A stretch of DNA of 64,000 nt from Bacteroidales bacterium (GTDB lineage: Bacteria > Bacteroidota > Bacteroidia > Bacteroidales > JAHJDW01). This document shows positions 1 to 64,000 of this stretch, one piece after another. How positions within the stretch are numbered: the first letter of the stretch is position 1; every line of letters begins with the position of its first letter. The notes beneath the pieces were generated by a model, which was not told the origin of the DNA, searched no databases, and saw only the letters and a list, made by a program, of their open reading frames with translations. The DNA lies in the NCBI GenBank assembly GCA_029004185.1, contig JAQUPB010000001.1, forward strand, positions 1,322 to 65,321. The letters run 5' to 3'. The position numbers were made by a program, and so were the translations under genes.

Positions 1-1194
1 ATTTTGAAAATAAATTTGGACTCATTGCAGCCTGTATATTATAGAGGAAGCTCCAAGTCAGGAGGACATGCTTTTGTATGCGACGGATACCAGGGAGATT
101 TTTTTCATTTCAACTGGGGGTGGAGCGGTTGTTTTAACGGGTTTTATTTAATTGACAGTTTGAATGTAAGTGGATATGAATTTAACAGCGGACAGTCTGC
201 AATTATAAATATAAGACCACAAAAAGAATCACCATTCTGCAAAGAGACAAAAGTAATTGAAATACAGGAAGGATTTATTGAAGACGGAAGCGGTGAAAAA
301 AATTATTACAATTATACCGACTGTTATTGGATTATAAACATGCAAAATTCTAAACAAACCTCTATGGTCTTTGATCGTTTTGATTTGGATTCCACAAACG
401 ATTATGTTGAAGTATTTGATGATATTACATCATCTGCTGTCTTACTCGGAAGATTTTACGGGAATACCATTCCTCCAGAAATAATTTCAAACACAGGGAA
501 AATGTATATTCACTTTGTGACTGATTCGATAGGTTGCGGAAAAGGTTGGAGTGCATTTTTTTCCGGTATAAAAACACATGAAGGTGATGATACTTGCATT
601 AATATACTTACTAAATCATATGATTATTTTGACAGCGGCATTTCAGAAAATACAGACAGGTATAATAGTAATACAGATTGTTATTGGCTGATAAAGCCCG
701 AAAATGCAGTAAGCATTAAACTTTATTTTTTACTTTTTGATACCGAATATATGATAGATAATGTTGAAATTTATGATGGTCCTTCAACTTCATCGGCTTT
801 AATCGGGAGATTTTCGGGACAAAAATTACCGGAAGAAATCGAATCGAGCGGAAATTCACTGCTTGTAAGGTTTTACTCAAATCCGCAGAATAATTATAAA
901 GGATGGAAAATAGCATATGTGTCCGAAGGGGATTTATTTGTGAAAATATATCCAAGTTATAATTACGGTACTTTTAATGCTGAAACAAACATGAATAATG
1001 ACGGAACACCATATATTATCAGTATTTATAATTCAACCGGTGAAATTGTATTTAAGGAAGTATTCGAATCGGAATTTATAAATCATTTTTTAAAAAGATT
1101 CACTTTGCCTCAGTTACCCGAAGGTTTGTATGTTTTCTCGATTCAGAATAATTCGTGCAAGTTATCTGAAAGGTTTGTCAGATTTCGCGATTAA
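1..1194 (+). CDS. C-terminal part of a secreted C10 (streptopain-like) cysteine peptidase with two CUB-like domains and a T9SS C-terminal sorting domain; 5' end is outside the window
   Basis: Frame is open from base 1. GGHAFVCDGY and FHFNWGWSG resemble the His active-site region of C10 peptidases. Two internal repeats (CYWIIN...DYVEVFDD...GRFYG and CYWLIK...DNVEIYDG...GRFSG) look CUB-like. The last ~80 aa (KIYPS...LPEGLYVFSIQ) look like a Por/T9SS CTD. Confidence 0.7.
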   Translation: MLKINLDSLQPVYYRGSSKSGGHAFVCDGYQGDFFHFNWGWSGCFNGFYLIDSLNVSGYEFNSGQSAIINIRPQKESPFCKETKVIEIQEGFIEDGSGEKNYYNYTDCYWIINMQNSKQTSMVFDRFDLDSTNDYVEVFDDITSSAVLLGRFYGNTIPPEIISNTGKMYIHFVTDSIGCGKGWSAFFSGIKTHEGDDTCINILTKSYDYFDSGISENTDRYNSNTDCYWLIKPENAVSIKLYFLLFDTEYMIDNVEIYDGPSTSSALIGRFSGQKLPEEIESSGNSLLVRFYSNPQNNYKGWKIAYVSEGDLFVKIYPSYNYGTFNAETNMNNDGTPYIISIYNSTGEIVFKEVFESEFINHFLKRFTLPQLPEGLYVFSIQNNSCKLSERFVRFRD

Positions 1195-1244
1195 TACTAT
1201 ATTGAAATTTATTTTAAGGAGTTATTTAGCTGGAATATGCTTTT

Positions 1245-1280
1245 AAACCTCAGAGGTTTTAAAAACCTTTGGGGTTTTTT
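1245..1280. terminator. Possible bidirectional terminator between convergent genes, built from aaacct/aggttt words
   Basis: aaacctcagaggttttaaaaacctttggggtttttt offers several alternative short hairpins followed by a T-run. It lies between the stops at 1194 (+) and 1294 (-). Confidence 0.4.
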
Positions 1281-1293
1281 ATTTTGGTAAATA

Positions 1294-1863
1294 TTATTTA
1301 AAAGAGTCCACATTAAAAATTATTTCTTCCACAGATTTTCTTATTCCCGGCTGTTCATTTTTTCTGAAACTTTCACCCAATGAATTTATGTTTCCCATTT
1401 TGCCAAAAGCAACAGCAGCAATAATGTCGTATTCATCAGGAATTTTCAAATCCTTTCTGGCTTTTTCTGCATCAAAACCGCCCATTGCATGAGTTATTAA
1501 TCCTCGTCGCTGTGCTTCAAGAGAAAGAAATCCCCATGCGGTACCTGCATCAAATTTATTCCATGAATTCCCCTTTTTATTTGCAGAAAAATATTTACAT
1601 GATAAAATTAAAATCAATACAGGAGCTTTGTTTGCCCATAGTTGATTTTTTTCAGTTAAAACACTTCTCATTATTTTTAAATCTTCTTCTTCGTATGCAA
1701 TAATAAATCTCCATGGTTGTTCATTAAAGCATGACGGGGCATAATGAGCTGCTTCAATAACGGCAATTAAATCTTCCTTATTTATTTTTTCTTCACTGAA
1801 AGCACGCGGAGACCATCGTTCTTTTATTTCTTTCAGTATCTCATGTTCAAATGTTCTGTTCAT
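1294..1863 (-). CDS. Nitroreductase family protein
   Basis: 189 aa. RWSPRAF...HYAPSCFNEQPWRF is the typical N-terminal nitroreductase-fold signature. Confidence 0.85.
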   Translation of the reverse strand: MNRTFEHEILKEIKERWSPRAFSEEKINKEDLIAVIEAAHYAPSCFNEQPWRFIIAYEEEDLKIMRSVLTEKNQLWANKAPVLILILSCKYFSANKKGNSWNKFDAGTAWGFLSLEAQRRGLITHAMGGFDAEKARKDLKIPDEYDIIAAVAFGKMGNINSLGESFRKNEQPGIRKSVEEIIFNVDSFK

Positions 1864-1892
1864 GAAAAATTAATTTCTAAAATATCTTTTTC

Positions 1893-3125
1893 TCAGAATA
1901 TTTTCTCAAACACTTCAATCAGTTTATTTATTTCATTAATCGTATTATAATGAATCATGCTCACCCGTACAACGCCATTTTGTTCTGACAAACCGAGAAA
2001 ATCAATCAGACGTTTTGCATAAAAATCACCAAAACGAATGCCGATTTTATATTTATCGACCTGCGATGTGAGTTCTTCACTGTTTTTATTATTTACGATA
2101 AAAGAAATTATACTTGCACGTATTGATTTATCTCCTTTGGTTTTTCCGATAATTCTGATTTTGTTTTTTGAGTTGAGATAATTAATAAGGTAGTTAGTAA
2201 GTGTTTCCTCGTATGTTGATATTAATTCATAGGCATATGATATTTTTTTTCTCAAATCCTTTTCATCACAACCGTGCATTAAAGATAATTCACTGAAGTA
2301 ATCAGTAATGCCGAGTGAGCTGTATGCAAGTTCAAAGTTAACACCACCGGGTTGAAACTTTAAAGGCATATTTTCAGGTTGAGTCAGGAAGAAATGATTA
2401 AATCCCGGTAATTTATGCAGAATCTCCTTTTTACCATAAAACGCTGAATAATGTGGACCAAAGACTTTATAAAAACTGAAAACATAAAAATCCACATCCA
2501 GATCCTGTACGTCAGCTAACCTGTGAGGGGCAGCAGCCACTGCATCAACACAAATTAAAGCGTCATGAGCATGAACAAATTCTGCGAATTTCTTTATCGG
2601 ATTTACCGAGCCTAAAATATTCGAAACATGAGTTACTGCAACAAGCCGGGTTTTTTCAGTCATTAATTTTTCAAGGTCTTCCAGATCCAAGTCAAAAGTA
2701 TCGGGATTTAATTTCCAGACTTTTATTTTTATGCCGTATCTTTCCAGTTCCATCCATGCGCCGATATTTGCTTCATGGTCAACATTTGTAACTATAACTT
2801 CATCTCCCTGTTTAAAAGTCCGGCATAAGCATAATGCAAGTATTCGCAGCAACAATGTTGTTGAAGAACCCATAACAATTTCCGAATCATCGGAAGCATT
2901 GACGAAAGTTGCAATAGCCTTTCTGCTTTGATTCACTCTTTCAGTTGCAAGTGCTGATGGAGCGTAACTTCCTCCCACCTGTACATTTGTTGTTAAATAA
3001 AAATCATTAATGCGGTCTATTGCTTGCTTTGCAATTTGAGTTCCGCCTGCGTTATCAAGAAATATCCATTCATTTTCAAGTGAAGGAAATTGTTTTCGTA
3101 CAAATTCTGTGTTTAAAGTTTGCAT
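1893..3125 (-). CDS. Class V aminotransferase / cysteine desulfurase-like PLP enzyme
   Basis: 410 aa. FLDNAGGTQ near the N-terminus, THVSNILG, and a PLP-lysine context SFYKVFGPH. Confidence 0.8.
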   Translation of the reverse strand: MQTLNTEFVRKQFPSLENEWIFLDNAGGTQIAKQAIDRINDFYLTTNVQVGGSYAPSALATERVNQSRKAIATFVNASDDSEIVMGSSTTLLLRILALCLCRTFKQGDEVIVTNVDHEANIGAWMELERYGIKIKVWKLNPDTFDLDLEDLEKLMTEKTRLVAVTHVSNILGSVNPIKKFAEFVHAHDALICVDAVAAAPHRLADVQDLDVDFYVFSFYKVFGPHYSAFYGKKEILHKLPGFNHFFLTQPENMPLKFQPGGVNFELAYSSLGITDYFSELSLMHGCDEKDLRKKISYAYELISTYEETLTNYLINYLNSKNKIRIIGKTKGDKSIRASIISFIVNNKNSEELTSQVDKYKIGIRFGDFYAKRLIDFLGLSEQNGVVRVSMIHYNTINEINKLIEVFEKIF

Positions 3126-3127
3126 GA

Positions 3128-3829
3128 TTATTTTTTAATAATTAATTTAAATCCCTTACCGTGAATGTTCATTAATTCAACTATATCGTCTTCTCTAAGA
3201 TATTTGCGGAGTTTTGTAATGTAAACATCCATGCTTCGTGCGTTGAAATAACTGTCGTTTCCCCAAACCACATTGAGTGCGTAATTACGCTCAACAACCT
3301 GATTCATATTGTCGCAAAGAAGTTTCAGAAGTTCCGATTCTTTTGATGTCAGCTTCATTTGAATTTCCCCGGCTTTGAGTATTTGTGTATTATAATTGAA
3401 ATTAAATTTTCCGATATCATAAATATTTTTTGAAACCACCTTTTCTTCAAACGGAAAACTTCGTTTTAAAACTGCCTGTATTCTGAGTAAAAGTTCTTCC
3501 ATGCTGAATGGCTTGGTAATATAGTCATCTGCGCCAATATGAAATCCTTCAATTGCATCCTGCTTCATTGATTTTGCCGTAAGAAAAATTATCGGAATTC
3601 TTTTATCGGTTCTTCTTATTTCTTTTGCAAGCGTGAAGCCGTCTTTAATTGGCATCATAATATCCAGAAGACATAAATCAAAAGGTTCTTTTTTGTATTT
3701 AACAAATGCTTCATCGCCATTGACGCAAAGCGTAGTTTTGAATCCTTTTGCATCAAGGTATTCCTTAAGCAAATTGCCGAGATTTGTGTCGTCTTCTGCC
3801 AATAATATTTTATGATTATTTTCTTTCAT
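3128..3829 (-). CDS. OmpR/PhoB-type response regulator
   Basis: Receiver domain (ILLAEDD, DLCLLDIMMP, FLTAKS) plus a winged-helix C-terminus (MDVYITKLRKYL). Start placed at MKENNHK (ATG 3829), overlapping the upstream kinase stop by 14 nt. Confidence 0.9.
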   Translation of the reverse strand: MKENNHKILLAEDDTNLGNLLKEYLDAKGFKTTLCVNGDEAFVKYKKEPFDLCLLDIMMPIKDGFTLAKEIRRTDKRIPIIFLTAKSMKQDAIEGFHIGADDYITKPFSMEELLLRIQAVLKRSFPFEEKVVSKNIYDIGKFNFNYNTQILKAGEIQMKLTSKESELLKLLCDNMNQVVERNYALNVVWGNDSYFNARSMDVYITKLRKYLREDDIVELMNIHGKGFKLIIKK

Positions 3830-5399
3830 TGGTATTATTTTTATTATCATTTATAGTTATTATGAATTTGCTTCCTTTATTTAATTCGCTTTCTACTTCA
3901 ATTTTGCCGTTATGTTTTTCTACGATTGCTTTTACATAATTAAGTCCCAGTCCATATCCTTTTACATCATGAATATTTCCCGTGGAAACTCTGTAAAGTT
4001 TGTCAAAAATCTTTCTCTGCGATGATTTCCCTATTCCTATTCCGTTGTCTTCAAAAGTAATTTCTATTCCGTTTTCAATATCTTTCGTTGTAATAAAAAT
4101 CAACGGTTTTTCCAGAGAATATTTGTTTGCATTATCAAGTAAATTATACACCATGTTGGTCATATGAATTTTATCGGCAAAGATAATATTCCTCTTGGCT
4201 TCCAAATTAGTGATTACTCTTCCCTGTTTCTTTTCAATCTGAATGCTTATGTTGCGGATGACTTCATTTATAATTTTATGAACGTCGATATTCTGAAAAT
4301 CGAATTTCAAATTTCCTTTTTCGAGTAAAGATGTCTGCATTATATTCTCGGTAAGCACACCAAGCCGTTTGTTTTCTTCTTCGATAAGCCGCAGGAATTT
4401 TTGGGTATTTGAAGTTGATTTTTCGAAATCGGTATCGGATAACGCTTCGCAGGCAAGTGAAATTGTAGATATCGGGGTTTTAAGTTCATGTGTTATGTTG
4501 TTTATGAAGTCATTTTTTATTTCCGTGATTTTTCTTTGTCTTATGATGAATAAAATTGTAAATAAAAATCCCAGTACAATTATAGAAACAAATAATCCCG
4601 ATGTCAACAGTACAATCCACATGGTTTTCAGAATGTATTGTGTTTGGCTGGGAAAATAAACCATCAAAAATTCCTGATTTGAGAAAATATCTTTCGGATA
4701 AAGTTTTACTTTATAGTTGGATTGCAAAAGTTCATTTTTATATCTGGCGGTTTTCTGTATTGTAAACTCACTATCGTTTTTTATGTTTTGAACTCCGAAT
4801 TCAAAATTAGCTTCAATGCCTTTTTTCTGGAGTTCGGTTCTTATAACGGAATCAACAAGTTCTCTTGAAATGACAGCTTCAACTTTTTTAAAAATGTTGT
4901 CAACCATCAGATCTCTTATAACGCTGTTCAGGAATTTTGTTCGCCTTTTAATCAGTTTATTCATTTCATTTTTTTCATCACTCATTTTCTGAACAGGCGC
5001 TTTCTGGTTTACTTTTATGATTCTTTCTTTATCGGTTAATTTATGAATTGTAGAATCGGAAAATTCAATTTTCCTGGTGGTATTAAAACTGAATCTTTGT
5101 GGATTTCCTGCCTGATAGAACAATGTTTCCGCTTCGTTCACAAGGGTGTTATTTAACGAATCGCTGTCTAATAATTTATTCTGAAGAGCATTCTTTGTGA
5201 TGATTTTTTTTAATTGCTTCGTTACTTCTTTTTTTTCTATTATGTCGGCAACATTGTTCAAACTTTCAATTACACTTTTATCGAATGATTGTCCTTTTAC
5301 TTTTATTGCAATGTTTATCCAATAAAACTGAATACCAATAAGACCGATGAGACTCGCCGACATTAAAATAATCAATATTCTTATTAAGGTTCTGTTCAT
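3816..5399 (-). CDS. Sensor histidine kinase
   Basis: 527 aa. Two hydrophobic TM segments, H-box ITHELKTPIS, N box LLDNANKYS, G boxes DNGIGI and GYGLGLNYV. Translationally coupled to the regulator. Confidence 0.85.
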   Translation of the reverse strand: MNRTLIRILIILMSASLIGLIGIQFYWINIAIKVKGQSFDKSVIESLNNVADIIEKKEVTKQLKKIITKNALQNKLLDSDSLNNTLVNEAETLFYQAGNPQRFSFNTTRKIEFSDSTIHKLTDKERIIKVNQKAPVQKMSDEKNEMNKLIKRRTKFLNSVIRDLMVDNIFKKVEAVISRELVDSVIRTELQKKGIEANFEFGVQNIKNDSEFTIQKTARYKNELLQSNYKVKLYPKDIFSNQEFLMVYFPSQTQYILKTMWIVLLTSGLFVSIIVLGFLFTILFIIRQRKITEIKNDFINNITHELKTPISTISLACEALSDTDFEKSTSNTQKFLRLIEEENKRLGVLTENIMQTSLLEKGNLKFDFQNIDVHKIINEVIRNISIQIEKKQGRVITNLEAKRNIIFADKIHMTNMVYNLLDNANKYSLEKPLIFITTKDIENGIEITFEDNGIGIGKSSQRKIFDKLYRVSTGNIHDVKGYGLGLNYVKAIVEKHNGKIEVESELNKGSKFIITINDNKNNTNERK

Positions 5400-5405
5400 T
5401 CGAAA

Positions 5406-7391
5406 TTAAATTTTGGTTTTTACTTTGTCCGTAAGCTCTTTTATATAACTGTCGGTTATCGGATATCCCAGTTCTTTAGCTCTCCTTGCATCTTCCAGAG
5501 CTTCTTTATATTTTCCGAGAATTTTATAAATAACAGAACGGTTATAAATTGCATTATAGTAATTTGGTTTTAGCTCAATTGCTTTGTTATTGTCATTCAA
5601 CGCTTCCTTATAATTTTTCAGGTTGAAATACGCAACTCCCCTGAAAAAATAAGTATTTGTATCATTTGGTAATTGCGAAATGCAATAACTGTAATCATCA
5701 ATTGCTTTTTTATATTCACCGAGCGAAAGATATGTAAATGCCCTGTTTTGGTACAATTTCACGGCATTAGGAATAAATTTAATTGCTATGTTATAATCTT
5801 CCAATGCTTTTTTGTATTCTTTCATCATCGAGTAGGTAATGGCTCTGTTGAGGTATGCATCGGAATTATTTTTGTCGAGTTGTATTGACCTTGAATAATC
5901 GGCAAGCGACTTATCCCATTTTGCCTGAAGTCCGAAAATATTTCCCCTGTTGCTGAAAACTTTTGCATCTTTTGATTTCATAGAGTCAAGGGCATTATAA
6001 TCAACAAGAGCTTCTGCATACATTCCTTTTTGTGCATAATAATTGCCTCTGTTTTTATGGGCGACTTCAATAAACCAGTATTTGTTAAGAACGTCTGTCC
6101 ACAGGGTATCTGTATTTTTCCAGATTTTTGCGCGCTGATTTGTGAGGTATGAAAAAATACAAGCCGAACCCAAAATCAAAATAATAAAAACATATTTTAA
6201 ATTGCGAAACAACGGAATGGGATTATTATGAAACCAGCTGTAGCCCATTCCAATCATAAAGAGCAATCCTATATATGGCAAATATGCATATCTGTCGGCT
6301 GTAATTGCAGCACCAACAGAAACAAACTGAAGCACGAGCGCAATTGTAATTAAATAAAATAAAAATCCGAAAGCAATAATTCTTGTACGCTTCAGCGATA
6401 AAAAAACAAGAACAATCAAAACAGGTAACGCTCCGAGAGAGATATTATAAATCAAGGGTAATCCTCCATTTACAATTGTAGGATAAGGATAAAAAGCGGA
6501 AAGGTTAACCGGAATAAAGAGTTTATATATGTATGCGAAAAATCCGTATGAGGCAAATTCAAATCTCTGCAATAAAGTGAAAACCCCGAACTTTGCAATT
6601 GCATCGGTTTTTTGTGCTTCTACCGCAATAAATCCCATTATTCCCGAAAAAAGAAGGAAAGGAATTTTTTCAAGAATCAGTTTTAATGTAAGTTTTCTCT
6701 GGTAATAATAATCGAGCAGTAACATAACAACAGGCAGTGTTACGGCAACGGCTTTTGCAAGCACCGATAAAGCGAAGAAAATAAATACAAGAATAAGTTT
6801 TAGTATTTTTCTTTCGTCGGATTTCAGATATTTTATGTAAGTAATTAATGCGAGAAGATAAAACATTGTATATAAAACATCTTTCCGTTCGGCAATCCAT
6901 GTAACCGATTCGACATGCATAGGGTGAATACCGAAAAACAACGACACAATAAAAGCGACTTCAATTTTTTTATTGCTTAACAAAAAGATGAACCAGAATA
7001 CAAGTAATGTATTTATCAAATGCAGAATTACATTTGTTGCGTGAAATACTTCGGGTTTGAAAACATAATCGCAAAGCTTATATTCCATTGCAAAGCTTAG
7101 CATTGTCAAAGGGTGGTAATTGCACGAAATGAAAGAAGTGAAGATGTTGTTGAAGTTCTTTTGCATGTTCAGGAAAATGGGATTCTCCAACAGGTAAGTA
7201 GGGTCATCCCAGTTTGTGAAATCATTTTTCAGCGAAGGGTAAAAAGAGAAAAAAGTTGCCAGAACAACAACAGCAAGCGGAAGAATGAATTTATTAAAAC
7301 CCGTTGCATTTCGTTTGGGTTTTATTTGCTGTTTGCTGGCTTTATTGTCTTTGAATTTTATATTTTTCTGAAACTTCTTCTTATTAGACAT
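5406..7391 (-). CDS. Polytopic membrane protein (GT-C/PMT-like N-terminal half) fused to C-terminal TPR repeats
   Basis: 661 aa. Many hydrophobic helices in the first ~430 aa, then about six 34-aa TPR-like units (for example YYAQKGMYAEALVDY and AIELKPNYYNAIYNR). Confidence 0.65.
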   Translation of the reverse strand: MSNKKKFQKNIKFKDNKASKQQIKPKRNATGFNKFILPLAVVVLATFFSFYPSLKNDFTNWDDPTYLLENPIFLNMQKNFNNIFTSFISCNYHPLTMLSFAMEYKLCDYVFKPEVFHATNVILHLINTLLVFWFIFLLSNKKIEVAFIVSLFFGIHPMHVESVTWIAERKDVLYTMFYLLALITYIKYLKSDERKILKLILVFIFFALSVLAKAVAVTLPVVMLLLDYYYQRKLTLKLILEKIPFLLFSGIMGFIAVEAQKTDAIAKFGVFTLLQRFEFASYGFFAYIYKLFIPVNLSAFYPYPTIVNGGLPLIYNISLGALPVLIVLVFLSLKRTRIIAFGFLFYLITIALVLQFVSVGAAITADRYAYLPYIGLLFMIGMGYSWFHNNPIPLFRNLKYVFIILILGSACIFSYLTNQRAKIWKNTDTLWTDVLNKYWFIEVAHKNRGNYYAQKGMYAEALVDYNALDSMKSKDAKVFSNRGNIFGLQAKWDKSLADYSRSIQLDKNNSDAYLNRAITYSMMKEYKKALEDYNIAIKFIPNAVKLYQNRAFTYLSLGEYKKAIDDYSYCISQLPNDTNTYFFRGVAYFNLKNYKEALNDNNKAIELKPNYYNAIYNRSVIYKILGKYKEALEDARRAKELGYPITDSYIKELTDKVKTKI

Positions 7392-7444
7392 CTTTTCAAA
7401 ATTATAAAAAAGTTTCTATAACAAATATTGTTTGTAAAAAATTT

Positions 7445-7497
7445 GCCACAGATTCACAGATTAAAATTACTCTTTTTGTAATCTGTGAATCTGTGGC
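7445..7497. repeat. CACAGATT-family palindromic hairpin (copy A)
   Basis: gccacagattcacagatt ... aatctgtgaatctgtggc forms a perfect 18 bp stem with a ~15 nt loop and T-runs on both sides. Near-identical to the copy at 58359-58412. Confidence 0.85.
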
Positions 7498-7586
7498 TTT
7501 TAATTTTCCCTTAATTAATGTTACTGGGAATATAAAAAACAATGCAATTTAATATATTTTTTCGTAAGTAATCAATGATAGAAAAA

Positions 7587-7712
7587 GTTTGTTGTTTGTA
7601 GTTTGTTGTTTGTAGTTGAATCGAGGTTATTTCCTTGTGTCTTATCTTTATTGTCATTTAAAATTAAGCAGTTATTTTTTTAACAACAAACTACAAACCA
7701 CGAACTACAAAC
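7587..7712. repeat. Long inverted repeat built from gtttgtag/gtttgttg words (about 70 nt loop)
   Basis: 7594-7610 (gtttgtagtttgttgtt) is perfectly complementary to 7682-7698 (aacaacaaactacaaac). The repeated words allow additional pairing registers. Lies just downstream of the stop at 7764 (-). Confidence 0.8.
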
Positions 7713-7763
7713 CTGTTTATAAAAAGGCAGGAAACAAACTTATTAAAAATATTTATCTATAAA

Positions 7764-8402
7764 TTACTTTTTCCTCACAATCATAAGTCCGTCGCGGAAA
7801 GGTAATAACAAATGTTCTACACTTGTATCATTTTTTACTTTATTGTTGAAATTAATAACACCGATTGTTTCGGTATCGTTGGGATTTGGCTCTTCAAGAA
7901 CTTTTCCGTCCCAGAGGGCATTGTCGGCAATAATGTATCCTCCCGGATTTAATTTGTCAATTACCATATCGAAATAAATGCAGTTATTTTCTTTGTCGGC
8001 ATCAATAAAAACCAGGTCGAACATTTCATTTATGGTAGGAATAACATCAGCGGCATTGCCGATAATATATTTTATTTTTTTTTCAAGATTTGCTTCTTTG
8101 AAATAAGGACGCACAAAGTCTTCGAGTTCTTTGTTTTTATCAATTGTATAAATAATTCCATCGTCAGTTAATCCCTGTGCAAGGCATATTGCCGAATATC
8201 CCGTGTATGTTCCTATTTCAAGAATGCGTTTTGGCTTCAGCATTTTGCTGAAAGTTTCGAGCAGTTTGCCCTGCAGATGCCCCGAAAGCATTCTTGCACG
8301 TAGGATTTTTGCATTAGTTTCCCTGTTGAGTTTTTTCAAAACATCTGTTTCGGGCGTGGTGTATGCTTCGGCGTATTCTTTTAGTTTTTCGGTGATTTCC
8401 AT
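7764..8402 (-). CDS. Class I SAM-dependent O-methyltransferase (caffeoyl-CoA O-methyltransferase-like)
   Basis: 212 aa. SAM-binding ILEIGTYTGYS, then YTIDKN and FDLVFIDADK motifs. Confidence 0.85.
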   Translation of the reverse strand: MEITEKLKEYAEAYTTPETDVLKKLNRETNAKILRARMLSGHLQGKLLETFSKMLKPKRILEIGTYTGYSAICLAQGLTDDGIIYTIDKNKELEDFVRPYFKEANLEKKIKYIIGNAADVIPTINEMFDLVFIDADKENNCIYFDMVIDKLNPGGYIIADNALWDGKVLEEPNPNDTETIGVINFNNKVKNDTSVEHLLLPFRDGLMIVRKK

Positions 8403-8437
8403 GGGGATGATTTTACAGGCAAAGGTAAAAAAAGTTT

Positions 8438-8512
8438 AGACGCAGATTAACGCAGAAAAATTATGATTAATTATCTGCGTTTTTTCATAATTTTCATAAC
8501 AAATCAGCGTCT
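8438..8512 (+). repeat. CGCAGAT-family ~75 nt palindromic element, copy F1 (left boundary of the island)
   Basis: agacgcagattaacgcagaaaaattatgattaattatctgcgttttttcataattttcataacaaatcagcgtct. About 90 percent identical by eye to 19385-19458 in the same orientation. Confidence 0.85.
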
Positions 8513-8609
8513 AACCCTTTATACACCCCTTTCGATTTTAAGGTTTATAGAAGCAATTCTCTCGTTTATCTATAAATCCCTCGATATTCCTGTTTTTGAG
8601 CCCCCTTTT

Positions 8610-8667
8610 ATACGAATTCTCACGAAAGTGATACGAATTCTAAAAATACCCCAGCGAATTCTAAAAA
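8610..8667 (+). promoter_or_regulatory. Three phased direct repeats containing CGAATTCT (possible operator or iteron-like sites)
   Basis: CGAATTCT starts at 8613, 8634 and 8655, an exact 21 nt spacing. Each copy contains the palindrome GAATTC. Confidence 0.5.
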
Positions 8668-8671
8668 GCAC

Positions 8672-8702
8672 TTGACACGAGTATTTTTTCGTTTTATGTT
8701 TG
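8672..8702 (+). promoter_or_regulatory. Candidate Bacteroidota-type promoter facing the GxxExxY gene
   Basis: TTG at 8672-8674 and TAtgTTTG at 8695-8702 fit the TAnnTTTG -7 motif. The spacing of ~20 nt is similar to the published Bacteroides -33/-7 architecture. Confidence 0.3.
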
Positions 8703-8716
8703 TCGCCGAAATATTC

Positions 8717-8804
8717 AGACGCAGATAAATTATGAATAACAATGAAAACACACAGATTCTTAAAAATCATAAATAATAATATAATTTCATAATTAATCAG
8801 CGTC
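8717..8804 (+). repeat. CGCAGAT-family element, copy F3 (degenerate, upstream flank of the GxxExxY gene)
   Basis: Starts with agacgcagat and ends with aatcagcgtc, the same termini as F1. The interior has diverged. Confidence 0.6.
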
Positions 8805-8814
8805 CAAAAAAAAT

Positions 8815-9231
8815 ATGATAAACAATAATTTTAAACATAGCGACATTACCGAAAAGATATTACGCGCATTCTTTAATGTTTATAACAGCTTAGGTTATGG
8901 ATTTCTTGAAAAGGTTTATGAAAATGCAATGTTGATCGAATTAATAAAATTAAATCTTAATGCAGTGAAGCAAAGTCCTGCAAAAATATATTATGATGAT
9001 GTTCTGGTTGGCGATTATTTTGCCGACATTGTTGTAGAAAATAAAGTTATTCTTGAACTAAAAGCCATTGAAAACCTTTGTCCTGAGCATGAAGTGCAGT
9101 TGGTAAATTACCTGAAAGCAACAGAAATTGAAGTTGGTTTATTGCTTAACTTCGGTAAAAAGCCGCAGTACAAAAGAAGAGTATTGACAAAAGAATATAG
9201 AAATAAAAAAGTAGACGCGGATTTAATATAA
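8815..9231 (+). CDS. GxxExxY protein (PD-(D/E)XK nuclease-like superfamily)
   Basis: 138 aa. Contains GYGFLEKVYENAM (GxxExxY) and DIVVENKVILELK (a D...ExK-like core). The last six codons lie in repeat F4. Confidence 0.8.
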   Translation: MINNNFKHSDITEKILRAFFNVYNSLGYGFLEKVYENAMLIELIKLNLNAVKQSPAKIYYDDVLVGDYFADIVVENKVILELKAIENLCPEHEVQLVNYLKATEIEVGLLLNFGKKPQYKRRVLTKEYRNKKVDADLI

Positions 9232-9277
9232 AAAATATGAAAAAACGCAGAAAAGAAATCAGTGTAAATCTGCGTCT
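9213..9277 (-). repeat. CGCAGAT-family element, copy F4 (inverted orientation, downstream flank of the GxxExxY gene)
   Basis: agacgcggatttaatat...atgaaaaaacgcaga...aaatctgcgtct aligns to the reverse complement of F1. Its end, atctgcgtct (9268-9277), is the perfect inverted complement of agacgcagat at 8717-8726. Confidence 0.7.
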
Positions 9278-9615
9278 AATAAATAAAAAAAAACAAGAAC
9301 AATTAATTATATATGAATATACAACAAAAAGTTTATAATTGCTTATACTTTAATATTTAATAAATGGTTTTTTACAATGTTCACAAATGCACAAATTAAA
9401 AAGCCCCCTCACAAGTGGCTAAAAAAATAAATGAAGCAATACCAAATAATTTAATAACCAAAAGAAAGGAGGCATAACAAAAGTACAGAGAAATTAAATA
9501 AATTCCAAACTAAAGATTTTATATTTAAAGTTTGGACGCATAGGGGAAAACTACCGGCGGAAGGGGAGTTTTGAAAAAAAGTAAATTGTTTTATAAAATT
9601 TAAAATTTAATAAAA

Positions 9616-9825
9616 ATGAAAAAGTTAGAATCAATTAAAAATGCTAAATTTGAAGCATTAAACAAAAATCAAATGGGTAAATTAAATGGTGGTGGAAAAG
9701 CAGCCGGAGACATTAATTTCTCTGGTCCAGGTACAGTAACTATAGGTAGCAACACTTATAAATATTCTGGTGACCAGTCAACACCTGGCGGAGGTACACA
9801 GTATTCAGATGCAAAACTTGTCTAA
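9616..9825 (+). CDS. RiPP precursor peptide with double-glycine-type leader
   Basis: 69 aa. The leader MKKLESIKNAKFEALNKNQMGKLNGG ends in GG(G). The Cys-free core is GKAAGDINFSGPGTVTIGSNTYKYSGDQSTPGGGTQYSDAKLV. First gene of an operon that encodes a C39-peptidase ABC exporter. Confidence 0.7.
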   Translation: MKKLESIKNAKFEALNKNQMGKLNGGGKAAGDINFSGPGTVTIGSNTYKYSGDQSTPGGGTQYSDAKLV

Positions 9826-9837
9826 TAATTGTATTAT

Positions 9838-9870
9838 AAAAGGCTGTCTTTATTTATAAGACAGCCTTTT
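9838..9870 (+). terminator. Intrinsic terminator or attenuator immediately after the precursor gene
   Basis: Perfect 13 bp stem (aaaaggctgtctt / aagacagcctttt) with the 7 nt loop tatttat. Starts 13 nt after the stop codon. Confidence 0.65.
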
Positions 9871-9906
9871 ACTTTATGTAAAGTATAACTATTAAAATAA
9901 AAATAA

Positions 9907-10956
9907 ATGAAAAGATTACTATTTGCATATATAATAGTTAATTTATTTGTAATCGCAATATTTTCGCAAAATTCAGATTACACAAAGGTTTATTACCCAT
10001 TTACAAACAAAGCTGAATTGAATATAATTGAAAATAATTACAAAAAAGCTTTAAGGAAATATAAAAAAGCATTTGATAATGCTCCACATGCCTTTGCCAG
10101 AGATTTGTATAATGCAACGCTTTGTGCAATAAGAGTAAATAAACTCGATTTTGCCTATAAATGCATGGATAGTTTAATTAGTAAAGGCTTAAATATTGAT
10201 TTTTTTGAAATTAATAATGAATTTGATACATTAAAGAAAGATTATAGATGGGAAAAATTTAAGTCGGATTATCCTATATATAAAAAAATAGCTGATAAAA
10301 GAATTAACAAACAATTATCAATAATGTTCAGGAAAATGGAAGATGACGACCAAAAATTCAGATATGATTACGAAACATTTGGTGATACAATAAAAAAAAT
10401 TGATTCAATGAATATGAAAATATTTTTAGATATAATTGATAAATACGATTTTCCATGTGAGGAAATTATAGGAATAAATTCATCACTGGGAAAATATAAT
10501 GAAAGTTTTTATATTGTTTTACATCATAATTGTCAGAAATTTTCATTACCAGGAAATGAAAAATTATTTAATCTTAAAAATATACTGATAAAAGCAATTA
10601 AAGATGGAAAGTATGATAAATATACTGCGGCATATTTGCTCATTTTACAAAATGACTCAACAATTAAAATAGGAGATGTAGGGATAACTCAAATTATTAA
10701 TAAAGCGATACCTGATTCTGAAAATAAATATTACATACAAAAATATTTATCCAAAAAACAAAAAAAAGAATATGATGTTTATCGAGCAGGTATAGGTTTA
10801 GAAACCTTAAATGATTTCTATAAAAAATTAATATTTTTTCATATAAATAAAAATCATAGTCCTTTTAAATTTTATGTTAAATACGACAAGTGGGTATTTA
10901 ATAATGAATTATACAGTAAATTCATAAAATCATTTGTAGAATTAAAATTACAATAA
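9907..10956 (+). CDS. Hypothetical secreted or periplasmic protein (signal peptide; helical-repeat-like N-terminal part)
   Basis: 349 aa. N-terminal hydrophobic signal sequence MKRLLFAYIIVNLFVIAIFSQ. No family recognised with confidence. Its stop is 3 nt before the ATP-grasp start. Confidence 0.6.
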   Translation: MKRLLFAYIIVNLFVIAIFSQNSDYTKVYYPFTNKAELNIIENNYKKALRKYKKAFDNAPHAFARDLYNATLCAIRVNKLDFAYKCMDSLISKGLNIDFFEINNEFDTLKKDYRWEKFKSDYPIYKKIADKRINKQLSIMFRKMEDDDQKFRYDYETFGDTIKKIDSMNMKIFLDIIDKYDFPCEEIIGINSSLGKYNESFYIVLHHNCQKFSLPGNEKLFNLKNILIKAIKDGKYDKYTAAYLLILQNDSTIKIGDVGITQIINKAIPDSENKYYIQKYLSKKQKKEYDVYRAGIGLETLNDFYKKLIFFHINKNHSPFKFYVKYDKWVFNNELYSKFIKSFVELKLQ

Positions 10957-10959
10957 TAA

Positions 10960-11946
10960 ATGCTTTTAATATTTAGCGAAGAAACAGATAGAACAACAGA
11001 TTATGTTTGCTCATGGTTAAATTATTTGAAAACATCTTATGTTAGGATTAATAATAAAATAAATGCTAATATAATTGATGAAATTGAAATAAGTAATAAT
11101 ACTATAAATATAAATCTCAGCCGAAAACAAAATAAATACAAATTTGAAGATATTGATATTGTCTGGTTCAGGCGAGGATATTTAACTTTTTCTGTTGAAA
11201 ATTTGAAAGAACTAAATATTTCCGAAAATGCAAGAGAAGAAATAAATAGACATATAATTGAACAAAATACAACACTTGGGATTTTTTTTTATGAAAATAC
11301 AAAATATAAAAAAACCATAAATGACCCAAGAATATATAATGCCAATAAATTAATAACATTACAAACTGCAATTGATATCGGACTAAAAGTTCCCGCAACA
11401 ATAATTACAAAAAATAAAAACAGCATCCTTAACTTCAAGAGGAAATACAAAAATATTATAACAAAGCATATTCAGGATATTATTAATATGATACTTGAAG
11501 ATGGTAAAAACATTTTTGTGTTAACCAATAAAGTTTATAAAAAAGAAATAACAGAAGAAACTTATTATTATTCATTATTTCAAGAAGAAATTAAAAAGAA
11601 ATATGAATTAAGAATATTTTATTTTCTTGGTAAGTTTTACAGTGCGGCAATATTTTCGCAATTAAGTGAAGTTTCAAAAATTGATTTCAGAGATAATAAT
11701 CTAAATAGAGAAAAACCAAGTAGAATAGCACCGTTTAACCTACCTAAAGAAATAAAAATAAAACTTGATAATTTGATGAAAAAATCAAGTTTAGAAAGCG
11801 GCTCAATAGATATGATTGTTACGCCGGAAAATGAATATGTTTTTTTGGAAGTTAATCCTGTTGGACAACTTGATTTTGTTAGCAAACCATGCAATTATTA
11901 TATTGAAAAAGACATTGCAAAATATTTTAGAGATGGAAAAATCTGA
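10960..11946 (+). CDS. ATP-grasp peptide maturase (RiPP ligase, grasp-with-SPASM type)
   Basis: 328 aa. ELRIFYF and the C-terminal GSIDMIV...YVFLEVNPVGQ match the ATP-grasp Mg/ATP-binding region. The N-terminus MLLIFSEETDRTTDYVCSWL resembles what I recall for this maturase family. Confidence 0.8.
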   Translation: MLLIFSEETDRTTDYVCSWLNYLKTSYVRINNKINANIIDEIEISNNTININLSRKQNKYKFEDIDIVWFRRGYLTFSVENLKELNISENAREEINRHIIEQNTTLGIFFYENTKYKKTINDPRIYNANKLITLQTAIDIGLKVPATIITKNKNSILNFKRKYKNIITKHIQDIINMILEDGKNIFVLTNKVYKKEITEETYYYSLFQEEIKKKYELRIFYFLGKFYSAAIFSQLSEVSKIDFRDNNLNREKPSRIAPFNLPKEIKIKLDNLMKKSSLESGSIDMIVTPENEYVFLEVNPVGQLDFVSKPCNYYIEKDIAKYFRDGKI

Positions 11947-12127
11947 AAAAAAATATTTAATACCAATTGATAAAAGAAAATACTTTCCTTTTAATTATCA
12001 ATATCTGGTAAAACCAAATGATTCATCAATTGATAAGATGTCAGTATATAAAGATTCTAAAATAGAAAAAATACAAAACGATAATGCAGAGGTAATACCA
12101 TTTTACAAATCAATATCAAGATTTTAA
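11933..12127 (+). CDS. Small 64 aa ORF translationally coupled between the ATP-grasp and SPASM genes (accessory protein or second substrate?)
   Basis: The ATG at 11933 lies inside the last codons of the ATP-grasp gene. Its TAA (12125-12127) abuts the next ATG (12128). No GG motif and no Cys. Confidence 0.45.
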   Translation: MEKSEKKYLIPIDKRKYFPFNYQYLVKPNDSSIDKMSVYKDSKIEKIQNDNAEVIPFYKSISRF

Positions 12128-13255
12128 ATGAATACAGATAAAAAATATTTTCGTTTATTTGCCACATGTATTCCCGTGAAAGGATACGAACGTTCTGCTA
12201 TTTGCGATATTCATAGATGTAATGTTGAGTTTATTCCCAATTCACTTTATGAAATTATTACAAATAATGAAAACAAAACTTATAGCGAATTGATTGAAAT
12301 ATTTGGAGCAGAACAAAAACAAGTGATTGATGAATATTTTGAATTTTTGCTCGAAAAAGAATTCGGATATTTCTTTAATAAAGACGAATTGGAGCTTTTT
12401 CCTAAACTTAATCTGCAATGGGATTTTTATTCTGATGTGAGCAATGCAATAATTGATTTAAAAGAATATTCGAATTATGATATAAAAGAAGCAATTAAAC
12501 AACTTGATGATATTGATTGTTTCCATTTGCAAATAAGATTTTTTTTAAAAACACAAAAAGAAAAAATAATTGAATTACTTGAATTGATTAATGAAACGTC
12601 AATACGTTCAGTTCAAGTCATGTTGTCTTTCAATACTTTAAATAATACAGATGAATACATACAGCTTTGTAAAGATTACTTAAAAATAAGTAAAATCGAA
12701 TGTTATAATAGCAGGAAGAGTGAAATAATAGATGTGTTCGGAAACCTTTCGCAAGTTTTATTAAACGGAAAAAAAATAAAAGATGAAACTACTTGTGGTA
12801 TGGTAGATGTTGGGTATTTTTCACCAAACACACCACATTTTACCGAATCCCAACATCACAATACTTGCCTGAACCGAAAAATTAGTATTGATGCAAATGG
12901 TAAAATTAAAAACTGTCCTTCGATGCAAAAGAGTTTTGGAAATATTAAAAATACAACATTAAAAGAGGCATTGGGAAAACCTGGTTTTAAAGATTTGTGG
13001 AGCATAAGAAAAGATGATATTGATGTTTGCAAAGATTGTGAATTTCGTTATATATGCACTGACTGCAGAGCATACTTAAAAGACCCAAGCAATATTTATT
13101 CACAACCGGCAAAATGTCTGTATAATCCTTATATTGCCAAATGGGAAGGTGAAGAAGGTTATATAAAAGTTGAGGACTGGCGGAAACAAAACCCTGATTG
13201 GGAAAAGGGATTAAAAAGGGAACCATTAGTAAAAAAAATTCAATTAGTGCAATGA
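12128..13255 (+). CDS. SPASM-domain peptide maturase lacking the canonical radical-SAM CX3CX2C motif
   Basis: 375 aa. The C-terminal Cys pattern is CX10GX4C (CLNRKISIDANGKIKNC), then CKDCEFRYICTDC (CX2CX5CX2C), then a distal Cys (AKCLYNPY). The N-terminal Cys are C14, C26 and C31 (CX11CX4C), so there is no CX3CX2C. Confidence 0.8.
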   Translation: MNTDKKYFRLFATCIPVKGYERSAICDIHRCNVEFIPNSLYEIITNNENKTYSELIEIFGAEQKQVIDEYFEFLLEKEFGYFFNKDELELFPKLNLQWDFYSDVSNAIIDLKEYSNYDIKEAIKQLDDIDCFHLQIRFFLKTQKEKIIELLELINETSIRSVQVMLSFNTLNNTDEYIQLCKDYLKISKIECYNSRKSEIIDVFGNLSQVLLNGKKIKDETTCGMVDVGYFSPNTPHFTESQHHNTCLNRKISIDANGKIKNCPSMQKSFGNIKNTTLKEALGKPGFKDLWSIRKDDIDVCKDCEFRYICTDCRAYLKDPSNIYSQPAKCLYNPYIAKWEGEEGYIKVEDWRKQNPDWEKGLKREPLVKKIQLVQ

Positions 13256-15441
13256 AAAATTTCCCCTTCTATACCCAACTCGATTCAATGGACTGCGGTC
13301 CCTCATGTTTACGCATGATTGCGAAGCATTACGGAAAGACATATACATTGCAGAATTTGCGTGATAAAAGTTTTATTACACGTGAAGGAGTGTCGTTACT
13401 TGGTATTAGCGATGCAGCTGAAGCAATTGGCTTTCGCACAATGGGAGTGAAAATAAGTTTTGAAAAACTTGCAAAAGAAGCTCCACTGCCTTGCATTGTA
13501 CATTGGAATCAGAATCATTTTGTGGTGGTATATAAAATACATAAAAACAATGTTTATGTAGCCGATCCCGGACATGGGTTGGTAAAATATACAACCGAAG
13601 AATTTAAGAAATGCTGGCTCAGCACAAAAGCCGAAGGCGAAGAAAAGGGAATTGCATTGCTTTTAGAGCCGACACCCGACTTTTATAAAATCGAAGATGA
13701 GAAAAAAAACAAATCAAGTTTTGGATATTTATTTTCTTATTTAACACCTTATAAAAAATTTATAGTACAGTTAATACTTGGGTTGCTGCTTGGCAGCATG
13801 CTGCAGCTTGTATTTCCTTTCCTTACCCAATCGGTAGTTGATGTAGGTATAAGTAACCAGAACATAAATTTTATTTATCTGGTTCTTATTGCACAATTAA
13901 TGTTGTTCTTCAGTCGGGCTACAGTTGATTTTATCCGCGGCTGGATATTACTGCACCTTGGCACGCGAATAAACATCTCGCTTATTTCCGACTTCCTGAT
14001 GAAATTAATGAAACTGCCAATCGGCTTTTTCGATACAAAAATGATTGGCGATTTAATGCAGCGCATTTCAGATAATCACCGAATAGAAACATTTCTTACT
14101 TCATCATCACTGAGTATTTTATTTTCAATGATGAATTTAATCATATTCAGCATCGTACTTGCAATTTATAGTTTGAAGATATTTATAATATTTCTTGCAG
14201 GTAGTATTCTATACACGCTTTGGATATGGATTTTCCTGAAAAAACGCCGCGAACTTGATTTTAAACGTTTTGCTCAAATGTCGGACAATCAAAGCAACTT
14301 ATTCCAATTGATTACCGGCATGCAGGAAATAAAACTTAATAATTGCGAAAAGCAAAAGCGATGGGAATGGGAACGGATACAATCAAAATTATTCAAAGTA
14401 AGCATAAAGAGTTTGGCATTATCGCAATATCAGCAAGCCGGTTCGGTAGTAATTAATGAAACAAAAAATATAATCATTTCCATAATAGCGGCAAAAGCGG
14501 TGATAGACGGCAATATTACACTCGGTATGATGCTTGCCGTTCAGTATATAATCGGGCAGTTGAACAGCCCTATTGAACAGATGATAAATTTTATACAGGC
14601 AGCACAGGATGCAAAAATAAGCTTGGAACGATTAGGCGAAATTCACAACAAGAAAGATGAGGAAAATCCCGATGATGAGAAAATCACAATATTCCCCGAA
14701 AATAAAAGTATTTCAATAAATGAACTTTCATTTCAATATGAAGGACCACATTCCGAATTTGTTTTGCAGGATTTAAGTTTGAATATTCCCGAAAGTAAAA
14801 TTACAGCAATAGTAGGAACAAGCGGAAGCGGAAAAACAACAATGGTTAAATTAATGCTTGGATTTTACCCGCCGACAAAAGGAGAAATAAAAATAGGAGA
14901 TGTGGGATTGCCGAATTTCAGCCAAAGAATGTGGCGTGCAAAATGCGGAGCGGTAATGCAGGACGGATTTATTTTTTCAGATACAATTGCAAAAAATATT
15001 GCAGTGAGTGACGAAACAGTTAATAAAGAAAAACTATTACATGCCGTAAAAGTGGCGAACATACAGGAGTTCATCGAATCGTTGCCTCTTGGTTACAACT
15101 CAAAAATCGGACAGGAAGGACACGGAATAAGTCAGGGACAAAAACAAAGAATGTTGATAGCACGGGCAGTTTACAAAAATCCCGAATATATTTTCTTTGA
15201 TGAAGCCACAAATGCATTAGATGCGAATAATGAGCTTGTGATAATGAAAAATCTTGAAGAGTTCTTTAAAGGAAAGACGGTTATCATTGTAGCACACAGA
15301 TTAAGCACAGTGAAAAATGCAGATAAAATAGTTGTTTTAGAAAAGGGAAAAATTGTAGAAACAGCAAATCATGAAGAACTGACAAATTTGAGAGGAGCAT
15401 ATTATAATTTGGTAAAAAACCAGTTGGAACTGGGGAATTAG
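13252..15441 (+). CDS. Peptidase C39 domain-containing ABC transporter (bacteriocin/RiPP processing exporter)
   Basis: The N-terminus QLDSMDCGPSCLRMIAKHYG carries the C39 catalytic Cys. Six-TM region, Walker A GTSGSGKTT, signature ISQGQKQR, Walker B IFFDEATNALD. Start chosen at the ATG at 13252, which overlaps the upstream TGA (ATGA). Confidence 0.9.
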   Translation: MKNFPFYTQLDSMDCGPSCLRMIAKHYGKTYTLQNLRDKSFITREGVSLLGISDAAEAIGFRTMGVKISFEKLAKEAPLPCIVHWNQNHFVVVYKIHKNNVYVADPGHGLVKYTTEEFKKCWLSTKAEGEEKGIALLLEPTPDFYKIEDEKKNKSSFGYLFSYLTPYKKFIVQLILGLLLGSMLQLVFPFLTQSVVDVGISNQNINFIYLVLIAQLMLFFSRATVDFIRGWILLHLGTRINISLISDFLMKLMKLPIGFFDTKMIGDLMQRISDNHRIETFLTSSSLSILFSMMNLIIFSIVLAIYSLKIFIIFLAGSILYTLWIWIFLKKRRELDFKRFAQMSDNQSNLFQLITGMQEIKLNNCEKQKRWEWERIQSKLFKVSIKSLALSQYQQAGSVVINETKNIIISIIAAKAVIDGNITLGMMLAVQYIIGQLNSPIEQMINFIQAAQDAKISLERLGEIHNKKDEENPDDEKITIFPENKSISINELSFQYEGPHSEFVLQDLSLNIPESKITAIVGTSGSGKTTMVKLMLGFYPPTKGEIKIGDVGLPNFSQRMWRAKCGAVMQDGFIFSDTIAKNIAVSDETVNKEKLLHAVKVANIQEFIESLPLGYNSKIGQEGHGISQGQKQRMLIARAVYKNPEYIFFDEATNALDANNELVIMKNLEEFFKGKTVIIVAHRLSTVKNADKIVVLEKGKIVETANHEELTNLRGAYYNLVKNQLELGN

Positions 15442-15523
15442 ACGCTGATTTAATATGAAAAAATGAAAAAACACAGATAAAAAATCATATCCGTCAGCTG
15501 ACGGACAGCGTTAATCTGCGTCT
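15440..15523 (-). repeat. CGCAGAT-family element, copy F5 (inverted orientation) between the ABC and HlyD genes
   Basis: agacgctgatttaatatgaaaa...aacacagat...cgttaatctgcgtct aligns to the reverse complement of F1. It carries an internal perfect 14 nt palindrome, ccgtcagctgacgg (15491-15504). Confidence 0.75.
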
Positions 15524-15531
15524 TAAAAATA

Positions 15532-16839
15532 ATGGAAAAAGAAGAAATAAATAAAATAGAAATCCGCAGCGAAGAAGTGCAGGAAATTCTTGGCAGACCA
15601 CCACGTTGGGTTATACGTTGGGGAATTACTGTCATATTTATTGTTATTGCTGTTATTTTTATTGGAAGTTATTTTTTCAAATATCCCGATGTAATTAACT
15701 CTACAATAATTGTAAATACAGAGAACTTACCTGCAAATGTTGTAGCAAAAACAAATGGAAAAATCGTAGCTCTTTTTATTAAGGACAAACAAAAAGTTAA
15801 AAAAGATAACATACTTGCAATAATTGAAAACCCTGCAAACTTTGATGATGTAGTAAGGTTAAAAATAAAATTAGATTCCGTAAATATCAAAAGTATTCTG
15901 TTAAAAGATTCAATGAAAACCATACAATTCAATGAAAGTTATATTTTAGGCGATTTGCAAACTTCGTATATCGGATTTCTGAAAGGGCTGAAAGATTATC
16001 AGATATTTATTGAATCAGATTTTCAGCACAAAAAAATAAATTCACTCAAAAATCAAATAAGCAAATACAATACTTTATTATCCCGGCTTTCGAAACAATC
16101 AAATATAATGGACAAGCAACTTGATATTGCAAAGCAGCAACATTCAAGAGATTCGGCATTATATAAAAACAGCACTATTTCAAAAATTGATTTTGAAAAA
16201 TCGGAAAATGCCTTATTGCAAAGTAAATACTCTTATGAAAGTGCAAAAAGCAGTTTGGATAATACAAGAATTACGATTTCTCAGATAGAACAAAATATTT
16301 TAGAACTCCAGCAACAATACGATGAACAAAAACAACAACTCGAACTAGCTTTAAACAACAATTATGAAGCATTGAAAAATCAAATTAAAACGTGGGAACA
16401 AACATATTTATTAAAAAGCCCTATTGATGGAAAAGTTACTTTTACTCAATACTGGAGCGTGAATCAAAATGTAAAAGCAGGAGATAATGTTATTACCATT
16501 GTTCCCGAAAAAGAAGCAAAAATTATAGGAAAAATTAAACTACCGATACAAGGTTCAGGAAAAGTAAAAGTTGGCCAGAAAGTAAACATTAAGTTTGCAA
16601 ATTACCCATACATGGAATATGGGATGGTAAAAGGAATAATAAAGTCAATATCACTTGTTCCTATGGATGCAAATTATACAGTAGAAGTTGAATTACCCGA
16701 AGGATTAAAAACAAACTACAACAAAACTCTTATCTTCAGCCAGGAAATGCAGGGAAGTGCAGAAATTATTACTGATGATATACGTTTAATAGAAAGATTT
16801 TTAAATCCTTTGAAAGCTGTTTGGAAAAAGAATATCTGA
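15532..16839 (+). CDS. HlyD-family secretion adaptor protein
   Basis: 435 aa. N-terminal TM anchor after RSEEVQEILGRPPRWVIRWG, a long coiled-coil-like Q/E/L-rich middle, and a beta-barrel-like C-terminus. Confidence 0.85.
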   Translation: MEKEEINKIEIRSEEVQEILGRPPRWVIRWGITVIFIVIAVIFIGSYFFKYPDVINSTIIVNTENLPANVVAKTNGKIVALFIKDKQKVKKDNILAIIENPANFDDVVRLKIKLDSVNIKSILLKDSMKTIQFNESYILGDLQTSYIGFLKGLKDYQIFIESDFQHKKINSLKNQISKYNTLLSRLSKQSNIMDKQLDIAKQQHSRDSALYKNSTISKIDFEKSENALLQSKYSYESAKSSLDNTRITISQIEQNILELQQQYDEQKQQLELALNNNYEALKNQIKTWEQTYLLKSPIDGKVTFTQYWSVNQNVKAGDNVITIVPEKEAKIIGKIKLPIQGSGKVKVGQKVNIKFANYPYMEYGMVKGIIKSISLVPMDANYTVEVELPEGLKTNYNKTLIFSQEMQGSAEIITDDIRLIERFLNPLKAVWKKNI

Positions 16840-16916
16840 AAATATTCTTTTTTGCATTGTTTAAAAAAGAAAAAAAGTAAAAGAATCGAAATGAAAATTA
16901 TTGATAAATTAAAAAA

Positions 16917-19358
16917 ATGAACAAATTTTTTTACATATTATTTTTTCTTGCCCTTGCATTTGCTTCCTCCTCACAGGAATTGCAAATACAAGGTAAATTA
17001 ATTGACAGTACCACAAAAGCGTCATTACAGTTTTCAAATATTATAATTAAAAATCAAAATGATTCTGTTATAAAAGGAGTTCTTACAAACGAAAAGGGAG
17101 AATTCAAAATAAATTTGGTAATTGGTAATGGGTATAAGCTGGTTGCAAACAGCATGGGGTACAAAGAAAAAACCATTTTACTGAATATAGATATAAAAAC
17201 CAAAACATATAGAATCGGAGAAATAACCCTTGCGCCGAAAGTATTTCAGTTGAAAGAAACGAATGTAGCTTCTAACGTACCATACATGGAAAAAAAGTTT
17301 GACCGCAAGGTTTTTAACATCAGCGAAGCAAAAACTGCAGCGGCACGTTCAATATTTGATTTACTACGGACTTTACCAGGTGTTGTCGTTAATGAAGAAG
17401 GAAGTGTGCGATACAAAGGAGCAGAAGCAACAATATATGTTGATGACCAGCCGTCAAATTTTATGTATCCGAAACTTGAAATGATTCCTGTTGCAAAAGT
17501 TGACAAAATAGAATTGATTGATGCTTCAATGCAATCAGGAGGGGAAGGTAAAGGAGGAATAATCAATATTAAAATGAAATCTGTTAATACAGATGGATTA
17601 AGCGGAATTGCTTCATCTGATATTAATACCATTGAATTTAAAAATATTGATAAATCGGAGAATTTTGTTAATGCAAACTATAAAAAAAATAAAGTAACAA
17701 TATTAAATAATTTTTCGATTGATGAAAATTTATATAATAGTAGTAGTCAATCTGAAAGTAAAATAAGCGCTTTTCAAACACCAACCGAACAAAGTTCAAA
17801 TTATTCTAGTAATTCCGATAATAAATCATATTATGATTATTTCGGTGCTATTTATAATCCTACAAAAAAGACAAGATTTTATTTTGGTGGCGGAACATAT
17901 AATTCCTCTTTCATATCAGGTTCTTCAGGCGATTTTACTGAACTTGAAAGTTCCATCAAAAGTATTCTGAATAGTAATAATAATTGCCATAGGTATGATT
18001 CAAAATATGATTATAAAGGAATAAATTTTTCTTTCCGACATAAATTTGATACAAATGATACTTATATAAGGATGTTTGCAGGGTTTCAATTTATTGACGA
18101 TTTTTCTAATTCTTCCGCAACTTATAATTATGAAATAATAAATTCTGTTTGTTATGATAGTATATTTAAATATGATAGAAAAGATTTATCATATGGAAAC
18201 AGAGGTTTATACAGTAATATTTTTTATAATCATACTATTTCAAAAAATGCAAGATGGAATATTCGATATTATAATTACTTCAAATTAAAAGAAAACAATG
18301 ACAGCAAATACTACATCTTTGATGATTTGTACATGCCTGAAACTTATTCCAATAATTCCACATCACAATACCATAACATGTCAGCCCGTATTGGCTCAAA
18401 CTGGAATAAATGGAAATTTGATGGCGGAGTAAACGCACAATATACTAAAACAGAAATAGCTTTTTTAAGACATACTGAAGAATTAAAAGATACAGCATTC
18501 TCTGTAGTTAAAGATTATTTAAAAATATTGCCTTCAGTTACAATATCATTTGCAATAAATGATACGGAAGAAATAAAACTTACATTATCGCAGACAACAC
18601 AAACACCATATTATCTCCAACTTTCTGACTACATAAGCAAAGAAAATCCATATTATTGGTGGTCGGGAAATTCCAAATTAAAACCATCGGATTTTTATTC
18701 TGCATATCTTGGGTATTCATATACAAAAGAAAAATGGAATGCATCGGCGGAAGGATTTTTCAACTATACAAACAATGAAATTACTTATGTTTCTTATCCT
18801 TTGACTTCTATGCTTTATCTTTCCAAACCTATGAATGGTGCAAAGAAAAGTGAAACAGGTATTGATGTTTCAACATGGGTAATGGTTACTGATAAATTAA
18901 ACTTTTCGCTATCATCGAGTATTTCTTATGTTTACTATAATTCAAAAGCATTACAAGAAAGCGCAAGTAAATATAACCTTCCTACGGAGAATTTAATTAA
19001 CCGGCAATTTGGTTACAATATAAAATATAACATGGAATATAAAATAAAAAAATTCTATGCTATGTTTTATGTTAATTATTTCAGCAGGGAATTAAAATAC
19101 AATGGATATAATTATGGTTATATAAACTCATCATTTAATGTGAGCAGGAAATTCTTTAAGGATAAATTAAGAATCACTTTAAGTGCAAATAACCTGTTTG
19201 ATGACATGGTAAAACGCGGCTCTGTTGAAAATTATTTTGGTATTTACCAGGTTGAAAGAAGACATTCTTCAAATTATAAACGGATGTATGGAATTTCCAT
19301 TCAATACACTTTCCGCCAGGGCGATAGAGGCACAAAGGATATGAAAGTCGGGGGATAA
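16917..19358 (+). CDS. Outer-membrane beta-barrel protein with an N-terminal carboxypeptidase-regulatory-like domain and a TonB-receptor-like plug
   Basis: 813 aa. Signal peptide, then IQGKLIDSTT...GEFKINL (CarboxypepD_reg-like) and DLLRTLPGVVVNEEGSVRYKG (plug-like). The remainder is rich in aromatic, Asn and Ser residues and ends YGISIQYTF. Confidence 0.75.
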   Translation: MNKFFYILFFLALAFASSSQELQIQGKLIDSTTKASLQFSNIIIKNQNDSVIKGVLTNEKGEFKINLVIGNGYKLVANSMGYKEKTILLNIDIKTKTYRIGEITLAPKVFQLKETNVASNVPYMEKKFDRKVFNISEAKTAAARSIFDLLRTLPGVVVNEEGSVRYKGAEATIYVDDQPSNFMYPKLEMIPVAKVDKIELIDASMQSGGEGKGGIINIKMKSVNTDGLSGIASSDINTIEFKNIDKSENFVNANYKKNKVTILNNFSIDENLYNSSSQSESKISAFQTPTEQSSNYSSNSDNKSYYDYFGAIYNPTKKTRFYFGGGTYNSSFISGSSGDFTELESSIKSILNSNNNCHRYDSKYDYKGINFSFRHKFDTNDTYIRMFAGFQFIDDFSNSSATYNYEIINSVCYDSIFKYDRKDLSYGNRGLYSNIFYNHTISKNARWNIRYYNYFKLKENNDSKYYIFDDLYMPETYSNNSTSQYHNMSARIGSNWNKWKFDGGVNAQYTKTEIAFLRHTEELKDTAFSVVKDYLKILPSVTISFAINDTEEIKLTLSQTTQTPYYLQLSDYISKENPYYWWSGNSKLKPSDFYSAYLGYSYTKEKWNASAEGFFNYTNNEITYVSYPLTSMLYLSKPMNGAKKSETGIDVSTWVMVTDKLNFSLSSSISYVYYNSKALQESASKYNLPTENLINRQFGYNIKYNMEYKIKKFYAMFYVNYFSRELKYNGYNYGYINSSFNVSRKFFKDKLRITLSANNLFDDMVKRGSVENYFGIYQVERRHSSNYKRMYGISIQYTFRQGDRGTKDMKVGG

Positions 19359-19384
19359 ATAGGATGATTTTTTGAAAATAAAAC

Positions 19385-19458
19385 AGTACGCAGATTAACG
19401 CAGAAAAAATATGATTTTATCTGCGTTTTTTCATATTTTCCATAACAAATCAGCGTCT
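19385..19458 (+). repeat. CGCAGAT-family ~75 nt element, copy F2 (right boundary of the island)
   Basis: agtacgcagattaacgcagaaaaaatatgattttatctgcgttttttcatattttccataacaaatcagcgtct. A direct copy of F1. It overlaps the stop and last codons of ispD. Confidence 0.85.
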
Positions 19459-20124
19459 ATTTTTAAAAATTCCTTTCGCAATTTCCAAATCCAGCGGGGT
19501 TGTAATTTTAATATTTTCCCTTTCCCCTTCAACCATGAAAATTTTGTAACCTAGTTGTTCAACAACTGTGGCATCATCTGTGAAACTGGCTGAGAAATTC
19601 TGTTCATAAGCTTTTTTAAGAATTTCGGATTTAAAACATTGAGGAGTTTGCACCAGAAAAAAATTCTTTCTGTCAACCGCAACATTTACATTGCCGATTT
19701 TTTCGCGCAAGGATTCATTTGGTGAAGTAACGGGAATTGCATTTCCATTTTTTATGGCGCAGTTAAAAGCACTTTTTATGAGTTTTTCCGAAACAAAAGG
19801 TCGAACACCATCGTGCACTGCAATAATGCCGGCATTTTTGATTGTATTCAATGCATTTTTAACAGAATTAAATCGTGTATTTCCTCCATTTACAACTGTA
19901 TGTTTTATTTTTATTTTATACTTTTTACAAAGTTTTTTCCAGAGTGTAATGTATTCTTTGGGGAGGGTTACAATAATGTTTATTGATTTATCATATTTAT
20001 AAAATGAGTTTATTGTATGATAAAGAACCGGTTTGTTTTTAATAAGTAAAAATTGTTTGGGAGTTGCGGAATGCATTCTGCTTCCTTTACCGCCGGCAGT
20101 GATAATTACAAATTTCTTCAACAA
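19450..20124 (-). CDS. ispD: 2-C-methyl-D-erythritol 4-phosphate cytidylyltransferase
   Basis: 224 aa. VIITAGGKGSRM...PKQFL N-terminal motif and overall IspD-like length. Confidence 0.9.
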   Translation of the reverse strand: MLKKFVIITAGGKGSRMHSATPKQFLLIKNKPVLYHTINSFYKYDKSINIIVTLPKEYITLWKKLCKKYKIKIKHTVVNGGNTRFNSVKNALNTIKNAGIIAVHDGVRPFVSEKLIKSAFNCAIKNGNAIPVTSPNESLREKIGNVNVAVDRKNFFLVQTPQCFKSEILKKAYEQNFSASFTDDATVVEQLGYKIFMVEGERENIKITTPLDLEIAKGIFKNRR

Positions 20125-20234
20125 AATAAAATTGATGTTACGTTAAATATTTTAAAAATTTTTAGATGAGAAATTGTTTATTTTTCATTTTCAAATTAAC
20201 TCATTTTCAAATTTCTTAACTTCCGTCTCCCGTC

Positions 20235-21284
20235 TTACAATATCAACATTGCATCACCGTAAGTGAAAAATCTGTATTTTTCTTTAATAGCAACTTCATA
20301 AGCGTGCATTAAAAAGTCGAATTCTGCAAAAGCTGCTGCCATCATCATCAAAGTGGATTGCGGCAAATGGAAATTGGTAACCATAGCATCTGCAATGCTG
20401 AATTCATGAGGAGGAAAAATGAATTTATTTGTCCATCCGTTGAACTGATTTAAAGTGCCGTTTGTTGAAACCGATGATTCTACAGCTTTCATTGATGTTG
20501 TGCCTACTGCGCATACCATCTTTTTACTTTGTTTTGCTTTGTTAACAATTTCGGCTGCTTTTGCATCTATAATAACCTGTTCGGAGTCCATTTTATGCTT
20601 GGAAAGGTCTTCAACATCCACGTTTCTGAAGTTTCCCAATCCTGCGTGCAGGGTTATCTCGGCAAAATTAACGCCTTTAAGCTGTAATTTTTTAATTAGA
20701 TTTTTGCTGAAATGGAAACCGGCAGTAGGAGCAACAACGGCGCCTTCGTGCTTTGCATAAACCGTCTGATATCTTTCCTTATCTTCAGGTTCAACTTTTC
20801 TTTTAATATGTTTTGGAAGCGGTGTTTGTCCGAGTTCTTCAATTGTATTTTTAAAATCTTCCTGTGAGCCATCGAATAGAAACCTGAGAGTTCTTCCTCT
20901 TGAAGTTGTATTGTCAATTACTTCTGCTACCAGCGAGTCATCTTCGCCGAAGTATAATTTGTTGCCTATTCTTATTTTTCTTGCAGGGTCAACCAAAACA
21001 TCCCATAATCGTGATTCGCGGTTTAATTCTCTGAGAAGGAAAACTTCGATTTTTGCGCCTGTTTTTTCTTTTGTTCCGAAAAGCCGCGCAGGGAAAACTT
21101 TGGTATTATTCAGTATTATTACATCGCCATCATGAAAATAATCAATTATTTTGTGAAAAACCTTATGTTCGATTTTTTTTGTATCCCTGTGTATGATCAT
21201 CAACTTTGACTCTTCACGGTTTTTAACAGGGTGTAATGCAATGAGTTCCGACGGCAAATGATATCTAAAATCCGATAATTTCAT
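20235..21284 (-). CDS. queA: S-adenosylmethionine:tRNA ribosyltransferase-isomerase
   Basis: 349 aa. [22 protein letters not shown]...[29 protein letters not shown]. Confidence 0.9.
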
Positions 21285-21368
21285 CTTTCTGTTTTTTAAT
21301 TAGGTAGCGAAAGTATGAAATCAGGCAGGGGGTTGTCAAGTTTTTTTTGCTGATTTTTTGTTAAAAAA

Positions 21369-22595
21369 CTATAAAAATCTCTGAAACACGCAACTGTCGC
21401 CAAAACTGAGAAAGCGAAAATTGTTTTTTAGGGCATAATTATAGGCATTTTTCCATTTTTCGCCGATAAATGCAGCAACCAATAACAATAAAGTACTTTG
21501 CGGCATGTGAAAATTTGTAATCAGATAATTTGCAGTTTTGAACTTATAACCGGGAATGATAATTAAACTTGTCTGTGCCGATAGTAAAGTTTTGTTCTTT
21601 TTTTTCAAATAATCCAGCAAATAATTTAACGATTCTTGAAATGAAATATCAATATTGAAGTTATTCTGGTATGCTTCCCATTGGTCAAGAAATAGAATTT
21701 CTTTTTTTTGGAAATCTTTGTCAACTTTAAGTTTAACTCCCATTAAATACAAACTTTCCAGAGTGCGTAAAGTTGTCGTTCCTACCGAAATAATATTTTC
21801 ATGTTTGTTATATATCAGGTTTTTCAGGGTTTCTGAGCTTACGGAAAAAAATTCTGTATGCATTTTATGATTTTCAATACTGTCTTTTACGGGTAGAAAA
21901 GTTCCTGCACCTACATGTAAAGTGACGTATTCAAAATCTGTTTTTTTCTTTTTCAATTCTTCAAGAACATTTTCGGTAAAGTGTAATCCAGCTGTTGGAG
22001 CGGCAACTGAACCTTTTTCTCTTGCATATATTGTCTGATATTTATTCTTATCGCTGTAATCTGATAAGCGTTTGATGTAAGGAGGAAGCGGAGTTTGTCC
22101 GAACATATCAATCACTTCGGCAAATGAAAAATTTTCGGGTTGCCAGCAGAATTCAACAACGAAAAAATCTTTTTCACAGCATAGTTGGTTTACCGATAAG
22201 CAGACTTCTTTGTTTATATATATTATTTTATTGAAAAGCAATCCTGTTTTCCATTTACTTGCATTTCCAATAAAGCATTTCCATTTACAGCTTCCCTTTT
22301 TTTCAAAAGCAATGTTATACTCATCCAGCGGCTCAAGGCAGAATATTTCGATTTTTGCACCGCTTGGTTTTTTGAAAAATATTCTTGCCTGAATAACTTT
22401 CGTATCATTGAAAATCATTAATGAATCTCCGGGGAGATGGCTTGAAAGATTTTTAAATATATCATCACAGATTTTACCTTCTTTAAAAACAAGTAATTTT
22501 GAATTATCCCTTTCTTTCAGCGGAAACTGGGCAATTCTTTCGGGAGGAAGAGGGTATGAAAAATCTTTGATATTGAGGTTCTCGGTAAGCAACAT
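21369..22595 (-). CDS. Divergent QueA paralogue (S-adenosylmethionine:tRNA ribosyltransferase-isomerase family)
   Basis: 408 aa. FSYPLPPERIAQFP, GQTPLPPYIKR, YQTIYA...APTAGLHFT, TNFHMPQSTLLLL, FGDSCVF. Relative to the adjacent queA it carries a ~45 aa insertion before the TNFH motif. Confidence 0.75.
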   Translation of the reverse strand: MLLTENLNIKDFSYPLPPERIAQFPLKERDNSKLLVFKEGKICDDIFKNLSSHLPGDSLMIFNDTKVIQARIFFKKPSGAKIEIFCLEPLDEYNIAFEKKGSCKWKCFIGNASKWKTGLLFNKIIYINKEVCLSVNQLCCEKDFFVVEFCWQPENFSFAEVIDMFGQTPLPPYIKRLSDYSDKNKYQTIYAREKGSVAAPTAGLHFTENVLEELKKKKTDFEYVTLHVGAGTFLPVKDSIENHKMHTEFFSVSSETLKNLIYNKHENIISVGTTTLRTLESLYLMGVKLKVDKDFQKKEILFLDQWEAYQNNFNIDISFQESLNYLLDYLKKKNKTLLSAQTSLIIIPGYKFKTANYLITNFHMPQSTLLLLVAAFIGEKWKNAYNYALKNNFRFLSFGDSCVFQRFL

Positions 22596-22663
22596 TAATT
22601 TTTATTTTAAAGTAGTAAAAATAATAAATATCCATAACTTTGCCCGTAAAATAAATTTGAATT

Positions 22664-24145
22664 TTGAGTCAGATTCAGAAATTAGCAGGTCAAACTGCAA
22701 TATACGGATTGAGCAGTATTATAGGGCGGTTGCTTAATTACCTTTTGGTTCCCATTCATACGAGGGTTTTTGTTACTTCCGATTTCGGAACAATAAGCGA
22801 AATGTATGCTTACGTTGCTTTTCTCATTGTGATTCTCACTTATGGAATGGAGACGACTTTTTTCAGGTTTTCGGTTGATAACGATAAAAAATCCGTATTC
22901 AGCACTTCTTTGATTTCTTTGTTTGTCACTTCGTTTTTCTTTGTGGCAATTTCAACAATATTTGCACAACCTATAGCCACTGCAATAAGATATCCGAACA
23001 ACAGCGAATACATTGTTTACTTTGCATTAATCGTATCGCTTGATGCGCTTTCGGCAGTTCCTTTTGCAAAACTGAGACAGGAAAACAAGGCAAAAAAATT
23101 CGTGGTTGTTAAAGTACTGGGAATTGGTGTTAACATTTTTTTCAATTTGTTTTTTCTTTTACTATGCCCGTATTTATACAAGCACAACATAATGCCCGAT
23201 TTTGTAAGTCTTGTTTACAAAGGAAAAGTAGGAGTGGGATACGTATTTATTTCAAACCTTATCTCAAGCATAGCAACCATTATCATATTGCTGCCCGACA
23301 TGATAAAGATAAATTTCAAATTTGATTTTTCTCTCTGGAAAAAAATGATGCCTTACGCTTTGCCTTTGTTGGTGGTGGGTTTAGCGGGGAATGTAAATGA
23401 AACCATGGACAGGATATTGTTGAAATATCTTCTTCCGAGAAATATTTCGATGCACGAACTCGGTATTTACGGCGCCTGTTATAAAATTTCGATTATGATG
23501 ACAATCTTCATTCAGGCATTCCGCTTTGCCGCTGAGCCGTTTTTCTTTTCAAATTCACAAAAAGAAAACGCTAAAAATTTGTATGCCGATGTGATGAAAT
23601 ATTTTGTGATTATATGTTCATTTATTTTTCTGGTAATAACGCTTTATATTGATATTGTTAAGTATTTCATCGGTGAAGATTATTTTTCGGGATTAAAAAT
23701 TGTACCGATATTATTGTTGGCAAATATGTTTTTGGGAATTTATTTTAATTTATCCATTTGGTATAAGTTAACAGATAAAACAAAGTATGGCTCGTATCTT
23801 TCTATTTTCGGCGCTGTAATTACACTTGTTCTTAACTTCATATTTATACCAGTATACGGTTATATGGCATCAGCATGGGCGACTTTCCTCTGCTATTTTT
23901 CAATGATGGTTGTTTCCTATTTTATCGGGCAGAAATATTACAAAATACCTTACAACTTAATAAAGATAACAGGGTATTTGTTATTTGCAGTTTTGATTTA
24001 CGGAATTTCTTACTTTATTTTCGAACACTTCAAACCCAATACCCTTGCCATAAAGCTTCTTGTTAATACTCTCCTTCTAGGCGTGTTTGCTATTGTTGTT
24101 TTTATGTTTGAAAGGAAAATGAAGCCGGTAATCGGTAATCAGTAA
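22664..24145 (+). CDS. Polysaccharide/oligosaccharide flippase (MOP/Wzx-like)
   Basis: 493 aa with about 12-14 hydrophobic helices. N-terminus AGQTAIYGLSSIIGRLLNYLLVP. The last six codons (PVIGNQ) are encoded by a word repeat. Confidence 0.75.
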   Translation: MSQIQKLAGQTAIYGLSSIIGRLLNYLLVPIHTRVFVTSDFGTISEMYAYVAFLIVILTYGMETTFFRFSVDNDKKSVFSTSLISLFVTSFFFVAISTIFAQPIATAIRYPNNSEYIVYFALIVSLDALSAVPFAKLRQENKAKKFVVVKVLGIGVNIFFNLFFLLLCPYLYKHNIMPDFVSLVYKGKVGVGYVFISNLISSIATIIILLPDMIKINFKFDFSLWKKMMPYALPLLVVGLAGNVNETMDRILLKYLLPRNISMHELGIYGACYKISIMMTIFIQAFRFAAEPFFFSNSQKENAKNLYADVMKYFVIICSFIFLVITLYIDIVKYFIGEDYFSGLKIVPILLLANMFLGIYFNLSIWYKLTDKTKYGSYLSIFGAVITLVLNFIFIPVYGYMASAWATFLCYFSMMVVSYFIGQKYYKIPYNLIKITGYLLFAVLIYGISYFIFEHFKPNTLAIKLLVNTLLLGVFAIVVFMFERKMKPVIGNQ

Positions 24146-24248
24146 CCAGTATTCGGTAAAATTAATAATATATAAAGTGTTGAACTCGATGTTTAAAAAA
24201 ACAGAAACTTTTTGAAACCGATTACAGATAACTGATTACCGATTACAG
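24126..24248. repeat. Long inverted repeat built from gtaatcggt/gtaatcagt words between convergent genes
   Basis: 24128-24143 (gtaatcggtaatcagt) is perfectly complementary to 24231-24246 (actgattaccgattac). The inner arms are imperfect and the central region is ~60 nt. Confidence 0.8.
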
Positions 24249-24309
24249 AATATTAAAAACAAATTGATGCGGAATTAATTTGATAAAACAGTAGCTTGTA
24301 ATTATAAAT

Positions 24310-25287
24310 CTACTTCGAGGCTTCTTTAATTAATGTACTTATCAGTTCCTTCATCGGCATTCCGATAGTTTTTATTTGTCCGGGAATTATGCTTTCTGCC
24401 GACATGCCGGGAACAGTGTTAACTTCGAGAAAATATAATTTGCCGTCTTTAAGAATGTAATCGAAACGCGATAGGCCTTTGCATTTGAGCTTTCCGAACA
24501 ACATTGCTGAAATTCTTTTACATTCTTTTTCAATACTGCCCGATATTCCTGCAGGTGTAATTTCCTTTGTCAGCTTGTCGCCATATTTTGCTTTATAATC
24601 AAAATAGTCGCGTTTTGTAATAATTTCGGTTAAAGGAAAAGTAATAATATTATTTCCCTTTTTTAAAACACCGCATGTAATTTCTCTTCCTTTAATGTAT
24701 TCTTGTATCAGAATTTCATCATCAATTTTAAATGCGTTGTTAATTGCCGGTTTTAATTCTCTTTCTGTTTTAACCAATGAATTTCCGATACTTGAACCGC
24801 TGTTATTTGGCTTTACGATTAAAGGCAGTCCGAATTTTGAAATAATCTTTTTGATATCAATATTATCTTTTCTTTCAAAAAATAATGTTTCTGGAATAAG
24901 GATTCCGAATTGTTTTACATAATTGTTGCATACATTTTTATTGAAAGTCATTGCCAATACAAGCATGTTGGAAGTAGTATAAGGTATTCCAATCAGGTCG
25001 AAGTACCCCTGAAGCTTTCCGTCTTCGCCGGGAGTTCCGTGAATGATAACAAAAGCACAATCGAATTTTATTTTTTTCTTATTTATAATACAACTGAAGT
25101 CGTTTTTATCAACAGTATATTTTTTATTGTTCAATTCAACGTACCAGCCGTATTTGCTGATTAACACCTTATAGGAATTATAAAATTTCCCGTCTATATT
25201 GTTAATTATATTGGAAGCTCCCTTCATCGAAACTTTCGATTCTCCGGAAAAACCGCCGCAAACAACTGCAATATTTTTTTTAATCAT
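24310..25287 (-). CDS. ddl: D-alanine--D-alanine ligase
   Basis: IAVVCGGFSGESKVS near the N-terminus and FLEVNTVPGMSAESIIP near the C-terminus. Start placed at MIKKNIAVV (ATG 25287) rather than at the ORF-track start, 25335. Confidence 0.9.
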   Translation of the reverse strand: MIKKNIAVVCGGFSGESKVSMKGASNIINNIDGKFYNSYKVLISKYGWYVELNNKKYTVDKNDFSCIINKKKIKFDCAFVIIHGTPGEDGKLQGYFDLIGIPYTTSNMLVLAMTFNKNVCNNYVKQFGILIPETLFFERKDNIDIKKIISKFGLPLIVKPNNSGSSIGNSLVKTERELKPAINNAFKIDDEILIQEYIKGREITCGVLKKGNNIITFPLTEIITKRDYFDYKAKYGDKLTKEITPAGISGSIEKECKRISAMLFGKLKCKGLSRFDYILKDGKLYFLEVNTVPGMSAESIIPGQIKTIGMPMKELISTLIKEASK

Positions 25288-25373
25288 AATAAATCCGTTT
25301 GCTTTTCGTTTATATGTTTTACAAATATAATTCATTTTTTTATTACCCCGTATAATTTTATATCTTTGCTAAC

Positions 25374-26147
25374 ATGAATAACAGCAGAGCAAAACTCATA
25401 GATTTTTTGAAAAAACATCCTGTGTTGGCAAATATTTTTTATGCTTTTGTTTTCATTCTATTATGTATATGGATTTTTTCAATTGTTCTGAATGTATACA
25501 CACAGCACAATAAATATATTTATGTTCCTGATTTCACGGGTGTTTCCATTGATTCTCTTGATGAATTCGTGAAAGATAAAGATGTGGAATATGTAATCAG
25601 CGATTCGGTTTATGATGCGAAAAAGAAAAAAGGAGATGTTTATTCGCAAGACCCGTTACAAAACACAAAAGTAAAATCGGGAAGAAAAATATATCTGACA
25701 ATTGTTGCGCAAACACCCGAAAAAGTTGAAATGCCAGATGTCGTTGATTTAACTTTAAGACAGGCGTTATCAACAATTGAAAGAAGCGGATTAAAAGTCG
25801 GACGGCTTGATTATGTTCAGGATATTGCCGAAAATGCAGTTTTGCGGCAAAGATATAAAGGAAAAGACGTTAAACCCGGCACAATGCTTGAAGCAGGTTC
25901 AAAAATAAACCTGACAGTAGGCAGTGGATTCGGAAGCAGAACAACGGAAGTTCCTAATGCTATCGGTAAATCCAGATTAGTGGCGATTTCGGAAATAAAT
26001 GAAGCATCATTAAACGTAGGTAATGAAACATTTGAAAATGACATTAAGAGTGATGATGCAATTGTGAGAAAACAAAAACCGGCTCCCGGCACTGGCGTTA
26101 ATGTTGGTGTTACAATTGATTTGTGGTATGGCTCAGTAAAAAAATAA
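25374..26147 (+). CDS. PASTA domain-containing membrane-anchored protein
   Basis: 257 aa. N-terminal TM helix followed by three ~65 aa repeats beginning PDFTG / MPDVVD / VPNAIG, which are PASTA-like. Confidence 0.75.
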   Translation: MNNSRAKLIDFLKKHPVLANIFYAFVFILLCIWIFSIVLNVYTQHNKYIYVPDFTGVSIDSLDEFVKDKDVEYVISDSVYDAKKKKGDVYSQDPLQNTKVKSGRKIYLTIVAQTPEKVEMPDVVDLTLRQALSTIERSGLKVGRLDYVQDIAENAVLRQRYKGKDVKPGTMLEAGSKINLTVGSGFGSRTTEVPNAIGKSRLVAISEINEASLNVGNETFENDIKSDDAIVRKQKPAPGTGVNVGVTIDLWYGSVKK

Positions 26148-26238
26148 AAATTGTTTGTAGTTTGTAGTTTATTAATTCTTTGGTTTTTTTATTTTAAAAA
26201 TTTAATTTAATTTAGCTTTTAATGAAATAAAATTGTTT

Positions 26239-26366
26239 AATGGCTCAATTGTCTAATTGTTAAAAATCAAATGTCAACAGTATAAGTGAAAAATAGAAAA
26301 ACATCACCGACTAGCCTAGCTATCATGATAATTTTAACAATTAAACAATTAGACAATTTAGCCATT
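26239..26366 (+). repeat. CAATTGT-armed hairpin element, copy 1 (conserved loop core TCAACAGTATA)
   Basis: The left arm aatggctcaattgtctaattgttaaaa pairs with the right arm ttttaacaattaaacaattagacaatttagccatt. About 22 nt are complementary with one mismatch, and the right arm has one extra word. Confidence 0.8.
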
Positions 26367-26392
26367 TAAAATATAATTCAAATTAATTCTTA

Positions 26393-28339
26393 ATGAAAAA
26401 TAATATTATAAACATATCGCTTATTTTAATTTTTTCTTTCAGTTGTTACTCACAAGAAACACTTGTTGGTTTGCAAACAAATCCGGTTATAACAAATTAT
26501 TTGAAAAACAATAAAAATGTTATAACAAGAGGTAAAAGAGCAGCAACAATAAAACCGGTTTATCTCCCTTTTGTTGATGATTTTTCAAAGGACAATATTT
26601 ATCCCGATTCATCTTTATGGCTTGATAGCTGTGCTTTTATTAACCGCGACCTTGGGAAAAATCCCGTAACATTGGGTGTTGCCACTTTTGATGCTTTGGA
26701 TAAAAACGGGAAATTATATGATAATGCAAGTTCCACTTCTGAAGTTTCGGATTATTTAACTTCAAAACCAATACGTCTGGATTCAACAAATGAACTTCCG
26801 CCGCAACCAATAAATGTCAGCGACTCCGTTTATTTCAGTTTTTATTATCAACCGCAGGGAAATAGCGATAACTCACCCGAACCGGGCGATTCACTGGTAC
26901 TTGAGTTTTTTAGTCCCGTTGATACAACCTGGAAGACCGTTTGGTCATCTGCGGGAGGCATGACATATCAGCAGTTTTACAATATTTATCAGAAAAGCTT
27001 CAGGTTAATAATGCTCCCTGTCAGAGACTCGATTTATTTTAAAAATGGATTTAAATTCAGATTTAAAAATTATGCAAGTGTGGCAAACAGTTACGAACCA
27101 AGCTGGGCTTCGGGCATTGTTGACCAATGGAATATTGATTATGTATATATGAATAAAGGTAGAACCATTGGTGATACAATTTTTGATGATGTTGCTTTTG
27201 TTGATAAAATAGGTTCTTTGTTAAATGACTATCAATCCATGCCGTGGGATCATTTTAAAGCCGATTCTACAGGAAAAATAGTTGATGCCCTAAATATAGT
27301 TTATAAAAATTTAAGTGATTCAACAAAAAATGTAAAACGCGATTTTGTAATTACCGATTTATCTGGTTCGACTTTGCCATATAATTATACCGGAGGAAAC
27401 CTGAACATATCGCCATTTTCCGAAGAAATTTTTACTGTTCCGATAAAAAATTATTCTCTTACTTTAAACTCTTATGATACAACAACACTTGAAGTAGAAG
27501 CATCAGTAAATACAACACCTGATGATAATGGAAATAATGACACTGTAAAAGCAAGACAAGTTTTCAGCGATTATTATGCTTATGATGATGGTGTGCCGGA
27601 GGCGGGCTGGGGCTTAACCGGAAGCAATGCAAAGAAAGGAAAAGCAGCATGCAAGTTTATCCTTAATAAATCAGATACTTTAAAGGAAGTACAAATTTAT
27701 TTTAACAGAACATTGAATGAAGCAAATAAAAAAATGTTTTATCTTGGAATATGGACTTCGCTGGTTCCGGAAAATGTTGTTTATAAGTCAAATTCACCTG
27801 TTCCTTTTCCCGAATTTGAAGACAGCTTGAATGAATTTCACACATATTACCTTGAAACTCCTCTTTACTGTTCTGGTACAATTTATATCGGCTGGTATCA
27901 AACCACAAATGACAATCTGAATATGGGTTTTGATTTAAACAATGAATTTGGCTGGAGCGGAACTTACAATGGTAATTTATTTTATAACACTGATGGAACA
28001 TGGCAAAATTCCTCATACAAGGGAGCATTGATGATGCGTCCGGTATTCAAAAAAGTTATTCCTCAGGCTGTTGAAAACAATGATTTTAAAAATAATATTT
28101 TAGTATATCCCAATCCGGCAAAAGATTTCATTAATATTAAAAACGAAACAAACGAAAAGAAATTAAGAATTGTTATTTTTGATTTTCTCGGCAGGGAACG
28201 CATAAACAGCATTATTAATACTGATTCCGGAAATACGAAAATCAATCTGAATGATTTTGGCGAGGGATTATACATAATACAGATTTCCGATTTAAACGGA
28301 AAAATATTAAAAAATTCAAAGTTTGTTGTTTTAAAATGA
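26393..28339 (+). CDS. Secreted protein with T9SS C-terminal sorting domain, function unknown
   Basis: 648 aa. Signal peptide. The C-terminal ILVYPNPAKDFINIKN...GLYIIQISDLNGKILKNSKFVVLK looks like a Por secretion tail. Confidence 0.7.
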   Translation: MKNNIINISLILIFSFSCYSQETLVGLQTNPVITNYLKNNKNVITRGKRAATIKPVYLPFVDDFSKDNIYPDSSLWLDSCAFINRDLGKNPVTLGVATFDALDKNGKLYDNASSTSEVSDYLTSKPIRLDSTNELPPQPINVSDSVYFSFYYQPQGNSDNSPEPGDSLVLEFFSPVDTTWKTVWSSAGGMTYQQFYNIYQKSFRLIMLPVRDSIYFKNGFKFRFKNYASVANSYEPSWASGIVDQWNIDYVYMNKGRTIGDTIFDDVAFVDKIGSLLNDYQSMPWDHFKADSTGKIVDALNIVYKNLSDSTKNVKRDFVITDLSGSTLPYNYTGGNLNISPFSEEIFTVPIKNYSLTLNSYDTTTLEVEASVNTTPDDNGNNDTVKARQVFSDYYAYDDGVPEAGWGLTGSNAKKGKAACKFILNKSDTLKEVQIYFNRTLNEANKKMFYLGIWTSLVPENVVYKSNSPVPFPEFEDSLNEFHTYYLETPLYCSGTIYIGWYQTTNDNLNMGFDLNNEFGWSGTYNGNLFYNTDGTWQNSSYKGALMMRPVFKKVIPQAVENNDFKNNILVYPNPAKDFINIKNETNEKKLRIVIFDFLGRERINSIINTDSGNTKINLNDFGEGLYIIQISDLNGKILKNSKFVVLK

Positions 28340-28400
28340 TTTCAATAAAACTCGCAGCTCAGAGCTTGTAGCTCGCGGCTTTTTTTAAACCAAAGTAAAA

Positions 28401-29543
28401 ATGCTTTTCAGGGAAATTGTAGGTCAGAGCGAAGTAAAGAAAAAACTTATACAAACTGTTAAAGAAAACAGAATAAGTCATGCCCAGTTGTTTACCGGAA
28501 ATGAAGGAGTGGGAAAGCTTCCTTTAGCGATTGCTTATGCGCAGTATGTTTCATGTGAAAACCGGCAAGGAGATGATTCATGCGGTGTTTGCGCTTCATG
28601 CATTAAATATGAAAAACTCATTCATCCCGATTTGCATTTTCTTTTTCCGATAGCAAATATTACTTCTGCTTCGGGAAGTACGACAAAAGCATCCTGTTTC
28701 AATCCGGATACTCTTCAGGAGTGGCGTAACTCCGTTCAGGCAAATCCGTATCTTGAATTAAACGAATGGCTCGAAAATATTGAAATTGAAAATAAACAGG
28801 CAACGATAAATGCAAAAGATTGCAATGAAATAATAAAAATACTCGGGTTAAAAACATATGAGTCGGAATTTAAAGTGGTAATTATTTGGATGCTCGAAAA
28901 ACTTTACCATTCTGCTGCTCCGAAGTTGCTTAAAATTCTTGAAGAACCACCGGATAAAACATTATTCCTTTTAATTTCCGAAAATCCGGAACAGGTTGTT
29001 AAGACAATTCTTTCGCGAACGCAAATAGTAAAAGTTCCCCGCATAAGCGATGAAGACATACGTTCGGCATTGAAGAAGAAATACGATGAATCGCAAAGCA
29101 AAATAAATTATGCCGTTAATCTTGCTGATGGAAATTATTTTGAAGCTGTAAACATTTTAAGTAAAAGCGATAAGGAAAAATCGGATTTTAATTTTTTAAT
29201 AAGTTGGTTGCGGCTGTGCTATAAACCAGAATTTGCAAAAATTTCCGACTGGGTTGATGAAATTTCAAAAACAGGAAGAGAACGACAAAAACTTTTTTTA
29301 AATTATGCACTGCATCTGATAAAAGAATGTTTTGAACATAATGGCTGCAGCATGGAATTTTCGAATATTGAAGAAACAGAAAAAGAAGTACTGGAAAATT
29401 TTTCAAAACTTATTAATGTAAAAAATGTATTAAAAATATATGAAGAACTGAATACCGCATCATTTCATATTGAACGTAATGCATATCCGAAAATTCTCTT
29501 TATGGACCTTTCCATAAAAATGGCTCATTTATTAAGATTGTAA
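28401..29543 (+). CDS. holB: DNA polymerase III delta-prime subunit
   Basis: 380 aa. IVGQSEVKKKL...ISHAQLFTGNEGVGKLPLA (degenerate P-loop), a Cys cluster CGVCASC, and SRTQIVKV. Confidence 0.8.
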   Translation: MLFREIVGQSEVKKKLIQTVKENRISHAQLFTGNEGVGKLPLAIAYAQYVSCENRQGDDSCGVCASCIKYEKLIHPDLHFLFPIANITSASGSTTKASCFNPDTLQEWRNSVQANPYLELNEWLENIEIENKQATINAKDCNEIIKILGLKTYESEFKVVIIWMLEKLYHSAAPKLLKILEEPPDKTLFLLISENPEQVVKTILSRTQIVKVPRISDEDIRSALKKKYDESQSKINYAVNLADGNYFEAVNILSKSDKEKSDFNFLISWLRLCYKPEFAKISDWVDEISKTGRERQKLFLNYALHLIKECFEHNGCSMEFSNIEETEKEVLENFSKLINVKNVLKIYEELNTASFHIERNAYPKILFMDLSIKMAHLLRL

Positions 29544-29594
29544 AATTTATTGTAACTTTGTTAGCATCTTTATTATTTACCAGCAGAATTTCAT

Positions 29595-30668
29595 ATGAAT
29601 TGTTTTGATTGCACATCCAGGGATTGTAGTTACAGAAAAACTTATCTGAACAAAAAATATTACATCAATTCTAACAAGTTTAATACATTGAATTGGCTCG
29701 ATGATATACCATTGCCTGAAAGCAAAGAATTTTTCGACATCGTTGAGGTAAGATTTAAAAACAGCAGAAAAGATTTTTTTAAAAACATAAATAAAATAAA
29801 TCTTGCCATCGGAGATATTGTTGCAGTTGAAGCAAGTCCGGGACACGATATAGGTACGGTTTCACTTATCGGTGAATTGGTGCGGATAAAAATGAAAATA
29901 AATGAAATTGACGAAAAATCAGAAGAAATAAAAAAAATATACCGAAGAGCACGTCAAATAGATACTGACAAATGGAGTTCCGTGAAGGGATTGGAAATTT
30001 CCACAATGTATAAAGCAAGGGAAATTGCAAAAAATCTCGGATTAACGATGAAAATCTGCGATGTGGAATATCAGGGCGATGGGACGAAAGCAATATTTTA
30101 TTATACTGCCGAAGAAAGGGTTGATTTTCGCGAACTCATAAAAATTCTTGCCGATGAATTCAAGGTAAGAATTGAAATGAAACAGATAGGTGTCAGGCAG
30201 GAATCAAGCAAACTCGGCGCCATAGGTTCATGCGGAAGAGAAGTTTGCTGTTCTACATGGCTTACCGATTTCAAGTCTGTTTCAACCAATGCAGCCCGTG
30301 TTCAGCAATTATCACTGAACCCGCAGAAACTAGCCGGACAATGCGCCAAACTTAAATGCTGCTTCAATTATGAATTTGATTGTTATGTTGATACTTTGAA
30401 TGATTTTCCGGATAATTCGGTTGTGCTTCAATCTAAAAAAGGTGAAGCCGTTTATCAAAAAACAGATGTTTTTAAAAAAATAATGTGGTATTCATATAAG
30501 GAAGAGCCCGACACTTTAATTGAAGTTCATGTAGACAGGGTAAAAAAAATAATGGAAATGAACAGCAAAGGACAAAAACCGGATAAAATTGAAATCGAAA
30601 AAGAAAATGATGAAAGCAACATACTTAAAGATGACAAAAATGAAACAAACATGACAAAGAATTTCTGA
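29595..30668 (+). CDS. PSP1 domain protein (RicT/YaaT-like)
   Basis: 357 aa. Conserved PSP1-like core (DVEYQGDGTKAIFYYTAEERVDFRELIK...) plus a Cys-rich segment. It follows holB, as yaaT does in Bacillus. Confidence 0.8.
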   Translation: MNCFDCTSRDCSYRKTYLNKKYYINSNKFNTLNWLDDIPLPESKEFFDIVEVRFKNSRKDFFKNINKINLAIGDIVAVEASPGHDIGTVSLIGELVRIKMKINEIDEKSEEIKKIYRRARQIDTDKWSSVKGLEISTMYKAREIAKNLGLTMKICDVEYQGDGTKAIFYYTAEERVDFRELIKILADEFKVRIEMKQIGVRQESSKLGAIGSCGREVCCSTWLTDFKSVSTNAARVQQLSLNPQKLAGQCAKLKCCFNYEFDCYVDTLNDFPDNSVVLQSKKGEAVYQKTDVFKKIMWYSYKEEPDTLIEVHVDRVKKIMEMNSKGQKPDKIEIEKENDESNILKDDKNETNMTKNF

Positions 30669-30701
30669 CACAAAAAAGATTAATAAAAATTTTATCATAT
30701 A

Positions 30702-31187
30702 ATGAGATACACCTGTAATTTTTTTAAAAATATATTTATAATTTCAATAGCTTTTTTTCTGTTTTATTCGTGTGATAAAAACAGGGTGTTTGAAGATATT
30801 AAAGAAATACCCGAAGGAACCTGGAACAGAAAAAATAAAATTTCCTTTGAAATTAATGTTACCGATACAACTTCCATGAATAATATTTATATCAATATCC
30901 GTAATAAAGGTTCATACATATATAGAAATATATATATGTTCATGAATACTGTATATCCTGACAATAAACTATCAACAGACACTTTTGTATGCGTACTTGC
31001 AAATGATAAAGGAAGATGGCTTGGCAAAGGCATTGGCGATTTATGGTTCAACAGGATGTTATTTAAAAAAAATCTTGTGTTTCCGAAAAAAGGAAAATAT
31101 ATTTTCAGGTTTGAACAGGCAATGCGGGATGAAGATTTGACAGGAATTACTGACATTGGCATTCGCATTGAAAAGGTTGAAGAATAA
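30702..31187 (+). CDS. gldH: Probable gliding-motility-associated lipoprotein GldH
   Basis: 161 aa. Lipobox-like FLFYSCD. The size and the position between the PSP1 and PBP1A genes match my recollection of gldH loci in Flavobacteriia. Not verifiable here. Confidence 0.55.
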   Translation: MRYTCNFFKNIFIISIAFFLFYSCDKNRVFEDIKEIPEGTWNRKNKISFEINVTDTTSMNNIYINIRNKGSYIYRNIYMFMNTVYPDNKLSTDTFVCVLANDKGRWLGKGIGDLWFNRMLFKKNLVFPKKGKYIFRFEQAMRDEDLTGITDIGIRIEKVEE

Positions 31188-31204
31188 AAATTTAATGTAA
31201 AAAA

Positions 31205-33439
31205 ATGGCAAAAGGCAAAACCGGCAGGAATTTTATTAGATTTGTCTGGCTAATGCTTATTGTTCCGCTTGTATTGATTATGCTGCTTTTTTTTGCAGTA
31301 TCACTCGGGTGGTTCGGACAATTACCAACTTTTACGCAGCTTGAAAATCCCAAAAGCAGTCTTGCCAGCGAAGTATATTCTGCAGATAATGTTCTTCTTG
31401 GAAAATATTTTTTTCAGAACCGTTCGAATGTCCGTTATAACGAACTTTCGCCGAATATTATAAATGCTCTTGTTGCTACCGAAGATTACAGGTTTCCCAA
31501 ACATTCAGGAATTGATTTTAAAAGTTTGTTCAGGGTCATTACAAAAAACATTCTGTTCGGAAATAAAAAAGCAGGAGGAGGCAGCACAATTTCCCAGCAA
31601 TTAGCAAAAAATCTTTTTCCGCGCGAAAAAGATCCTCCCTTTTTTAAACTTGTTATTATAAAACTTAAAGAATGGATTACTGCAATAAAACTTGAACGTA
31701 ACTATACAAAAGAAGAAATTGTTGCAATGTACCTCAGTACGGTCGATTTCGGCAATTTATCGTATGGAATAAAATCGGCGGCAAAAACATATTTCAATAC
31801 AACTCCTGCAGCGCTGAAAACAGAACAGGCGGCTATGCTGGTTGGTCTATTAAAGGCTCCTTCATGGTTTAATCCGGTAAGAAACTACGACAGAGCATTG
31901 AAAAGACGTGAAGTTGTTTTGCATCAGATGTGCAAGTATAATTACATAAACGAAAAACAATACGATTCATTAAAAACTCTTCCGATAGATTTATCAAGAT
32001 TTAAAATACAGGACCATACGGAAGGACTGGCAACGTATCTGCGCGAATACCTGAGAGGTGTTATTGCGGAATGGTGCAACAATCATTTAAAAGCTGACGG
32101 CACTCCTTATAATTTATACAGAGACGGACTGAAAATATATACGACAATAAATTCCAAAATGCAGAAATATGCCGAAGAAGCTGTTGCCGAACACCTGAAA
32201 GAATTGCAAAAGGAATTTTACAAGCACTGGAAAGGAATTAAAAATGCACCTTTTGATGAAGAGATGGAACCTGAAATGATAAAAGAAGCATATGATCAGG
32301 CGATAAAGAGAAGCGACCGCTATCAGTTTCTGAAAGCACAGGGATATAAAGATTTTGAAATATCAAAAATATTCAGGCAACCGGTCAAAATGAAAGTTTT
32401 TTCATGGAAAGGAGCCAAAGATACTACGATGTCTCCGATGGATTCGATAAAATATTATAAATATTTTCTTCTTTCAGGCTTAATGTCGGTTGAACCGCGA
32501 ACAGGATACGTCAGAGCTTATGTGGGAGGAATAAATTATAAATATTTCCAGTATGACCATGTGATTTCAGGCAAACGGCAGGTGGGTTCAACATTTAAAC
32601 CGTTTTTATATACACTTGCCATGCAGGAGGGAGAGTTTACCCCCTGCTCCAAAGTTCCTAATATCTCTGTCAGCTTCGAAAATCCAGGCGGAGAACCATG
32701 GACACCAAAAAACTCAAGCGAGGCAAGAGAAGGAGAAATGGTAACTTTGAAATGGGCACTTGCAAATTCTATAAATAATGTTTCTGCTTATTTAATGAAA
32801 AGATATAAACCTGAAGCAGTAGTTCAGGTTGCAAGAAAAATGGGGATTACAAGTCCTATTCCTGCTGTACCATCAATATGCCTTGGAAGTGTGGATTTGA
32901 GTTTGTATGAAATGGTAGGAGCATATTCCACATTTGCAAATAAAGGCAGATGGATTGAACCGATATTGATTACAAGAATTGAAGATAAAAGCGGTAATGT
33001 TCTTGAAACATTTTCTCCGAAAACATCTGAGGCTTTTAACGAAAATACAGCATTCCTGATGCTCGATTTAATGAAAGGTGTTTGCTTATGGGGAACAGGC
33101 GCAAGATTACGGTATAGATATAATTTTTCAAACCCTATTGCAGGAAAAACAGGTACTACACAAAACAATTCCGATGGCTGGTTTATAGGAATAGTGCCCC
33201 AGCTTGTTACAGGTATCTGGGTTGGTTGCGAAGACAGAAGTGTACATTTCAGAAGCACCGACTTCGGGCAGGGAGCTACAATGGCTCTGCCAATATGGGC
33301 ATTGTATATGAAAAAAGTTCTCGCCGACAGATCATTAAAAATCAGGCAGGATGATTTTGACGGCATAGAAAAAGTTTCATCAAAACTTAATTGTAATACT
33401 GATGATCCGGAAAAAAAGGAAAATGAAATTGACTTTTAG
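31205..33439 (+). CDS. mrcA: Penicillin-binding protein 1A (bifunctional transglycosylase/transpeptidase)
   Basis: 744 aa. Transglycosylase motifs EDYRFPKHSGID, GGSTISQQLAKN and RKLKE-like KLKEWITAIKLE. Transpeptidase motifs STFKP, SxN (NSINN) and KTGTT. Confidence 0.9.
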   Translation: MAKGKTGRNFIRFVWLMLIVPLVLIMLLFFAVSLGWFGQLPTFTQLENPKSSLASEVYSADNVLLGKYFFQNRSNVRYNELSPNIINALVATEDYRFPKHSGIDFKSLFRVITKNILFGNKKAGGGSTISQQLAKNLFPREKDPPFFKLVIIKLKEWITAIKLERNYTKEEIVAMYLSTVDFGNLSYGIKSAAKTYFNTTPAALKTEQAAMLVGLLKAPSWFNPVRNYDRALKRREVVLHQMCKYNYINEKQYDSLKTLPIDLSRFKIQDHTEGLATYLREYLRGVIAEWCNNHLKADGTPYNLYRDGLKIYTTINSKMQKYAEEAVAEHLKELQKEFYKHWKGIKNAPFDEEMEPEMIKEAYDQAIKRSDRYQFLKAQGYKDFEISKIFRQPVKMKVFSWKGAKDTTMSPMDSIKYYKYFLLSGLMSVEPRTGYVRAYVGGINYKYFQYDHVISGKRQVGSTFKPFLYTLAMQEGEFTPCSKVPNISVSFENPGGEPWTPKNSSEAREGEMVTLKWALANSINNVSAYLMKRYKPEAVVQVARKMGITSPIPAVPSICLGSVDLSLYEMVGAYSTFANKGRWIEPILITRIEDKSGNVLETFSPKTSEAFNENTAFLMLDLMKGVCLWGTGARLRYRYNFSNPIAGKTGTTQNNSDGWFIGIVPQLVTGIWVGCEDRSVHFRSTDFGQGATMALPIWALYMKKVLADRSLKIRQDDFDGIEKVSSKLNCNTDDPEKKENEIDF

Positions 33440-33449
33440 CATTTAATTA

Positions 33450-33555
33450 AATGGCTAAATTGTTGCATTGTTAAATTGTTAAAAAAATCAACTATCAGCA
33501 GTATAGATAAATGATTAAAACAACAATTTAACAATGTGACAATTAAACAATTTTA
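33450..33555 (+). repeat. CAATTGT-armed hairpin element, copy 2 (loop core TCAGCAGTATA)
   Basis: 33466-33480 (cattgttaaattgtt) is perfectly complementary to 33522-33536 (aacaatttaacaatg). The left arm starts aatggctaaattgt, like copy 1. Confidence 0.8.
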
Positions 33556-33599
33556 TTTCAGCAAAAGTTAAAATTTTAATTGTTTGCAGTATAAATCTT

Positions 33600-34592
33600 T
33601 TGAAAATAAAATCACAATTGAAAATAAAAAACAAATATCACTACATATTAAAAAATATTCTCCCCTTTTGTAAATCATATTTTTTATCATTTGCCTTTTT
33701 TCTGGTTTTAAATAATATGTCAAAAGCCCAGGAAATTGAAGATAATTTTGACCAGGAAAATCAGGATACAACATTTACGGATGATTATTTCAATGATGAA
33801 CTTTTAACTACCGATGAACTTATATACGACAGCAATGCTGTTGCTTTTAATGAATGGTTTTTTTCTCATTCAACGGTAATTTATAACTTCACAAAAGCAC
33901 CGGCTAATGATTTATATCAACTCTGGGATACGGTATTCGTGCATCCTTACAAATTTGATATTCTTAAAATCCTCGATTCCGTGAATATTAAACTTGTTGA
34001 TGACATGAGTTATTATGTTCATCCTGTAAAAAATATAATTACTTCAAATTTCGGATTAAGGCACTGGCGCTATCATTTTGGTATTGATTTAAAAGTTAAA
34101 GTCGGCGATAGCATACTTTGTGCTTTCGACGGAATGGTGCGTGTTTCGAAACGAAGCAAAAGTTACGGTAACGTAATTGTCGTGAGGCATAACAACAGTC
34201 TGGAAACCGTTTATGCTCACTTATCCGCTTCAAATGTAAAAACAAATCAAATCGTCAGAGCCGGCGACCTGCTCGGATATGGAGGTAATACGGGCCGTTC
34301 AACAGGACCGCATCTGCATTTCGAAATAAGATATCTGGGACAACCTATAAATCCGGCAACAGTAATTGATTTTGCAAATTATAAACTGGTTTCAAATGAA
34401 CTTAAACTTAATAAAGGTTCTTTCAAATACTTAATTGAAGCAAGACGACCAAGATTCTACAAAGTAAAAAAAGGCGATTATCTGGGCAAAATATCAAAAA
34501 AACTGAGGGTTCCCGTGAAAACATTATGCAGATTGAACAGAATAAAATCAACAACACCACTTAAAGTAGGAAAATATATTAGATACAGATAA
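33600..34592 (+). CDS. M23 family metallopeptidase with C-terminal LysM domain
   Basis: 330 aa. HFGIDLKV, YAHLS and GNTGRSTGPHLHFEIR, then a LysM-like YKVKKGDYLGKISKKLRVPVKTLCRLN. Confidence 0.85.
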   Translation: MKIKSQLKIKNKYHYILKNILPFCKSYFLSFAFFLVLNNMSKAQEIEDNFDQENQDTTFTDDYFNDELLTTDELIYDSNAVAFNEWFFSHSTVIYNFTKAPANDLYQLWDTVFVHPYKFDILKILDSVNIKLVDDMSYYVHPVKNIITSNFGLRHWRYHFGIDLKVKVGDSILCAFDGMVRVSKRSKSYGNVIVVRHNNSLETVYAHLSASNVKTNQIVRAGDLLGYGGNTGRSTGPHLHFEIRYLGQPINPATVIDFANYKLVSNELKLNKGSFKYLIEARRPRFYKVKKGDYLGKISKKLRVPVKTLCRLNRIKSTTPLKVGKYIRYR

Positions 34593-34754
34593 TAAAAATT
34601 GATTTATTTGATTTTTTTATGATTTATAATATTATTATTAGATTAGTAAAATTATTTAATTGCTTAATTGTTTAACTGTTGAATTGCTGAAACTAATTAA
34701 AAATTATTATTATTTTAATCCTAAATCTTAAATCCTTAATCCTAAATTTTATTT

Positions 34755-35735
34755 ATGAATGAATTATATCCTTTAAAATTCAAAACAATATTCAAAGATA
34801 AAATCTGGGGCGGTGATAAAATTAAAACCATTCTTGGAAAAGATTTTTCGCCTTTGCCTAATTGCGGCGAAACATGGGAAATATCAGCAGTTCCGGGAAA
34901 CCTTTCTTTGGTGAAAAACGGTTTTCTTGAAGGGAATAATATTGAGGAACTTATTGAAGTATACATGGGCGATTTGGTTGGCGATAAAATATTTGAACAG
35001 TTCGGAGTGGAATTTCCTTTATTGATAAAATTTATTGATGCTAAGGAAATACTGTCAGTTCAGGTACATCCGGATGATGAAATGGCAAGAAAAATTTATG
35101 GCGGTTGTGGCAAAACAGAAATGTGGTATATTTTAGATGCTGAAAAAAATGCAAAGATTATTAGCGGTTTCAGCAAAGAAGTAAATAAAGAAATGTTTCT
35201 GGAACATCTGCAAAATAAAAAACTGAAAGATATTTTGAATATTGAAAATGCCGCAGCAGGTGATGTGTTTTTTATTCCTGCGGGCAGGATTCATGCAACA
35301 GGCGCCGGTATCTGCCTTGCTGAAATTCAACAGACATCCGATACAACATACCGCATTTACGATTGGGATAGAGTTGATGAAAACGGAATATCACGTGAAT
35401 TGCATCTCGAAAGTGCACTTGATGTTATGGATTATAAACATTACGATAATTATAAAACAATTTATCAATCGGAATTAAATAAATCTTCAAACATTGTTGA
35501 ATGTCCTTATTTTACAACTAACATAATTCACCTTACAAAAGAGATTTCACCTGATTATAATTTAATTGATTCTTTTGTGATTTACATTTGTGTTGAAGGA
35601 AAAATGAAAATAGAATATGGTAAAAATTCGGTTGATATGATTAAAGGAGAAACTATTTTGATTCCGGCAATTCTGAAAAACATAACACTGAAACCAGAAA
35701 CAGAAACGAAATTGTTGGAAGTTTATGTTTTCTGA
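34755..35735 (+). CDS. manA: Type I mannose-6-phosphate isomerase
   Basis: 326 aa. LYPLKFKTIFKDKIWGG, SVQVHPDD, TEMWYIL, IHATGAG...EIQQTSDTTYRIYDWDR. Confidence 0.85.
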   Translation: MNELYPLKFKTIFKDKIWGGDKIKTILGKDFSPLPNCGETWEISAVPGNLSLVKNGFLEGNNIEELIEVYMGDLVGDKIFEQFGVEFPLLIKFIDAKEILSVQVHPDDEMARKIYGGCGKTEMWYILDAEKNAKIISGFSKEVNKEMFLEHLQNKKLKDILNIENAAAGDVFFIPAGRIHATGAGICLAEIQQTSDTTYRIYDWDRVDENGISRELHLESALDVMDYKHYDNYKTIYQSELNKSSNIVECPYFTTNIIHLTKEISPDYNLIDSFVIYICVEGKMKIEYGKNSVDMIKGETILIPAILKNITLKPETETKLLEVYVF

Positions 35736-35739
35736 AAAT

Positions 35740-35791
35740 GCCACGGATTCACAGAGTATTAAATTTCTTTTAAAATCTGTGAATCTGCGGC
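35740..35791. repeat. CACAGATT-family palindromic hairpin (copy B, diverged)
   Basis: gccacggattcacagag...tctgtgaatctgcggc, directly after the manA stop. Two arm mismatches relative to perfect pairing. Confidence 0.7.
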
Positions 35792-35899
35792 TAATTTGAT
35801 AAGCCATATTTTCATCTGTTGGACAATAAATATTTTAACAGTATCATAATTTTTTTGAAATAAAACAGTTGAACTTATAATAAAATCTATTTTGATAAA

Positions 35900-36646
35900 A
35901 TGAAAAAAAATTCAATAATATTATTTTTTCTTTTTTCTTTTATTTATGCATTTCCGCAGGCAAGCATTAAAGACTCAAATATCTTTGTTTCTCTTTTTTC
36001 TGCTTCTTATACGTTGCAGCTTCCGGGTGGAGATATGGCAAAACGTTTCGGACTAAATTCAAATATCGGCGGTGCTTTTTCATTAAAAGACAAAAAGAAT
36101 TTTTTTTACGGCGCGGAATTCAATTTTTTATTCGGCAGTAAACTTAAAGAAGATAATATTTTCGATTCGATATCTACTGATATCGGTTTTATTATAGATG
36201 GCAGCGGTGAGCCGGCTGAAATTTATCTTTTTGAAAGAGGATTTTATTTGGGAGCAAAGTTCGGTAAAGTATTCAAGGGTTTTGGACCAAATCCTAATTC
36301 GGGATTTTTATTAACAATGAGTCCCGGATTTTTACAGCATAAAATAAGAATTGAAAACCCCAACAGCAGCGCTTATCAATTGCGGGGTGATTACAAAAAA
36401 GGATACGACCGCCTCACAAACGGCTTTGCACTGAATGAATTTGTCGGTTATTTATATCTGGGAAACAAACGACTTGTGAGCTTTATTATAGGATTTGATT
36501 TCACTCAGGGATTTACCCAAAGCCGCCGCTATGATTTCGATAAAAAGAAAAGAGATACTTCCAGCCGTTTCGATTTACTTTATGGCTTCAAAGTATGCTG
36601 GCTGATACCTATGTATAAAAGAGCTCCCGATAAATATTATTACTAA
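35900..36646 (+). CDS. Hypothetical exported protein (signal peptide)
   Basis: 248 aa. N-terminal signal sequence MKKNSIILFFLFSFIYAFPQA. The Gly- and aromatic-rich composition is compatible with a small beta-barrel. No family recognised. Confidence 0.5.
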   Translation: MKKNSIILFFLFSFIYAFPQASIKDSNIFVSLFSASYTLQLPGGDMAKRFGLNSNIGGAFSLKDKKNFFYGAEFNFLFGSKLKEDNIFDSISTDIGFIIDGSGEPAEIYLFERGFYLGAKFGKVFKGFGPNPNSGFLLTMSPGFLQHKIRIENPNSSAYQLRGDYKKGYDRLTNGFALNEFVGYLYLGNKRLVSFIIGFDFTQGFTQSRRYDFDKKKRDTSSRFDLLYGFKVCWLIPMYKRAPDKYYY

Positions 36647-36666
36647 AGTTTATTGTGGAGTTGTAA

Positions 36667-37800
36667 TCAGATTTTACCCTTCAAAATATCAATCAGTTTT
36701 TTTACTTCCTCTTCTTTGTTAAAACTGTGTAAGCAAATTCTGAGACGTTCTTTTCCTTTTGGTACAGTGGGACCGAGAATAGGGCGCACATCAAATCCGT
36801 TATCCTGCATATGCAGTGCTAATTTTTTTACATTATCATTGCCGGGAATTATAACCGACTGAATTGCACTTTCACTTTTTATTAATTCCAAACCTTTGAT
36901 TTCTCCCGTTAAAGATTTAAAAATATTAATAAGATTTTTTAATTTATTTATGTTTTCAGTGTCTTTGGAAAGTTTTTCGTAAGCACATTTAACAGAAATC
37001 AGGCTATGTAAGGGCAATGCTGTGGTATAAATAAATGAACGCGAAAAATTTATCAGATATTTTCTGAGTAAATTATTTCCAAGTATTATTGCCCCGTGAC
37101 ATCCGATTGCTTTGCCAAATGTATGAACCCGTGCGAAAATTTTATTCTGTAAATTTAAATGTTTTACCAATCCCTCCCCTTTATTTCCGATAACTCCCGT
37201 TGCATGAGCCTCATCAACTATGAGATTTGCATTATTAGCCGTGCAGGCAATTGAAATTTCGCCAAGCCGCGCAAGGTCGCCATCCATGGAATATACCGAC
37301 TCGATTACGACAAAAATATTTCCTTTGGCAATTTCAAGTTTGTTTTGTAAGTCGCATGTATCATTATGCTTGAAAGAATATGAATTTGCATAACTCAAAC
37401 GGGCGCCATCTCTTATTGATGCATGTGATAGCTCATCATAAATTATTGTATCACCGCGCTGGGGAACACATGATAACAATCCTATATTTGCATCAAAACC
37501 AGAGTTGAAAATTAATCCCGCTTCGGCATCGTGAAATTCAGCAATATATTTTTCAAGCTCTTCGGTGAATTTGTAATTTCCTGTAATTAACCTCGAACCG
37601 GTGGAACCGATTCTGTTTAAAGAAAGTTTGTTCTCGTTTGTTTTTTTGATTAAATCTTCAGAACGTGCATAACCAAGATAATCATTGGAGCAAAAATCAA
37701 CAAGGTTATTCTCACAGCGTAAACTCCGAAGCGAATTTTCTTTTTCCCTCTTATCTATTGGATCGTTTAAAAACTTATCAACTGAAAATATTTTACTCAT
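36667..37800 (-). CDS. 8-amino-7-oxononanoate synthase family PLP-dependent acyltransferase (BioF/Kbl/SPT-like)
   Basis: 377 aa. NDYLGY, SVYSMDGD, VDEAHATG and a PLP-lysine context HTFGKAIG. No other bio genes are adjacent, so the exact specificity is open. Confidence 0.8.
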   Translation of the reverse strand: MSKIFSVDKFLNDPIDKREKENSLRSLRCENNLVDFCSNDYLGYARSEDLIKKTNENKLSLNRIGSTGSRLITGNYKFTEELEKYIAEFHDAEAGLIFNSGFDANIGLLSCVPQRGDTIIYDELSHASIRDGARLSYANSYSFKHNDTCDLQNKLEIAKGNIFVVIESVYSMDGDLARLGEISIACTANNANLIVDEAHATGVIGNKGEGLVKHLNLQNKIFARVHTFGKAIGCHGAIILGNNLLRKYLINFSRSFIYTTALPLHSLISVKCAYEKLSKDTENINKLKNLINIFKSLTGEIKGLELIKSESAIQSVIIPGNDNVKKLALHMQDNGFDVRPILGPTVPKGKERLRICLHSFNKEEEVKKLIDILKGKI

Positions 37801-37864
37801 AATTCCTAAATAGTTTATGCAAAGTTATGGAATTTATGAATGTTGATTAAATTTGCATAAAAGC

Positions 37865-37995
37865 TTTACTAAACTTTTAAAGTTTAGTAAAACTGTAGGA
37901 AGTTTATAATTTGGACTAAAGTCCAAAGCATGTTTTTAAGTAACCCCGACCTTAAGGTCGGGGTTATAAAACCCAATAATAATGGGCTTTAGCCC
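37865..37995. repeat. Array of four consecutive unrelated palindromes in a divergent intergenic region
   Basis: 37865-37891 has a 12 bp stem (tttactaaactt/aagtttagtaaa). 37910-37927 has a 7 bp stem (tttggac/gtccaaa). 37941-37966 is a perfect 26 nt palindrome (taaccccgaccttaaggtcggggtta). 37984-37995 is gggctttagccc. Confidence 0.75.
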
Positions 37996-38024
37996 TGATA
38001 AAAAATTAAATAAACAAAAATACT

Positions 38025-38774
38025 ATGCTTAAGACAATCATAGAACATCGTACAATTCGCAAATACAATAGCAAAGCTGTTAGCGAAGATATTCTCAATA
38101 AAATTCTTGAAGCCGGATACAGGGCATCAACTACGGGCAATATGCAGGTATACAGCATTATTGTTTCCAAAACTGAAGAGAACAGAAAAAAACTCTGGGA
38201 AATACATTTTAAACAGGACATGATTTTGCAAGCACCTTTACTTCTAACGTTCTGTGCCGATTTTAACCGTTTCAATAAATGGTGCAGGCAAAGAGATGCA
38301 GAACCAGGTTATGATAATTTTCTTTCATTTTATACCGCTTCCATTGATGCATTAATTGCCTCGCAAAACGTTGCCCTTGCTGCTGAAAGTTTTGGATTGG
38401 GAATTTGTTATCTCGGCACTACAACATATCAGGCGGATAAATTAATTGATTTTTTTAATTTACCGCAAGGCGTTATTCCTGTCACAACCCTAGTTGTAGG
38501 TTATCCCGATGAAAATCCCGGATTGGTTGACCGCTTGCCCGCATATGGAATTGTGCACGAAGAAAAATACCGTGATTATTCGAAAGAAGATATTGATAAA
38601 ATTTATAAGTTAAAAGAATCATTACCGGAAACTGCAGAACTATTAAAAATAAATAATCTCCCTAATCTTGCGCAGATATTCACAAAAAACAGATATACAA
38701 AAAAAGATAATGTGCATTTTTCAAAAGTTTTCCTGAAAGCTATAACTGAGCAGGGATTTATGAATAATGAATAA
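38025..38774 (+). CDS. NADPH-dependent nitroreductase family oxidoreductase (NfsA-like)
   Basis: 249 aa. HRTIRKYNSKAVSEDILNKILEAGYRASTTGNMQ, typical of NfsA-type nitroreductases. Confidence 0.8.
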   Translation: MLKTIIEHRTIRKYNSKAVSEDILNKILEAGYRASTTGNMQVYSIIVSKTEENRKKLWEIHFKQDMILQAPLLLTFCADFNRFNKWCRQRDAEPGYDNFLSFYTASIDALIASQNVALAAESFGLGICYLGTTTYQADKLIDFFNLPQGVIPVTTLVVGYPDENPGLVDRLPAYGIVHEEKYRDYSKEDIDKIYKLKESLPETAELLKINNLPNLAQIFTKNRYTKKDNVHFSKVFLKAITEQGFMNNE

Positions 38775-38858
38775 AAAAAGTTTGTGGTTATAGTGCGAAG
38801 AGCATAGGTCTTAGTGCATGGAGTTTGAAGTGCCAGCTATTTTTTTTAACTCAAAAAA

Positions 38859-39521
38859 CTACATCACATCAATTGCTTTATTAATAAACTCATTGAAATG
38901 ATACATTTCTTTATAAATTTCAACTGACAATTTCAATAAATCATCAGACGATAATTTTTCATTTTTCAAAAAATATACCATGTTGTAACTTTTGAACTTG
39001 AGTAGTTCTGCATCTGCAAAGTCCTTCGGGAAGTCCTTGGGTATGTTTACAAGTTTATCGCCATCTATCTCGTTGAAATATTTTTTGAATTTCGGAGAAC
39101 TAATGATTTTTTTAAAATCATTTATATTGTAGAAAATCTCATTTCGAACGCATTTCAAGACTTCTGCATCGGGAATGTAAATACCCCCGGCAAGCATTGA
39201 TGATGATGGTTCGATATGAAAATAATAACCCGCAAACCTGCTTTTTCTTCCGCCGCAGGCAATATATGCCCCGAAATTTGTTTTATACGGGGTTTTATCT
39301 TTCGAAAATCTTATGTCGCGGTATATCCTGAAAATGCAGTCTTTTGCTGTTATATATTTTACCCGTTCATCAAATTTCGATATTGAGGGAATTAAAAGAT
39401 TTAGAAAACTTTCAAATTCTTTCTTCAATTCATCATAACGATTTTTGTTTGCATGAAACCAGTCTTTGTTGTTATTGCTTGTCAGTTCTTTTAAAAAACT
39501 TGTTATATTCCTAATAATCAT
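38859..39521 (-). CDS. DUF2461 family protein
   Basis: 220 aa. NNNKDWFHANKNRY, IYRDIRFSKDKTPYKT and GGIYIP match what I recall of the DUF2461/TIGR02453 family. Confidence 0.75.
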   Translation of the reverse strand: MIIRNITSFLKELTSNNNKDWFHANKNRYDELKKEFESFLNLLIPSISKFDERVKYITAKDCIFRIYRDIRFSKDKTPYKTNFGAYIACGGRKSRFAGYYFHIEPSSSMLAGGIYIPDAEVLKCVRNEIFYNINDFKKIISSPKFKKYFNEIDGDKLVNIPKDFPKDFADAELLKFKSYNMVYFLKNEKLSSDDLLKLSVEIYKEMYHFNEFINKAIDVM

Positions 39522-39522
39522 T

Positions 39523-40101
39523 TTATAAATTGTTTAAATAGTTCACTAGTTTTTTAACCGCAATTCCCCTATGACTTATTCCATTTTTTTCTTCCATTGT
39601 CATTTCGGCGAAAGTTTTTGAAAAGCCGGTGGGCTGAAAAATAGGGTCGTAGCCGAAGCCGCCTGTACCGCGTCTTTCTTCAAGTATTGTCCCGTTTACA
39701 ATTCCTTCAAACTTTACTTCTTTTCCATCAATTATTAAGGAAATAACCGTTAAAAATCTTGCTTCTCTGTTTTTTGCTCCCTGCATTTTGAGCAAGACTT
39801 TATCTATGTTTTCATCAAAATCTTTTTTTTCGCTTGCATAACGCGCTGAATGAACTCCCGGTTTTCCGTTCAATGCCTCAATTTCCAGACCTGTATCATC
39901 GGCAAAACAGGTTATCTTATATTTATTAAAAACGTACAATGCTTTTTGCGATGCATTTTCGCTTATGGTTTCTTTGTCTTCTGGTATGTCTTCATTACAG
40001 CCAATATCATTCAATGATAAAATTTCAAATTTATCTTTCAGAATCTGTTTTATTTCTTCAAGTTTGTGTTTGTTGTTTGTTGCAAAAACTATTTTGGTCA
40101 T
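39523..40101 (-). CDS. rdgB: RdgB/HAM1 non-canonical purine NTP pyrophosphatase
   Basis: 192 aa. VFATNNKHKLEEI, DDTGLEIEALNGKPGVHSARY, GFGYDPIF. Confidence 0.9.
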   Translation of the reverse strand: MTKIVFATNNKHKLEEIKQILKDKFEILSLNDIGCNEDIPEDKETISENASQKALYVFNKYKITCFADDTGLEIEALNGKPGVHSARYASEKKDFDENIDKVLLKMQGAKNREARFLTVISLIIDGKEVKFEGIVNGTILEERRGTGGFGYDPIFQPTGFSKTFAEMTMEEKNGISHRGIAVKKLVNYLNNL

Positions 40102-40207
40102 TTGTCAATGGTCATTAGTCATTAGTAAAAAAGCCGTGAGATGCGAGCTAAAAGCTTTGAGTACGAAATTTCTTTGTCGTTTTATTTTTTTAATTATTCA
40201 CTATTAT

Positions 40208-41260
40208 TTATTCATTATTAATTATCTTTCCTGCCAGTTGTCCGCAGGCAGCGTCAATGTCCTTTCCTCTGCTTCTGCGAACATTTACAATCATATTTTT
40301 ACTTTCAAGGAAATTAACAAATTCAGTTTTTCTTTCATGGGTTGATGGGTAATATTCAGTATTTTCAACATTATTAAATTCAATGATATTTATTTTGCAT
40401 GGAAAACTTTTGCAGAATGTTGCGAGTTCCTTTGCATCAACAAGCGAATCATTAAAATCTTTTAATAAAATATATTCAATGGTAATTCTGTTTTCAGTTT
40501 TGGAGTAATAATATTTTAAAGCCGAAGAAAGTTCTTTCAAAGGATTGTGAATATTAACAGGAATAATTTCATTTCTTTTTTCATCAACAGCAGAATGAAG
40601 AGAAACAGCAAGATTAACCTTTACTTTATCATCGCCGAGTTTGCGAAGCATTTTTGGCAAACCTACGGTTGAAATTGTTATACGCTGATAAGAAATATTC
40701 AAACCATCTTCCGATGTTATTAAATTTATTGCACAGGTTACATTTTCGTAATTCAGCAATGGCTCGCCCATGCCCATAAGTACAATATTCGATAAATTAT
40801 GTTTAAAATGTTTTATAGAATAATCTCTCAGTAAAACAACCTGGTCGAAAATTTCTGCCGTATTGAGATTTCGCTGTAATCCTAGTTTTGCGGTTGCACA
40901 GAATTTGCAATCAAGGTTGCATCCGGCTTGAGAGGAAATACAAGCAGTAATCCTGTCCCGGTCGGGAATCAAAACTCCTTCAATAATTAATTTGTCATAT
41001 AAACGGAATGCAATTTTAACCGTACCGTCAGTGCTTTTCTGAACAGAACAAATTTCAATGGAAGTAAGTGTAAAATTATCATTCAGGAGTTGCCGTGTTT
41101 CTTTCGAAAGGTTTGTCATTTCCTCGAAAGAGCGGACTGCCTTTTTCCATAACCATTCGTAAACCTGCTTCGCACGAAACGACTTATCGTTGTTAGATTT
41201 AAAAAAGTCTTCAAGTTCTTTTAAAGAAAGGGAAAGTATATCGGCTTTTTCTTTTGGCAT
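40208..41260 (-). CDS. rlmN: 23S rRNA (adenine2503-C2)-methyltransferase
   Basis: 350 aa. Radical SAM CNLDCKFCAT, GMGEPL and a C-terminal DIDAACGQL. Confidence 0.9.
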   Translation of the reverse strand: MPKEKADILSLSLKELEDFFKSNNDKSFRAKQVYEWLWKKAVRSFEEMTNLSKETRQLLNDNFTLTSIEICSVQKSTDGTVKIAFRLYDKLIIEGVLIPDRDRITACISSQAGCNLDCKFCATAKLGLQRNLNTAEIFDQVVLLRDYSIKHFKHNLSNIVLMGMGEPLLNYENVTCAINLITSEDGLNISYQRITISTVGLPKMLRKLGDDKVKVNLAVSLHSAVDEKRNEIIPVNIHNPLKELSSALKYYYSKTENRITIEYILLKDFNDSLVDAKELATFCKSFPCKINIIEFNNVENTEYYPSTHERKTEFVNFLESKNMIVNVRRSRGKDIDAACGQLAGKIINNE

Positions 41261-41540
41261 ACTGCAAAGTTAAAAAAAAATTTTGTGATACTAAACCTAA
41301 AAGGTTTTGTTTCTATCTGTCTTTAAGGGGCAAGGTGAAAAATAAATTCGATGTTTTCTTATATGTAGTTTGATTATTTATTTACTAATATAAAACTTTT
41401 ATCACACGTTTAGCACATTTGCATTTGTTTTAATTTCCGAAAAATGTCATAAATTCAAAAGAACTAAACCTTGCCTATCGCCTATCTTCCTTGATAATAT
41501 GTAATCTCTGCTTATATCGTATTAGAAACGCATGTTTTAT

Positions 41541-42500
41541 TTAATTCTTCGATAAAGAATGAGCATATCCAACAACAATAAATGGTTCAAGAAAATAAAA
41601 CTGCTGACTTGCTTTTCCTCCATTCTTTGTTGTATTAATATTAGGCATATTTATATATCCGCTCTTTAATGTTGTTTGCAAGAAGAAATGTTTATAAAAA
41701 TCTAATTGCAATCCAATACTTGCAGACAAACTGTATCCTGCCAAATGACAAGATTTGTATTTGCTTTCATTGTTATAATTAGACGGCTGTCCAAGAACTT
41801 CAGATTCTGTATTAGGAAGCATCATTCCTATTCCTACTGAACCTTGAATAGAAATTGCATGCTTATAATTATTTGAAATCCATATTTGGTTGTATCTTCC
41901 AAATTCAAAACTAACATTATTTAGTCCGCTGCAATGTTCAAATGATTGAACAAATCCTTTTGGCAAGGAATCAATTATTGAATTTTTATTGTCGCCATTT
42001 CCTTCGCCAATTAATACTTCAGTGTTGTTATAGTTGCCCTTATTGGTTTCCAAATTGACTGTGCCAGTCAAATGTGTTGCTTGCTTTATCATTTTATATC
42101 CCATATGGTCAATGCCAAATAATACATAGTTTTTATTATTTAGAAAATAACCGAAATGAAAATTGTATTGAGGACGAGTAAAAGTTGTAGGTTTAATATA
42201 TGTTAAAAAAGAAGGCGAAGGGTCGTTGGAAATCGGATCGTCTTTGGCAATTGCATTAAAAATTTTAAAATCATACCCTTTCCCATAAAAATGGACATCA
42301 CTTCTAGAATATATTGATCGATTATACCCCCAATAAATAAAAAAATTATTTTGCCTTTTGAACAATTTAATGGTTTCAATATTATCAGTTTCCGAAGTTT
42401 TTACCAAATTGTTTTTTAATTTTACACTATCATTAATAACCTGAGCTTTTACTAAAACTGAAAAGATTACTAAAGCAATAATTAGTTTGTAAGATTTCAT
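41541..42500 (-). CDS. Hypothetical exported protein, possibly an outer-membrane beta-barrel
   Basis: 319 aa. Signal peptide MKSYKLIIALVIFSVLVKAQ. Alternating aromatic/Gly pattern. No family recognised. Confidence 0.5.
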   Translation of the reverse strand: MKSYKLIIALVIFSVLVKAQVINDSVKLKNNLVKTSETDNIETIKLFKRQNNFFIYWGYNRSIYSRSDVHFYGKGYDFKIFNAIAKDDPISNDPSPSFLTYIKPTTFTRPQYNFHFGYFLNNKNYVLFGIDHMGYKMIKQATHLTGTVNLETNKGNYNNTEVLIGEGNGDNKNSIIDSLPKGFVQSFEHCSGLNNVSFEFGRYNQIWISNNYKHAISIQGSVGIGMMLPNTESEVLGQPSNYNNESKYKSCHLAGYSLSASIGLQLDFYKHFFLQTTLKSGYINMPNINTTKNGGKASQQFYFLEPFIVVGYAHSLSKN

Positions 42501-42660
42501 AATTATTTCATTTTAAAATTTAAAGTTAATTTAATAATTTGAAATGTATTATAACAAATATATATATATTCATTTTCAAAAAAAAATATTATATTGTTGA
42601 AAGGTAAAATATTTTTTATGTTTTTAAGCATTTAATAAATTTGCAATAAAATTAAAAAGA

Positions 42661-43344
42661 ATGAATTTAACAGCACTGGTACCAATAAAGAAAAATTCAG
42701 AGCGTTTTGAAAATAAAAATTTTCTGCAATTTTGTGGACAACCACTTTATCGAATCATTTTGGAAAAACTTCAGGCAATTGATTTAATAAATAAAATTGT
42801 TATTAATACCGACTCTGAAGTAATTGCAGATGATTGCCAAAAAAGATATTCAAAAACTTTAATTATTAAAAGACCAAATAATATTTGTGGAAATGAAATA
42901 ACAATGAACACACTTATAAAATATGATTTAACTCAAGTTCATGGTGAACACTTTCTTCAAACTCATTGCACTAATCCCCTGTTGTCAATAAGAACTATTA
43001 AACATGCCATAAATTTGTATTTTAAAAACCTAACTACTTTTGATTCTCTTTTAACTGTTGAAAGTATAAAAAAAAGAGGTTTCAATAATAAAGGAATTCC
43101 TATTAATCACGATAATTCAAAATTAGAAAAGACACAAGATTTACCGGAAATTTATATTGAAAATTCAAATTTATTTTTGTTTAGCAGAGGTTCATTTAAC
43201 AATAATTCATTAAGCAGAATTGGAAAAAAACCTCAATTTCTCACTATGAGTTTCATTGAAGGAATTGATATAGATTTCAGAGATGATTTTATTCTTGCGG
43301 AAATGATTTACAAAAACAAACATCTTTTTGAAATATCAAATTAA
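42661..43344 (+). CDS. Acylneuraminate/Kdo-type cytidylyltransferase family protein
   Basis: 227 aa. The N-terminus ALVPIKKNSERFENKNF resembles the CTP_transf_3 nucleotide-binding start. Converges on waaA with a 9 nt overlap of the 3' ends. Confidence 0.7.
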   Translation: MNLTALVPIKKNSERFENKNFLQFCGQPLYRIILEKLQAIDLINKIVINTDSEVIADDCQKRYSKTLIIKRPNNICGNEITMNTLIKYDLTQVHGEHFLQTHCTNPLLSIRTIKHAINLYFKNLTTFDSLLTVESIKKRGFNNKGIPINHDNSKLEKTQDLPEIYIENSNLFLFSRGSFNNNSLSRIGKKPQFLTMSFIEGIDIDFRDDFILAEMIYKNKHLFEISN

Positions 43345-44589
43345 TTTGGAGAATTTCATTCTAATTGATTCTACTATTTTTATACTTCCTCCAACATTCG
43401 ATTGAACATATGATATGATTTTATTTTTTGTTTCAAAATCATTCTTGCTTTCTAATTCATTAACTATTATACTATAAAGATCCATGCTGTTGCAATGTAT
43501 AACAGCTCCACCTATTTTAATTAAATCAATTGCTTCTGGAAAATTGTTGTGATTAGGGCCGAAAGTTGTTTTTAATCCGTAAACAGAAGGTTCAATAATA
43601 TTATGTATACCGCATTTATTAAACCCACCTCCAATAACAGCAATATTGCAATATTTATAAATATATTTTAAAATTCCCACGCAATCGACGTACAAAATTG
43701 AATGATTTGCGTTTAAATTCAAAATATTTGAATAACGAATTATTTTATTTTGATTTTTATTTGTGATTTTATTTAAATTTCTTTCATTAATATAATGCGG
43801 TACAATTATCCATTTTATTTTATTCGATTCAAATTTTTTACAAATTTTTAAAATATTTATTTCGTCTTTTGGCAAACAACTTCCTGCGACAACAACAAAG
43901 TTATCTTGAACAAAATCATTAATATATTTCAATTCTTTGAAATTTTTAGTTTCGTTGTACGCTCTATCGAATCTGGTATTTCCGGTTACGGAAGTATTTT
44001 TATTTTTGAACTTATTTTCAAGTATTTGTTTTGTAATTTCATTCTGACAATAAATATGGTCAAATTTTGCAAAGCATTCTTTGTAAATTAAATTTGCAGG
44101 CCACTTTAAAAAATTACTTTTTTTATTTAACAGAAGCGATAGTAAAAATAATGGAATGTTTCTTTTCTTTATTTCAACAATATAATTCAACCAAAGTTCC
44201 GATCTGCTGAAAAAAACTGATTGTGGCTGCAAAATCTCCAAGAATTGTTTCGAATTATTAGGAGTGTCTAAAGGTAAATATAAAACCAAGTCATAATTAT
44301 TTGACCTCTTTAAAACCTCAAAACCAGAAGGAGAAAAAAAAGTAAGCAATGTTTTCTTTTGCGGGTTTTCATTTTTTATTTTATTGAATATTTCACAACA
44401 GTCTTCGTACTCTCCAAGCGAAGAACAATGAAACCAAATCCAATTATCTTTAAATTTCCTTTTTTGTTTTAATATTTCAATCCAATTCTTTCTGCCACTG
44501 ATCCACAAACGAGCTTTTTTATTGAAAAAACTTGAAATGAAAATTAATGAATAATATATTTTAATAATAAAATTATATAGGAGAATCAT
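43336..44589 (-). CDS. waaA: 3-deoxy-D-manno-octulosonic acid transferase
   Basis: WFHCSSLGEYE motif, an N-terminal membrane anchor and a GT30-like length. Start placed at the ATG at 44589 (MILLYNF), 1 nt after the upstream HAD stop. The ORF track extends to 44622. Confidence 0.8.
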   Translation of the reverse strand: MILLYNFIIKIYYSLIFISSFFNKKARLWISGRKNWIEILKQKRKFKDNWIWFHCSSLGEYEDCCEIFNKIKNENPQKKTLLTFFSPSGFEVLKRSNNYDLVLYLPLDTPNNSKQFLEILQPQSVFFSRSELWLNYIVEIKKRNIPLFLLSLLLNKKSNFLKWPANLIYKECFAKFDHIYCQNEITKQILENKFKNKNTSVTGNTRFDRAYNETKNFKELKYINDFVQDNFVVVAGSCLPKDEINILKICKKFESNKIKWIIVPHYINERNLNKITNKNQNKIIRYSNILNLNANHSILYVDCVGILKYIYKYCNIAVIGGGFNKCGIHNIIEPSVYGLKTTFGPNHNNFPEAIDLIKIGGAVIHCNSMDLYSIIVNELESKNDFETKNKIISYVQSNVGGSIKIVESIRMKFSKLI

Positions 44590-44590
44590 T

Positions 44591-45226
44591 TTAAGAAAGT
44601 AAAATATTTTTAAGTTCAGCAACAGTTTTTATAATAAAATCAGGGTTTGATTTTAATATTTCTTCTTCTGTTCCGTAACCATAAAGTACGCCTCCTGTCA
44701 TTATTCCTGCATCTTTTCCCGCTTCAATATCTTGTTGTTTATCGCCAATAACAATTGATTTATTTAAATTTGGGATTTGTTTAATAAGCTCAGTTTTACT
44801 AAAGTTAATGCCATTAGGCTGAAACCCATAGATATTTGTAAACAAGTGCGCAATATTATGATGCGATAACATTTTCGCAGCCTGAATTACGGGTTTTGCT
44901 GTGATAACATATATTTTTGATTCTAATGCAAGTTCTTCAAGAATATATATAATTCCAGAATATATTTCACTTTCATATAATCCAATATTATCATAATATT
45001 CGCGAAAGCTATTTATTACTTCCGTGATAATTTTACTATTATCATCAAAATACCTTTTTAACGATTCGGTAAGAGGAATGCCAATAATGGAATTGATTTC
45101 ATTATCATTTAAACTTAAAGAACTATAATTTTTAAATGCATGAATAAAACCGTTCTTGATTCCTTTGTATGAATCGCTAATAGTTCCATCTAAGTCAAAA
45201 AAAACATTATTGAAATTTCGCTTCAT
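44591..45226 (-). CDS. HAD family hydrolase (phosphoglycolate phosphatase-like)
   Basis: 211 aa. FFDLDGTISDS (DxDGT), VITAKP, GDKQQDIEAG. Confidence 0.8.
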   Translation of the reverse strand: MKRNFNNVFFDLDGTISDSYKGIKNGFIHAFKNYSSLSLNDNEINSIIGIPLTESLKRYFDDNSKIITEVINSFREYYDNIGLYESEIYSGIIYILEELALESKIYVITAKPVIQAAKMLSHHNIAHLFTNIYGFQPNGINFSKTELIKQIPNLNKSIVIGDKQQDIEAGKDAGIMTGGVLYGYGTEEEILKSNPDFIIKTVAELKNILLS

Positions 45227-45405
45227 TATAAATTTCTATTTGCTAATTCTGTTTTAAATCTATATTTTATAATATTTTGGAGTTATTTTAAACTATCAAA
45301 ATAACAACAATAAAATATGAAATGCAAAACCAAAGCCTGCAAAAGAGCTTTCCTTTTAACCCACCAGAAAAAGAAGTACGGCAGACTCTTTGTAAAGTAA
45401 AAAAA

Positions 45406-46941
45406 TTATTTCTTGGGTTTTATAAAAATAAAGAAAGAATTAAAAAAAGCGAATAAAGTAACACCCACCTGGGTTTCGAGAGTATCTTCAGCGAGCATTG
45501 AAATAAAAACGATCAAAAAAAATGTAATATAGAAATAATCAAATTTTTTAAGTTTGAATAACGGGTAAAATAACGAAAACAAAAACCAAATTAGCCCGAA
45601 AACTCCAGATGCCACAGTAATTGCCAGAAATTGATTATGTGAATGAAACTGCCATCGTTGAGAAAGTTTTGTGTTCATTTCTTTATATTCATTTTTAAAA
45701 GCATTGTTCACATCGCCGGTTCCCGTTCCGAATAAAATGTTCTTTTTAATTATTCTTAAAGATGTTTTCCAGAATTCATACCGCATGATTGCTGAATACC
45801 CGCTTGGGTTCTTTGTTTGCTTGTAATTATCGTATTCGGCTAAAAATTTATAAAGACGCGACTTTATGCTAAACGGTTTTGTGTATTCAATATTTGCAAT
45901 TCCTTTTTCAATATATTTAATTTCATTTTCTGATAAACTGTTGATTGACATTGCATCTTTTGTGAGCCCTTTGGAAGTGAGAAAGCGAATTACTGTATAT
46001 TTTACTTTCTCAAAATTTATTTTACTTCTTTTATTCCACGCTGAATCAAGTTCTTTATAGCAAATGTTTCTCCACACATAATGTCCATTTTCCATTTGAG
46101 GATTGTTTAAATCACTTGAATATGAATTTCCTAATCGGGTTTTTTGCAATGGCATATCCAGATTGATAATATTCCATGCATAATAACTTCCGATTTGTTC
46201 GATAAGATAAACGCTTATGAAAAAAGGAATCAACACCAATAATGAGAATAAAATTATTCTGTAAATAACCCTTTTCGCTTTCCATATAAAATAAGCGGCA
46301 AGAAACAGACTTACGATTATGATTATTGCCAAACCTGTTACCGACTCCAATAAAATGAGAAATGAAACAAACCATAAAACAAAAATAATTTGCAATGCAG
46401 TCAGCCAAAAACCTAATGACTTAAAACTACTGATAATGAAATAAAACAATGAAAATACTGAAATGCAAATCATCAGGCTTAATCTTATGTGTGAAGTATA
46501 GATTGAAATCTGGCGTATATCGGTTATTTCATGTTTTGAAAAACCAAGTAAAACAAATACGCTTATAATGGTACTTGTAAAAACAGCGACAATAAACAAG
46601 TACATTAATCTTTCGAACCATTTTTTTTCAATGGGTTCTATTGAGGAAAATATCACAGGAAATGCCAGTAAAGGCAGTTTGGTTTTCAAATCGTTAAAAG
46701 CATAGTCAAAATCGCTTGTATAAATAAGTCCGATTAAATGCAAAAGATAAACCGAAGCAATTACAACGGCTATTTTATTTTGAAGGAATTTTTTTAATTT
46801 TGAAATTAAATTCCCCTCAGCAAACCAGGTGATGAGCAAGAGAAATTCTGATATGCTAAGCGTGAATTTTGAAAACGGCAGCGAAACAATGATGAGAGCG
46901 AAGCAACCCAGATAAATATATTTAAAAATCTCTTTCTTCAA
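45406..46941 (-). CDS. O-antigen ligase-like (Wzy_C) polytopic membrane protein
   Basis: 511 aa with more than 10 hydrophobic helices. QFHSHNQFLAITVASGVFGL resembles the Wzy_C/O-antigen ligase loop. Confidence 0.7.
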   Translation of the reverse strand: MKKEIFKYIYLGCFALIIVSLPFSKFTLSISEFLLLITWFAEGNLISKLKKFLQNKIAVVIASVYLLHLIGLIYTSDFDYAFNDLKTKLPLLAFPVIFSSIEPIEKKWFERLMYLFIVAVFTSTIISVFVLLGFSKHEITDIRQISIYTSHIRLSLMICISVFSLFYFIISSFKSLGFWLTALQIIFVLWFVSFLILLESVTGLAIIIIVSLFLAAYFIWKAKRVIYRIILFSLLVLIPFFISVYLIEQIGSYYAWNIINLDMPLQKTRLGNSYSSDLNNPQMENGHYVWRNICYKELDSAWNKRSKINFEKVKYTVIRFLTSKGLTKDAMSINSLSENEIKYIEKGIANIEYTKPFSIKSRLYKFLAEYDNYKQTKNPSGYSAIMRYEFWKTSLRIIKKNILFGTGTGDVNNAFKNEYKEMNTKLSQRWQFHSHNQFLAITVASGVFGLIWFLFSLFYPLFKLKKFDYFYITFFLIVFISMLAEDTLETQVGVTLFAFFNSFFIFIKPKK

Positions 46942-47143
46942 TTTGATGGTTTTATTTTTATTATAAACGTAAAACAGGATGATTAAGTATTATAACACAA
47001 AAACAAACTTCGAAATATTTTTTAACAATTGCAAACCACAATGAATTTATTTGACAGAATAAATGATAACTGTGTAATTGAAAAGAATTTTTTACTTTTG
47101 AAATTAAATCCCGGTTATACGGAAAAGGGTATAATAAAATTAT

Positions 47144-48787
47144 ATGTCAAAACAGCAAAAGCAAAAGGCAAAACAAAAAGTCGTTCAGCAAAAAGCAGTT
47201 ACTGATAAAGCTTCCGGGGGACAAAATTATTTTGAAAGAAACCATTCTTATATAATTACGATTGTTTTCTTTTTATTGTCATTGGCAGGAATATTGAATC
47301 ATGAAATGTGGCGTGACGAATATCAGGCGTGGATGGTAGCCGATGATGCTCATTCAATTCCTCAGCTTTTTCATAATCTTAAATATGAAGGAAACCCTGT
47401 TTTATGGCATCTCCTGCTTTTTGGGTTGACTTCAATTACAGGCAATGCATTTATAATGCAGATAGTGCACATAATTATTTCGGCGGCATTTATTTTTCTG
47501 ATAAACAAATATTCGCCATTTTCCATATTGCAAAAAATACTTTTAACTTTTGGTTATTACACATTTTTTGAGTTCAATATGATAAGCCGCGGATATGGAT
47601 TGGGATTTCTGCTTGTAGTGATAGTTTGCATATTATACAAGAACCGTTACAGATATTATCTGCCGGTTTCCGTTTTGCTTTTCCTGCTTGCAAACAGCAC
47701 TATTTTTGGGTTAATGCTTTCGGTAAGTTTTGCATTTATTATTTTACTGGATTATGTTATTTTAAAAAAGCAGAACAAAGTCGAAAACTTTCAATTTTAT
47801 AAAATTGCTATTGCCGGTATAATAATAATTGCCGGATGGATAACAGGGTTAATACAAATGCTTCCGTCGCCGGATAGCACTTTTCCTCTGAGTTATTTGG
47901 AGCACTATACATTCAGTATGGTTCGTTTTAAATATTCATTCATTTGCTCTCTTGGCGCTTATTTGCCAATTCCCGATTTCTGGGATTCATATTTTTGGAA
48001 TACAAATTTGTTTATTAAAAATTTCCATACACCTAACCTTATATTTTCGTTAATAGTTTTTTTGATATACATTATTGGATTTTTGCGTAATCGTCTTATA
48101 ACATTGTTTTTTACTGCCGGCACATTGCTTCAGATAGCATTTTATTATTACACCATGATGCCTACACTATACAGGTATGTGGGACATTTCACGGTTCTTC
48201 TGATAATATGTACATGGATAAATCATTATTATAATGAAGACAAATACAAAAATAAATTATTAAAAAACTTATCTTATCTGGGAAAGAAAATTTCAAAACC
48301 TTTATTTACAATTATTCTTGTTATTAGTTTTGTTGGAGGTATCGGTTCGTATTACCTTGATTTAATACATCCCTTTTCCACAAACTATAAAGCGGCAAAA
48401 TTCATCAGGGAAAATAAACTTCAGGATTTGAAAATTATCGGCGCTATTGATTTTATTGTTTCTCCGTTGGCAGTTGAGTTGCAGAAAAAGATTTATTATT
48501 CTCAAAGAAAAGAATTCGGAACATTCGCAGTTTGGGATAAAAAAAGGAAGCTGAATCCCGATATTGATGATTTGTTTGCTGCTATTGATGTTATGCAAAA
48601 AGCCGGAGAAACGAAATTTCTGGCAGTGTTGAGTTATCCGATTGCACAGGTAATTAACGGGCAGAAGATCGAACTTACCTCGGAGATGTTAACAGATAAT
48701 ATGAAAGGAACACTCCTGAAAAACATAAAACCGGGAATTGTAGAAAATGAAACGTATTTTATTTATTTAATAGAAAAAGTGAAATAA
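47144..48787 (+). CDS. Polytopic membrane protein, possibly a GT-C-type glycosyltransferase
   Basis: 547 aa. Basic N-terminus, about 10 hydrophobic helices (MWRDEYQAWMVA near the first loop) and a soluble C-terminal ~150 aa. Family not recognised. Confidence 0.5.
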   Translation: MSKQQKQKAKQKVVQQKAVTDKASGGQNYFERNHSYIITIVFFLLSLAGILNHEMWRDEYQAWMVADDAHSIPQLFHNLKYEGNPVLWHLLLFGLTSITGNAFIMQIVHIIISAAFIFLINKYSPFSILQKILLTFGYYTFFEFNMISRGYGLGFLLVVIVCILYKNRYRYYLPVSVLLFLLANSTIFGLMLSVSFAFIILLDYVILKKQNKVENFQFYKIAIAGIIIIAGWITGLIQMLPSPDSTFPLSYLEHYTFSMVRFKYSFICSLGAYLPIPDFWDSYFWNTNLFIKNFHTPNLIFSLIVFLIYIIGFLRNRLITLFFTAGTLLQIAFYYYTMMPTLYRYVGHFTVLLIICTWINHYYNEDKYKNKLLKNLSYLGKKISKPLFTIILVISFVGGIGSYYLDLIHPFSTNYKAAKFIRENKLQDLKIIGAIDFIVSPLAVELQKKIYYSQRKEFGTFAVWDKKRKLNPDIDDLFAAIDVMQKAGETKFLAVLSYPIAQVINGQKIELTSEMLTDNMKGTLLKNIKPGIVENETYFIYLIEKVK

Positions 48788-48813
48788 AAATATAAATAAT
48801 CAATGTTTGTTTA

Positions 48814-50508
48814 TTATTTACTTTTTTCCTGCTTATAAGTTCCGTTTAATATTGAAGTATACAGATTCTTGTTATTAAGCACATCGATGGCTTTTATTAT
48901 TTCGGTATCTTGCTGTAATGCACCTTCAATTCTTCCTTTCTGGTAATAGTATCTTGAGAGTATTTCTTCTTTCAGGAATTCTACTATTTCATCTTTGAAT
49001 GTTTTAAGGTCTTCATTTTTGTTATGAATAAGTTTATTTTTTAAAGCTTCGTATTCATCTTTTACCTTATCAAAATATTTTTCGTTTGTTGCTGTTGTTT
49101 TAAAATCCTCGATTTCCTTTTCGGTTCTTGTTTTATAGTCGTATTCCTTGTCGGAAAGGAAAGCAACAAAATCATTATAAATTTCGTCGGTGATTTTAAA
49201 ATTCTTAGCTGAAGGTATAGACTTATGTTTCATTGCATAGTTTGTTGCATAATCAAAAATAAGTTGTTTTGTAAGCAGGCTTACTGCAATTTCGCTGATT
49301 TTTCGTGGTTCCGTGATGACATCGGGCAATATTCCGCCGCCGTCATAAACTATTCTTCCTGCTTTTGTTTTAAAAGGATGCATAAGTGAATCGGGGATTT
49401 TACCGACACTTCCGTCTTCATTGCGGTGCGAATAATCAATTGCCTGAATGCATCTGCCGCTCGGCACGTAATATTTTGCAATTGTAATTTTTATGTTTGA
49501 ATTGTATGAAATGGGAAAAACATTCTGAACAAGTCCTTTTCCGTATGTTCTTTGACCTACTATTACTCCCCTGTCAAGGTCCTGAATCGAACCGGTAACA
49601 ATTTCTGAAGCCGATGCGCTGCCGCTATTAACAAGAATTACCAGAGGAATATCAGTATCAACAGGATTATTAAGAGTGCCGTGAGTTTGTGTTTGTTCTT
49701 TATCTCTTCCTTTTGTAGTAACTATTTCCTGTCCTTTTTTAAGAAATACGTTTGCAATATTTACTGCTTCTTTCAACAGTCCGCCGCCATTTCCGCGAAG
49801 GTCGAAAATAATTCCGCTGAGCTTGCTGTTTTTCGATTTCAGATCAACCAGAGCATCATGAACTTCTTTTCCTGCGCTTTCCTTGAATTCGGATAATCTT
49901 ATATAACCTGTGTTTTCGTTAATCATTCCATAATAAGGAATATTGCCGATTTTAATTTCTTCTCTTACTAATGTTTTTTCAATAGGATTTTGTTCGCCTT
50001 CCCTTTTAATCAATAATTTTAATGTTGTTCCCTGCTGACCTTTTAACATTGTACTTACATCAGCCGTATTCTTTCCTTTTACCGATTTACCATCAACTTC
50101 CAATACAACATCACCTGCTCTTAAATCGTTTTTCTGGGCGGGATATCCTTCATATGGCTCAGCTATAACAATGTAGTCGCCTTTTCTCTGAACCAATGCT
50201 CCTATTCCGCCGTACTGCCCGGTAGTCAAAAAGCGGTAATCTTCAATTTCCGATTCGGAAATATATGTTGTGTAAGGATCAAGTTCATCAAGCATTGCAC
50301 CTATAGCTGTCTCCATCAGTTTGGCGGGATTTGTTTCATCAACATACCGCAGATTCACTTCTTTATACAATGAAATGAAAATGTCAATGTTTTTTGATAT
50401 TTCGAAATAATTATCGGAAAAACTGAATGAGAAAACTGAAACGGCAATTAATGAAACCGCTAATAAAATTATTTTTATTTTCCGCGGAACTTTTTTTAAA
50501 AATTTCAT
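48814..50508 (-). CDS. S41 family C-terminal processing peptidase
   Basis: 564 aa. Signal anchor, a PDZ-like region (GDVVLEVDGKSV), VNSGSASASEI (catalytic Ser) and GQRTYGKGLVQ (Lys). Confidence 0.9.
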   Translation of the reverse strand: MKFLKKVPRKIKIILLAVSLIAVSVFSFSFSDNYFEISKNIDIFISLYKEVNLRYVDETNPAKLMETAIGAMLDELDPYTTYISESEIEDYRFLTTGQYGGIGALVQRKGDYIVIAEPYEGYPAQKNDLRAGDVVLEVDGKSVKGKNTADVSTMLKGQQGTTLKLLIKREGEQNPIEKTLVREEIKIGNIPYYGMINENTGYIRLSEFKESAGKEVHDALVDLKSKNSKLSGIIFDLRGNGGGLLKEAVNIANVFLKKGQEIVTTKGRDKEQTQTHGTLNNPVDTDIPLVILVNSGSASASEIVTGSIQDLDRGVIVGQRTYGKGLVQNVFPISYNSNIKITIAKYYVPSGRCIQAIDYSHRNEDGSVGKIPDSLMHPFKTKAGRIVYDGGGILPDVITEPRKISEIAVSLLTKQLIFDYATNYAMKHKSIPSAKNFKITDEIYNDFVAFLSDKEYDYKTRTEKEIEDFKTTATNEKYFDKVKDEYEALKNKLIHNKNEDLKTFKDEIVEFLKEEILSRYYYQKGRIEGALQQDTEIIKAIDVLNNKNLYTSILNGTYKQEKSK

Positions 50509-50543
50509 ATAATTTATTTTAAAATCCTAAATCCTAAATTCAT

Positions 50544-50765
50544 TCATGGTACTGGATCGTAACCGCTTCCTCCCCACGGATTGCACGATAAAAATCTTTT
50601 TAATGTTAAGTATCCTCCTTTAAAAATACCGTATTTTTTTACTGCTTCTATTCCGTATTCCGAACATGTAGGTGTATATCTGCACGACGGCATGAGGTAA
50701 GGCGAAATCGCATACTTATAAAATTTTATCAGTAAAATAGCTATTTTTGCCGGTATCTCTCTCAA
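50544..50765 (-). CDS. yidD: Membrane protein insertion efficiency factor
   Basis: 73 aa. YKYAISPYL...[10 protein letters not shown]. Overlaps the rnpA stop by 4 nt. Confidence 0.9.
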
Positions 50766-51136
50766 GTTATATTTATTAAACGTTGTAAAGTTAAAATTAT
50801 TTTTTCTTCCAGCTCTTTAAACGGAATTATATTTTTGTCAAGATAAATCAGTGCAAAGACGTATTGCTGTCCCGTTCTTTTCAGATGCTCATATAACAAT
50901 TCTTTATGTTTTCTGTATACTTCCTTTATTCTGCGTTTGATTTTATTTCTGTCAACTGCCTTTTTAATGTTTTTATTGGGTACAACTATTAATATTTTAG
51001 CAGGGAAATGTGATTCAAATATTGTTTTTAACCATATTGTTCTCAGCGGATGAACCGTAAAACTATTTCCTTTTTCGAATAATTCCGAAATAACTTTTCT
51101 GCTGCAAAGCCGTTCTTCTTTTTTAAATGTTTGCAT
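50762..51136 (-). CDS. rnpA: Ribonuclease P protein component
   Basis: 124 aa, basic. [18 protein letters not shown] motif. Classical rnpA-yidD arrangement. Confidence 0.85.
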
Positions 51137-51219
51137 GATAAAAGGAAATTTAAGAATACAAAGTTAAATTAAAAAAGGAAAATTAGGTTCTATAACGGAT
51201 ATTGCATATTAATTAAATT

Positions 51220-51275
51220 CGCCACAGATTCACAGATTACAAAAAGAATAATTTATAATCTGTGAATCTGTGGCG
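51220..51275. repeat. CACAGATT-family palindromic hairpin (copy C)
   Basis: cgccacagattcacagatt...aatctgtgaatctgtggcg. The arms are identical to copies A and D; the loop differs. Located just downstream of the hemD stop. Confidence 0.85.
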
Positions 51276-51321
51276 TTTTTAATTTTTAATAATCTGGAAT
51301 ATTACTGTAAATAGGTATAAA

Positions 51322-52131
51322 TTATTTTTTTCCGGCTTTTTTTGCAGCTTTTATTTTTTTCTGAACCGAATCGAAAGCTTTTTTGTTGGACTGCATAAAG
51401 AATTGATCTAATGCCATTGTCATTGAAGGAGCCTGGGGAGTAGGGGCAAATACGTCAACCTTTAATTTTGCTTCTTTGGCTGCTCTGGATGTAGTAGAGC
51501 CAAATGTTGCTATTTTTATATCCTTCTGAACGAAACCGGGATAGTTTTTAAATAATGATTTTATTCCGATAGGACTGAAAAAGACGAGCATGTCATAATT
51601 TAATTTTGCTCCGAGAATAGGAACCAGGTCATCAGGAGTTGTTTTATAAAAAGTTGCTTTTGTATGATTAATCTTGTTTTCTTCAAGGAATTCCGATATT
51701 TCGGAGCTAGGTGTATCCGAACAAGGTATCAGGAATTTATCATTCCTGTGCTTTTTAATTATATCGGATAAATCCGTAAAATTTTGTTTTCCGAAGAATA
51801 TCTTGCGTTTACGGTATATTATATATTTCTGAAGATAATACGCTGTTGATTCCGAAAGGCAAAAATATTTTGTGGTTTCAGGAACTGCAATTCTCAATTC
51901 GGCAAGCATTCTGAAAAAATTGTCGACAGCGTTTCTGCTTGTAAATATGACTGCCGTATAATCAAGAATATTTACCTTTTCTCTTCTGAAATCCTTGACA
52001 GGAACACCTTCAATTTTAAAGAATTTATGAAATGTGATTTTTATTTTGAATTTTTTTGCAAGCTCCAGATAAGGTGAATTTTCATTCTCCGGCTTTGGCT
52101 GAGAAACAAGCATGCTTTTAATTTCTTTCAT
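51322..52131 (-). CDS. hemD: Uroporphyrinogen-III synthase
   Basis: 269 aa. LVSQPKPENENSPYLELAKKF...FHKFFKIEGV...AVIFTSRNAVDNFF resembles Bacteroidota HemD-family proteins. Confidence 0.7.
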   Translation of the reverse strand: MKEIKSMLVSQPKPENENSPYLELAKKFKIKITFHKFFKIEGVPVKDFRREKVNILDYTAVIFTSRNAVDNFFRMLAELRIAVPETTKYFCLSESTAYYLQKYIIYRKRKIFFGKQNFTDLSDIIKKHRNDKFLIPCSDTPSSEISEFLEENKINHTKATFYKTTPDDLVPILGAKLNYDMLVFFSPIGIKSLFKNYPGFVQKDIKIATFGSTTSRAAKEAKLKVDVFAPTPQAPSMTMALDQFFMQSNKKAFDSVQKKIKAAKKAGKK

Positions 52132-52165
52132 CTTAAGAGCTTTAAAACTTGATTTTAAACTTTTT

Positions 52166-53011
52166 TTACCGGAAATATTCAGTAAATATTTTTATGAAAA
52201 TTATTACAGGTAAAACTTCAAGAGCACAAAGATATAAAAATAAATAAAATTTAGAAAATTTTAAATTAATGGAGCCAATTTCAATTCCTCTCAGAATTCT
52301 GTATGCATATGCTGTGAAAAATATACAAATACCTATATTCAGCAGCACAACTTTCCCAAAGCCCAGAAATGAAATTCCCATAACTATTGGTATGAGTGCA
52401 ACACCAACAACTTCGTTAAAAACATATACATTCAATATATACTCGGAAAATTCCTTTTTTAATCTGAATAATGCTCCTATAATTCGCAATAATATTGCTT
52501 TTATTGAGTAAATAAAAAATATTCCGACACATAAAACCATATAAGCTATGAACCCGTTTTCAGATATCAGGTTCAGTTTATGAAATCCGGCAACCTGATA
52601 AATAAACAAAGCCAAAGTGGTAATAAAAACCAGAAAAAGTTCTATGGCTCCTCTTTGTGAAAAAATGCTTCCTTCACGGTTAAGCTGCGAAATATATCTT
52701 AATGAAACCAGACAATACCCTATGGTTTTTAGTCTCTTGTTTGTTGCAGCCTTGATGAATGCAAATAATATTAATATAAAAATCAAAATGCCCGTAATCC
52801 AATCTTGTTTTTGTTCAATATGTGCCGCACTATAAGATTGTATTTTTAACAGATGATTTTTGAAAATAGATTCTTTGTATAATAATTGTTTCTTTAATCT
52901 TGCTGTGTTTTTCTTGGGTAAATAATAATAAGGCTTGTTTTCGGGAAAATTATAATCCGAACCTGCCAGAGAATCCAGGGGCTTATAGCAATGTAGTGTA
53001 TCAATCTGCAT
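52166..53011 (-). CDS. Polytopic membrane protein (DUF4271-like)
   Basis: 281 aa with about 6 hydrophobic helices. Its position upstream of the hemD-like gene matches my recollection of DUF4271 loci. Not verifiable here. Confidence 0.55.
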   Translation of the reverse strand: MQIDTLHCYKPLDSLAGSDYNFPENKPYYYLPKKNTARLKKQLLYKESIFKNHLLKIQSYSAAHIEQKQDWITGILIFILILFAFIKAATNKRLKTIGYCLVSLRYISQLNREGSIFSQRGAIELFLVFITTLALFIYQVAGFHKLNLISENGFIAYMVLCVGIFFIYSIKAILLRIIGALFRLKKEFSEYILNVYVFNEVVGVALIPIVMGISFLGFGKVVLLNIGICIFFTAYAYRILRGIEIGSINLKFSKFYLFLYLCALEVLPVIIFIKIFTEYFR

Positions 53012-53104
53012 ATCTCGCGTATATAAGAATGCAAAGTTAAAAGGTTATTTTGGAAAAAATATTTTTAGCAGTATTTTTAAACTTTAAGTACTGATTGTAC
53101 TTTA

Positions 53105-53208
53105 AATTGCCGTATTGTTATATTGTTTAATTGTTGTTTTTATTTTCATAGATATACTGATGACGCTTGAGTTTTAACAATTAAACAATGTAACAATTAA
53201 ACAATTTT
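53105..53208 (-). repeat. CAATTGT-armed hairpin element, copy 3 (inverted; loop core TCATCAGTATA on the minus strand)
   Basis: 53122-53135 (attgtttaattgtt) is perfectly complementary to 53176-53189 (aacaattaaacaat). The reverse complement of the loop aligns with copies 1 and 2. Confidence 0.8.
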
Positions 53209-53263
53209 ACTTCATAAAAAGATAAAATTTTAAATATTTGTAGTATGGTTACAATGTTATATT

Positions 53264-54127
53264 ATGTATTTTTCTCATATCTTTGAAAAAAAACCGCAAC
53301 AAACCTTGGAAGAAAAACTTGTTTCCATTATAATGCCCGCGTACAATGAAACTGATTATATTGCAGAGGCAATTCAGTCGGCTTTGGATCAGACTTATCA
53401 AAATTTTGAATTGTTAATTGTTGATAACGGCAGTACCGATAATACCGAAGGAGTTATAAAATCATTTGAAGATAAAAGAATAAATTATTTCAAGATTCAA
53501 ACAAATGTTGGAGTTGGCGCCGCAAGGAATACTGCCCTTGATAAAATGCAGGGAGATTATTTTATTTTTCTTGATGCAGACGACAAGCTTCCGCCTGATT
53601 CAATAAGACCGAGAGTGGATATTTTGAATTCAAATCCTGAAATTTATTTCGTGGGTGGTACCGTAATTTTAATGGACAGATTTTTAAGAAAACAAATTTC
53701 AGTTCATAAAACCGAAATCCATGGAAATCCTTTTTTGAAACTCGTCACACTTAGTCCGCAAGCCCATACTTCAAGCTCATGGCTCAGAAGAAGAGACAAG
53801 AATATAAATTACAGATTCAGGGAAAATATGCCTGCCTTTGAAGATTTGCTTTTTTCGGTTAATTATTCAAAAACAGGGTTGCTCACTAATATTGATGCAC
53901 TCGTTTTGTTTTATCGCAGGGGACATGGACAGACAACTTCATCAAAAAAAGCTTTTGAAGATGGCTACAGCATATTTTATGAAGAAATAAAGGAGCGTGA
54001 TGATATCGGAAGAAAAATAAAATTTCTTGTGAAGTATAAAATCATAAGGATTATGATTATGTCATATCTTAAATTATTCAGACCAATGAGTGCAATTAAA
54101 GTATTTTTCAGATATTTGTTTATATGA
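53264..54127 (+). CDS. Family 2 glycosyltransferase
   Basis: 287 aa. VSIIMPAYNETDYIAEAIQSALDQTYQNFELLIVDNGSTDNT and a DxD motif (LDADD). Confidence 0.85.
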   Translation: MYFSHIFEKKPQQTLEEKLVSIIMPAYNETDYIAEAIQSALDQTYQNFELLIVDNGSTDNTEGVIKSFEDKRINYFKIQTNVGVGAARNTALDKMQGDYFIFLDADDKLPPDSIRPRVDILNSNPEIYFVGGTVILMDRFLRKQISVHKTEIHGNPFLKLVTLSPQAHTSSSWLRRRDKNINYRFRENMPAFEDLLFSVNYSKTGLLTNIDALVLFYRRGHGQTTSSKKAFEDGYSIFYEEIKERDDIGRKIKFLVKYKIIRIMIMSYLKLFRPMSAIKVFFRYLFI

Positions 54128-55341
54128 ACATTCTTGTTTTAACATACTGGAGTTACAAAGAGCCGCTGATACAAACATATACGCTGCCATACCTGAAAAT
54201 TATAAATAAATATTTGCCGTCCGGCAGTAAAATTTATTTGCAAACGCTTGAAAAATCAAACTTAAAACTTTCGAAAAAAGAATTTATTAAAGAAACAGAA
54301 CTATTACAGAAAGAAAATATTTATCTCATACCTTTTAGCTATTCGAAGTTCGGACTTAAAGCAATTATAAAATGGAAATTTTATTTGCTTCGTTTATTGG
54401 TAATAATTTTCTCAAAAAAAATAAAATGCATTCATTGCTGGTGCACACCGGCGGGAGTCATCGGGTATATTTTATCGGTACTAACAGGGCGCTCGCTTAT
54501 AATTGACAGTTACGAACCCCACGCAGAATCAATAGTGGAAAACGGCGACTGGAAAAGAAATAGTTTTGCTTTTAAGATTTTGTTCTTTTTTGAAAAACTT
54601 CAAAGCCGAAGGGCAAAAGCAGTTATTGCCGCAACAAAAGGATTTGAGAACTGGGCTAAAATAAAATATAAAACAGAGTTTGAAAATTATTATGTAAAAC
54701 CTGCATGCACCGATTTCAACCAGTTTTCATCGCAGCCTGCAAAAGACGAAATGCTGATTAAAAAATTTGGTTTTGAAAATAAAATCGTTTGCGTTTATGC
54801 AGGAAAAATCGGAGGCATTTATCTTGAAAAGGAAATTTTCGATTTTTTTAAAGCAGCCTCGGATTTCTGGAAGGAAAAATTTTGCGTGCTTTTACTTACC
54901 GATACAGACAAAGAAAAAATTGAAAAATATATTTCTGCATCAGGACTTAATCCTGAAATTATTTTTTCGGAATATATTGATCATAAGGAAATGCACAAAT
55001 ATCTTGGCCTGGCCGATTTTGCTCTGAACCCCGTAAAACCAGTTCCCACAAAACGTTTTTGCACTTCTATTAAAGACGGCGAATACTGGGCAATGGGATT
55101 ACCTATTGTCATAACTCAAAACATTTCCGACGATTCGGAAATTATAGAAAAATATAAAATCGGCTCAATAATTAAAGATTTTACTTACGACAAATACATT
55201 GAGGCAATTGAGGAAATTGACAGTTTATTAAGAAATACTGACAGACAAACTTTAAAAAATAAAATTGTTGACATTGCAAAACAATACAGGAGTTTTGAAA
55301 TTGCTGATGAGATTTATAAGAAAATTTATAAAAATAATTAA
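54124..55341 (+). CDS. Glycosyltransferase (GT-B, family 4-like)
   Basis: 405 aa. Overlaps the GT2 stop by 4 nt. The C-terminal half has the GT1/GT4-like FALNPV...KDGEYWAMGLPIV segment. Confidence 0.65.
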   Translation: MNILVLTYWSYKEPLIQTYTLPYLKIINKYLPSGSKIYLQTLEKSNLKLSKKEFIKETELLQKENIYLIPFSYSKFGLKAIIKWKFYLLRLLVIIFSKKIKCIHCWCTPAGVIGYILSVLTGRSLIIDSYEPHAESIVENGDWKRNSFAFKILFFFEKLQSRRAKAVIAATKGFENWAKIKYKTEFENYYVKPACTDFNQFSSQPAKDEMLIKKFGFENKIVCVYAGKIGGIYLEKEIFDFFKAASDFWKEKFCVLLLTDTDKEKIEKYISASGLNPEIIFSEYIDHKEMHKYLGLADFALNPVKPVPTKRFCTSIKDGEYWAMGLPIVITQNISDDSEIIEKYKIGSIIKDFTYDKYIEAIEEIDSLLRNTDRQTLKNKIVDIAKQYRSFEIADEIYKKIYKNN

Positions 55342-55415
55342 GAATAAAAGTCGGGAGACCGGAGACGGAAGCAGAAAGAAAACAACTTTAAACCTTAAAC
55401 TTTAGACTTTAAACT

Positions 55416-57269
55416 CTATTCATTCTGTTTCGGTTTTTTCTTCTTCGTTGGTTTTTGAATAACGTTAAGCAGGTTTGTTTCTATCATTTCCTTTTCAAGG
55501 TCGGGTCGTTTGATTGTGTCGTTGAGATATTTTTCAACCATTAAGCTTGCTATGGGAGCCGCCCATGTAGCTCCGAATCCTGCATTTTCCACAATAATAG
55601 CAAGTGCAATTTTCGGATTGTCTTTGGGTGCAAACAAAATAAAAACAGAATGATCTTCGCCGTGCGGATTTTGTGCTGTACCTGTTTTTCCGCACATAGG
55701 AATTCCTTTTATCTTTGCCGATACTCCTGTTCCCGATTCAACAACTTCATACATTGCTTCTATTATTAAATCAAAGTATTTTGATTCAACAGATGTATAA
55801 TGGGGTTGAGTGAATTTTTTATCTATATATTTATTTTTCCCTATGGCTTTTATAATATGAGGAGTATAATAAAAACCCCTGTTGGCAAGTATTGCTGTAA
55901 AATTTGCAAGCTGCAGGGGAGTTACGCTTATTTCACCTTGTCCTATTGCAAGTGAAATTACCGAAACCGAATTCCAGTGATTTCTGTGGTATTTGTCGTA
56001 ATATTTTGATGTAGGTATTATTCCTTTGCTTTCATACAAATCGATTCCGAGCTTATTGCCAAAACCGAAACTCAATGCATGATTTCGCCAGCTTGTATAA
56101 CTGTCACGAATATTGTGATGTTTCACCCTGTCGAGGATTGAACGAAAAACATTGCAATAATAAGCATTGCATGAATACTGAATGGATTGCTTAAGGTCTA
56201 AAGGAGAAAAATGCCTGTGACATCCTCCAATCAGATCACCTATCTGGTAACCCTCATTACACGAATACCGCGTATCGGGAAATAATACTTTAACCTGTTG
56301 TCCGATTAAAGCATTTAATATTTTAAATGTTGAACCCGGAGGGTATTGAGCCAGCAATGCCCTGTTGAATAAAGGTTTAGATTCGTCGGTATTAAGTTTG
56401 ACAAAATTTTCAGCTCTCATGTTTCCTACAAATAAATTCGGATCGTATGTAGGGCTTGTTATGAGAGCCAGTACTTCCCCTGTTGAAGGATCGATAGCAA
56501 CAATACTGCCTCTTTTATTTTGCATTAATTTTTCACCGAATTCCTGAAGGGCGCCGTCAATAGTAGAAAAAACATCTTCTCCTGCCACAGCTGTAGTATC
56601 GTATCTGCCTTCACGGAAACTTCCTTTTTCACGGTTAAGAGCATCAACCATGATTATTCTTAATCCTCTTTTTCCGCGCAGGTATTTTTCATAAGATTCT
56701 TCAATGCCGCTTATTCCCATATAATCGCCGGCTCTGTAATATTTGTTTTTTTCAAGAAAAGAAGGGTCAACTTCACCTATATAACCAAGAATATGCGCAG
56801 CTATAGGTTTTGGATATTTTCTTAATGTTCGTGCCTGAATAAAAAATCCCGGAAGCTTATACATTTTTTCCTGCAGCATCCCGTACATTTCCTTTGAAAT
56901 CTGTTTTTCGAAAATCGAAACCCTGATGGATGAATATGTTTTGGCTTTTTCCATCCTGCTTATGAAAGTAGCTTTATCAATATTAAGAATTTTACATAAT
57001 TCCGCAGTGTCAATATTTTTGGCATATCTTGGAGTTACCATCAAATCATAGGATGCTTCATTATAAACAAGCAATCTTCCGTCGCGGTCGTAAATCAATC
57101 CTCGGTTAGGATATTCGGTGAGAAAACGCAAAACGTTGTTGTTGGCTGAAATCTTGTATTCATCGGTCAATACCTGAATGTAAAACAACCGTATTACAAA
57201 TATTGAAACGGCAAAAATAAATATGAAAATTATTGTATGTTTCCTGTCGGAATATAATGTGTTGTTCAA
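55416..57269 (-). CDS. mrdA: Penicillin-binding protein 2
   Basis: 617 aa. N-terminal anchor, GSTFKILNA (SxxK), YSCNAYY (SxN) and CGKTGTAQ (KTG). Confidence 0.9.
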   Translation of the reverse strand: MNNTLYSDRKHTIIFIFIFAVSIFVIRLFYIQVLTDEYKISANNNVLRFLTEYPNRGLIYDRDGRLLVYNEASYDLMVTPRYAKNIDTAELCKILNIDKATFISRMEKAKTYSSIRVSIFEKQISKEMYGMLQEKMYKLPGFFIQARTLRKYPKPIAAHILGYIGEVDPSFLEKNKYYRAGDYMGISGIEESYEKYLRGKRGLRIIMVDALNREKGSFREGRYDTTAVAGEDVFSTIDGALQEFGEKLMQNKRGSIVAIDPSTGEVLALITSPTYDPNLFVGNMRAENFVKLNTDESKPLFNRALLAQYPPGSTFKILNALIGQQVKVLFPDTRYSCNEGYQIGDLIGGCHRHFSPLDLKQSIQYSCNAYYCNVFRSILDRVKHHNIRDSYTSWRNHALSFGFGNKLGIDLYESKGIIPTSKYYDKYHRNHWNSVSVISLAIGQGEISVTPLQLANFTAILANRGFYYTPHIIKAIGKNKYIDKKFTQPHYTSVESKYFDLIIEAMYEVVESGTGVSAKIKGIPMCGKTGTAQNPHGEDHSVFILFAPKDNPKIALAIIVENAGFGATWAAPIASLMVEKYLNDTIKRPDLEKEMIETNLLNVIQKPTKKKKPKQNE

Positions 57270-57278
57270 TGTAAAAAA

Positions 57279-57310
57279 GTTTGAAGTTTGAAGTTTGAAG
57301 TTTGAAGTTT
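57279..57310 (+). repeat. Tandem heptamer repeat (gtttgaa) x4.6, starting 10 nt upstream of the mrdA start codon
   Basis: gtttgaagtttgaagtttgaagtttgaagttt, followed at 57325-57333 by a partial complement, aaacttcaa. Confidence 0.85.
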
Positions 57311-57448
57311 CGCAATTTTAATGTTAAACTTCAATATTTGGCATTCATTAATTAATGTTCGATATTTTTTATTTAATTCTAAAATCATAATTCTTAAGTT
57401 TCAACTAAAAATCTTACAAAAATAATCTAACTACTTACGACTAATATC

Positions 57449-58315
57449 TTACGACTTTTTATGTTTCCATCTTTTATGCGACCATAGCCAGTTATCGGGA
57501 TTTTTAATGATAATGTTTTCTAAAAATCTCACATACCATTCGGTAATTTCAAGTTCTTTAAATTCATTCGGTTTGTCGGTAAATTTTGTAAATTCTATTT
57601 CATAATATCCGCGTTTCGGATGTTGAATATCCATGAAAACTATTGCAAAATCAAGCATCTTCGACATCTTTTCTATGCCAAGATACACAGCGGTTTCCTG
57701 ATTGAGAAAATTTGTCCAGTATGTTATTTCACCTTTTGCGGGTGTCTGGTCACCGGCAACATAATAAAGCGATAAATTATTTTTATTCCTTGCCATAAAC
57801 TTTAATGTCTGCTTGTAAGGAATGAGTTTAAGATTGAACCTGTGACGTAATTTATTGAGATAATTATTGAAGAATTCATTTGTCAGTGGTTTTATCAAAC
57901 CGTAATGATTATATGGAGATTTTATTGTAACCGCATGAGTTGTAAACTCCCAGTTTCCGATGTGTCCCATTGCAACCACTACGCTTTTATTTTTTGAATA
58001 AAGTTCATCGAGTACTTCAATATTTTTTATTTTAACTCTTTTCAGATATTGTTTTTCAGAAATGTTTTTTACTTTAATAACTTCCAAAAACATATCGCAT
58101 AAATTTTTAAAATACTTTTTTGCAATTTTTTCGATTTCTTCGGGAGTCTTGTCGGGAAAGGAATTTCTCAGGTTTTGATAAACAACTTTTTTTCTGTATC
58201 GGATTATATAGTAAAATAAAAAATAAAAAAAATCCGATAAAATATACAACAACCGGAATGGAAGTATTGAAATAAACCATGCTTTTATTGAAAAAATAAT
58301 ATAAAATATTCTCAT
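57449..58315 (-). CDS. Lipid A biosynthesis (LpxL/HtrB-type) lysophospholipid acyltransferase family protein
   Basis: 288 aa. N-terminal anchor, the MGHIGNWE acyltransferase motif and a C-terminal WLWSHKRWK. Confidence 0.8.
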   Translation of the reverse strand: MRIFYIIFSIKAWFISILPFRLLYILSDFFYFLFYYIIRYRKKVVYQNLRNSFPDKTPEEIEKIAKKYFKNLCDMFLEVIKVKNISEKQYLKRVKIKNIEVLDELYSKNKSVVVAMGHIGNWEFTTHAVTIKSPYNHYGLIKPLTNEFFNNYLNKLRHRFNLKLIPYKQTLKFMARNKNNLSLYYVAGDQTPAKGEITYWTNFLNQETAVYLGIEKMSKMLDFAIVFMDIQHPKRGYYEIEFTKFTDKPNEFKELEITEWYVRFLENIIIKNPDNWLWSHKRWKHKKS

Positions 58316-58358
58316 AAATTATGTTTGAAAAATTTCGAGGTTACAAAGTTAAAAAATA

Positions 58359-58412
58359 GCCACAGATTCACAGATTAAAAATTACTCTTTTTGTAATCTG
58401 TGAATCTGTGGC
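58359..58412. repeat. CACAGATT-family palindromic hairpin (copy D)
   Basis: gccacagattcacagattaaaaattactctttttgtaatctgtgaatctgtggc. Identical to copy A except for one extra loop A. Begins 8 nt after the tatD stop, with T-runs on both sides. Confidence 0.85.
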
Positions 58413-58419
58413 TGGTTTT

Positions 58420-59181
58420 TTAAATTTTAAAAACTTCTTCTGCTGTTCTTGTAGTGGTTTCCTCAACTTCTTCAATCGTAATATTTTTTACTTCTGCAAT
58501 TTTTTCAGCAATTAAAGGAATATAAGCGCTTTCGTTTCGTTTTCCGCGATGCGGTATGGGAGAAAGGAAAGGAGCATCGGTTTCGAGCAGGAGGTTTTCG
58601 ATATTTATTTTTTTAACTATTTCTGCCAATCCTGAATTTTTATAAGTAACCACGCCTGTTATTCCTATTTTAAATCCCATCGAAGTCACTTCTTCTGCAT
58701 GTTTTAAATTTCCGGAAAAGCAATGAAAAACACCGGTAAGTCCTTCGTAATTTTTCATTATCTCAATTATTTCATCCATTGAATTTCGTGAATGAATGAT
58801 TACGGGAAGTCCATATTTTCGTGCCAGCTCAAGCTGAAACTCAAGAGCAATCTTTTGTTCCTTAATATATGTTTTGTCCCAGTAAAAATCCAAACCAATT
58901 TCACCAACAGCGAAATATTTTGTTTTTTTCAATTCTTCTTCAATAATCTTCAATTCTTCAGAGTAATTTTTTTTAACGGACGAAGGGTGTATTCCTATTG
59001 CGGGAAAGCAGTTATTCGGAAAAGCATCTGCAATTTCATTCATTGCCAAAATTGAAGTGCTGTCGAGATTAGGAAGAATAATTTTTTCAACTTTATTTTT
59101 TAAAGCATCTTCAACGGATTTTTTCCAGTCGTTTTGGAATTCCTTTAAATACAAATGGCAATGTGAATCGATGAAATACAT
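58420..59181 (-). CDS. tatD: TatD family hydrolase
   Basis: 253 aa. IDSHCHL, GEIGLDFYW, VIIHSR and LLETDAPFL motifs. Confidence 0.9.
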   Translation of the reverse strand: MYFIDSHCHLYLKEFQNDWKKSVEDALKNKVEKIILPNLDSTSILAMNEIADAFPNNCFPAIGIHPSSVKKNYSEELKIIEEELKKTKYFAVGEIGLDFYWDKTYIKEQKIALEFQLELARKYGLPVIIHSRNSMDEIIEIMKNYEGLTGVFHCFSGNLKHAEEVTSMGFKIGITGVVTYKNSGLAEIVKKINIENLLLETDAPFLSPIPHRGKRNESAYIPLIAEKIAEVKNITIEEVEETTTRTAEEVFKI

Positions 59182-59545
59182 TTATCTTAATTAAAATTTC
59201 AGTTTAACAAATTTACAATAAAAACTTTATTTCATATCCGAAGACCATTAAATAATTTATTATAGAACCTTATCTTATATCCAAAAACCTTGGTAGTACA
59301 AAAAGAACCCACCTCTTTTTAACCTTATTTTTTTGAATTGTTTCCATATAACTTTTAAATCAAAATAAGGTAATGAGGTTTGTTGACTTACCTTAAAATT
59401 ACATATCTACTAAGGTTTCAAAGATAAAAATGAGGTTTTAAATTATTCTTTATAATATAAATTATTTTTTTTAATTTCATTTATTTATATTTCAAAAAAA
59501 GTATGTAATTTGCACGGCAATTAAGTTATTTAAATATAAAATAAA

Positions 59546-61015
59546 ATGAGCTCAGACGGAAAACAATATTACATTGATGCAGCAAAGCGCTCAATGCAAT
59601 GGCACAAGGATTATATAGATAAAATGAGAAAATGCCGTTTCGACACAATTGCAGTGCACGGTGTTTATTCGATGCAGGAAGCACTTGATTTTAATCAGGG
59701 TTCTGTTATTGAACCTATTTATATGTCAACCTCGCAAACATATCGCGATTCCGACGAAATGGAAGCGGCGTTGGCTTATCAAATACCCACATGGTGTTAT
59801 TCACGAATTGCCAATCCAAGCATGTATTATTTTGAAGGGGTATTGGCTTTGCTTGAAACATACGGTTCGGAACATACTGCAACCTGCTGCGCTACTTCTT
59901 CAGGAATATCGGCAATAGATAGTGCATGCGACCCTTTTCTTGTTATTGATAAGAAAAATCCGGGTCAGAAAATGAATTTTGTTGCAACCTGCAAGGTTTA
60001 TGGCGGAACATTCCAGCAGTTTGCTATACGCAAAGACCAGGAAAGAAACATTGAATGGAGAAAAGTTGTTAATTCAACTAATATTGAAGAATGGGAATCA
60101 TTAATTGATGAAAACACAAGATTTTTATACGGCGAAATGCCAAGTAATCCGGGGCAAGCATTCTTTGATATTGAAAAGGTGGCTGAACTGGCCCGAAAAA
60201 ACCGCATACCATTGATTATTGACAGTACTGTTGCCACACCGGCATTAATGCGTCCGATAAACTGGGGTGCAGATATCGTAATACAATCGGTAACAAAAAC
60301 AATGACTTCAAGCGGATTTGGTATTTCGGGTGCAGTAATTGCAAAAAATAATCTGAACCATTTGAAAATAGATAATGATGAGTTAAAAGCAAATTTCGGA
60401 TTTTATTTAAAAGGACTTCCCAACCGCGATAACGGACCAAATATATCGCCGATGAATGCAATTTTAGCTTTAAATGATATTAGAACATTACGCTCAAAAA
60501 TTGATTTGATGAGCAGGAATACAATGAAAGTTGCAGAGTTTCTTGTGAAACACAAACACGTTGAGCAGGTAGATTATCTTGGATTGGAATCACATCCTTT
60601 ACATAAATTGGCGAAAAAATATCTTGTTCTGGTCGACTCTGAATATGACGAACTTTATAAGGAAAAAGTAAACCGTTACGGTCATCTCATGTCATTCAGG
60701 ATAAAAAAAGGAGCACAGGCAACAAGAGATGTTTTCGACGGCTTGCAGAGAATATGGAGAGCTACCGACCTTGGCAGAATAAAATCAGTGGCAACCATTC
60801 CGTCTATTTCAACACATTCACAGCAGGGAGAAGAAGGAAGAAAAATTGCAGATATTCCTGCAAATCTTATAAGATTATGCGTGGGAGCTGAACATCCTGA
60901 TGATATAATTGCTGATCTTGACCAGGCATTATCCGTTCTGGATGGCAAAAAAATCGCTGTCTCATCTCCTGAATATTCGGCTGGCGGCGCTTCTTCGGCA
61001 AGATTGAGAAAATAA
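59546..61015 (+). CDS. Cys/Met-metabolism PLP-dependent enzyme (O-acetylhomoserine sulfhydrylase-like, long form)
   Basis: 489 aa. FDTIAVHG, ATSSGISA, a PLP-lysine context IQSVTKTMTSSG and LIRLCVGAEHPDDIIADL. Confidence 0.8.
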   Translation: MSSDGKQYYIDAAKRSMQWHKDYIDKMRKCRFDTIAVHGVYSMQEALDFNQGSVIEPIYMSTSQTYRDSDEMEAALAYQIPTWCYSRIANPSMYYFEGVLALLETYGSEHTATCCATSSGISAIDSACDPFLVIDKKNPGQKMNFVATCKVYGGTFQQFAIRKDQERNIEWRKVVNSTNIEEWESLIDENTRFLYGEMPSNPGQAFFDIEKVAELARKNRIPLIIDSTVATPALMRPINWGADIVIQSVTKTMTSSGFGISGAVIAKNNLNHLKIDNDELKANFGFYLKGLPNRDNGPNISPMNAILALNDIRTLRSKIDLMSRNTMKVAEFLVKHKHVEQVDYLGLESHPLHKLAKKYLVLVDSEYDELYKEKVNRYGHLMSFRIKKGAQATRDVFDGLQRIWRATDLGRIKSVATIPSISTHSQQGEEGRKIADIPANLIRLCVGAEHPDDIIADLDQALSVLDGKKIAVSSPEYSAGGASSARLRK

Positions 61016-61082
61016 AAAATAAAAATTTAACAACAACATTTTTCTCCTCTCCTGATGGGGAGGGGTTAGGGGTGAGGTAAAA

Positions 61083-62450
61083 ATGCAAAAAGAAATTTTA
61101 TTTTATTCAACTAATTTAAAAGTACCTTCCGTCACTTTCAAAGAAGCATTGCTTAAAGGACAAGCTCCCGACAAAGGACTTTATATGCCCGAAATAATTC
61201 CCGTTATTCCGGAAAAAGAAATTAATGACTTTTACGGAATGGAATATCCCGAAATAGCTTATGAAATAAGTAAAAGATTTGTACTTGGCGATGTTCCCGA
61301 AAATATTCTGAAAGAGATTGTTCGTGATGCTTATAATTATCCTGTTCCGCTGGAAAATGTTTATGAAAACAAATGGGTAATGCGTTTGGATCAGGGTCCT
61401 ACCGCTTCATTCAAGGATTTTGCCGCAAGAATGATGGGTCGTCTGATGCAGTATTTTCTAAAATTAAATAATGAAAAATTATTGATTCTTACAGCCACTT
61501 CAGGCGATACCGGAAGTGCAATTGCAAATGCATTTTATAAACTAAATAATATTAAGGTTGTTGTATTGTTTCCTTTAAAAGAAGTTACGGGCAGACAGCG
61601 TAAACAAATGACCACACTCGGAAACAATATTCAGATAATTTCTGTTGACGGCAAATTTGATGACTGCCAGGCGCTGGTAAAAAAAGCTTTTTCTGATAAG
61701 GAACTTGATTATTTGAGTTTGTCTTCAGCAAATTCAATTAATATAGGGCGGCTTATTCCGCAAATTGTTTATTATTTTTATTCATTCGCAAAATTACGGA
61801 AAGAAAAATCCGCTGATGTTATTTTCAGCGTTCCTTCAGGAAATTTCGGCGATATGATGGGAGGAATGATTGCAAAAAAAATGGGTCTTCCTGTTAAGAA
61901 ATTTATTATTTCCACAAATGAAAATGATGAATTTCCTGCATTCCTTAATACAGGTGTTTATAATAAAATTGAACCTTCAAAAAATTGCATTTCAAGTGCA
62001 ATGAATGTCGGGCATCCAAGTAATCTTGCTCGTGTTGTTTCACTTTACGGAGGAAACATGGATGAAAAAGGCGTGATTCATGAAAATCCCGATATGAAAA
62101 AAATGCGTGAAGATATTTTCTCTGTCAGCATTACCGATAAGAAAACAAAAGAGATAATTAAATCGGCTTTTGAGGAATACAAACTTTTACTTGAACCTCA
62201 CGGTGCTGTCGGCTGGGGCGGATTGCACGAATTTTTAAAACAAAATAAAGAATATAATAATAAAGAGCAGTTATGCATTTCGCTTGAAACCGCACATCCC
62301 GCAAAATTTCCGGAAACGATAACTGAATTGCTGAACATCGACCCTGTTTTGCCTGAAAGTTTAAAAGGTCTTGAAAACAAACCGGAAGATTATATGCAAA
62401 TGAATAATGATTATGAGGAATTCAAAAAAATACTGATAAAAAAATATTGA
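61083..62450 (+). CDS. thrC: Threonine synthase
   Basis: 455 aa. PLP-lysine context GPTASFKDFAAR, TATSGDTGSA and VPSGNFGD. Confidence 0.9.
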   Translation: MQKEILFYSTNLKVPSVTFKEALLKGQAPDKGLYMPEIIPVIPEKEINDFYGMEYPEIAYEISKRFVLGDVPENILKEIVRDAYNYPVPLENVYENKWVMRLDQGPTASFKDFAARMMGRLMQYFLKLNNEKLLILTATSGDTGSAIANAFYKLNNIKVVVLFPLKEVTGRQRKQMTTLGNNIQIISVDGKFDDCQALVKKAFSDKELDYLSLSSANSINIGRLIPQIVYYFYSFAKLRKEKSADVIFSVPSGNFGDMMGGMIAKKMGLPVKKFIISTNENDEFPAFLNTGVYNKIEPSKNCISSAMNVGHPSNLARVVSLYGGNMDEKGVIHENPDMKKMREDIFSVSITDKKTKEIIKSAFEEYKLLLEPHGAVGWGGLHEFLKQNKEYNNKEQLCISLETAHPAKFPETITELLNIDPVLPESLKGLENKPEDYMQMNNDYEEFKKILIKKY

Positions 62451-62609
62451 TATCTTATAAAATGCGCATAGGGCTTAGGGCATAGAGTGAAGAGTATTCT
62501 GAGATTAACTCATTATGCTTTTCTTACTAATGACAAATGACTATTGACTTTATAAATCTTAATATTTTTAACGACAAACTACAAACGATTTAAACTACAA
62601 ACTTTTACC

Positions 62610-63818
62610 ATGAAATACATTATCATATTAGGAGATGGAATGGCTGACAGGCCGATTGGGCGGCTTGGCGGAAAGACTCCTCTTATGACAGCAGTTATTC
62701 CTAATATTAATTCGTTATGTGCAAAATCAAGAACGGGAAAATTAATTACAGTTCCTGCCGGTATGCATCCCGGAAGTGAGGTTGCAAATCTTGGTGTTCT
62801 CGGTTATGATGTTAAAGAAGTTTATCAGGGAAGAGGTGTTCTTGAAGCCGCAAGCATGGGAATTGAAGTCAAACCCGAAGACCTGGCGATGCGATGTAAT
62901 TTAATTTGCATAGAAAATGAAAAAATAAAAAATCATTCTGCGGGACATATCACCACAGAAGAAGGAGCTGAAATTATAAAAACATTAAATCAGCAGCTGG
63001 CAACTGATGATATCAAATTTTATCCGGGTGTTAGTTACCGTCATATATTAATTTTCAAAAACGGATTGAATAAAATAAGTTGCACTCCCCCTCACGATGT
63101 TCCGGGAACTCCTTTCAGAGATGTACTCATAAAACCAACTGATAAAAGAGGAAAAGAAACTTCCGATTTATTAAATAATTTAATCCTGAAGTCGCAAGTG
63201 ATTTTAAAAAATCATCCTGTAAATATTGAAAGGATAAAAAAAGGAAAAGACCCTGCAAACTCAATCTGGCCGTGGTCGCCGGGGAATAAGCCGAAAATGA
63301 AAACTTTGAAAGAAATGTATGGACTAACAGGTGCTGTTATTTCTGCAGTTGATTTAATACAGGGAATAGGAGTCTATGCAGGAATGGAAGTTATAAAAGT
63401 AAAAGGTGCGACCGGATTGTATGATACAAATTATGAAGGAAAAGCAAAAGCTGCAATTGAAGCAATAAAAAAATACGATTTTGTTTATCTTCACATCGAA
63501 GCATCAGATGAAGCAGGACATGAAGGAAATGTTGATCTGAAAATTAAAACACTTGAATACCTCGATAAGCGTGTAGTAAAATATATTGTGGAAGAAACCG
63601 GAAAAATAAATGAAAAAATTTCAATAGCTATATTGCCCGACCATGCCACTCCATGTGAAGTAAGAACACATACCAACGATGCTGTTCCTTTTTTAATATA
63701 CAATCCCGACAAATCTCCCGATAATATTAAGGAATATAATGAAAACAGTACCGAAAAAGGATGTTTCGGATTACTTAAAGGTGATGAGTTTATTAAGAAA
63801 TTAATAAGTGATAAATAA
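62610..63818 (+). CDS. Cofactor-independent phosphoglycerate mutase family protein (archaeal ApgM-like)
   Basis: 402 aa. ILGDGMADRP N-terminus, HIEASDEAGHEG and LPDHATP metal-site motifs. Confidence 0.85.
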   Translation: MKYIIILGDGMADRPIGRLGGKTPLMTAVIPNINSLCAKSRTGKLITVPAGMHPGSEVANLGVLGYDVKEVYQGRGVLEAASMGIEVKPEDLAMRCNLICIENEKIKNHSAGHITTEEGAEIIKTLNQQLATDDIKFYPGVSYRHILIFKNGLNKISCTPPHDVPGTPFRDVLIKPTDKRGKETSDLLNNLILKSQVILKNHPVNIERIKKGKDPANSIWPWSPGNKPKMKTLKEMYGLTGAVISAVDLIQGIGVYAGMEVIKVKGATGLYDTNYEGKAKAAIEAIKKYDFVYLHIEASDEAGHEGNVDLKIKTLEYLDKRVVKYIVEETGKINEKISIAILPDHATPCEVRTHTNDAVPFLIYNPDKSPDNIKEYNENSTEKGCFGLLKGDEFIKKLISDK

Positions 63819-63832
63819 GATTTTAAAATTGC

Positions 63833-63920
63833 ACACAGATTACACAGATATTACAGATCTTCACTGATTTTTTATCTGCGGTCATCAGTTTTTTCTGTGT
63901 TATCTGTGTTCTGTTTTTTT
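63833..63920 (+). terminator. CACAGAT-word nested hairpin plus T-run, a likely terminator of the apgM-like gene (copy E, variant)
   Basis: 63833-63848 (acacagattacacaga) pairs with 63894-63909 (tctgtgttatctgtgt) with one mismatch. An inner actgat/atcagt stem is present, followed by ctgttttttt. Confidence 0.65.
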
Positions 63921-64000
63921 ATTGTTTTGAAATTAAAGATTAAGTGAAATTCCGTGAAATTCAAGGAACTATTTCGGAAAAAACCAATTCAGCAAATCAT

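Follow-up and report, generated by a model that had tools for sequence, protein, structure and literature searches.

Eight co-directional open reading frames at 9616–19358 on the + strand of the window (the whole 64,000-nucleotide stretch of DNA that was analyzed) form a divergent member of the grasp-with-SPASM operons already catalogued in Bacteroidota. With a probability of roughly 0.6, we interpret the locus as a complete cluster for graspetide biosynthesis of the grasp-with-SPASM (gwsG/gwsS) type, graspetide group 14 or ATP-grasp branch 5, operating by the pathway proposed below. Its expected product should be an exported peptide with side-chain cyclization. Identification as grasp-with-SPASM is based on matches to TIGR04192 and TIGR04193 above their curated cut-offs, which confirms the ATP-grasp/SPASM pairing that an earlier note on this DNA had described as a catalogued Bacteroidota system. 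Identification of the cluster as a whole is based on Pfam C39, ABC, HlyD and OMP domains, the conserved gwsG-gwsS order and the same published architecture. HMM searches supported the ATP-grasp, SPASM, C39, ABC_membrane and HlyD assignments far beyond chance, and the combination originally read from the sequence holds, with the GG-leader precursor, the graspetide-type ATP-grasp enzyme and its SPASM partner accompanied by a C39-ABC exporter and HlyD.

The suggestion of an undescribed class was an overstatement. In silico work had already covered the full architecture, including a secreted 349-aa family, the small ORF, PCAT, HlyD and an outer membrane (OM) barrel, first under the name ATP-grasp "branch 5" (Makarova, 2022; PMC8939145) and then, as gwsG/gwsS, in a 2026 preprint on P. 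gingivalis ICEs (bioRxiv 10.64898/2026.08.04.741601). Carter et al. (2026; PMC13097080) list graspetide "group 14" with a SPASM protein as its co-occurring partner and go no further. Members of the family number in the thousands, and species-representative genomes contain at least 578 loci; the present locus is new as a divergent member, and its architecture is not. No paper characterizing the product of any grasp-with-SPASM cluster was found in the searchable literature, in agreement with the earlier description of the product as unknown. Like other such systems, the locus encodes, in order, a GG precursor, a cluster-23/DUF6624-like protein, an ATP-grasp enzyme, LPL, a SPASM protein, a C39-ABC exporter and HlyD, and the PF14905 OM barrel is sometimes present in those systems as well. 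It differs in its divergent GwsS (54–58% identity to the nearest relatives), in a DUF6624-like protein that falls below Pfam detection and in an LPL motif that reads FPFNY rather than LPL. The P. gingivalis gwsG/gwsS genes are carried on ICEs, whereas this locus lies between housekeeping genes with no recognizable ICE in its surroundings.

Each of the eight ORFs, their junctions, the GG leader and the C39 motif were re-read in the sequence and are present as previously described. The TAA at 10954–10956 is separated by 3 nt from the ATG at 10960, the ATG at 11933 lies within the final codons of the ATP-grasp gene (TGA at 11944–11946), the TAA at 12125–12127 directly abuts the ATG at 12128, and an ATGA overlap occurs at 13252–13255. 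The operon had originally been described as compact, but a strong hairpin lies between the precursor gene and the enzyme genes. This terminator-like stem-loop (9837–9871, + strand) is located 11 nt past the precursor stop codon and has a stem of 12–14 bp with a fold energy of −19.9 kcal/mol (z −5.5; 0/200 shuffles equally stable). It is probably a partial terminator or RNA-stabilizing hairpin that sets the precursor-to-enzyme ratio. Of 26 homologous loci, 20 also have a hairpin at this position (median z −4.5), with no conservation of sequence. Gene order is conserved: all but two of the 78 related loci (76/78) yielded gwsG, nearly always immediately upstream of gwsS, and the other cluster components recur among them. 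Across 26 relatives, precursor cores are hypervariable whereas the leader is conserved.

The precursor gene (9616–9825, + strand) encodes a 69-aa peptide that was recognized as an ORF and by an HMM built from the precursors of syntenic loci (E 3.8e-13). The same HMM detected no second peptide of this type within the window, and TIGR04149 gave a weak, sub-threshold match (18.4 bits; cut-off 25). The leader comprises residues 1–26 (MKKLESIKNAKFEALNKNQMGKLNGG; nt 9616–9693) and reads ...KLNGG at its C terminus, followed by G. At least 22 related loci likewise encode a GG peptide with this leader immediately 5′ of their maturase genes. The 43-aa core (GKAAGDINFSGPGTVTIGSNTYKYSGDQSTPGGGTQYSDAKLV) is Cys-free, as are 12 of 27 cores with this one included; thioether formation therefore cannot be the conserved function of GwsS. 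The motif [YWF][ST]x?[DE] occurs in 13/27 cores compared with 4.9 ± 1.9 in shuffles. A heptad, [ST]x[KSTQ][YWF][ST]x[DE], occurs in 7/27 against 0.12 expected, for a pattern that was defined only after the sequences had been inspected. The local heptad, TYKYSGD (nt 9754–9774), spaces its Thr, Lys and Asp as microviridin TxKxPSD does.

GwsG (10960–11946, + strand; 328 aa) is a graspetide-type ATP-grasp peptide ligase that matches TIGR04192 with 254 bits (2e-75; NCBIfam cut-off 230), and the next-best models are MvdC and MvdD. The closest solved structures are the microviridin and chryseoviridin ligases AMdnB (PDB: 7m4s; 9e-27), CdnC (7mgv), MdnC (5ig9) and MdnB (5ig8), with E values of about 1e-19 to 1e-26. 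GwsG also retains the hairpin region with which MdnC binds its leader helix. In MdnC, Glu191 and Asp192 contact leader Arg17; the equivalent columns are mostly E/D in the GwsG family and read Lys-Glu instead of Glu-Asp here. Unlike microviridin precursors, the local leader contains no PFFARFL-type motif, nor any Pro; a PFFARFL-like motif is found on a separate small protein.

That small protein is a 64-aa member of the LPL family (11933–12127, + strand, from ATG), a name given in PMC8939145, and was assigned from two conserved motifs and its position. The N-terminal motif reads FPFNYQYL (family consensus LP[VL][NT]YRxL) and the C-terminal motif FYKSISRF (consensus FYKPISK). A strict regular expression found small ORFs with both motifs in this position for at least 61 of the 84 gwsS genes, and most others were recognizable by eye. 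In four cases (L018, P0074, P0081 and P0118), LPL is naturally fused to the N terminus of GwsS. The N-terminal motif resembles a microviridin leader, and its P-x3-R-F-L spacing equals that of PFFARFL. The basic residue of LPL covaries weakly with the GwsG acidic pair (8/19 vs 2/28; Fisher p 0.0086, with phylogeny ignored). Locally, Gln replaces the family Arg in FPFNYQYL; together with Lys-Glu in GwsG, this means that the specific salt bridge is not conserved in the window. We propose that LPL is an adaptor or trans-acting pseudo-leader linking GwsG and GwsS.

GwsS (12128–13255, + strand; 375 aa) matches TIGR04193 with 342 bits (3.7e-102; NCBIfam cut-off 175) and SPASM PF13186 with 4.7e-7. The earlier description of this protein as SPASM-only was correct for SPASM but not for "only"; an RRE-like winged helix (residues ~7–76) and a shortened beta/alpha barrel remnant (~100–215) precede the SPASM domain (~223–340) in the AF2 model (pLDDT 87.8). 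A Foldseek search with this model returned CteB (PDB: 5why; E 5e-7), SuiB, SkfB and anSME, and the N terminus matched the RRE protein TbiB1; assignment of the central domain comes from predicted structure with low global TM-scores (0.3–0.36). Like the RRE-containing radical SAM/SPASM maturases CteB (5WHY) and SuiB (5V1Q), GwsS combines an RRE, a beta/alpha domain and a SPASM domain with two auxiliary clusters; the radical SAM/SPASM or twitch proteins SkfB (6EFN) and anSME (4K36) are further fold matches, with PqqE/PqqD grouped alongside. Unlike those maturases, GwsS lacks CX3CX2C, a motif absent from all 120 homologues and all 84 locus-encoded copies searched, and a profile search linked it to no solved structure at the sequence level. 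The barrel domain is reduced to ~115 residues, almost none of them conserved (N106 is the sole invariant residue). Conservation in the protein is highest in the SPASM segment, which has eight invariant Cys (C223, C247, C263, C301, C304, C310, C313 and C330) and many invariant polar residues (E240, N245, N249, R250, K251, D303, E305, R307, D312 and R314).

Gene identities, domain architecture, motif conservation and the LPL-GwsS fusions are established by these analyses, whereas ring formation and ring positions, like the roles given to LPL, GwsS, the 349-aa protein and the OM barrel, are inferred. In the proposed pathway, the precursor would be transcribed in excess, with the hairpin 3′ of its gene damping read-through into the enzyme genes. 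By homology to MdnB/MdnC, GwsG is predicted to phosphorylate Asp/Glu side chains of the Cys-free core and to form omega-ester, possibly omega-amide, rings with Ser/Thr/Lys; the likeliest first ring would be Thr to Asp (i, i+6) inside TYKYSGD. Because the GG leader has no PFFARFL-type motif, LPL probably provides the missing activating element in trans via FPFNYQYL, and its FYKSISRF motif would dock on GwsS. GwsS appears to descend from RRE-containing radical-SAM/SPASM RiPP maturases; neither the SAM-cleaving cluster nor most of the barrel survives in it, but it retains the RRE and two putatively fully ligated auxiliary [4Fe-4S] sites. Loss of the SAM-cleaving cluster would leave GwsS incapable of radical-SAM chemistry; most likely it binds the leader or acts as a scaffold, as a partner that GwsG cannot do without, with the clusters possibly serving in redox or sensing. 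PCAT would cut after Gly26 and, with HlyD, export a cyclized 43-mer. In addition to the separate leader-like motif, the system differs from microviridin in its presumably obligatory SPASM Fe-S partner and in using a GG leader and PCAT in place of the microviridin protease. Partner-dependent graspetide synthetases do exist: rosaritide MirB acts with the PPIase-like MirC (Carter et al., 2026; PMC13097080). There, as here, strict co-encoding links the ligase to a protein that resembles an enzyme of another class but may be a non-catalytic partner. In the present system that putative partner is an Fe-S protein of radical-SAM origin, joined by a small adaptor peptide, and dependence on it is putative.

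The most serious competing explanation, tentative at somewhat over one chance in four, is that GwsS is a tailoring enzyme whose two [4Fe-4S] clusters perform SAM-independent redox chemistry on the peptide before or after GwsG cyclization. Such chemistry might, for example, dehydrogenate or hydroxylate the peptide or crosslink it (C-C/C-O) at the aromatic residue conserved in the [YW]-S-x-D motif, and the product would then bear a second modification by GwsS beyond the GwsG rings. Strict co-occurrence with GwsG, the aromatic conserved beside Ser/Asp in cores and the modifying role assumed in published analyses are consistent with tailoring. So is the extreme SPASM conservation, since polar residues conserved besides the eight Cys are also what a real active site would show, and some catalytic role is thus conceivable. 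The absence of CX3CX2C from all 204 GwsS sequences, the shortened and poorly conserved barrel, and cores that are hypervariable and often Cys-free argue against it. Nor are the auxiliary clusters of SPASM domains known to be catalytic once the radical-SAM cluster is missing.

The other two alternatives concern the substrate. LPL has a precursor-like layout, with a Phh-type motif near its N terminus and a nearly invariant Lys/Ser nucleophile motif near its C terminus, so it might itself be a second substrate whose conserved core, FYKPISK, is modified by GwsG and/or GwsS. This is improbable: LPL lacks a GG site for cleavage, no acidic acceptor is conserved inside or beyond the C-terminal motif, its sequence is conserved whereas true precursors are hypervariable, and its covalent fusion to GwsS in several genomes suits a subunit or adaptor better than a released product. 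Slightly less credible still is that the GG peptide is unmodified, bacteriocin-like PCAT/HlyD cargo, with gwsG/gwsS acting on a substrate elsewhere or inactive here. The sub-threshold TIGR04149 score, the core hypervariability and the GG-leader peptides commonly carried as PCAT cargo in Bacteroidota would fit; the recurrent placement of same-leader peptides 5′ of maturase genes, enrichment of donor/acceptor motifs above chance, intact cluster genes with tight or overlapping junctions and the lack of an alternative precursor in the window all favor modification of the GG peptide by the cluster.

The exporter is a 729-aa PCAT (13252–15441, + strand) with a C39 double-glycine peptidase containing the motif QLDSMDCGPSCL (Peptidase_C39, 9.6e-39), a transmembrane domain (ABC_membrane, 1e-27) and an ATPase (ABC_tran, 1.4e-27); its best NCBIfam matches are NHLM and bacteriocin ABC models. 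PCAT homologues are present in 37/78 loci and HlyD in 26/78. The local HlyD-family periplasmic adaptor has 435 aa (15532–16839, + strand; TIGR01843 1.8e-35, HlyD_3 8e-11). The 813-aa OM barrel protein (16917–19358, + strand) consists of a CarboxypepD_reg domain (PF13715, 2.6e-9), a weak Plug (24.6 bits; cut-off 23.9) and OMP_b-brl_3 (PF14905, 3.7e-33). Its architecture is plug-containing and TonB-receptor-like, not that of a TolC-type factor, and the export role first assigned to it is unsupported; among the 78 related loci, a homologue is present in one (L071). The barrel nevertheless recurs with such loci as cluster 163 in PMC8939145, and a similar association was reported for the P. gingivalis ICE loci (bioRxiv 10.64898/2026.08.04.741601). 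We regard it as a rarely conserved, TonB-dependent-receptor-like accessory of uncertain role.

Downstream of the hairpin lies the gene for a 349-aa secreted or membrane-anchored all-alpha protein (9907–10956, + strand) of Makarova's "cluster 23" family. A signal-like helix at its N terminus is combined with TPR-like repeats and a DUF6624-like domain that has diverged. No Pfam or NCBIfam model matched this protein directly, but PF20329 (DUF6624) is matched by 6 of 18 syntenic homologues (best 5.8e-26), and a profile search retrieved PF20329 proteins. Its AF2 model (pLDDT 78) gave only TPR-like matches in a PDB fold search. Together with the barrel, this protein may be an accessory for immunity, uptake or outer-membrane passage. 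Homologues occur in 40/78 loci, usually directly upstream of gwsG, and a function in immunity or as an accessory in the periplasm is conceivable.

The eight co-directional ORFs claimed in the earlier note were all found in the ORF list, on the plus strand: a precursor peptide with a GG leader (9616–9825, 69 aa), a 349-aa protein (9907–10956), the ATP-grasp ligase GwsG (10960–11946, 328 aa), the small protein LPL (ATG at 11933, ending at 12127; 64 aa), the SPASM protein GwsS (12128–13255, 375 aa), the C39-ABC exporter PCAT (13252–15441; 729 aa counted from the ATG), an HlyD adaptor (15532–16839, 435 aa), and an outer membrane (OM) barrel protein (16917–19358, 813 aa). Direct reading of the sequence bore out the tight packing that the note described, with a 3-nt gap at 10956/10960, the 11933 ATG 14 nt within the ATP-grasp gene, abutting TAA and ATG at 12127/12128, and an ATGA overlap at 13252–13255. 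The ATP-grasp, SPASM, and C39 assignments were each supported by NCBIfam and Pfam profile searches. GwsG matches TIGR04192, "grasp-with-spasm system ATP-grasp peptide maturase" (254 bits, E 2e-75; curated cut-off 230 bits), and GwsS matches TIGR04193, "grasp-with-spasm system SPASM domain peptide maturase" (342 bits; cut-off 175 bits), in line with the NCBIfam entry cited in the earlier note. PCAT carries Peptidase_C39 (9.6e-39), ABC_membrane, and ABC_tran domains in Pfam together with the anticipated C39 motif, QLDSMDCGPSCL, and an HlyD adaptor domain was identified in the cluster (Pfam/NCBIfam). All five features of grasp-with-SPASM membership are present (ligase, SPASM partner, LPL ORF, GG-leader precursor, and DUF6624-like protein), and the locus adds a divergent member to this known, catalogued system (graspetide group 14 or branch 5).

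The same architecture was described as ATP-grasp "branch 5," a Bacteroidetes-specific set of 190 loci comprising an ATP-grasp, a TIGR04193 SPASM protein, a "cluster 23" secreted protein, a C39-ABC, an HlyD, and hypervariable GG precursors (Makarova et al., 2022; PMC8939145). In that study the gene for a small "LPL family" protein always immediately precedes the SPASM gene, and the PF14905 OM barrel is listed among the associated families. The groups characterized in Carter et al. (2026; PMC13097080) are others than group 14. In P. gingivalis, a 2026 preprint (bioRxiv 10.64898/2026.08.04.741601) places gwsG/gwsS operons on ICEs; a 222-bp propeptide that had not been called precedes them, and OM barrel, ABC, and HlyD genes follow. 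The searchable literature contains no report of a product or chemistry for any grasp-with-SPASM cluster; knowledge of such clusters is thus entirely in silico, and the role of the SPASM partner is a family-wide question that has been recognized before. The window copy, compact and intact and with one precursor that lacks Cys, adds little alone; the new in silico details here are the RRE (a peptide-binding domain), the LPL-GwsS fusions, the core heptad, and the hairpin, each described below.

The GwsS family comprises at least 4817 clusters at 90% identity, many carrying the NCBI name "grasp-with-spasm system SPASM domain peptide maturase," and the closest relative among the matches listed is only 54–58% identical to the window protein. 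Species-representative genomes contain at least 578 confirmed grasp-with-SPASM loci, mostly in Bacteroidota, where these clusters are among the commonest RiPP loci; some were found in Thermoanaerobaculia (Acidobacteriota) and Longimicrobium MAGs. The system extends beyond Bacteroidota, contrary to what earlier descriptions imply. Among the related loci fetched, L026, L027, L031, L035, L039–L043, L047, L050, L051, L063, L067, and L069 are from Acidobacteriota, and L074 and L077 are from Longimicrobiaceae; the single alphaproteobacterial label (L032, Hyphomicrobiales) may be a binning artifact.

Components were counted in 78 fetched loci by iterated HMM searches of their six-frame ORFs, starting from the window proteins. 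Gene order over these homologous loci is conserved at the center of the cluster: gwsG was found in 76 and lies directly 5′ of gwsS in nearly all. Homologs of the 349-aa protein were present in 40/78 loci, usually just upstream of gwsG, PCAT in 37, HlyD in 26, and a related GG-leader precursor in 22. One locus, L064, has three gwsG-gwsS pairs (at approximately 472–2780, 3443–5801, and 8802–11068), and two or three tandem gwsG/small ORF/gwsS cassettes per locus also occur in L014, L015, L021, L023, and L056, which suggests cassette duplication alongside precursor diversification.

The precursor leader, MKKLESIKNAKFEALNKNQMGKLNGG, ends KLNGG followed by a further G, in keeping with the GG(G) end given in the earlier note. 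Related loci share a Pro-free leader (MKKLESLxxxKFxxLxxxEMxxLxGG) followed by hypervariable cores; a leader HMM built from 26 syntenic precursors detected the window precursor at E 3.8e-13, and TIGR04149 scored it at 18.4 bits, under the NCBIfam cut-off of 25. An HMM search of the 64-kb window found no further precursor and no second system. The window leader contains no Pro and thus lacks the PFFARFL or Phhx(1,2)h ligase-activating motif, and a similar motif is found on the separate LPL protein; the same was reported for branch 5 (PMC8939145). Among the 43 residues of the window core are 10 Ser/Thr, 3 Asp, and 3 Lys; Cys is missing. The motif [YWF][ST]x?[DE] occurs in 13/27 cores compared with 4.9 ± 1.9 in shuffled sequences, and the heptad [ST]x[KSTQ][YWF][ST]x[DE], which was defined post hoc, in 7/27 compared with 0.12 expected. 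Its window version, TYKYSGD, spaces Thr, Lys, and Asp as in microviridin TxKxPSD. GwsG is homologous to MdnB, MdnC, and CdnC; on the basis of this homology and the donor/acceptor motifs of the cores, the most likely products are omega-ester/omega-amide macrocycles. GwsG would install Ser/Thr(/Lys)-to-Asp side-chain rings in the core, including a predicted Thr-to-Asp ring within TYKYSGD. The precursor stop codon is followed, at 9837–9871, by a 12–14-bp hairpin (−19.9 kcal/mol, z −5.5), and a hairpin occupies the same position in 20/26 related loci. A separate palindromic GC-rich hairpin, TGTCCGTCAGCTGACGGATA, lies at 15488–15508 in the 90-nt gap between the PCAT and HlyD genes and was flagged as terminator-like on the minus strand.

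GwsS had been described as a SPASM-only protein. The SPASM domain itself is secure, with PF13186 and TIGR04085 both above their cut-offs (Pfam, NCBIfam) and the motif CX2CX5CX2-3C in 120/120 homologs and 83/84 locus-encoded copies, and the radical-SAM motif CX3CX2C is indeed absent from the window protein, from all 120 homologs, and from all 84 locus-encoded copies. The "only" did not survive structure prediction, because the AF2 model also contains RRE-like and shortened beta/alpha domains. In this confident model (pLDDT 87.8), residues 7–76 form four strands and three helices, and residues ∼100–215 form a short alternating beta/alpha domain of about 4–5 units that matches TIM-barrel fragments and has N106 as its only invariant residue; the SPASM region completes the model. 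Foldseek searches against the PDB placed GwsS closest to the RRE-containing radical-SAM RiPP maturases CteB (E 5e-7) and SuiB, followed by SkfB and anSME, and the stand-alone RRE protein TbiB1 matched the N terminus with a TM of 0.67 on the target. Comparison of the GwsS family profile with all PDB sequences gave nothing below E 0.3, and only the fold comparison was informative. Eight Cys are invariant in an alignment of 40 homologs (C223, C247, C263, C301, C304, C310, C313, and C330) and would suffice for two fully ligated auxiliary clusters; C14 is the only near-invariant Cys of the N-terminal half. Judging from the motifs and the predicted fold, GwsS would derive from a radical-SAM maturase in which the SAM cluster and much of the barrel disappeared and the auxiliary clusters and the peptide-binding RRE were retained. 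The main rival explanation is that GwsS still catalyzes a redox modification of the peptide. One form of catalysis, a thioether or sactipeptide-like role, was ruled out by the missing radical-SAM motif and the often Cys-free cores: a Cys to serve as thioether sulfur donor is absent from the window core and from 12/27 related cores, so the conserved function of GwsS cannot be to form thioethers.

A 55–75-aa ORF occupies the gwsG-gwsS gap in almost every locus. These ORFs have an N-terminal motif with the consensus LP[VL][NT]YRxL (FPFNYQYL in the window) and, toward the C terminus, a second one that hardly varies, FYKPISK[CI] (FYKSISRF in the window copy), and an HMM made from the syntenic small ORFs scored the window ORF at E 8e-19. 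The 64-aa ORF is, on these motifs, assigned to the LPL family of Makarova et al. (2022). Many Thermoanaerobaculia/Acidobacteriota and Gemmatimonadota MAGs encode the form VPVxYRFL...F[HR]KPISKC. Natural fusions of LPL to the GwsS N terminus, newly described here, were found in one fetched locus (L018, 9707–11071, 454 aa) and in three further GwsS homologs (P0074, P0081, and P0118), with a linker of ∼35–45 aa; they argue for a physical LPL-GwsS partnership and against LPL being a released product. We regard the proposal of LPL as a PqqD-like RRE (Makarova et al., 2022; PMC8939145) as less likely, given the RRE-like domain already present in GwsS. A P-x3-R-F-L spacing is common to the LPL motif and the microviridin leader PFFARFL, whose Arg17 contacts Glu191, Asp192, and Asn195 of MdnC. 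GwsG aligns to MdnC across the leader-contacting hairpin, and Glu or Asp predominates in the family columns matching E191 and D192. Two acidic GwsG residues were found in 8/19 loci with a basic residue at LPL P+4 compared with 2/28 loci without (Fisher p 0.0086, without correction for phylogeny). The window pairs an LPL Gln with Lys-Glu in GwsG, so the LPL-GwsG contact, if real, differs here.

In the most likely mechanism, GwsG would be activated through LPL and positioned by the RRE of a SAM-less GwsS, and PCAT and HlyD would afterward cut behind GG and carry the product out of the cell; the ligase is predicted to depend on both LPL and GwsS, and GwsS is predicted not to cleave SAM. In a bolder reading, to which we give a probability of about 0.35, GwsS would be a SAM-free, obligate Fe-S partner whose RRE holds the GG leader, while a separately encoded LPL "pseudo-leader" tethered to GwsS activates the ATP-grasp in trans. 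If this is true, no SPASM protein of radical-SAM descent would have been shown before GwsS to function in the absence of SAM, and leader recognition and ligase activation would be split over three polypeptides, whereas microviridins combine both in one leader. Such a split would account for one conserved enzyme set handling hypervariable cores. Should the predictions hold, this group would extend partner-dependent graspetide biosynthesis and provide an example of a radical-SAM enzyme turned scaffold.

The proposed C39 ABC/HlyD/OM-barrel export route stood in part: the C39-ABC and HlyD components were matched, whereas the barrel resembles a TonB receptor and not TolC. It contains OMP_b-brl_3 and CarbopepD_reg_2, with a weak TonB_dep_Rec and a borderline Plug match, and no OEP/TolC-family domain was matched in this protein (all Pfam). 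Its linkage to the cluster is not conserved; a homolog was found in only 1/78 loci (L071), and large ORFs nearby in ten other loci encode unrelated proteins. The barrel was treated as accessory because it is so rarely linked. The 349-aa protein is signal-bearing and all-alpha, with TPR-like repeats. It has no direct Pfam match; PF20329 (DUF6624) was detected in 6/18 syntenic homologs and also in relatives from profile searches, by which the window protein is classed as a putative, very divergent DUF6624-like protein. A fold search with its model returned TPR-like matches only and gave no functional lead.

The cluster is flanked by housekeeping genes (ispD, two queA, a methyltransferase, a two-component system, and a TPR protein). 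An RprY-type regulator in the flank and the nearest homologs place the host among low-GC Bacteroidota, probably Bacteroidales-like. An ICE or other mobile element, as in P. gingivalis, was rejected, because the scan of flanking genes turned up neither an integrase nor conjugation genes. The sole hint of transfer is the GC content of 23.4% at 10001–12000 (the DUF6624-like and gwsG genes) compared with about 32% for the window, and the cluster may have been acquired horizontally. Rfam detected no RNA family in the whole window, and a sigma-70 promoter scan, which is uninformative for Bacteroidota, showed no enrichment, with 70 candidates compared with 65.6 expected in shuffled sequence. Upstream of the cluster, 8815–9231 (+) encodes a GxxExxY/PD-(D/E)XK_3 family protein (TIGR04256, 1e-38), separated from the precursor gene by ∼385 nt of non-coding sequence. 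A second low-GC stretch (25%–28%) at 41541–46941 contains ordinary LPS-type genes for a cytidylyltransferase, a Kdo transferase, an HAD hydrolase, and an O-antigen-ligase-like protein, as well as a 319-aa ORF with no Pfam match. The queA gene encodes tRNA preQ1(34) S-adenosylmethionine ribosyltransferase-isomerase, and its two paralogs lie in tandem at 20235–21284 (−) and 21369–22595 (−), both above the NCBIfam cut-off. The second copy (408 aa) is longer and is matched in two stretches, which suggests that it contains an insertion.

Follow-up and report, generated by a model that had tools for sequence, protein, structure and literature searches.

We identified the open reading frame (ORF) at 9616-9825 of the window, i.e., the whole 64-kb stretch of DNA analyzed here, as a genuine GwsG/GwsS precursor of a grasp-with-SPASM graspetide cluster in a low-GC Bacteroidota genome, a reading to which we assign a probability of about 0.8. 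In its core, Ser/Thr-to-Asp esters anchored on D53 are better supported than Lys-Asp lactams, because the conserved positions are hydroxyls (S36 and S51) together with D53, whereas the Lys residues, D32, and the KxxGD motif are not conserved. The peptide is a singleton member of an already catalogued graspetide group, to which it adds one hypervariable precursor.

The precursor gene is the first of a co-directional gene set at 9616-19358 (a 9.7-kb operon), which runs in the order precursor, secreted 349-aa protein, GwsG, 64-aa protein, GwsS, C39 peptidase/ABC exporter, HlyD, and outer-membrane barrel. The features of the precursor and of its neighbors were as follows.

9616-9825, + strand: precursor ORF of 69 residues, translated as MKKLESIKNAKFEALNKNQMGKLNGG (leader) and GKAAGDINFSGPGTVTIGSNTYKYSGDQSTPGGGTQYSDAKLV (core)
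9616..9693, + strand: leader, residues 1-26, ending at the G25-G26 cleavage site (leader-only HMM, GG conservation)
9694..9825, + strand: core, residues 27-69, plus the stop codon (43 aa, Cys-free, 3 Asp)
9709..9711, + strand: D32, a lineage-specific Asp in a window-specific insertion (alignment of 78 members)
9721..9732, + strand: S36-G-P-G39, a conserved motif of a hydroxyl residue and then Gly (S36 71/78, G39 60/78)
9763..9774, + strand: Y50-S51-G52-D53, the aromatic-Ser-x-Asp motif that defines the family (Asp 78/78, Ser/Thr 70/78, aromatic 51/78)
9808..9810, + strand: D65, a possible second acyl donor of ambiguous homology (the MAFFT and D53-anchored views disagree)
9837..9871, + strand: terminator-like hairpin directly 3' of the precursor gene (14-pair stem)
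9907..10956, + strand: 349-aa protein with an N-terminal signal peptide, at the "cluster 23"/DUF6624-like position (same-position homologs)
10960..11946, + strand: GwsG, ATP-grasp peptide maturase (TIGR04192, 254 bits versus a cutoff of 230)
11933..12127, + strand: conserved small protein of 64 aa, encoded immediately 5' of gwsS at the "LPL family" position (Logan assembly gene call)
12128..13255, + strand: GwsS, SPASM-domain maturase without the radical-SAM cluster motif (TIGR04193, 342 bits versus a cutoff of 175)
13198..15441, + strand: C39 peptidase-domain ABC exporter, or PCAT (Peptidase_C39 1e-38, ABC_membrane, ABC_tran)
15532..16839, + strand: HlyD-family periplasmic adaptor (HlyD_3 8e-11, TIGR01843 1.8e-35)
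16917..19358, + strand: outer-membrane beta-barrel, TonB-dependent-receptor-like (OMP_b-brl_3 3.7e-33, CarbopepD_reg_2, Plug)

The ORF is a genuine gene and not a chance ORF, as indicated by the leader HMM, the family score, the match to the relative P0013, the hairpin, and the maturase genes downstream. A leader-only HMM built from the homologs matched the window leader at E = 1.7e-12, and this was its sole match in the 64-kb window, so that no second peptide with the leader of the precursor was found there. One hairpin of the kind seen at 9837-9871 was detected, versus 0.3 expected in shuffles; it is a likely attenuator, a role we infer, and would increase precursor transcript relative to that of the enzymes. 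Promoter-like matches upstream of the precursor were no commoner than expected by chance.

The precursor alone matched nothing but itself when searched against 5.8 billion protein clusters, and its relatives were reached through the neighboring maturase. In a scan of metagenomes with the precursor alignment, 349 leader patterns were matched, but not one survived confirmation by tblastn, the peptide being too short for it. The window ATP-grasp found 13 genomic loci, all at ≤46% identity, and at the two loci closest by ATP-grasp, L001 and L002, peptides with the leader of the window precursor are encoded upstream; a profile of such same-leader peptides then retrieved 17 more, and a HMMER scan of 1.84 billion cluster representatives gave 74 matches at E ≤ 1e-3. 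The family leader, MKLES[LI][KN]NxK[FY]xL...MGxLVGG, was found beside GwsG/GwsS genes: among the same-leader loci checked (L001, L002, L016, and L018-L021), all those with enough sequence carry GwsG, and GwsS as well where the contig reaches. The window peptide scored 73 bits (E = 2e-15) against the family profile A3, a score that is partly circular because the peptide is one of the 12 sequences in that profile. Cleaner support comes from the pairwise match to the nearest relative, P0013 (44% identity; 42 bits, E 4e-12 in a single comparison), in which the core segment GSVTIGDNTFSYSADST matches GTVTIGSNTYKYSGDQST of the window. The precursor was also scored with TIGR04149 (GG_sam_targ_CFB), which matched the leader region only and gave 18.4 bits (E 0.0015); this is below the curated cutoff of 25 and counts against the precursor identification.

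All four family anchors are present in the window peptide, namely, the leader, the GG, a hydroxyl residue about 7 to 10 residues after the GG, and [YWF]-S-x-D. On the other side, its core is short and acid-poor (43 aa versus a family median of 59, and 3 acidic residues versus 8) and has no C-terminal FSGxDD-type module of the family, so the peptide could be a decaying or atypical substrate. One explanation along these lines is that it is decaying, or is exported essentially unmodified like a class-II-like GG-leader bacteriocin, while the maturases act elsewhere, e.g., on the 64-aa protein. Besides the truncated core, the lack of a close homolog among the 5.8 billion clusters and the better conservation of the 64-aa protein relative to the precursor cores speak for it. 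However, GG, S36, G39, and YSxD are all retained, no other GG-leader peptide was found in the window, the 64-aa protein has no GG motif, and hypervariable singleton cores are typical of the grasp-with-SPASM system (PMC8939145). We therefore consider this explanation very improbable, and we retain the reading of the peptide as a GwsG/GwsS substrate. The locus also has no FGE-sulfatase gene, which the closest loci carry. A tie between this missing gene and the short core was rejected, as L001 is also without the gene and yet has a full-length core.

The composition given by the original prediction was exact on recount: the 43-aa core has no Cys and no Glu, and it carries three Asp (D32, D53, and D65) and three Lys (K28, K49, and K67) along with 5 Ser, 5 Thr, 3 Tyr, and 9 Gly. 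KxxGD occurs at 28 and 49, YSGD at 50, and YSD at 63. Two or more KxxGD or two or more YS(G)D arose in 200,000 core shuffles with P = 4e-4 and 2e-4, respectively, values that overstate the significance because the motifs were picked after seeing the sequence. The proposed maximum of three rings is a fair upper bound, since the core offers no side-chain acyl donor other than Asp. The assignment as a GG-leader RiPP precursor also held, with an ATP-grasp and a C39 exporter encoded alongside and with G25 and G26 each kept in 77 of the 78 family members.

The conservation of the core residues was counted on an L-INS-i (MAFFT) alignment of these 78 members. The core of the family is hypervariable except at the hydroxyl (S36), the Gly (G39), and the aromatic-Ser-x-Asp motif (Y50-S51-G52-D53). 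The S36 column holds Thr in 51 and Ser in 20 members, and G39 is kept in 60. Ser (64) or Thr (6) occupies the S51 column, and an aromatic residue occupies the Y50 column in 51 members; the counts change little, to 68/78 and 49/78, respectively, when the sequences are anchored on the Asp. The D53 column has Asp in 78/78, with the reservations that core alignments change with sampling (D53 was invariant in A2 but not in A3) and that in low-scoring members some Asp is always alignable by chance. Because of this instability, the D53-anchored view and an alignment-free shuffle control were added. In the latter, [YWF][ST]xD was found in 48 of the 77 other cores versus 7.7 expected (maximum of 19 in 2,000 shuffles), although the profile that collected the family itself contained the aromatic-Ser-x-Asp motif. 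This ascertainment is not wholly circular, since P0076 and P0079 were matched mainly by their leaders, and the leader alone can thus pass the threshold. These patterns make D53 the best candidate for an acyl donor and S36 a candidate ester nucleophile.

The status of the other two Asp residues differs. MAFFT pairs D65 with a C-terminal Asp present in 63 of the 78 members. When the sequences are anchored on D53, however, 42/78 have the second Asp of the family precisely at +9, as part of Y[TA][GN]xD, whereas that of the window lies at +12, in a Y-S-D at +10 to +12 that follows a PGGG stretch; the homology of D65 to the family C-terminal Asp is thus ambiguous. Of the YS(G)D repeat that had been noted, the first unit, YSGD at 50, is borne out by the family, and the second, YSD, shares the ambiguity of D65. 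A different register suggested by a five-sequence alignment, which equated YKYSGD with the family C-terminal YSFSGD, was rejected, as the 78 sequences and the P0013 bridge align YSGD with the central SAD. At D32, 68 of the 78 members have a gap, and the window alone has Asp.

These data bear on the chemistry first proposed for the peptide, in which the ATP-grasp would close at most three small rings of the Lys-Asp isopeptide (or Ser/Thr-Asp) type inside the KxxGD/YS(G)D units, i.e., K28-D32, K49-D53, and a ring onto D65. The motifs are indeed there and are improbable in core shuffles, and ATP-grasp maturases can form lactams, e.g., in microviridin and corallotide (PMC13097080). Nevertheless, only 9, 12, and 7 of the 78 members have Lys at K28, K49, and K67, respectively, KxxGD occurs in only 3 of the 77 other cores, 7 of which have no Lys at all, and the insertion bearing D32 is missing from most of the family, while the conserved nucleophile-type positions are the hydroxyls S36 and S51. 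KxxGD therefore does not stand as a functional repeat, and the repeated small lactam rings are decidedly unlikely; Lys-Asp lactams in KxxGD may still form in this one peptide, but they lack comparative support. As for the alignment of homologous precursors that the original prediction had called for, comparable peptides do exist, and they conserve the GG and one Asp, arguably a second, but neither D32 nor any of the three Lys residues. The candidate residues for the preferred ester reading are thereby narrowed to S36, S51, D53, and D65, away from the Lys residues and D32. For the group as a whole, esters, amides, and ring partners alike are inferred.

The SPASM partner, GwsS, has more than 4,800 homologs at E ≤ 1e-20, and in the first 220 residues of the 92 that were aligned, the radical-SAM motif CxxxCxxC was found in none; no Pfam match to Radical_SAM or PqqD was obtained for any of the 92 either. 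Its SPASM-region cysteines (C223, C247, C263, C301, C304, C310, C313, and C330) are invariant or nearly so. Judging from these features, GwsS cannot be a canonical radical-SAM enzyme. This makes nearly moot the earlier argument that a core without Cys excludes sactipeptide/ranthipeptide thioethers: it is chemically right, but thioether chemistry is not expected from such a partner anyway, and 13 of the 78 family cores are likewise Cys-free. Cys is thus dispensable in a substrate of the grasp-with-SPASM system.

A sequence search of the PDB with GwsS gave no match, and we turned to its AlphaFold2 (AF2) model (pLDDT 93.7), in which an N-terminal unit made of a beta-strand and three helices (residues 7-76) is followed by a short beta/alpha domain (about 106-212) and the SPASM region. 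The top Foldseek matches in the PDB were SuiB 5v1q (E 8e-6) and CteB 5why and 5wgg (up to 5e-5), with EpeE next and generic TIM barrels after it; the TM-scores to SuiB and CteB were only 0.35-0.37. Both SuiB and CteB are radical-SAM/SPASM maturases that carry an RRE at the N terminus. The predicted topology and these low-TM (0.37) fold matches suggest that the N-terminal domain of GwsS is RRE-like, and at a TM-score of about 0.37, GwsS may be a descendant of a SuiB/CteB-type architecture that lost its SAM cluster.

A second explanation of the locus gives the main modification to GwsS, as a redox cross-link on the aromatic-Ser-x-Asp motif (e.g., a Tyr-centered C-C or C-O bond), and leaves GwsG with a minor or different role. 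It would account for the aromatic residue conserved at -3 from the Asp (in 49 to 51 of the 78 members) and for the retention of all the SPASM cysteines, and GwsS does resemble SuiB, a Lys-Trp cross-linking enzyme. We regard it as unlikely, as the 92 homologs have neither the radical-SAM motif nor a Radical_SAM Pfam match, which leaves the usual H-abstraction chemistry without an obvious source, and as GwsG is an intact, equivalog-level ATP-grasp maturase. A related but rather doubtful proposal is that GwsS, having lost the SAM-binding cluster throughout its family but none of its SPASM cysteines, is an obligatory leader-presenting partner of the ATP-grasp, or else a SAM-independent Fe-S redox enzyme acting on aromatic-Ser-x-Asp. 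If it were such a redox enzyme, the group-14 graspetides, this Cys-free one included, would carry an undescribed type of cross-link.

The remaining genes of the operon fit the same cluster type. GwsG has as its sequence relatives in the PDB AMdnB (7m4s), CdnC (7mgv), and MdnC (5ig9), as well as 5ig8, at E values of 1e-19 to 1e-26. The gwsS gene begins 181 nt downstream of gwsG, and the gene for the 64-aa protein lies between them. This small protein is 42 to 45% identical to same-position genes in two related loci (L020 and L021) and shares with its homologs the motifs FPFxYxxL...IQNxN...FYKxISRF. The C39-ABC exporter, whose true start is probably the ATG at 13252, carries the Cys-containing motif DCGPSCL, and we read this Cys as its putative catalytic residue. 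The outer-membrane barrel is likely the outer-membrane part of the export route; an OMP_b-brl_3-type outer-membrane family is listed as an associate of ATP-grasp loci in Table 1 of PMC8939145.

Along its entire length, the 349-aa protein is 31% identical to the product of the gene adjoining the precursor homolog P0013, and it also matches genes at the same position in L019 and L020; a signal peptide is present in every homolog examined. Pfam, including DUF6624, gave no match for the window copy. The same-position homolog in L020 has a weak DUF6624 match (E 1.7e-4; 21.6 bits against a gathering score of 27), and the significant DUF6624 match (6.4e-10) belongs to a different gene, located just upstream of the L018 ATP-grasp. 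For the 349-aa protein, single-sequence AF2 modeling gave no usable structure (pLDDT 38.8). Housekeeping genes lie on both sides of the operon: upstream, a Methyltransf_3 gene and one for a PD-(D/E)XK protein; downstream, IspD and two QueA-like genes. The Methyltransf_3-type gene (7764-8402, minus strand) scored 19 bits against a cutoff of 380 for TIGR04188, the PIMT-type O-methyltransferase.

Taking these genes together with the conserved core residues, we propose the following route. The leader would be recognized in the cytoplasm, likely by the RRE-like N-terminal domain of GwsS and/or by the 64-aa protein; the site is placed there because the leaders do not have the helix motif that is bound by microviridin-type ATP-grasps. 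Branch-5 leaders are described as being without the Phh(x)h motif used elsewhere (PMC8939145). GwsG would then activate (phosphorylate) Asp carboxylates with ATP and close omega-ester rings with upstream Ser/Thr hydroxyls, with D53 as the obligatory donor and D65 as the likely second. Our best guess for the ring partners, held with low confidence, is S36 to D53 together with S51, T56, or T61 to D65. D32 and the Lys residues would be optional, lineage-specific extras. GwsS may use its SPASM Fe-S clusters for a redox modification that needs no SAM, or it may be a noncatalytic partner (scaffold). The C39/ABC exporter would cut after G26, and the core would leave through HlyD and the outer-membrane barrel. 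The secreted 349-aa protein may act after export, outside the cytoplasm, either to tailor the product or to protect the producer.

The grasp-with-SPASM system is a large one that occurs only in Bacteroidota, gut and oral species among them, and we found in the literature neither a chemically characterized product of this group nor an established role for its SPASM protein. The role of a SPASM protein without a SAM cluster is a matter for the whole system rather than for the motifs of this peptide. With 43 residues and only three possible acyl donors, the core described here is a simple substrate on which to resolve the chemistry.

Among the known systems, the closest is the grasp-with-SPASM type itself (GwsG/GwsS; TIGR04192/TIGR04193), for which the window has both maturases above the curated cutoffs. 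It corresponds to ATP-grasp branch 5 (PMC8939145) and, judging by the descriptions in the papers, to RODEO group 14 (PMC13097080). Makarova et al. (2022) described "branch 5" as this architecture, with 190 loci, specific to Bacteroidetes, and comprising the SPASM enzyme TIGR04193, a "cluster 23" protein that often has a signal peptide, a small protein of the "LPL family" encoded immediately before the SPASM gene, and the C39-ABC, HlyD, and outer-membrane barrel proteins (PMC8939145). Its precursors are hypervariable, with an MKKL leader, a GG, and a conserved pair of Thr/Ser and Asp/Glu that is "most likely linked" (PMC8939145). The window shares the MKKL-type GG leader upstream, the accessory gene set, and the Bacteroidota relatives, and its core is likewise hypervariable with a conserved Thr/Ser and Asp. 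According to Carter et al. (2026), who chose other groups to characterize, a SPASM protein invariably accompanies graspetide group 14 (PMC13097080); a 2026 preprint names gwsG/gwsS, with a type-I-like secretion set (10.64898/2026.08.04.741601). Within this system, the window core differs in being a singleton that is 44% identical to its nearest relative, in being shorter and acid-poorer than its leader family, in being Cys-free (like 13 of the 78 members), and in lacking an accompanying FGE-sulfatase gene.

Compared with the microviridin type (MdnA with MdnB/MdnC, and CdnC for chryseoviridin), the window ATP-grasp is homologous, a leader-bearing ribosomal precursor is common to both, and side-chain Asp/Glu acyl donors are expected in both. 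However, the window ATP-grasp is far below the MvdC and MvdD cutoffs of microviridin (group 1), at 150 versus 425 and 142 versus 475 bits, respectively, and the window system adds a SPASM partner and type-I-like export. Microviridins have a PFFARFL-type leader helix and a TxKxPSD core, both of which are absent from the window precursor. The window cluster is also distinct from the graspimiditides, having no TIGR04188 PIMT-type O-methyltransferase, and from the sactipeptides/ranthipeptides, having neither a core Cys nor a CxxxCxxC radical-SAM maturase. With SuiB (streptide) and CteB (sactipeptide), GwsS shares the N-terminal beta3-alpha3, central beta/alpha barrel-like, and C-terminal twin-cluster SPASM domains, but it differs in having no CxxxCxxC and a shorter central domain (about residues 100-215), and the window core has neither Cys nor Trp. 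A further parallel is rosaritide (Carter et al. 2026, PMC13097080), in which, as here, a strictly co-occurring non-ATP-grasp partner is encoded next to the synthetase, whose activity may require it, although that partner is PPIase-like and belongs to a different graspetide group. For the window, we hypothesize only that GwsG may depend on GwsS or on the 64-aa protein.

In the closest of the related loci that encode same-leader precursors (designated by L numbers below), the precursor is followed by a gene pair with signal peptides on both products: one, of ~340 aa, is cluster-23/DUF6624-like, and the other is an FGE-sulfatase protein (PF03781) of ~280 aa.

L002, ~7150-7980: signal-peptide gene pair
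L016, 9319-17614: four consecutive signal-peptide gene pairs
L018, 9312-11130: signal-peptide gene pair
L019, 533-2351: signal-peptide gene pair
L020, 2921-4808: signal-peptide gene pair
L021, 405-2304: signal-peptide gene pair

The ~340-aa and FGE-sulfatase genes are repeated four times in tandem in L016, and the ~340-aa gene stands alone, without its FGE-sulfatase partner, in the window and L001. Periplasmic tailoring and immunity are candidate roles for the pair.

Within the window, the SPASM-domain maturase GwsS (12128-13255, + strand) has two nearly invariant cysteines beyond its SPASM region and additional to the SPASM cysteines, C14 and C131, each found in at least 90% of 92 homologs; a canonical radical-SAM cluster would need more cysteines than these two. 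A methyltransferase gene lies 1.2 kb upstream of the cluster, on the opposite strand.

7764-8402, - strand: Methyltransf_3 O-methyltransferase

Its similarity to PIMT-like enzymes is weak, with a TIGR04188 score of 19 bits against a cutoff of 380, and graspimiditide-type aspartimide chemistry is therefore without evidence here.

Some related loci encode additional, unrelated GG-leader peptides that are Cys-rich.

L019, 5195-5706: Cys-rich GG-leader peptides
L020, 8120-8368: Cys-rich GG-leader peptides

In L019 their neighbours are a gene for an S41 peptidase and one that is genuinely of the Radical_SAM family, and a second RiPP pathway thus appears to lie beside the grasp-with-SPASM genes; no Radical_SAM gene was present among the genes listed for L020.

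Small genes occupy the cluster borders in the window (GxxExxY / PD-(D/E)XK) and in L021 (23S_rRNA_IVP), and they may mark insertion sites. Two adjacent QueA-family genes, a tandem paralog pair, lie just beyond the cluster in the window.

Window 8815-9231, + strand: GxxExxY / PD-(D/E)XK protein gene, immediately upstream of the cluster
Window 20235-21284, - strand: QueA-family gene (Pfam Queuosine_synth, 1.5e-131)
Window 21369-22595, - strand: QueA-family gene (Pfam Queuosine_synth, 2.1e-98)
L021, 7031-7366: 23S_rRNA_IVP-family gene, immediately downstream of the cluster

A small ORF separates the ATP-grasp maturase gene gwsG from gwsS in the window.

11933-12127, + strand: 64-aa ORF

It overlaps the 3′ end of gwsG by 14 nt and has counterparts in L020 and L021 (42-45% identity). 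Its product has neither a GG motif nor a Pfam match, and carries the motifs FPFxYxxL, IQNxN, and, at the C-terminus, FYKxISRF. The position of this ORF in the cluster corresponds to that of the "LPL family" (PMC8939145).

Follow-up and report, generated by a model that had tools for sequence, protein, structure and literature searches.

Grasp-with-spasm clusters are very common in bacterial genomes. Their SPASM protein belongs to 'branch 5' of the graspetides and is catalogued in NCBIfam as TIGR04193, "grasp-with-spasm system SPASM domain peptide maturase" (gwsS), a family cited by Makarova et al. (2022; PMC8939145); it is probably also the SPASM protein of graspetide 'group 14' of Carter et al. 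(2026; PMC13097080). The described context comprises one or more GG-leader precursors, an upstream LPL protein and a C39-ABC exporter (PMC8939145; bioRxiv 10.64898/2026.08.04.741601), and the same arrangement, outer-membrane barrel included, has been described for the gws loci of P. gingivalis. Published genomic surveys call the SPASM protein a radical SAM (rSAM) enzyme and predict thioether or C-C cross-links. In the literature that we searched there were genomic surveys alone and no biochemical characterisation of grasp-with-spasm products or enzymes. To judge from the names used in NCBIfam, 'radical SAM' was left out of the TIGR04193 name deliberately, and the absence of the rSAM half is implicit in it.

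The window analysed here is a stretch of 64,000 nucleotides from a Bacteroidales bacterium and contains a complete graspetide cluster, in which a GG-leader precursor is followed by a lipoprotein-like protein, GwsG, LPL, GwsS, a C39-ABC exporter, an HlyD protein and an outer-membrane barrel (Table 1). The gwsS ORF was confirmed and its translation is 375 aa long. GwsS scores 342.3 bits against TIGR04193 (cut-off 175), residues 7-340 aligning with positions 1-333 of the 342 in the profile, and the adjacent GwsG scores 254 bits against TIGR04192 (cut-off 230). The other characters of the family are also present, namely the pattern of eight cysteines with no CX3CX2C and the same neighbours (LPL, a 'cluster 23'-like protein, PCAT, HlyD and the outer-membrane barrel). 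Nothing essential sets the locus apart from other branch 5 systems; its precursor core is free of Cys. The protein is thus a typical GwsS, and because the family is already catalogued the absent motif is not a new discovery. Both the assignment to this family and the lack of a canonical SAM site are, taken jointly, almost certain. A search clustered at 90% returned more than 4,800 relatives, the nearest of which (among the matches listed) are at most 58% identical to GwsS. They are found in the Bacteroidota (among others in gut and oral species and on mobile elements of Porphyromonas gingivalis) and in metagenome-assembled genomes labelled Acidobacteriota, Gemmatimonadota and Myxococcaceae.

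Table 1. Features of the grasp-with-spasm locus (coordinates are positions in the window)
Feature	Coordinates	Strand	Basis
Precursor peptide, 69 aa, leader MKKLESIKNAKFEALNKNQMGKLNGG	9616..9825	+	ORF; weak TIGR04149 leader match
Terminator-like hairpin, 14-bp stem, directly 3' of precursor gene	9837..9871	+	Consensus scan alone
349-aa protein, signal-peptide-like N-terminus	9907..10956	+	ORF; BLAST relatives
GwsG, ATP-grasp peptide maturase (graspetide synthetase)	10960..11946	+	TIGR04192, full length
LPL-family protein, 64 aa	11933..12127	+	FPFNYQYL and FYKSISRF motifs
GwsS, SPASM-domain peptide maturase of grasp-with-spasm system	12128..13255	+	TIGR04193, 342 bits
GwsS RRE-like (PqqD-fold) domain, aa 1-88 (predicted)	12128..12391	+	AF2, pLDDT 84-96; Foldseek TbiB1
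GwsS beta/alpha core, aa 106-212 (predicted)	12443..12763	+	AF2 secondary structure, Foldseek
GwsS SPASM domain, aa 223-340	12794..13147	+	TIGR04085 and PF13186, above cut-off
C39-peptidase/ABC exporter (PCAT)	13252..15441	+	PF03412, PF00664, PF00005; bacteriocin ABC families
HlyD-family membrane fusion protein	15532..16839	+	TIGR01843, PF13437
Outer-membrane beta-barrel protein (CarboxypepD_reg, Plug, OMP_b-brl_3)	16917..19358	+	PF14905, E 3.7e-33

The leader of the precursor matches TIGR04149 weakly (E 0.0015, under the cut-off), and leaders of the type MKKLESLN..KF..L..M..LVGG also precede GwsG in related loci. Gly, Ser, Thr, Asp, Lys and Tyr are abundant in the core. Cores in related loci are hypervariable, with no obvious universal target beyond the Ser, Thr, Asp, Glu and Lys residues that form esters and amides (see also PMC8939145). 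About 70% of the candidate precursors in related loci contain Cys. A Cys-directed role (thioether or disulfide formation) was rejected as the general function of the system, as 15 of the 53 candidate cores, that of the window included, have none. The hairpin that follows the precursor gene is possibly an attenuator setting the ratio of precursor to enzymes; terminator-like sites are no more numerous in the region than expected from shuffled sequence. The 349-aa protein matches no Pfam or NCBIfam family and its BLAST relatives are 21 ORFs of related loci. By its position and features it is probably a member of the 'cluster 23' graspetide-associated family described in PMC8939145. Downstream of gwsS, the PCAT would, from its domain composition, cut the GG leader and export the peptide, and the beta-barrel protein, whose family is listed as graspetide-associated in the same survey, probably serves as the outer-membrane part of the exporter.

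The initial annotation described GwsS as a SPASM protein that lacks the CX3CX2C motif of radical SAM enzymes, a claim that was borne out. A regular-expression search for C...C..C gave zero matches in the 375 aa. An alignment revealing the motif in family members had been named as the result that would overturn the claim; the motif is absent from all of 120 relatives and then from all of 195. Pfam Radical_SAM (PF04055) did not match any of 32 members (GwsS and 31 relatives), even at E<=10, and no GGE-type SAM-binding motif is conserved after the second core strand of the family. In the AF2 model the loop after the first core strand has 7 residues and zero Cys. None of the features by which the radical SAM superfamily is recognised was therefore found in GwsS: CX3CX2C, the PF04055 profile, the SAM motifs and, in the predicted structure, the (beta/alpha)6 barrel. 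The family sequences suggest that the published prediction of radical SAM chemistry with thioether or C-C cross-links is probably wrong for GwsS proteins as a whole.

Since the absence of the motif is family-wide, it is due neither to a sequencing error nor to local loss. It had been stated that the upstream ORF lies in a different frame and that a missed N-terminal extension is unlikely. The first statement does not hold, because this ORF (11816/11933-12127) shares the frame of gwsS, with one TAA before the ATG, so that read-through or an error at this codon could extend the protein. The second statement stands: the upstream ORF contains no Cys and is itself a separate conserved gene, and TIGR04193 is matched from profile position 1 at residue 7, so there is no missed N-terminal rSAM segment. 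Additionally, the 195 relatives come from many assemblies and have the same length and architecture. An artefact is effectively refuted, be it a pseudogene (truncated or frameshifted), a wrongly called start or an error of sequencing.

GwsS has Cys at positions 14, 26, 31, 131, 181, 192, 223, 247, 263, 301, 304, 310, 313 and 330. The suggestion that C14, C26 and C31 might provide a non-canonical ligation is not supported by the alignment, in which Cys is found at C26 in 46% of the relatives and at C31 in 1%. The two well-conserved Cys outside the SPASM domain are C14 (95%) and C131 (94%; 195 sequences). These two are lost independently of one another across the family, do not behave as a joint ligand set and have no third conserved partner; the 195 sequences share no conserved Cys triad beyond the SPASM domain. 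An alternative cluster site at C14/C26/C31 or C14/C131 was rejected on this pattern of conservation and loss. We also rejected the possibility of an rSAM partner acting in trans from nearby: a true rSAM gene lies within 6 kb in just six of 80 loci, and in these six the rSAM genes adjoin Cys-rich precursors of their own.

The SPASM domain, on the other hand, is well supported (TIGR04085, 30.5 bits against a cut-off of 27; PF13186, 30.4 bits against 21.5). The near-canonical cysteine pattern that had been reported is exact (C247-X10-G258-X4-C263, C301-X2-C304-X5-C310-X2-C313 and the distal C330), the CX2CX5CX2C part being one residue short of the textbook motif CX9-15GX4C ... CX2CX5CX3C ... C. 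C223 was overlooked in the first reading; it is invariant across the family and, from its conservation, is likely to be the eighth cluster ligand. All eight Cys are at least 99.5% conserved in the 195 sequences, in which the domain has 37 columns conserved at 95% or more, many of them polar, and seven of the eight are in register with those of true rSAM/SPASM maturases in a profile alignment. Eight cysteines would suffice to ligate two [4Fe-4S] clusters fully.

In 64 paired loci the mean pairwise identity is 59% for the SPASM domain, 35% for GwsG and 32% for the N-terminal half of GwsS, and the identity of the SPASM domain exceeds that of GwsG in 99.8% of locus pairs. Judged by these values, conservation in the cluster peaks in this domain, which is the reverse of what is expected of a decaying relic. 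This conservation is no proof of catalysis, because Fe-S clusters may be fully conserved for structural reasons alone. One proposal, which we consider somewhat unlikely, is that GwsS is a true enzyme with its active centre shifted to the SPASM domain, where it would carry out RRE-guided, SAM-independent Fe-S tailoring (or use SAM in a non-canonical manner). For any conserved tailoring site of GwsS a target is hard to name, because the precursor cores are hypervariable and have no obvious universal target residue.

A more specific form of non-canonical SAM use would be a cryptic radical SAM enzyme, in which an open-iron cluster, held by the SPASM domain or by scattered ligands, cleaves SAM without CX3CX2C. 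Dph2 cleaves SAM without a CX3CX2C loop, using three distant cysteines. The many polar residues of the hyper-conserved SPASM domain might bind a small molecule, C223 is a candidate ligand next to a segment (224-247) that is modelled with low confidence, and the family is loosely called a radical SAM enzyme in PMC8939145. Set against this, the eight Cys would fully ligate both auxiliary clusters, leaving no open site, and the Cys outside the domain, as described above, are either unconserved (C26, C31) or lost independently (C14, C131) and include no conserved triad. There is no SAM-binding motif or Radical_SAM profile signal, and the barrel that would hold SAM is roughly halved in the AF2 model. 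Taken together, these data make a cryptic radical SAM activity very improbable.

We used an AF2 model of GwsS (pLDDT 81.8) for Foldseek comparison with PDB structures. The model consists of an N-terminal RRE-like domain, a short beta/alpha core and the SPASM domain. The RRE-like domain has strands at residues 7-10, 14-17, 23-27 and 32-36 and helices at 38-46, 52-59 and 61-76. The three-stranded sheet followed by three helices that characterises winged-helix RREs is present in the model, and the domain aligns with the lasso-peptide RRE TbiB1 (5v1v) over 84 columns (rmsd 2.4, target TM 0.68). The PqqD profile (PF05402) had no match in GwsS or its relatives (32 members, E<=10); RREs are often too divergent for detection by Pfam. 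The core has about three beta-alpha units and further strands in roughly 110 residues and is the least conserved region (26% pairwise identity). As modelled, it is a remnant of the radical SAM barrel with neither the cluster loop nor the SAM motifs. The initial annotation had proposed profile-profile comparison and AlphaFold modelling as a check for a partial TIM barrel with alternative Cys ligands; the model shows the shortened core just described, and no alternative ligand set was found.

The best PDB matches of the whole model are the maturases SuiB (5v1s/5v1t/5v1q; E 4e-6), CteB (5why/5wgg) and SkfB (6efn), with local TIM-barrel matches besides; the global TM-scores are low (about 0.3 for SuiB and for CteB). 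These RRE-rSAM-SPASM maturases share with GwsS a collinear arrangement of RRE, alpha/beta core and C-terminal Fe-S domain. Unlike them, GwsS has no CX3CX2C loop, no SAM motifs and is short of about 100 barrel residues; its SPASM domain ends at about residue 340, against a length of 435-448 aa for the true RRE-rSAM-SPASM maturases encoded in the same loci. Conservation is centred on the SPASM domain in GwsS and on the barrel in the true rSAM-SPASM maturases, and outside the SPASM domain sequence similarity between the two is undetectable. Every attempt to prove an rSAM-barrel origin of residues 1-222 at the level of sequence was null or non-significant. A profile search of PDB sequences gave nothing relevant, and hhalign of the family against one and then four true rSAM/SPASM maturases from related loci aligned the SPASM domain alone (E 0.012). 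With the RRE and core profiles taken separately, the hhalign alignments were collinear but did not reach significance, and a match of the isolated core to the NCBIfam PapB profile, over positions 141-231 of 330 in the distal half of the barrel, was weak and non-significant (E 0.023). The case for homology between rSAM maturases and the first 222 residues of GwsS is therefore a structural one, made from the predicted fold.

The genes gwsG, LPL and gwsS are tightly coupled. LPL overlaps the end of gwsG by 14 nt and is separated from gwsS, with which it is in frame, by a single TAA (TAA-ATG), and the likely ATG of the PCAT gene overlaps the stop codon of gwsS (ATGA). GwsG is directly upstream on the same strand for 72 of the 83 GwsS genes in related loci. 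The other 11 lack such an ORF and are mostly near a contig end: in the two that were checked and have upstream sequence (L013 and L034), GwsG-like sequence was found by tblastn, and L069, at a contig edge, has a different gene order. Most of the 72 pairs have an ORF of 53-85 aa in the gap, with the conserved motifs LP[LF]x[YF] and FYKPISK, and elsewhere LPL is called as a gene, with homologues of 58-64 aa. Four LPL-GwsS fusions were found (P0074, P0081, P0118 and L020). A search of the whole library with the 64-aa LPL returned just seven small homologues and no fusion of LPL to other partners. The LPL family was described by Makarova et al. (PMC8939145), who noted a resemblance between the LPL motif and the ligase-binding motif that leaders usually carry but those of branch 5 lack, and who proposed LPL as an analogue of PqqD.

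The translational coupling to GwsG and LPL, the natural LPL-GwsS fusions and the RRE-like N-terminal domain fit a partner role, and the earlier suggestion that GwsS is a redox or scaffold partner of the ATP-grasp enzyme remains plausible. In its purely non-catalytic form, GwsS would be a scaffold or pseudoenzyme whose RRE binds the leader and which activates or stabilises GwsG, with LPL as a bridge and the clusters structural, and the product would carry the cross-links made by GwsG alone. Such a role would explain why the ancestral catalytic half has gone and the RRE has been kept, and is in keeping with the coupling and fusions, with the co-occurrence of the GwsS family with ATP-grasp enzymes, with the similarity of the LPL motif to the one missing from the leaders, and with hypervariable cores that offer a tailoring enzyme no common target. 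[quoted passage not shown] The parallel is a functional analogy, as MirC is a PpiC-type chaperone-domain protein with no Fe-S cluster and no homology to GwsS. However, the SPASM domain is far better conserved than GwsG, whereas a surface that contacts a rapidly evolving partner should change at a similar pace. The eight Cys are also kept in the 195 sequences, across several phyla that include aerobes. A wholly non-catalytic GwsS is a possibility that we regard as doubtful.

The reading that we favour, tentatively and with a little less than even confidence, is that GwsS is a pseudo-rSAM, RRE-guided Fe-S subunit of a GwsG/LPL/GwsS maturase. Its ancestors would be RRE-rSAM-SPASM peptide maturases similar to SuiB and CteB, from which GwsS would have kept the RRE domain and the eight-Cys SPASM domain and lost some 100 barrel residues, the CX3CX2C loop and the SAM-binding motifs; with these lost, it would make no 5'-deoxyadenosyl radicals. 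GwsG, LPL and GwsS would be made in fixed stoichiometry from their translationally coupled genes. GwsS may dock on the GG-leader precursor through its RRE, with LPL as a putative adaptor that links it to GwsG, and may then act on the peptide, while it is bound to GwsG or once GwsG has cyclised it, in a step that depends on Fe-S but not on SAM. Candidate steps are electron transfer, redox tailoring or cluster-dependent handling of the peptide, and the hyper-conserved SPASM domain would be the functional centre. The C39-ABC/HlyD/OMP system would then take off the leader and export the product.

Reconstitution of the pathway should be planned for three proteins together (GwsG, LPL and GwsS), for clusters that are sensitive to oxygen and for a reaction that does not require SAM. 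If the SPASM domain is catalytic, GwsS would show what auxiliary clusters do alone. Were GwsS an enzyme centred on this domain, 'SPASM-only' proteins would be a new class of RiPP tailoring enzyme, and branch 5 graspetides would bear chemistry beyond lactone and lactam rings, a modification as yet unseen.

PqqD/PqqE, a stand-alone RRE and an rSAM-SPASM enzyme, is another case in which the gene for a small protein immediately precedes that for a SPASM protein. In contrast with that pair, the SPASM protein itself has the predicted RRE-like fold in GwsS, and LPL, unlike PqqD, has no RRE signature and is mostly disordered in an AF2 model of the natural fusion P0118, where it is left unplaced (pLDDT <50). 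PqqE is a true radical SAM enzyme and GwsS is not.

Finally, three other SPASM-bearing families carry NCBI names that mark them as not true rSAM proteins: TIGR04150 (pseudo-rSAM protein), TIGR04347 (pseudo-SAM/SPASM protein) and TIGR04304 (GeoRSP SPASM domain protein). To our knowledge they are likewise uncharacterised. The SPASM part of GwsS matches TIGR04304 (E 1.3e-4) and TIGR04150 (E 7.4e-4) weakly and far under the cut-offs, so these are different families. The partner of TIGR04150 is a genuine rSAM maturase; by contrast, 74 of the 80 gws loci have no rSAM gene nearby and the partner of GwsS is an ATP-grasp ligase.

The gwsS ORF exists and translates into the 375 aa protein quoted in the initial annotation, with cysteines at positions 14, 26, 31, 131, 181, 192, 223, 247, 263, 301, 304, 310, 313 and 330. 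A regular-expression search (C...C..C) of the whole protein confirms that there is no CX3CX2C motif, and the SPASM spacings are also as reported (C247-X10-G-X4-C263, C301-X2-C-X5-C-X2-C313 and C330). GwsS is a full-length match to NCBIfam TIGR04193, 'grasp-with-spasm system SPASM domain peptide maturase' (342 bits against a cut-off of 175), and its cognate ATP-grasp protein, GwsG (TIGR04192, 254 bits against a cut-off of 230), is encoded 181 nt upstream. GwsS is at most 58% identical to the relatives listed and adds one more ordinary member to a family already known and named. Pfam finds the SPASM domain alone in GwsS (residues 248–305) and no Radical_SAM domain. In NCBI names, TIGR04193, TIGR04304, TIGR04150 and TIGR04347 are 'SPASM domain' or 'pseudo-rSAM' proteins, unlike the 'radical SAM/SPASM' proteins, so the missing radical SAM half is implicitly known to curators.

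The ORF upstream of gwsS was thought to lie in another frame. This is wrong: it shares the gwsS frame, with one TAA before the gwsS ATG. It does not rescue an N-terminus, however, because it is Cys-free and a conserved gene of its own and the family profile begins at residue 7. The view that a missed N-terminal extension is unlikely therefore holds. A database search found more than 4,800 relatives, and none of the 120 listed has PF04055. These 120 proteins and ORFs from 80 genome loci gave a family set of 195 non-redundant sequences, none of which contains CX3CX2C. Searches of 32 members (Pfam, E≤10) gave no match to Radical_SAM, Fer4_12/14 or PqqD, SPASM alone being seen, and no GGE-like motif is conserved in the family after the second core strand. 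Loss of the radical SAM site is a trait of the whole GwsS family, and it is scarcely credible that the missing motif is an artefact.

Eight cysteines (C223, C247, C263, C301, C304, C310, C313 and C330) are each conserved in at least 99.5% of the 195 sequences. This is the exact number for full ligation of two [4Fe-4S] clusters, and GwsS would be expected to bind such clusters. The initial annotation had also raised a possible CX11CX4C site (C14/C26/C31), but only C14 is conserved (95% of the family), C26 being Cys in 46% and C31 in 1%. C131 is conserved in 94%. C14 and C131 are replaced independently (by Thr, Ile or Val at 14 and by Val, Ile, Thr or Ser at 131), which is not how a pair of ligands would behave, and no third partner is conserved. 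Taken together, the data do not support the CX11CX4C site. The universal absence of the motif, with no alternative Cys site, is new here.

Across the 195 sequences, mean pairwise identity in GwsS is 36% in the RRE (the peptide-recognition domain), 26% in the core and 62% in the SPASM domain, and 37 columns of the SPASM domain, many of them polar, are at least 95% conserved compared with one in the core. In the 64 loci with complete GwsG and GwsS, the SPASM domain (59%) can be set against GwsG (35%) and the N-terminal half of GwsS (32%), and its identity exceeds that of GwsG in 99.8% of locus pairs. No other element of the cluster is as constrained as the SPASM domain. This hyper-conservation, which is new here in relation to GwsG, shows that the domain is not a decaying relic. 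Four aligned true maturases have the opposite pattern: CX3CX2C and GGEP are invariant and the SPASM part keeps little beyond Cys.

The domain layout was predicted with AlphaFold2 (32 sequences, mean pLDDT 81.8). Residues 1–88 form four short strands and then three helices; a low-confidence linker leads to about three beta–alpha units with extra strands (residues 106–212), and the SPASM domain extends to about residue 340. Confidence is low at 224–247, which would be unsurprising if these loops bind clusters, since no metal was modelled. At E≤0.001, Foldseek matched eight PDB chains, all of them SuiB (5v1s/5v1t/5v1q, best E 3.8e-6) or CteB (5why/5wgg), and SkfB (6efn) came next. All three are radical SAM enzymes that modify RiPPs and carry auxiliary-cluster domains at the C-terminus; SuiB and CteB also have an RRE at the N-terminus. 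The global TM-score to SuiB and CteB is about 0.3, so the likeness is one of architecture and domains and not rigid-body. The N-terminal domain matches the lasso-peptide RRE TbiB1 (5v1v; 84 columns, rmsd 2.4 Å, target TM 0.68); for the middle domain, the matches are to parts of generic TIM barrels. True RRE-rSAM-SPASM maturases in some related loci are 435–448 aa long with CX3CX2C at about residue 105, whereas the GwsS SPASM domain ends at about 340, and about 100 barrel residues are therefore missing. An RRE-like N-terminus and a shortened barrel, as modelled, are new in this analysis. We think it very unlikely that GwsS is a cryptic, non-canonical radical SAM enzyme. A PDB sequence search gave no relevant match, and profile–profile comparison with true maturases aligned the SPASM domain alone, with seven Cys in register (E 0.012). 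The isolated core has a weak, non-significant match to positions 141–231 of 330 in the PapB profile (NCBIfam, E 0.023), a hint that the surviving core may be the distal half of the barrel.

gwsS lies among genes that amount to a complete RiPP cluster, all on the + strand.

Features in and beside the gws cluster of the window, and maturase genes near related clusters
Feature	Position	Strand	Remarks
GxxExxY protein	8815–9231	+	TIGR04256, E 1e-38; just 5' of precursor
GG-leader precursor	9616–9825	+	
Terminator-like hairpin	9837–9871	+	14-bp stem, T-rich tail, 12 nt past precursor stop; consensus scan only
349 aa protein	9907–10956	+	Signal-peptide-like N-terminus; without Pfam or NCBIfam family
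GwsG (ATP-grasp)	10960–11946	+	TIGR04192
LPL-family protein, 64 aa	11933–12127	+	14-nt overlap with GwsG end
GwsS	12128–13255	+	TIGR04193
C14 codon	12167–12169	+	Outside SPASM domain
C131 codon	12518–12520	+	Outside SPASM domain
C39-peptidase/ABC exporter	13252–15441	+	ATG overlaps GwsS stop
HlyD protein	15532–16839	+	
Outer-membrane barrel	16917–19358	+	PF14905
RRE-rSAM-SPASM maturase, L001	1173–2480		≤6 kb from gws cluster
RRE-rSAM-SPASM maturase, L008	8581–9927		≤6 kb from gws cluster
RRE-rSAM-SPASM maturase, L016	1004–2344		≤6 kb from gws cluster
RRE-rSAM-SPASM maturase, L038	381–1712		≤6 kb from gws cluster

The hairpin could act as a partial terminator and so favour precursor over enzyme transcripts. 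In related gws loci, 21 ORFs are relatives of the 349 aa protein, which probably belongs to 'cluster 23', a secreted or lipoprotein family described by Makarova et al. (2022). The GwsS stop TGA shares bases with the exporter ATG (ATGA at 13252–13255), suggesting translational coupling; this ATG is likely the true start, and the mechanically listed TTG (13198) probably adds 18 codons too many. The cluster fits the 'branch 5' graspetide loci of Makarova et al. (2022; PMC8939145) and also the description by Carter et al. (PMC13097080). Additionally, a 2026 preprint gives the names gwsG and gwsS to genes on Porphyromonas gingivalis ICEs, where the same kind of three-part exporter as in the window comes next. 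No product or enzyme assay for grasp-with-spasm was found in these three sources or in further literature searches.

The GwsG–GwsS gap has a median of 185 nt in 72 related pairs and in most of them is filled by an ORF of 53–85 aa with N-terminal LP[LF]x[YF] and C-terminal FYKPISK motifs (FPFNYQYL and FYKSISRF in the window copy). This LPL ORF is annotated as a gene in other genomes (homologues of 58–64 aa), and in four sequences (P0074, P0081, P0118 and L020) it forms an in-frame fusion with the N-terminus of GwsS, fusions that are new in this analysis. L020 comes from a MAG labelled Chitinophaga pinensis, in which the fused ORF begins 7 nt past GwsG. These features, with the overlapping or abutting start and stop codons in the window, argue for joint production of GwsG, LPL and GwsS and for their action as a complex. 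The LPL motif has been likened to the ligase-binding leader motif missing from branch-5 precursors (PMC8939145). In our reading, LPL may be an adaptor. When a natural LPL–GwsS fusion was modelled with AlphaFold, the LPL segment was unplaced (pLDDT <50), so its contacts are hypothetical. Locus L069 (144–2664) has the variant order LPL ORF, 401 aa signal-peptide protein, GwsS, so the LPL gene is not always beside gwsS; LPL lies at the edge of this contig, and from that position it presumably comes after GwsG as elsewhere.

In related loci, the candidate precursors encoded upstream of GwsG have a common leader (MKKLESLN..KF..L..M..LVGG) and hypervariable cores. The cores of 15 of the 53 candidates, the window's included, are Cys-free, so the thioether or disulfide role implied by the literature's sactisynthase analogy cannot be the general function of GwsS. 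A true radical SAM gene, with its own Cys-rich precursors, lies within 6 kb in only 6 of the 80 gws loci; GwsS therefore does not serve as auxiliary half to a split radical SAM enzyme. Cys-rich GG-leader precursors lie beside the maturase at least in L001, which suggests RiPP islands combining two systems with the same leader type. Two gws clusters on one contig or a few kb apart were also seen in several genomes (L016 and L031, on OW818690.1; L023; L067; L075).

Our leading, still tentative, reading is that GwsS would be an RRE-guided, SAM-independent Fe–S subunit of a GwsG/LPL/GwsS maturase. GwsS would bind the leader, and the two-cluster SPASM domain would carry an essential function, putatively electron transfer or redox tailoring, or else a cluster-dependent step in handling the cyclised peptide; any chemistry by GwsS is presumed. 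Somewhat less probable is a non-catalytic partner or scaffold with structural clusters, for which the partner-dependent graspetide synthetase MirB/MirC is a precedent by analogy. We rank both ahead of a cryptic radical SAM enzyme, and an artefact last.

Finally, the literature treats the grasp-with-spasm system as Bacteroides- or Bacteroidetes-specific. We found complete gws pairs in MAGs labelled Thermoanaerobaculia, Acidobacteriota, Blastocatellia, Gemmatimonadetes, Longimicrobiaceae, Myxococcaceae and, once, Hyphomicrobiales (L030, L032, L037, L044, L045, L047–L049, L053–L055, L058–L060, L064, L074 and L080). By MAG labels only, with binning errors possible throughout, the GwsS family reaches beyond Bacteroidota to Acidobacteriota, Gemmatimonadota and Myxococcaceae, a wider range that is new here. 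Single MAGs labelled Longimicrobiaceae and Hyphomicrobiales also carry the family.
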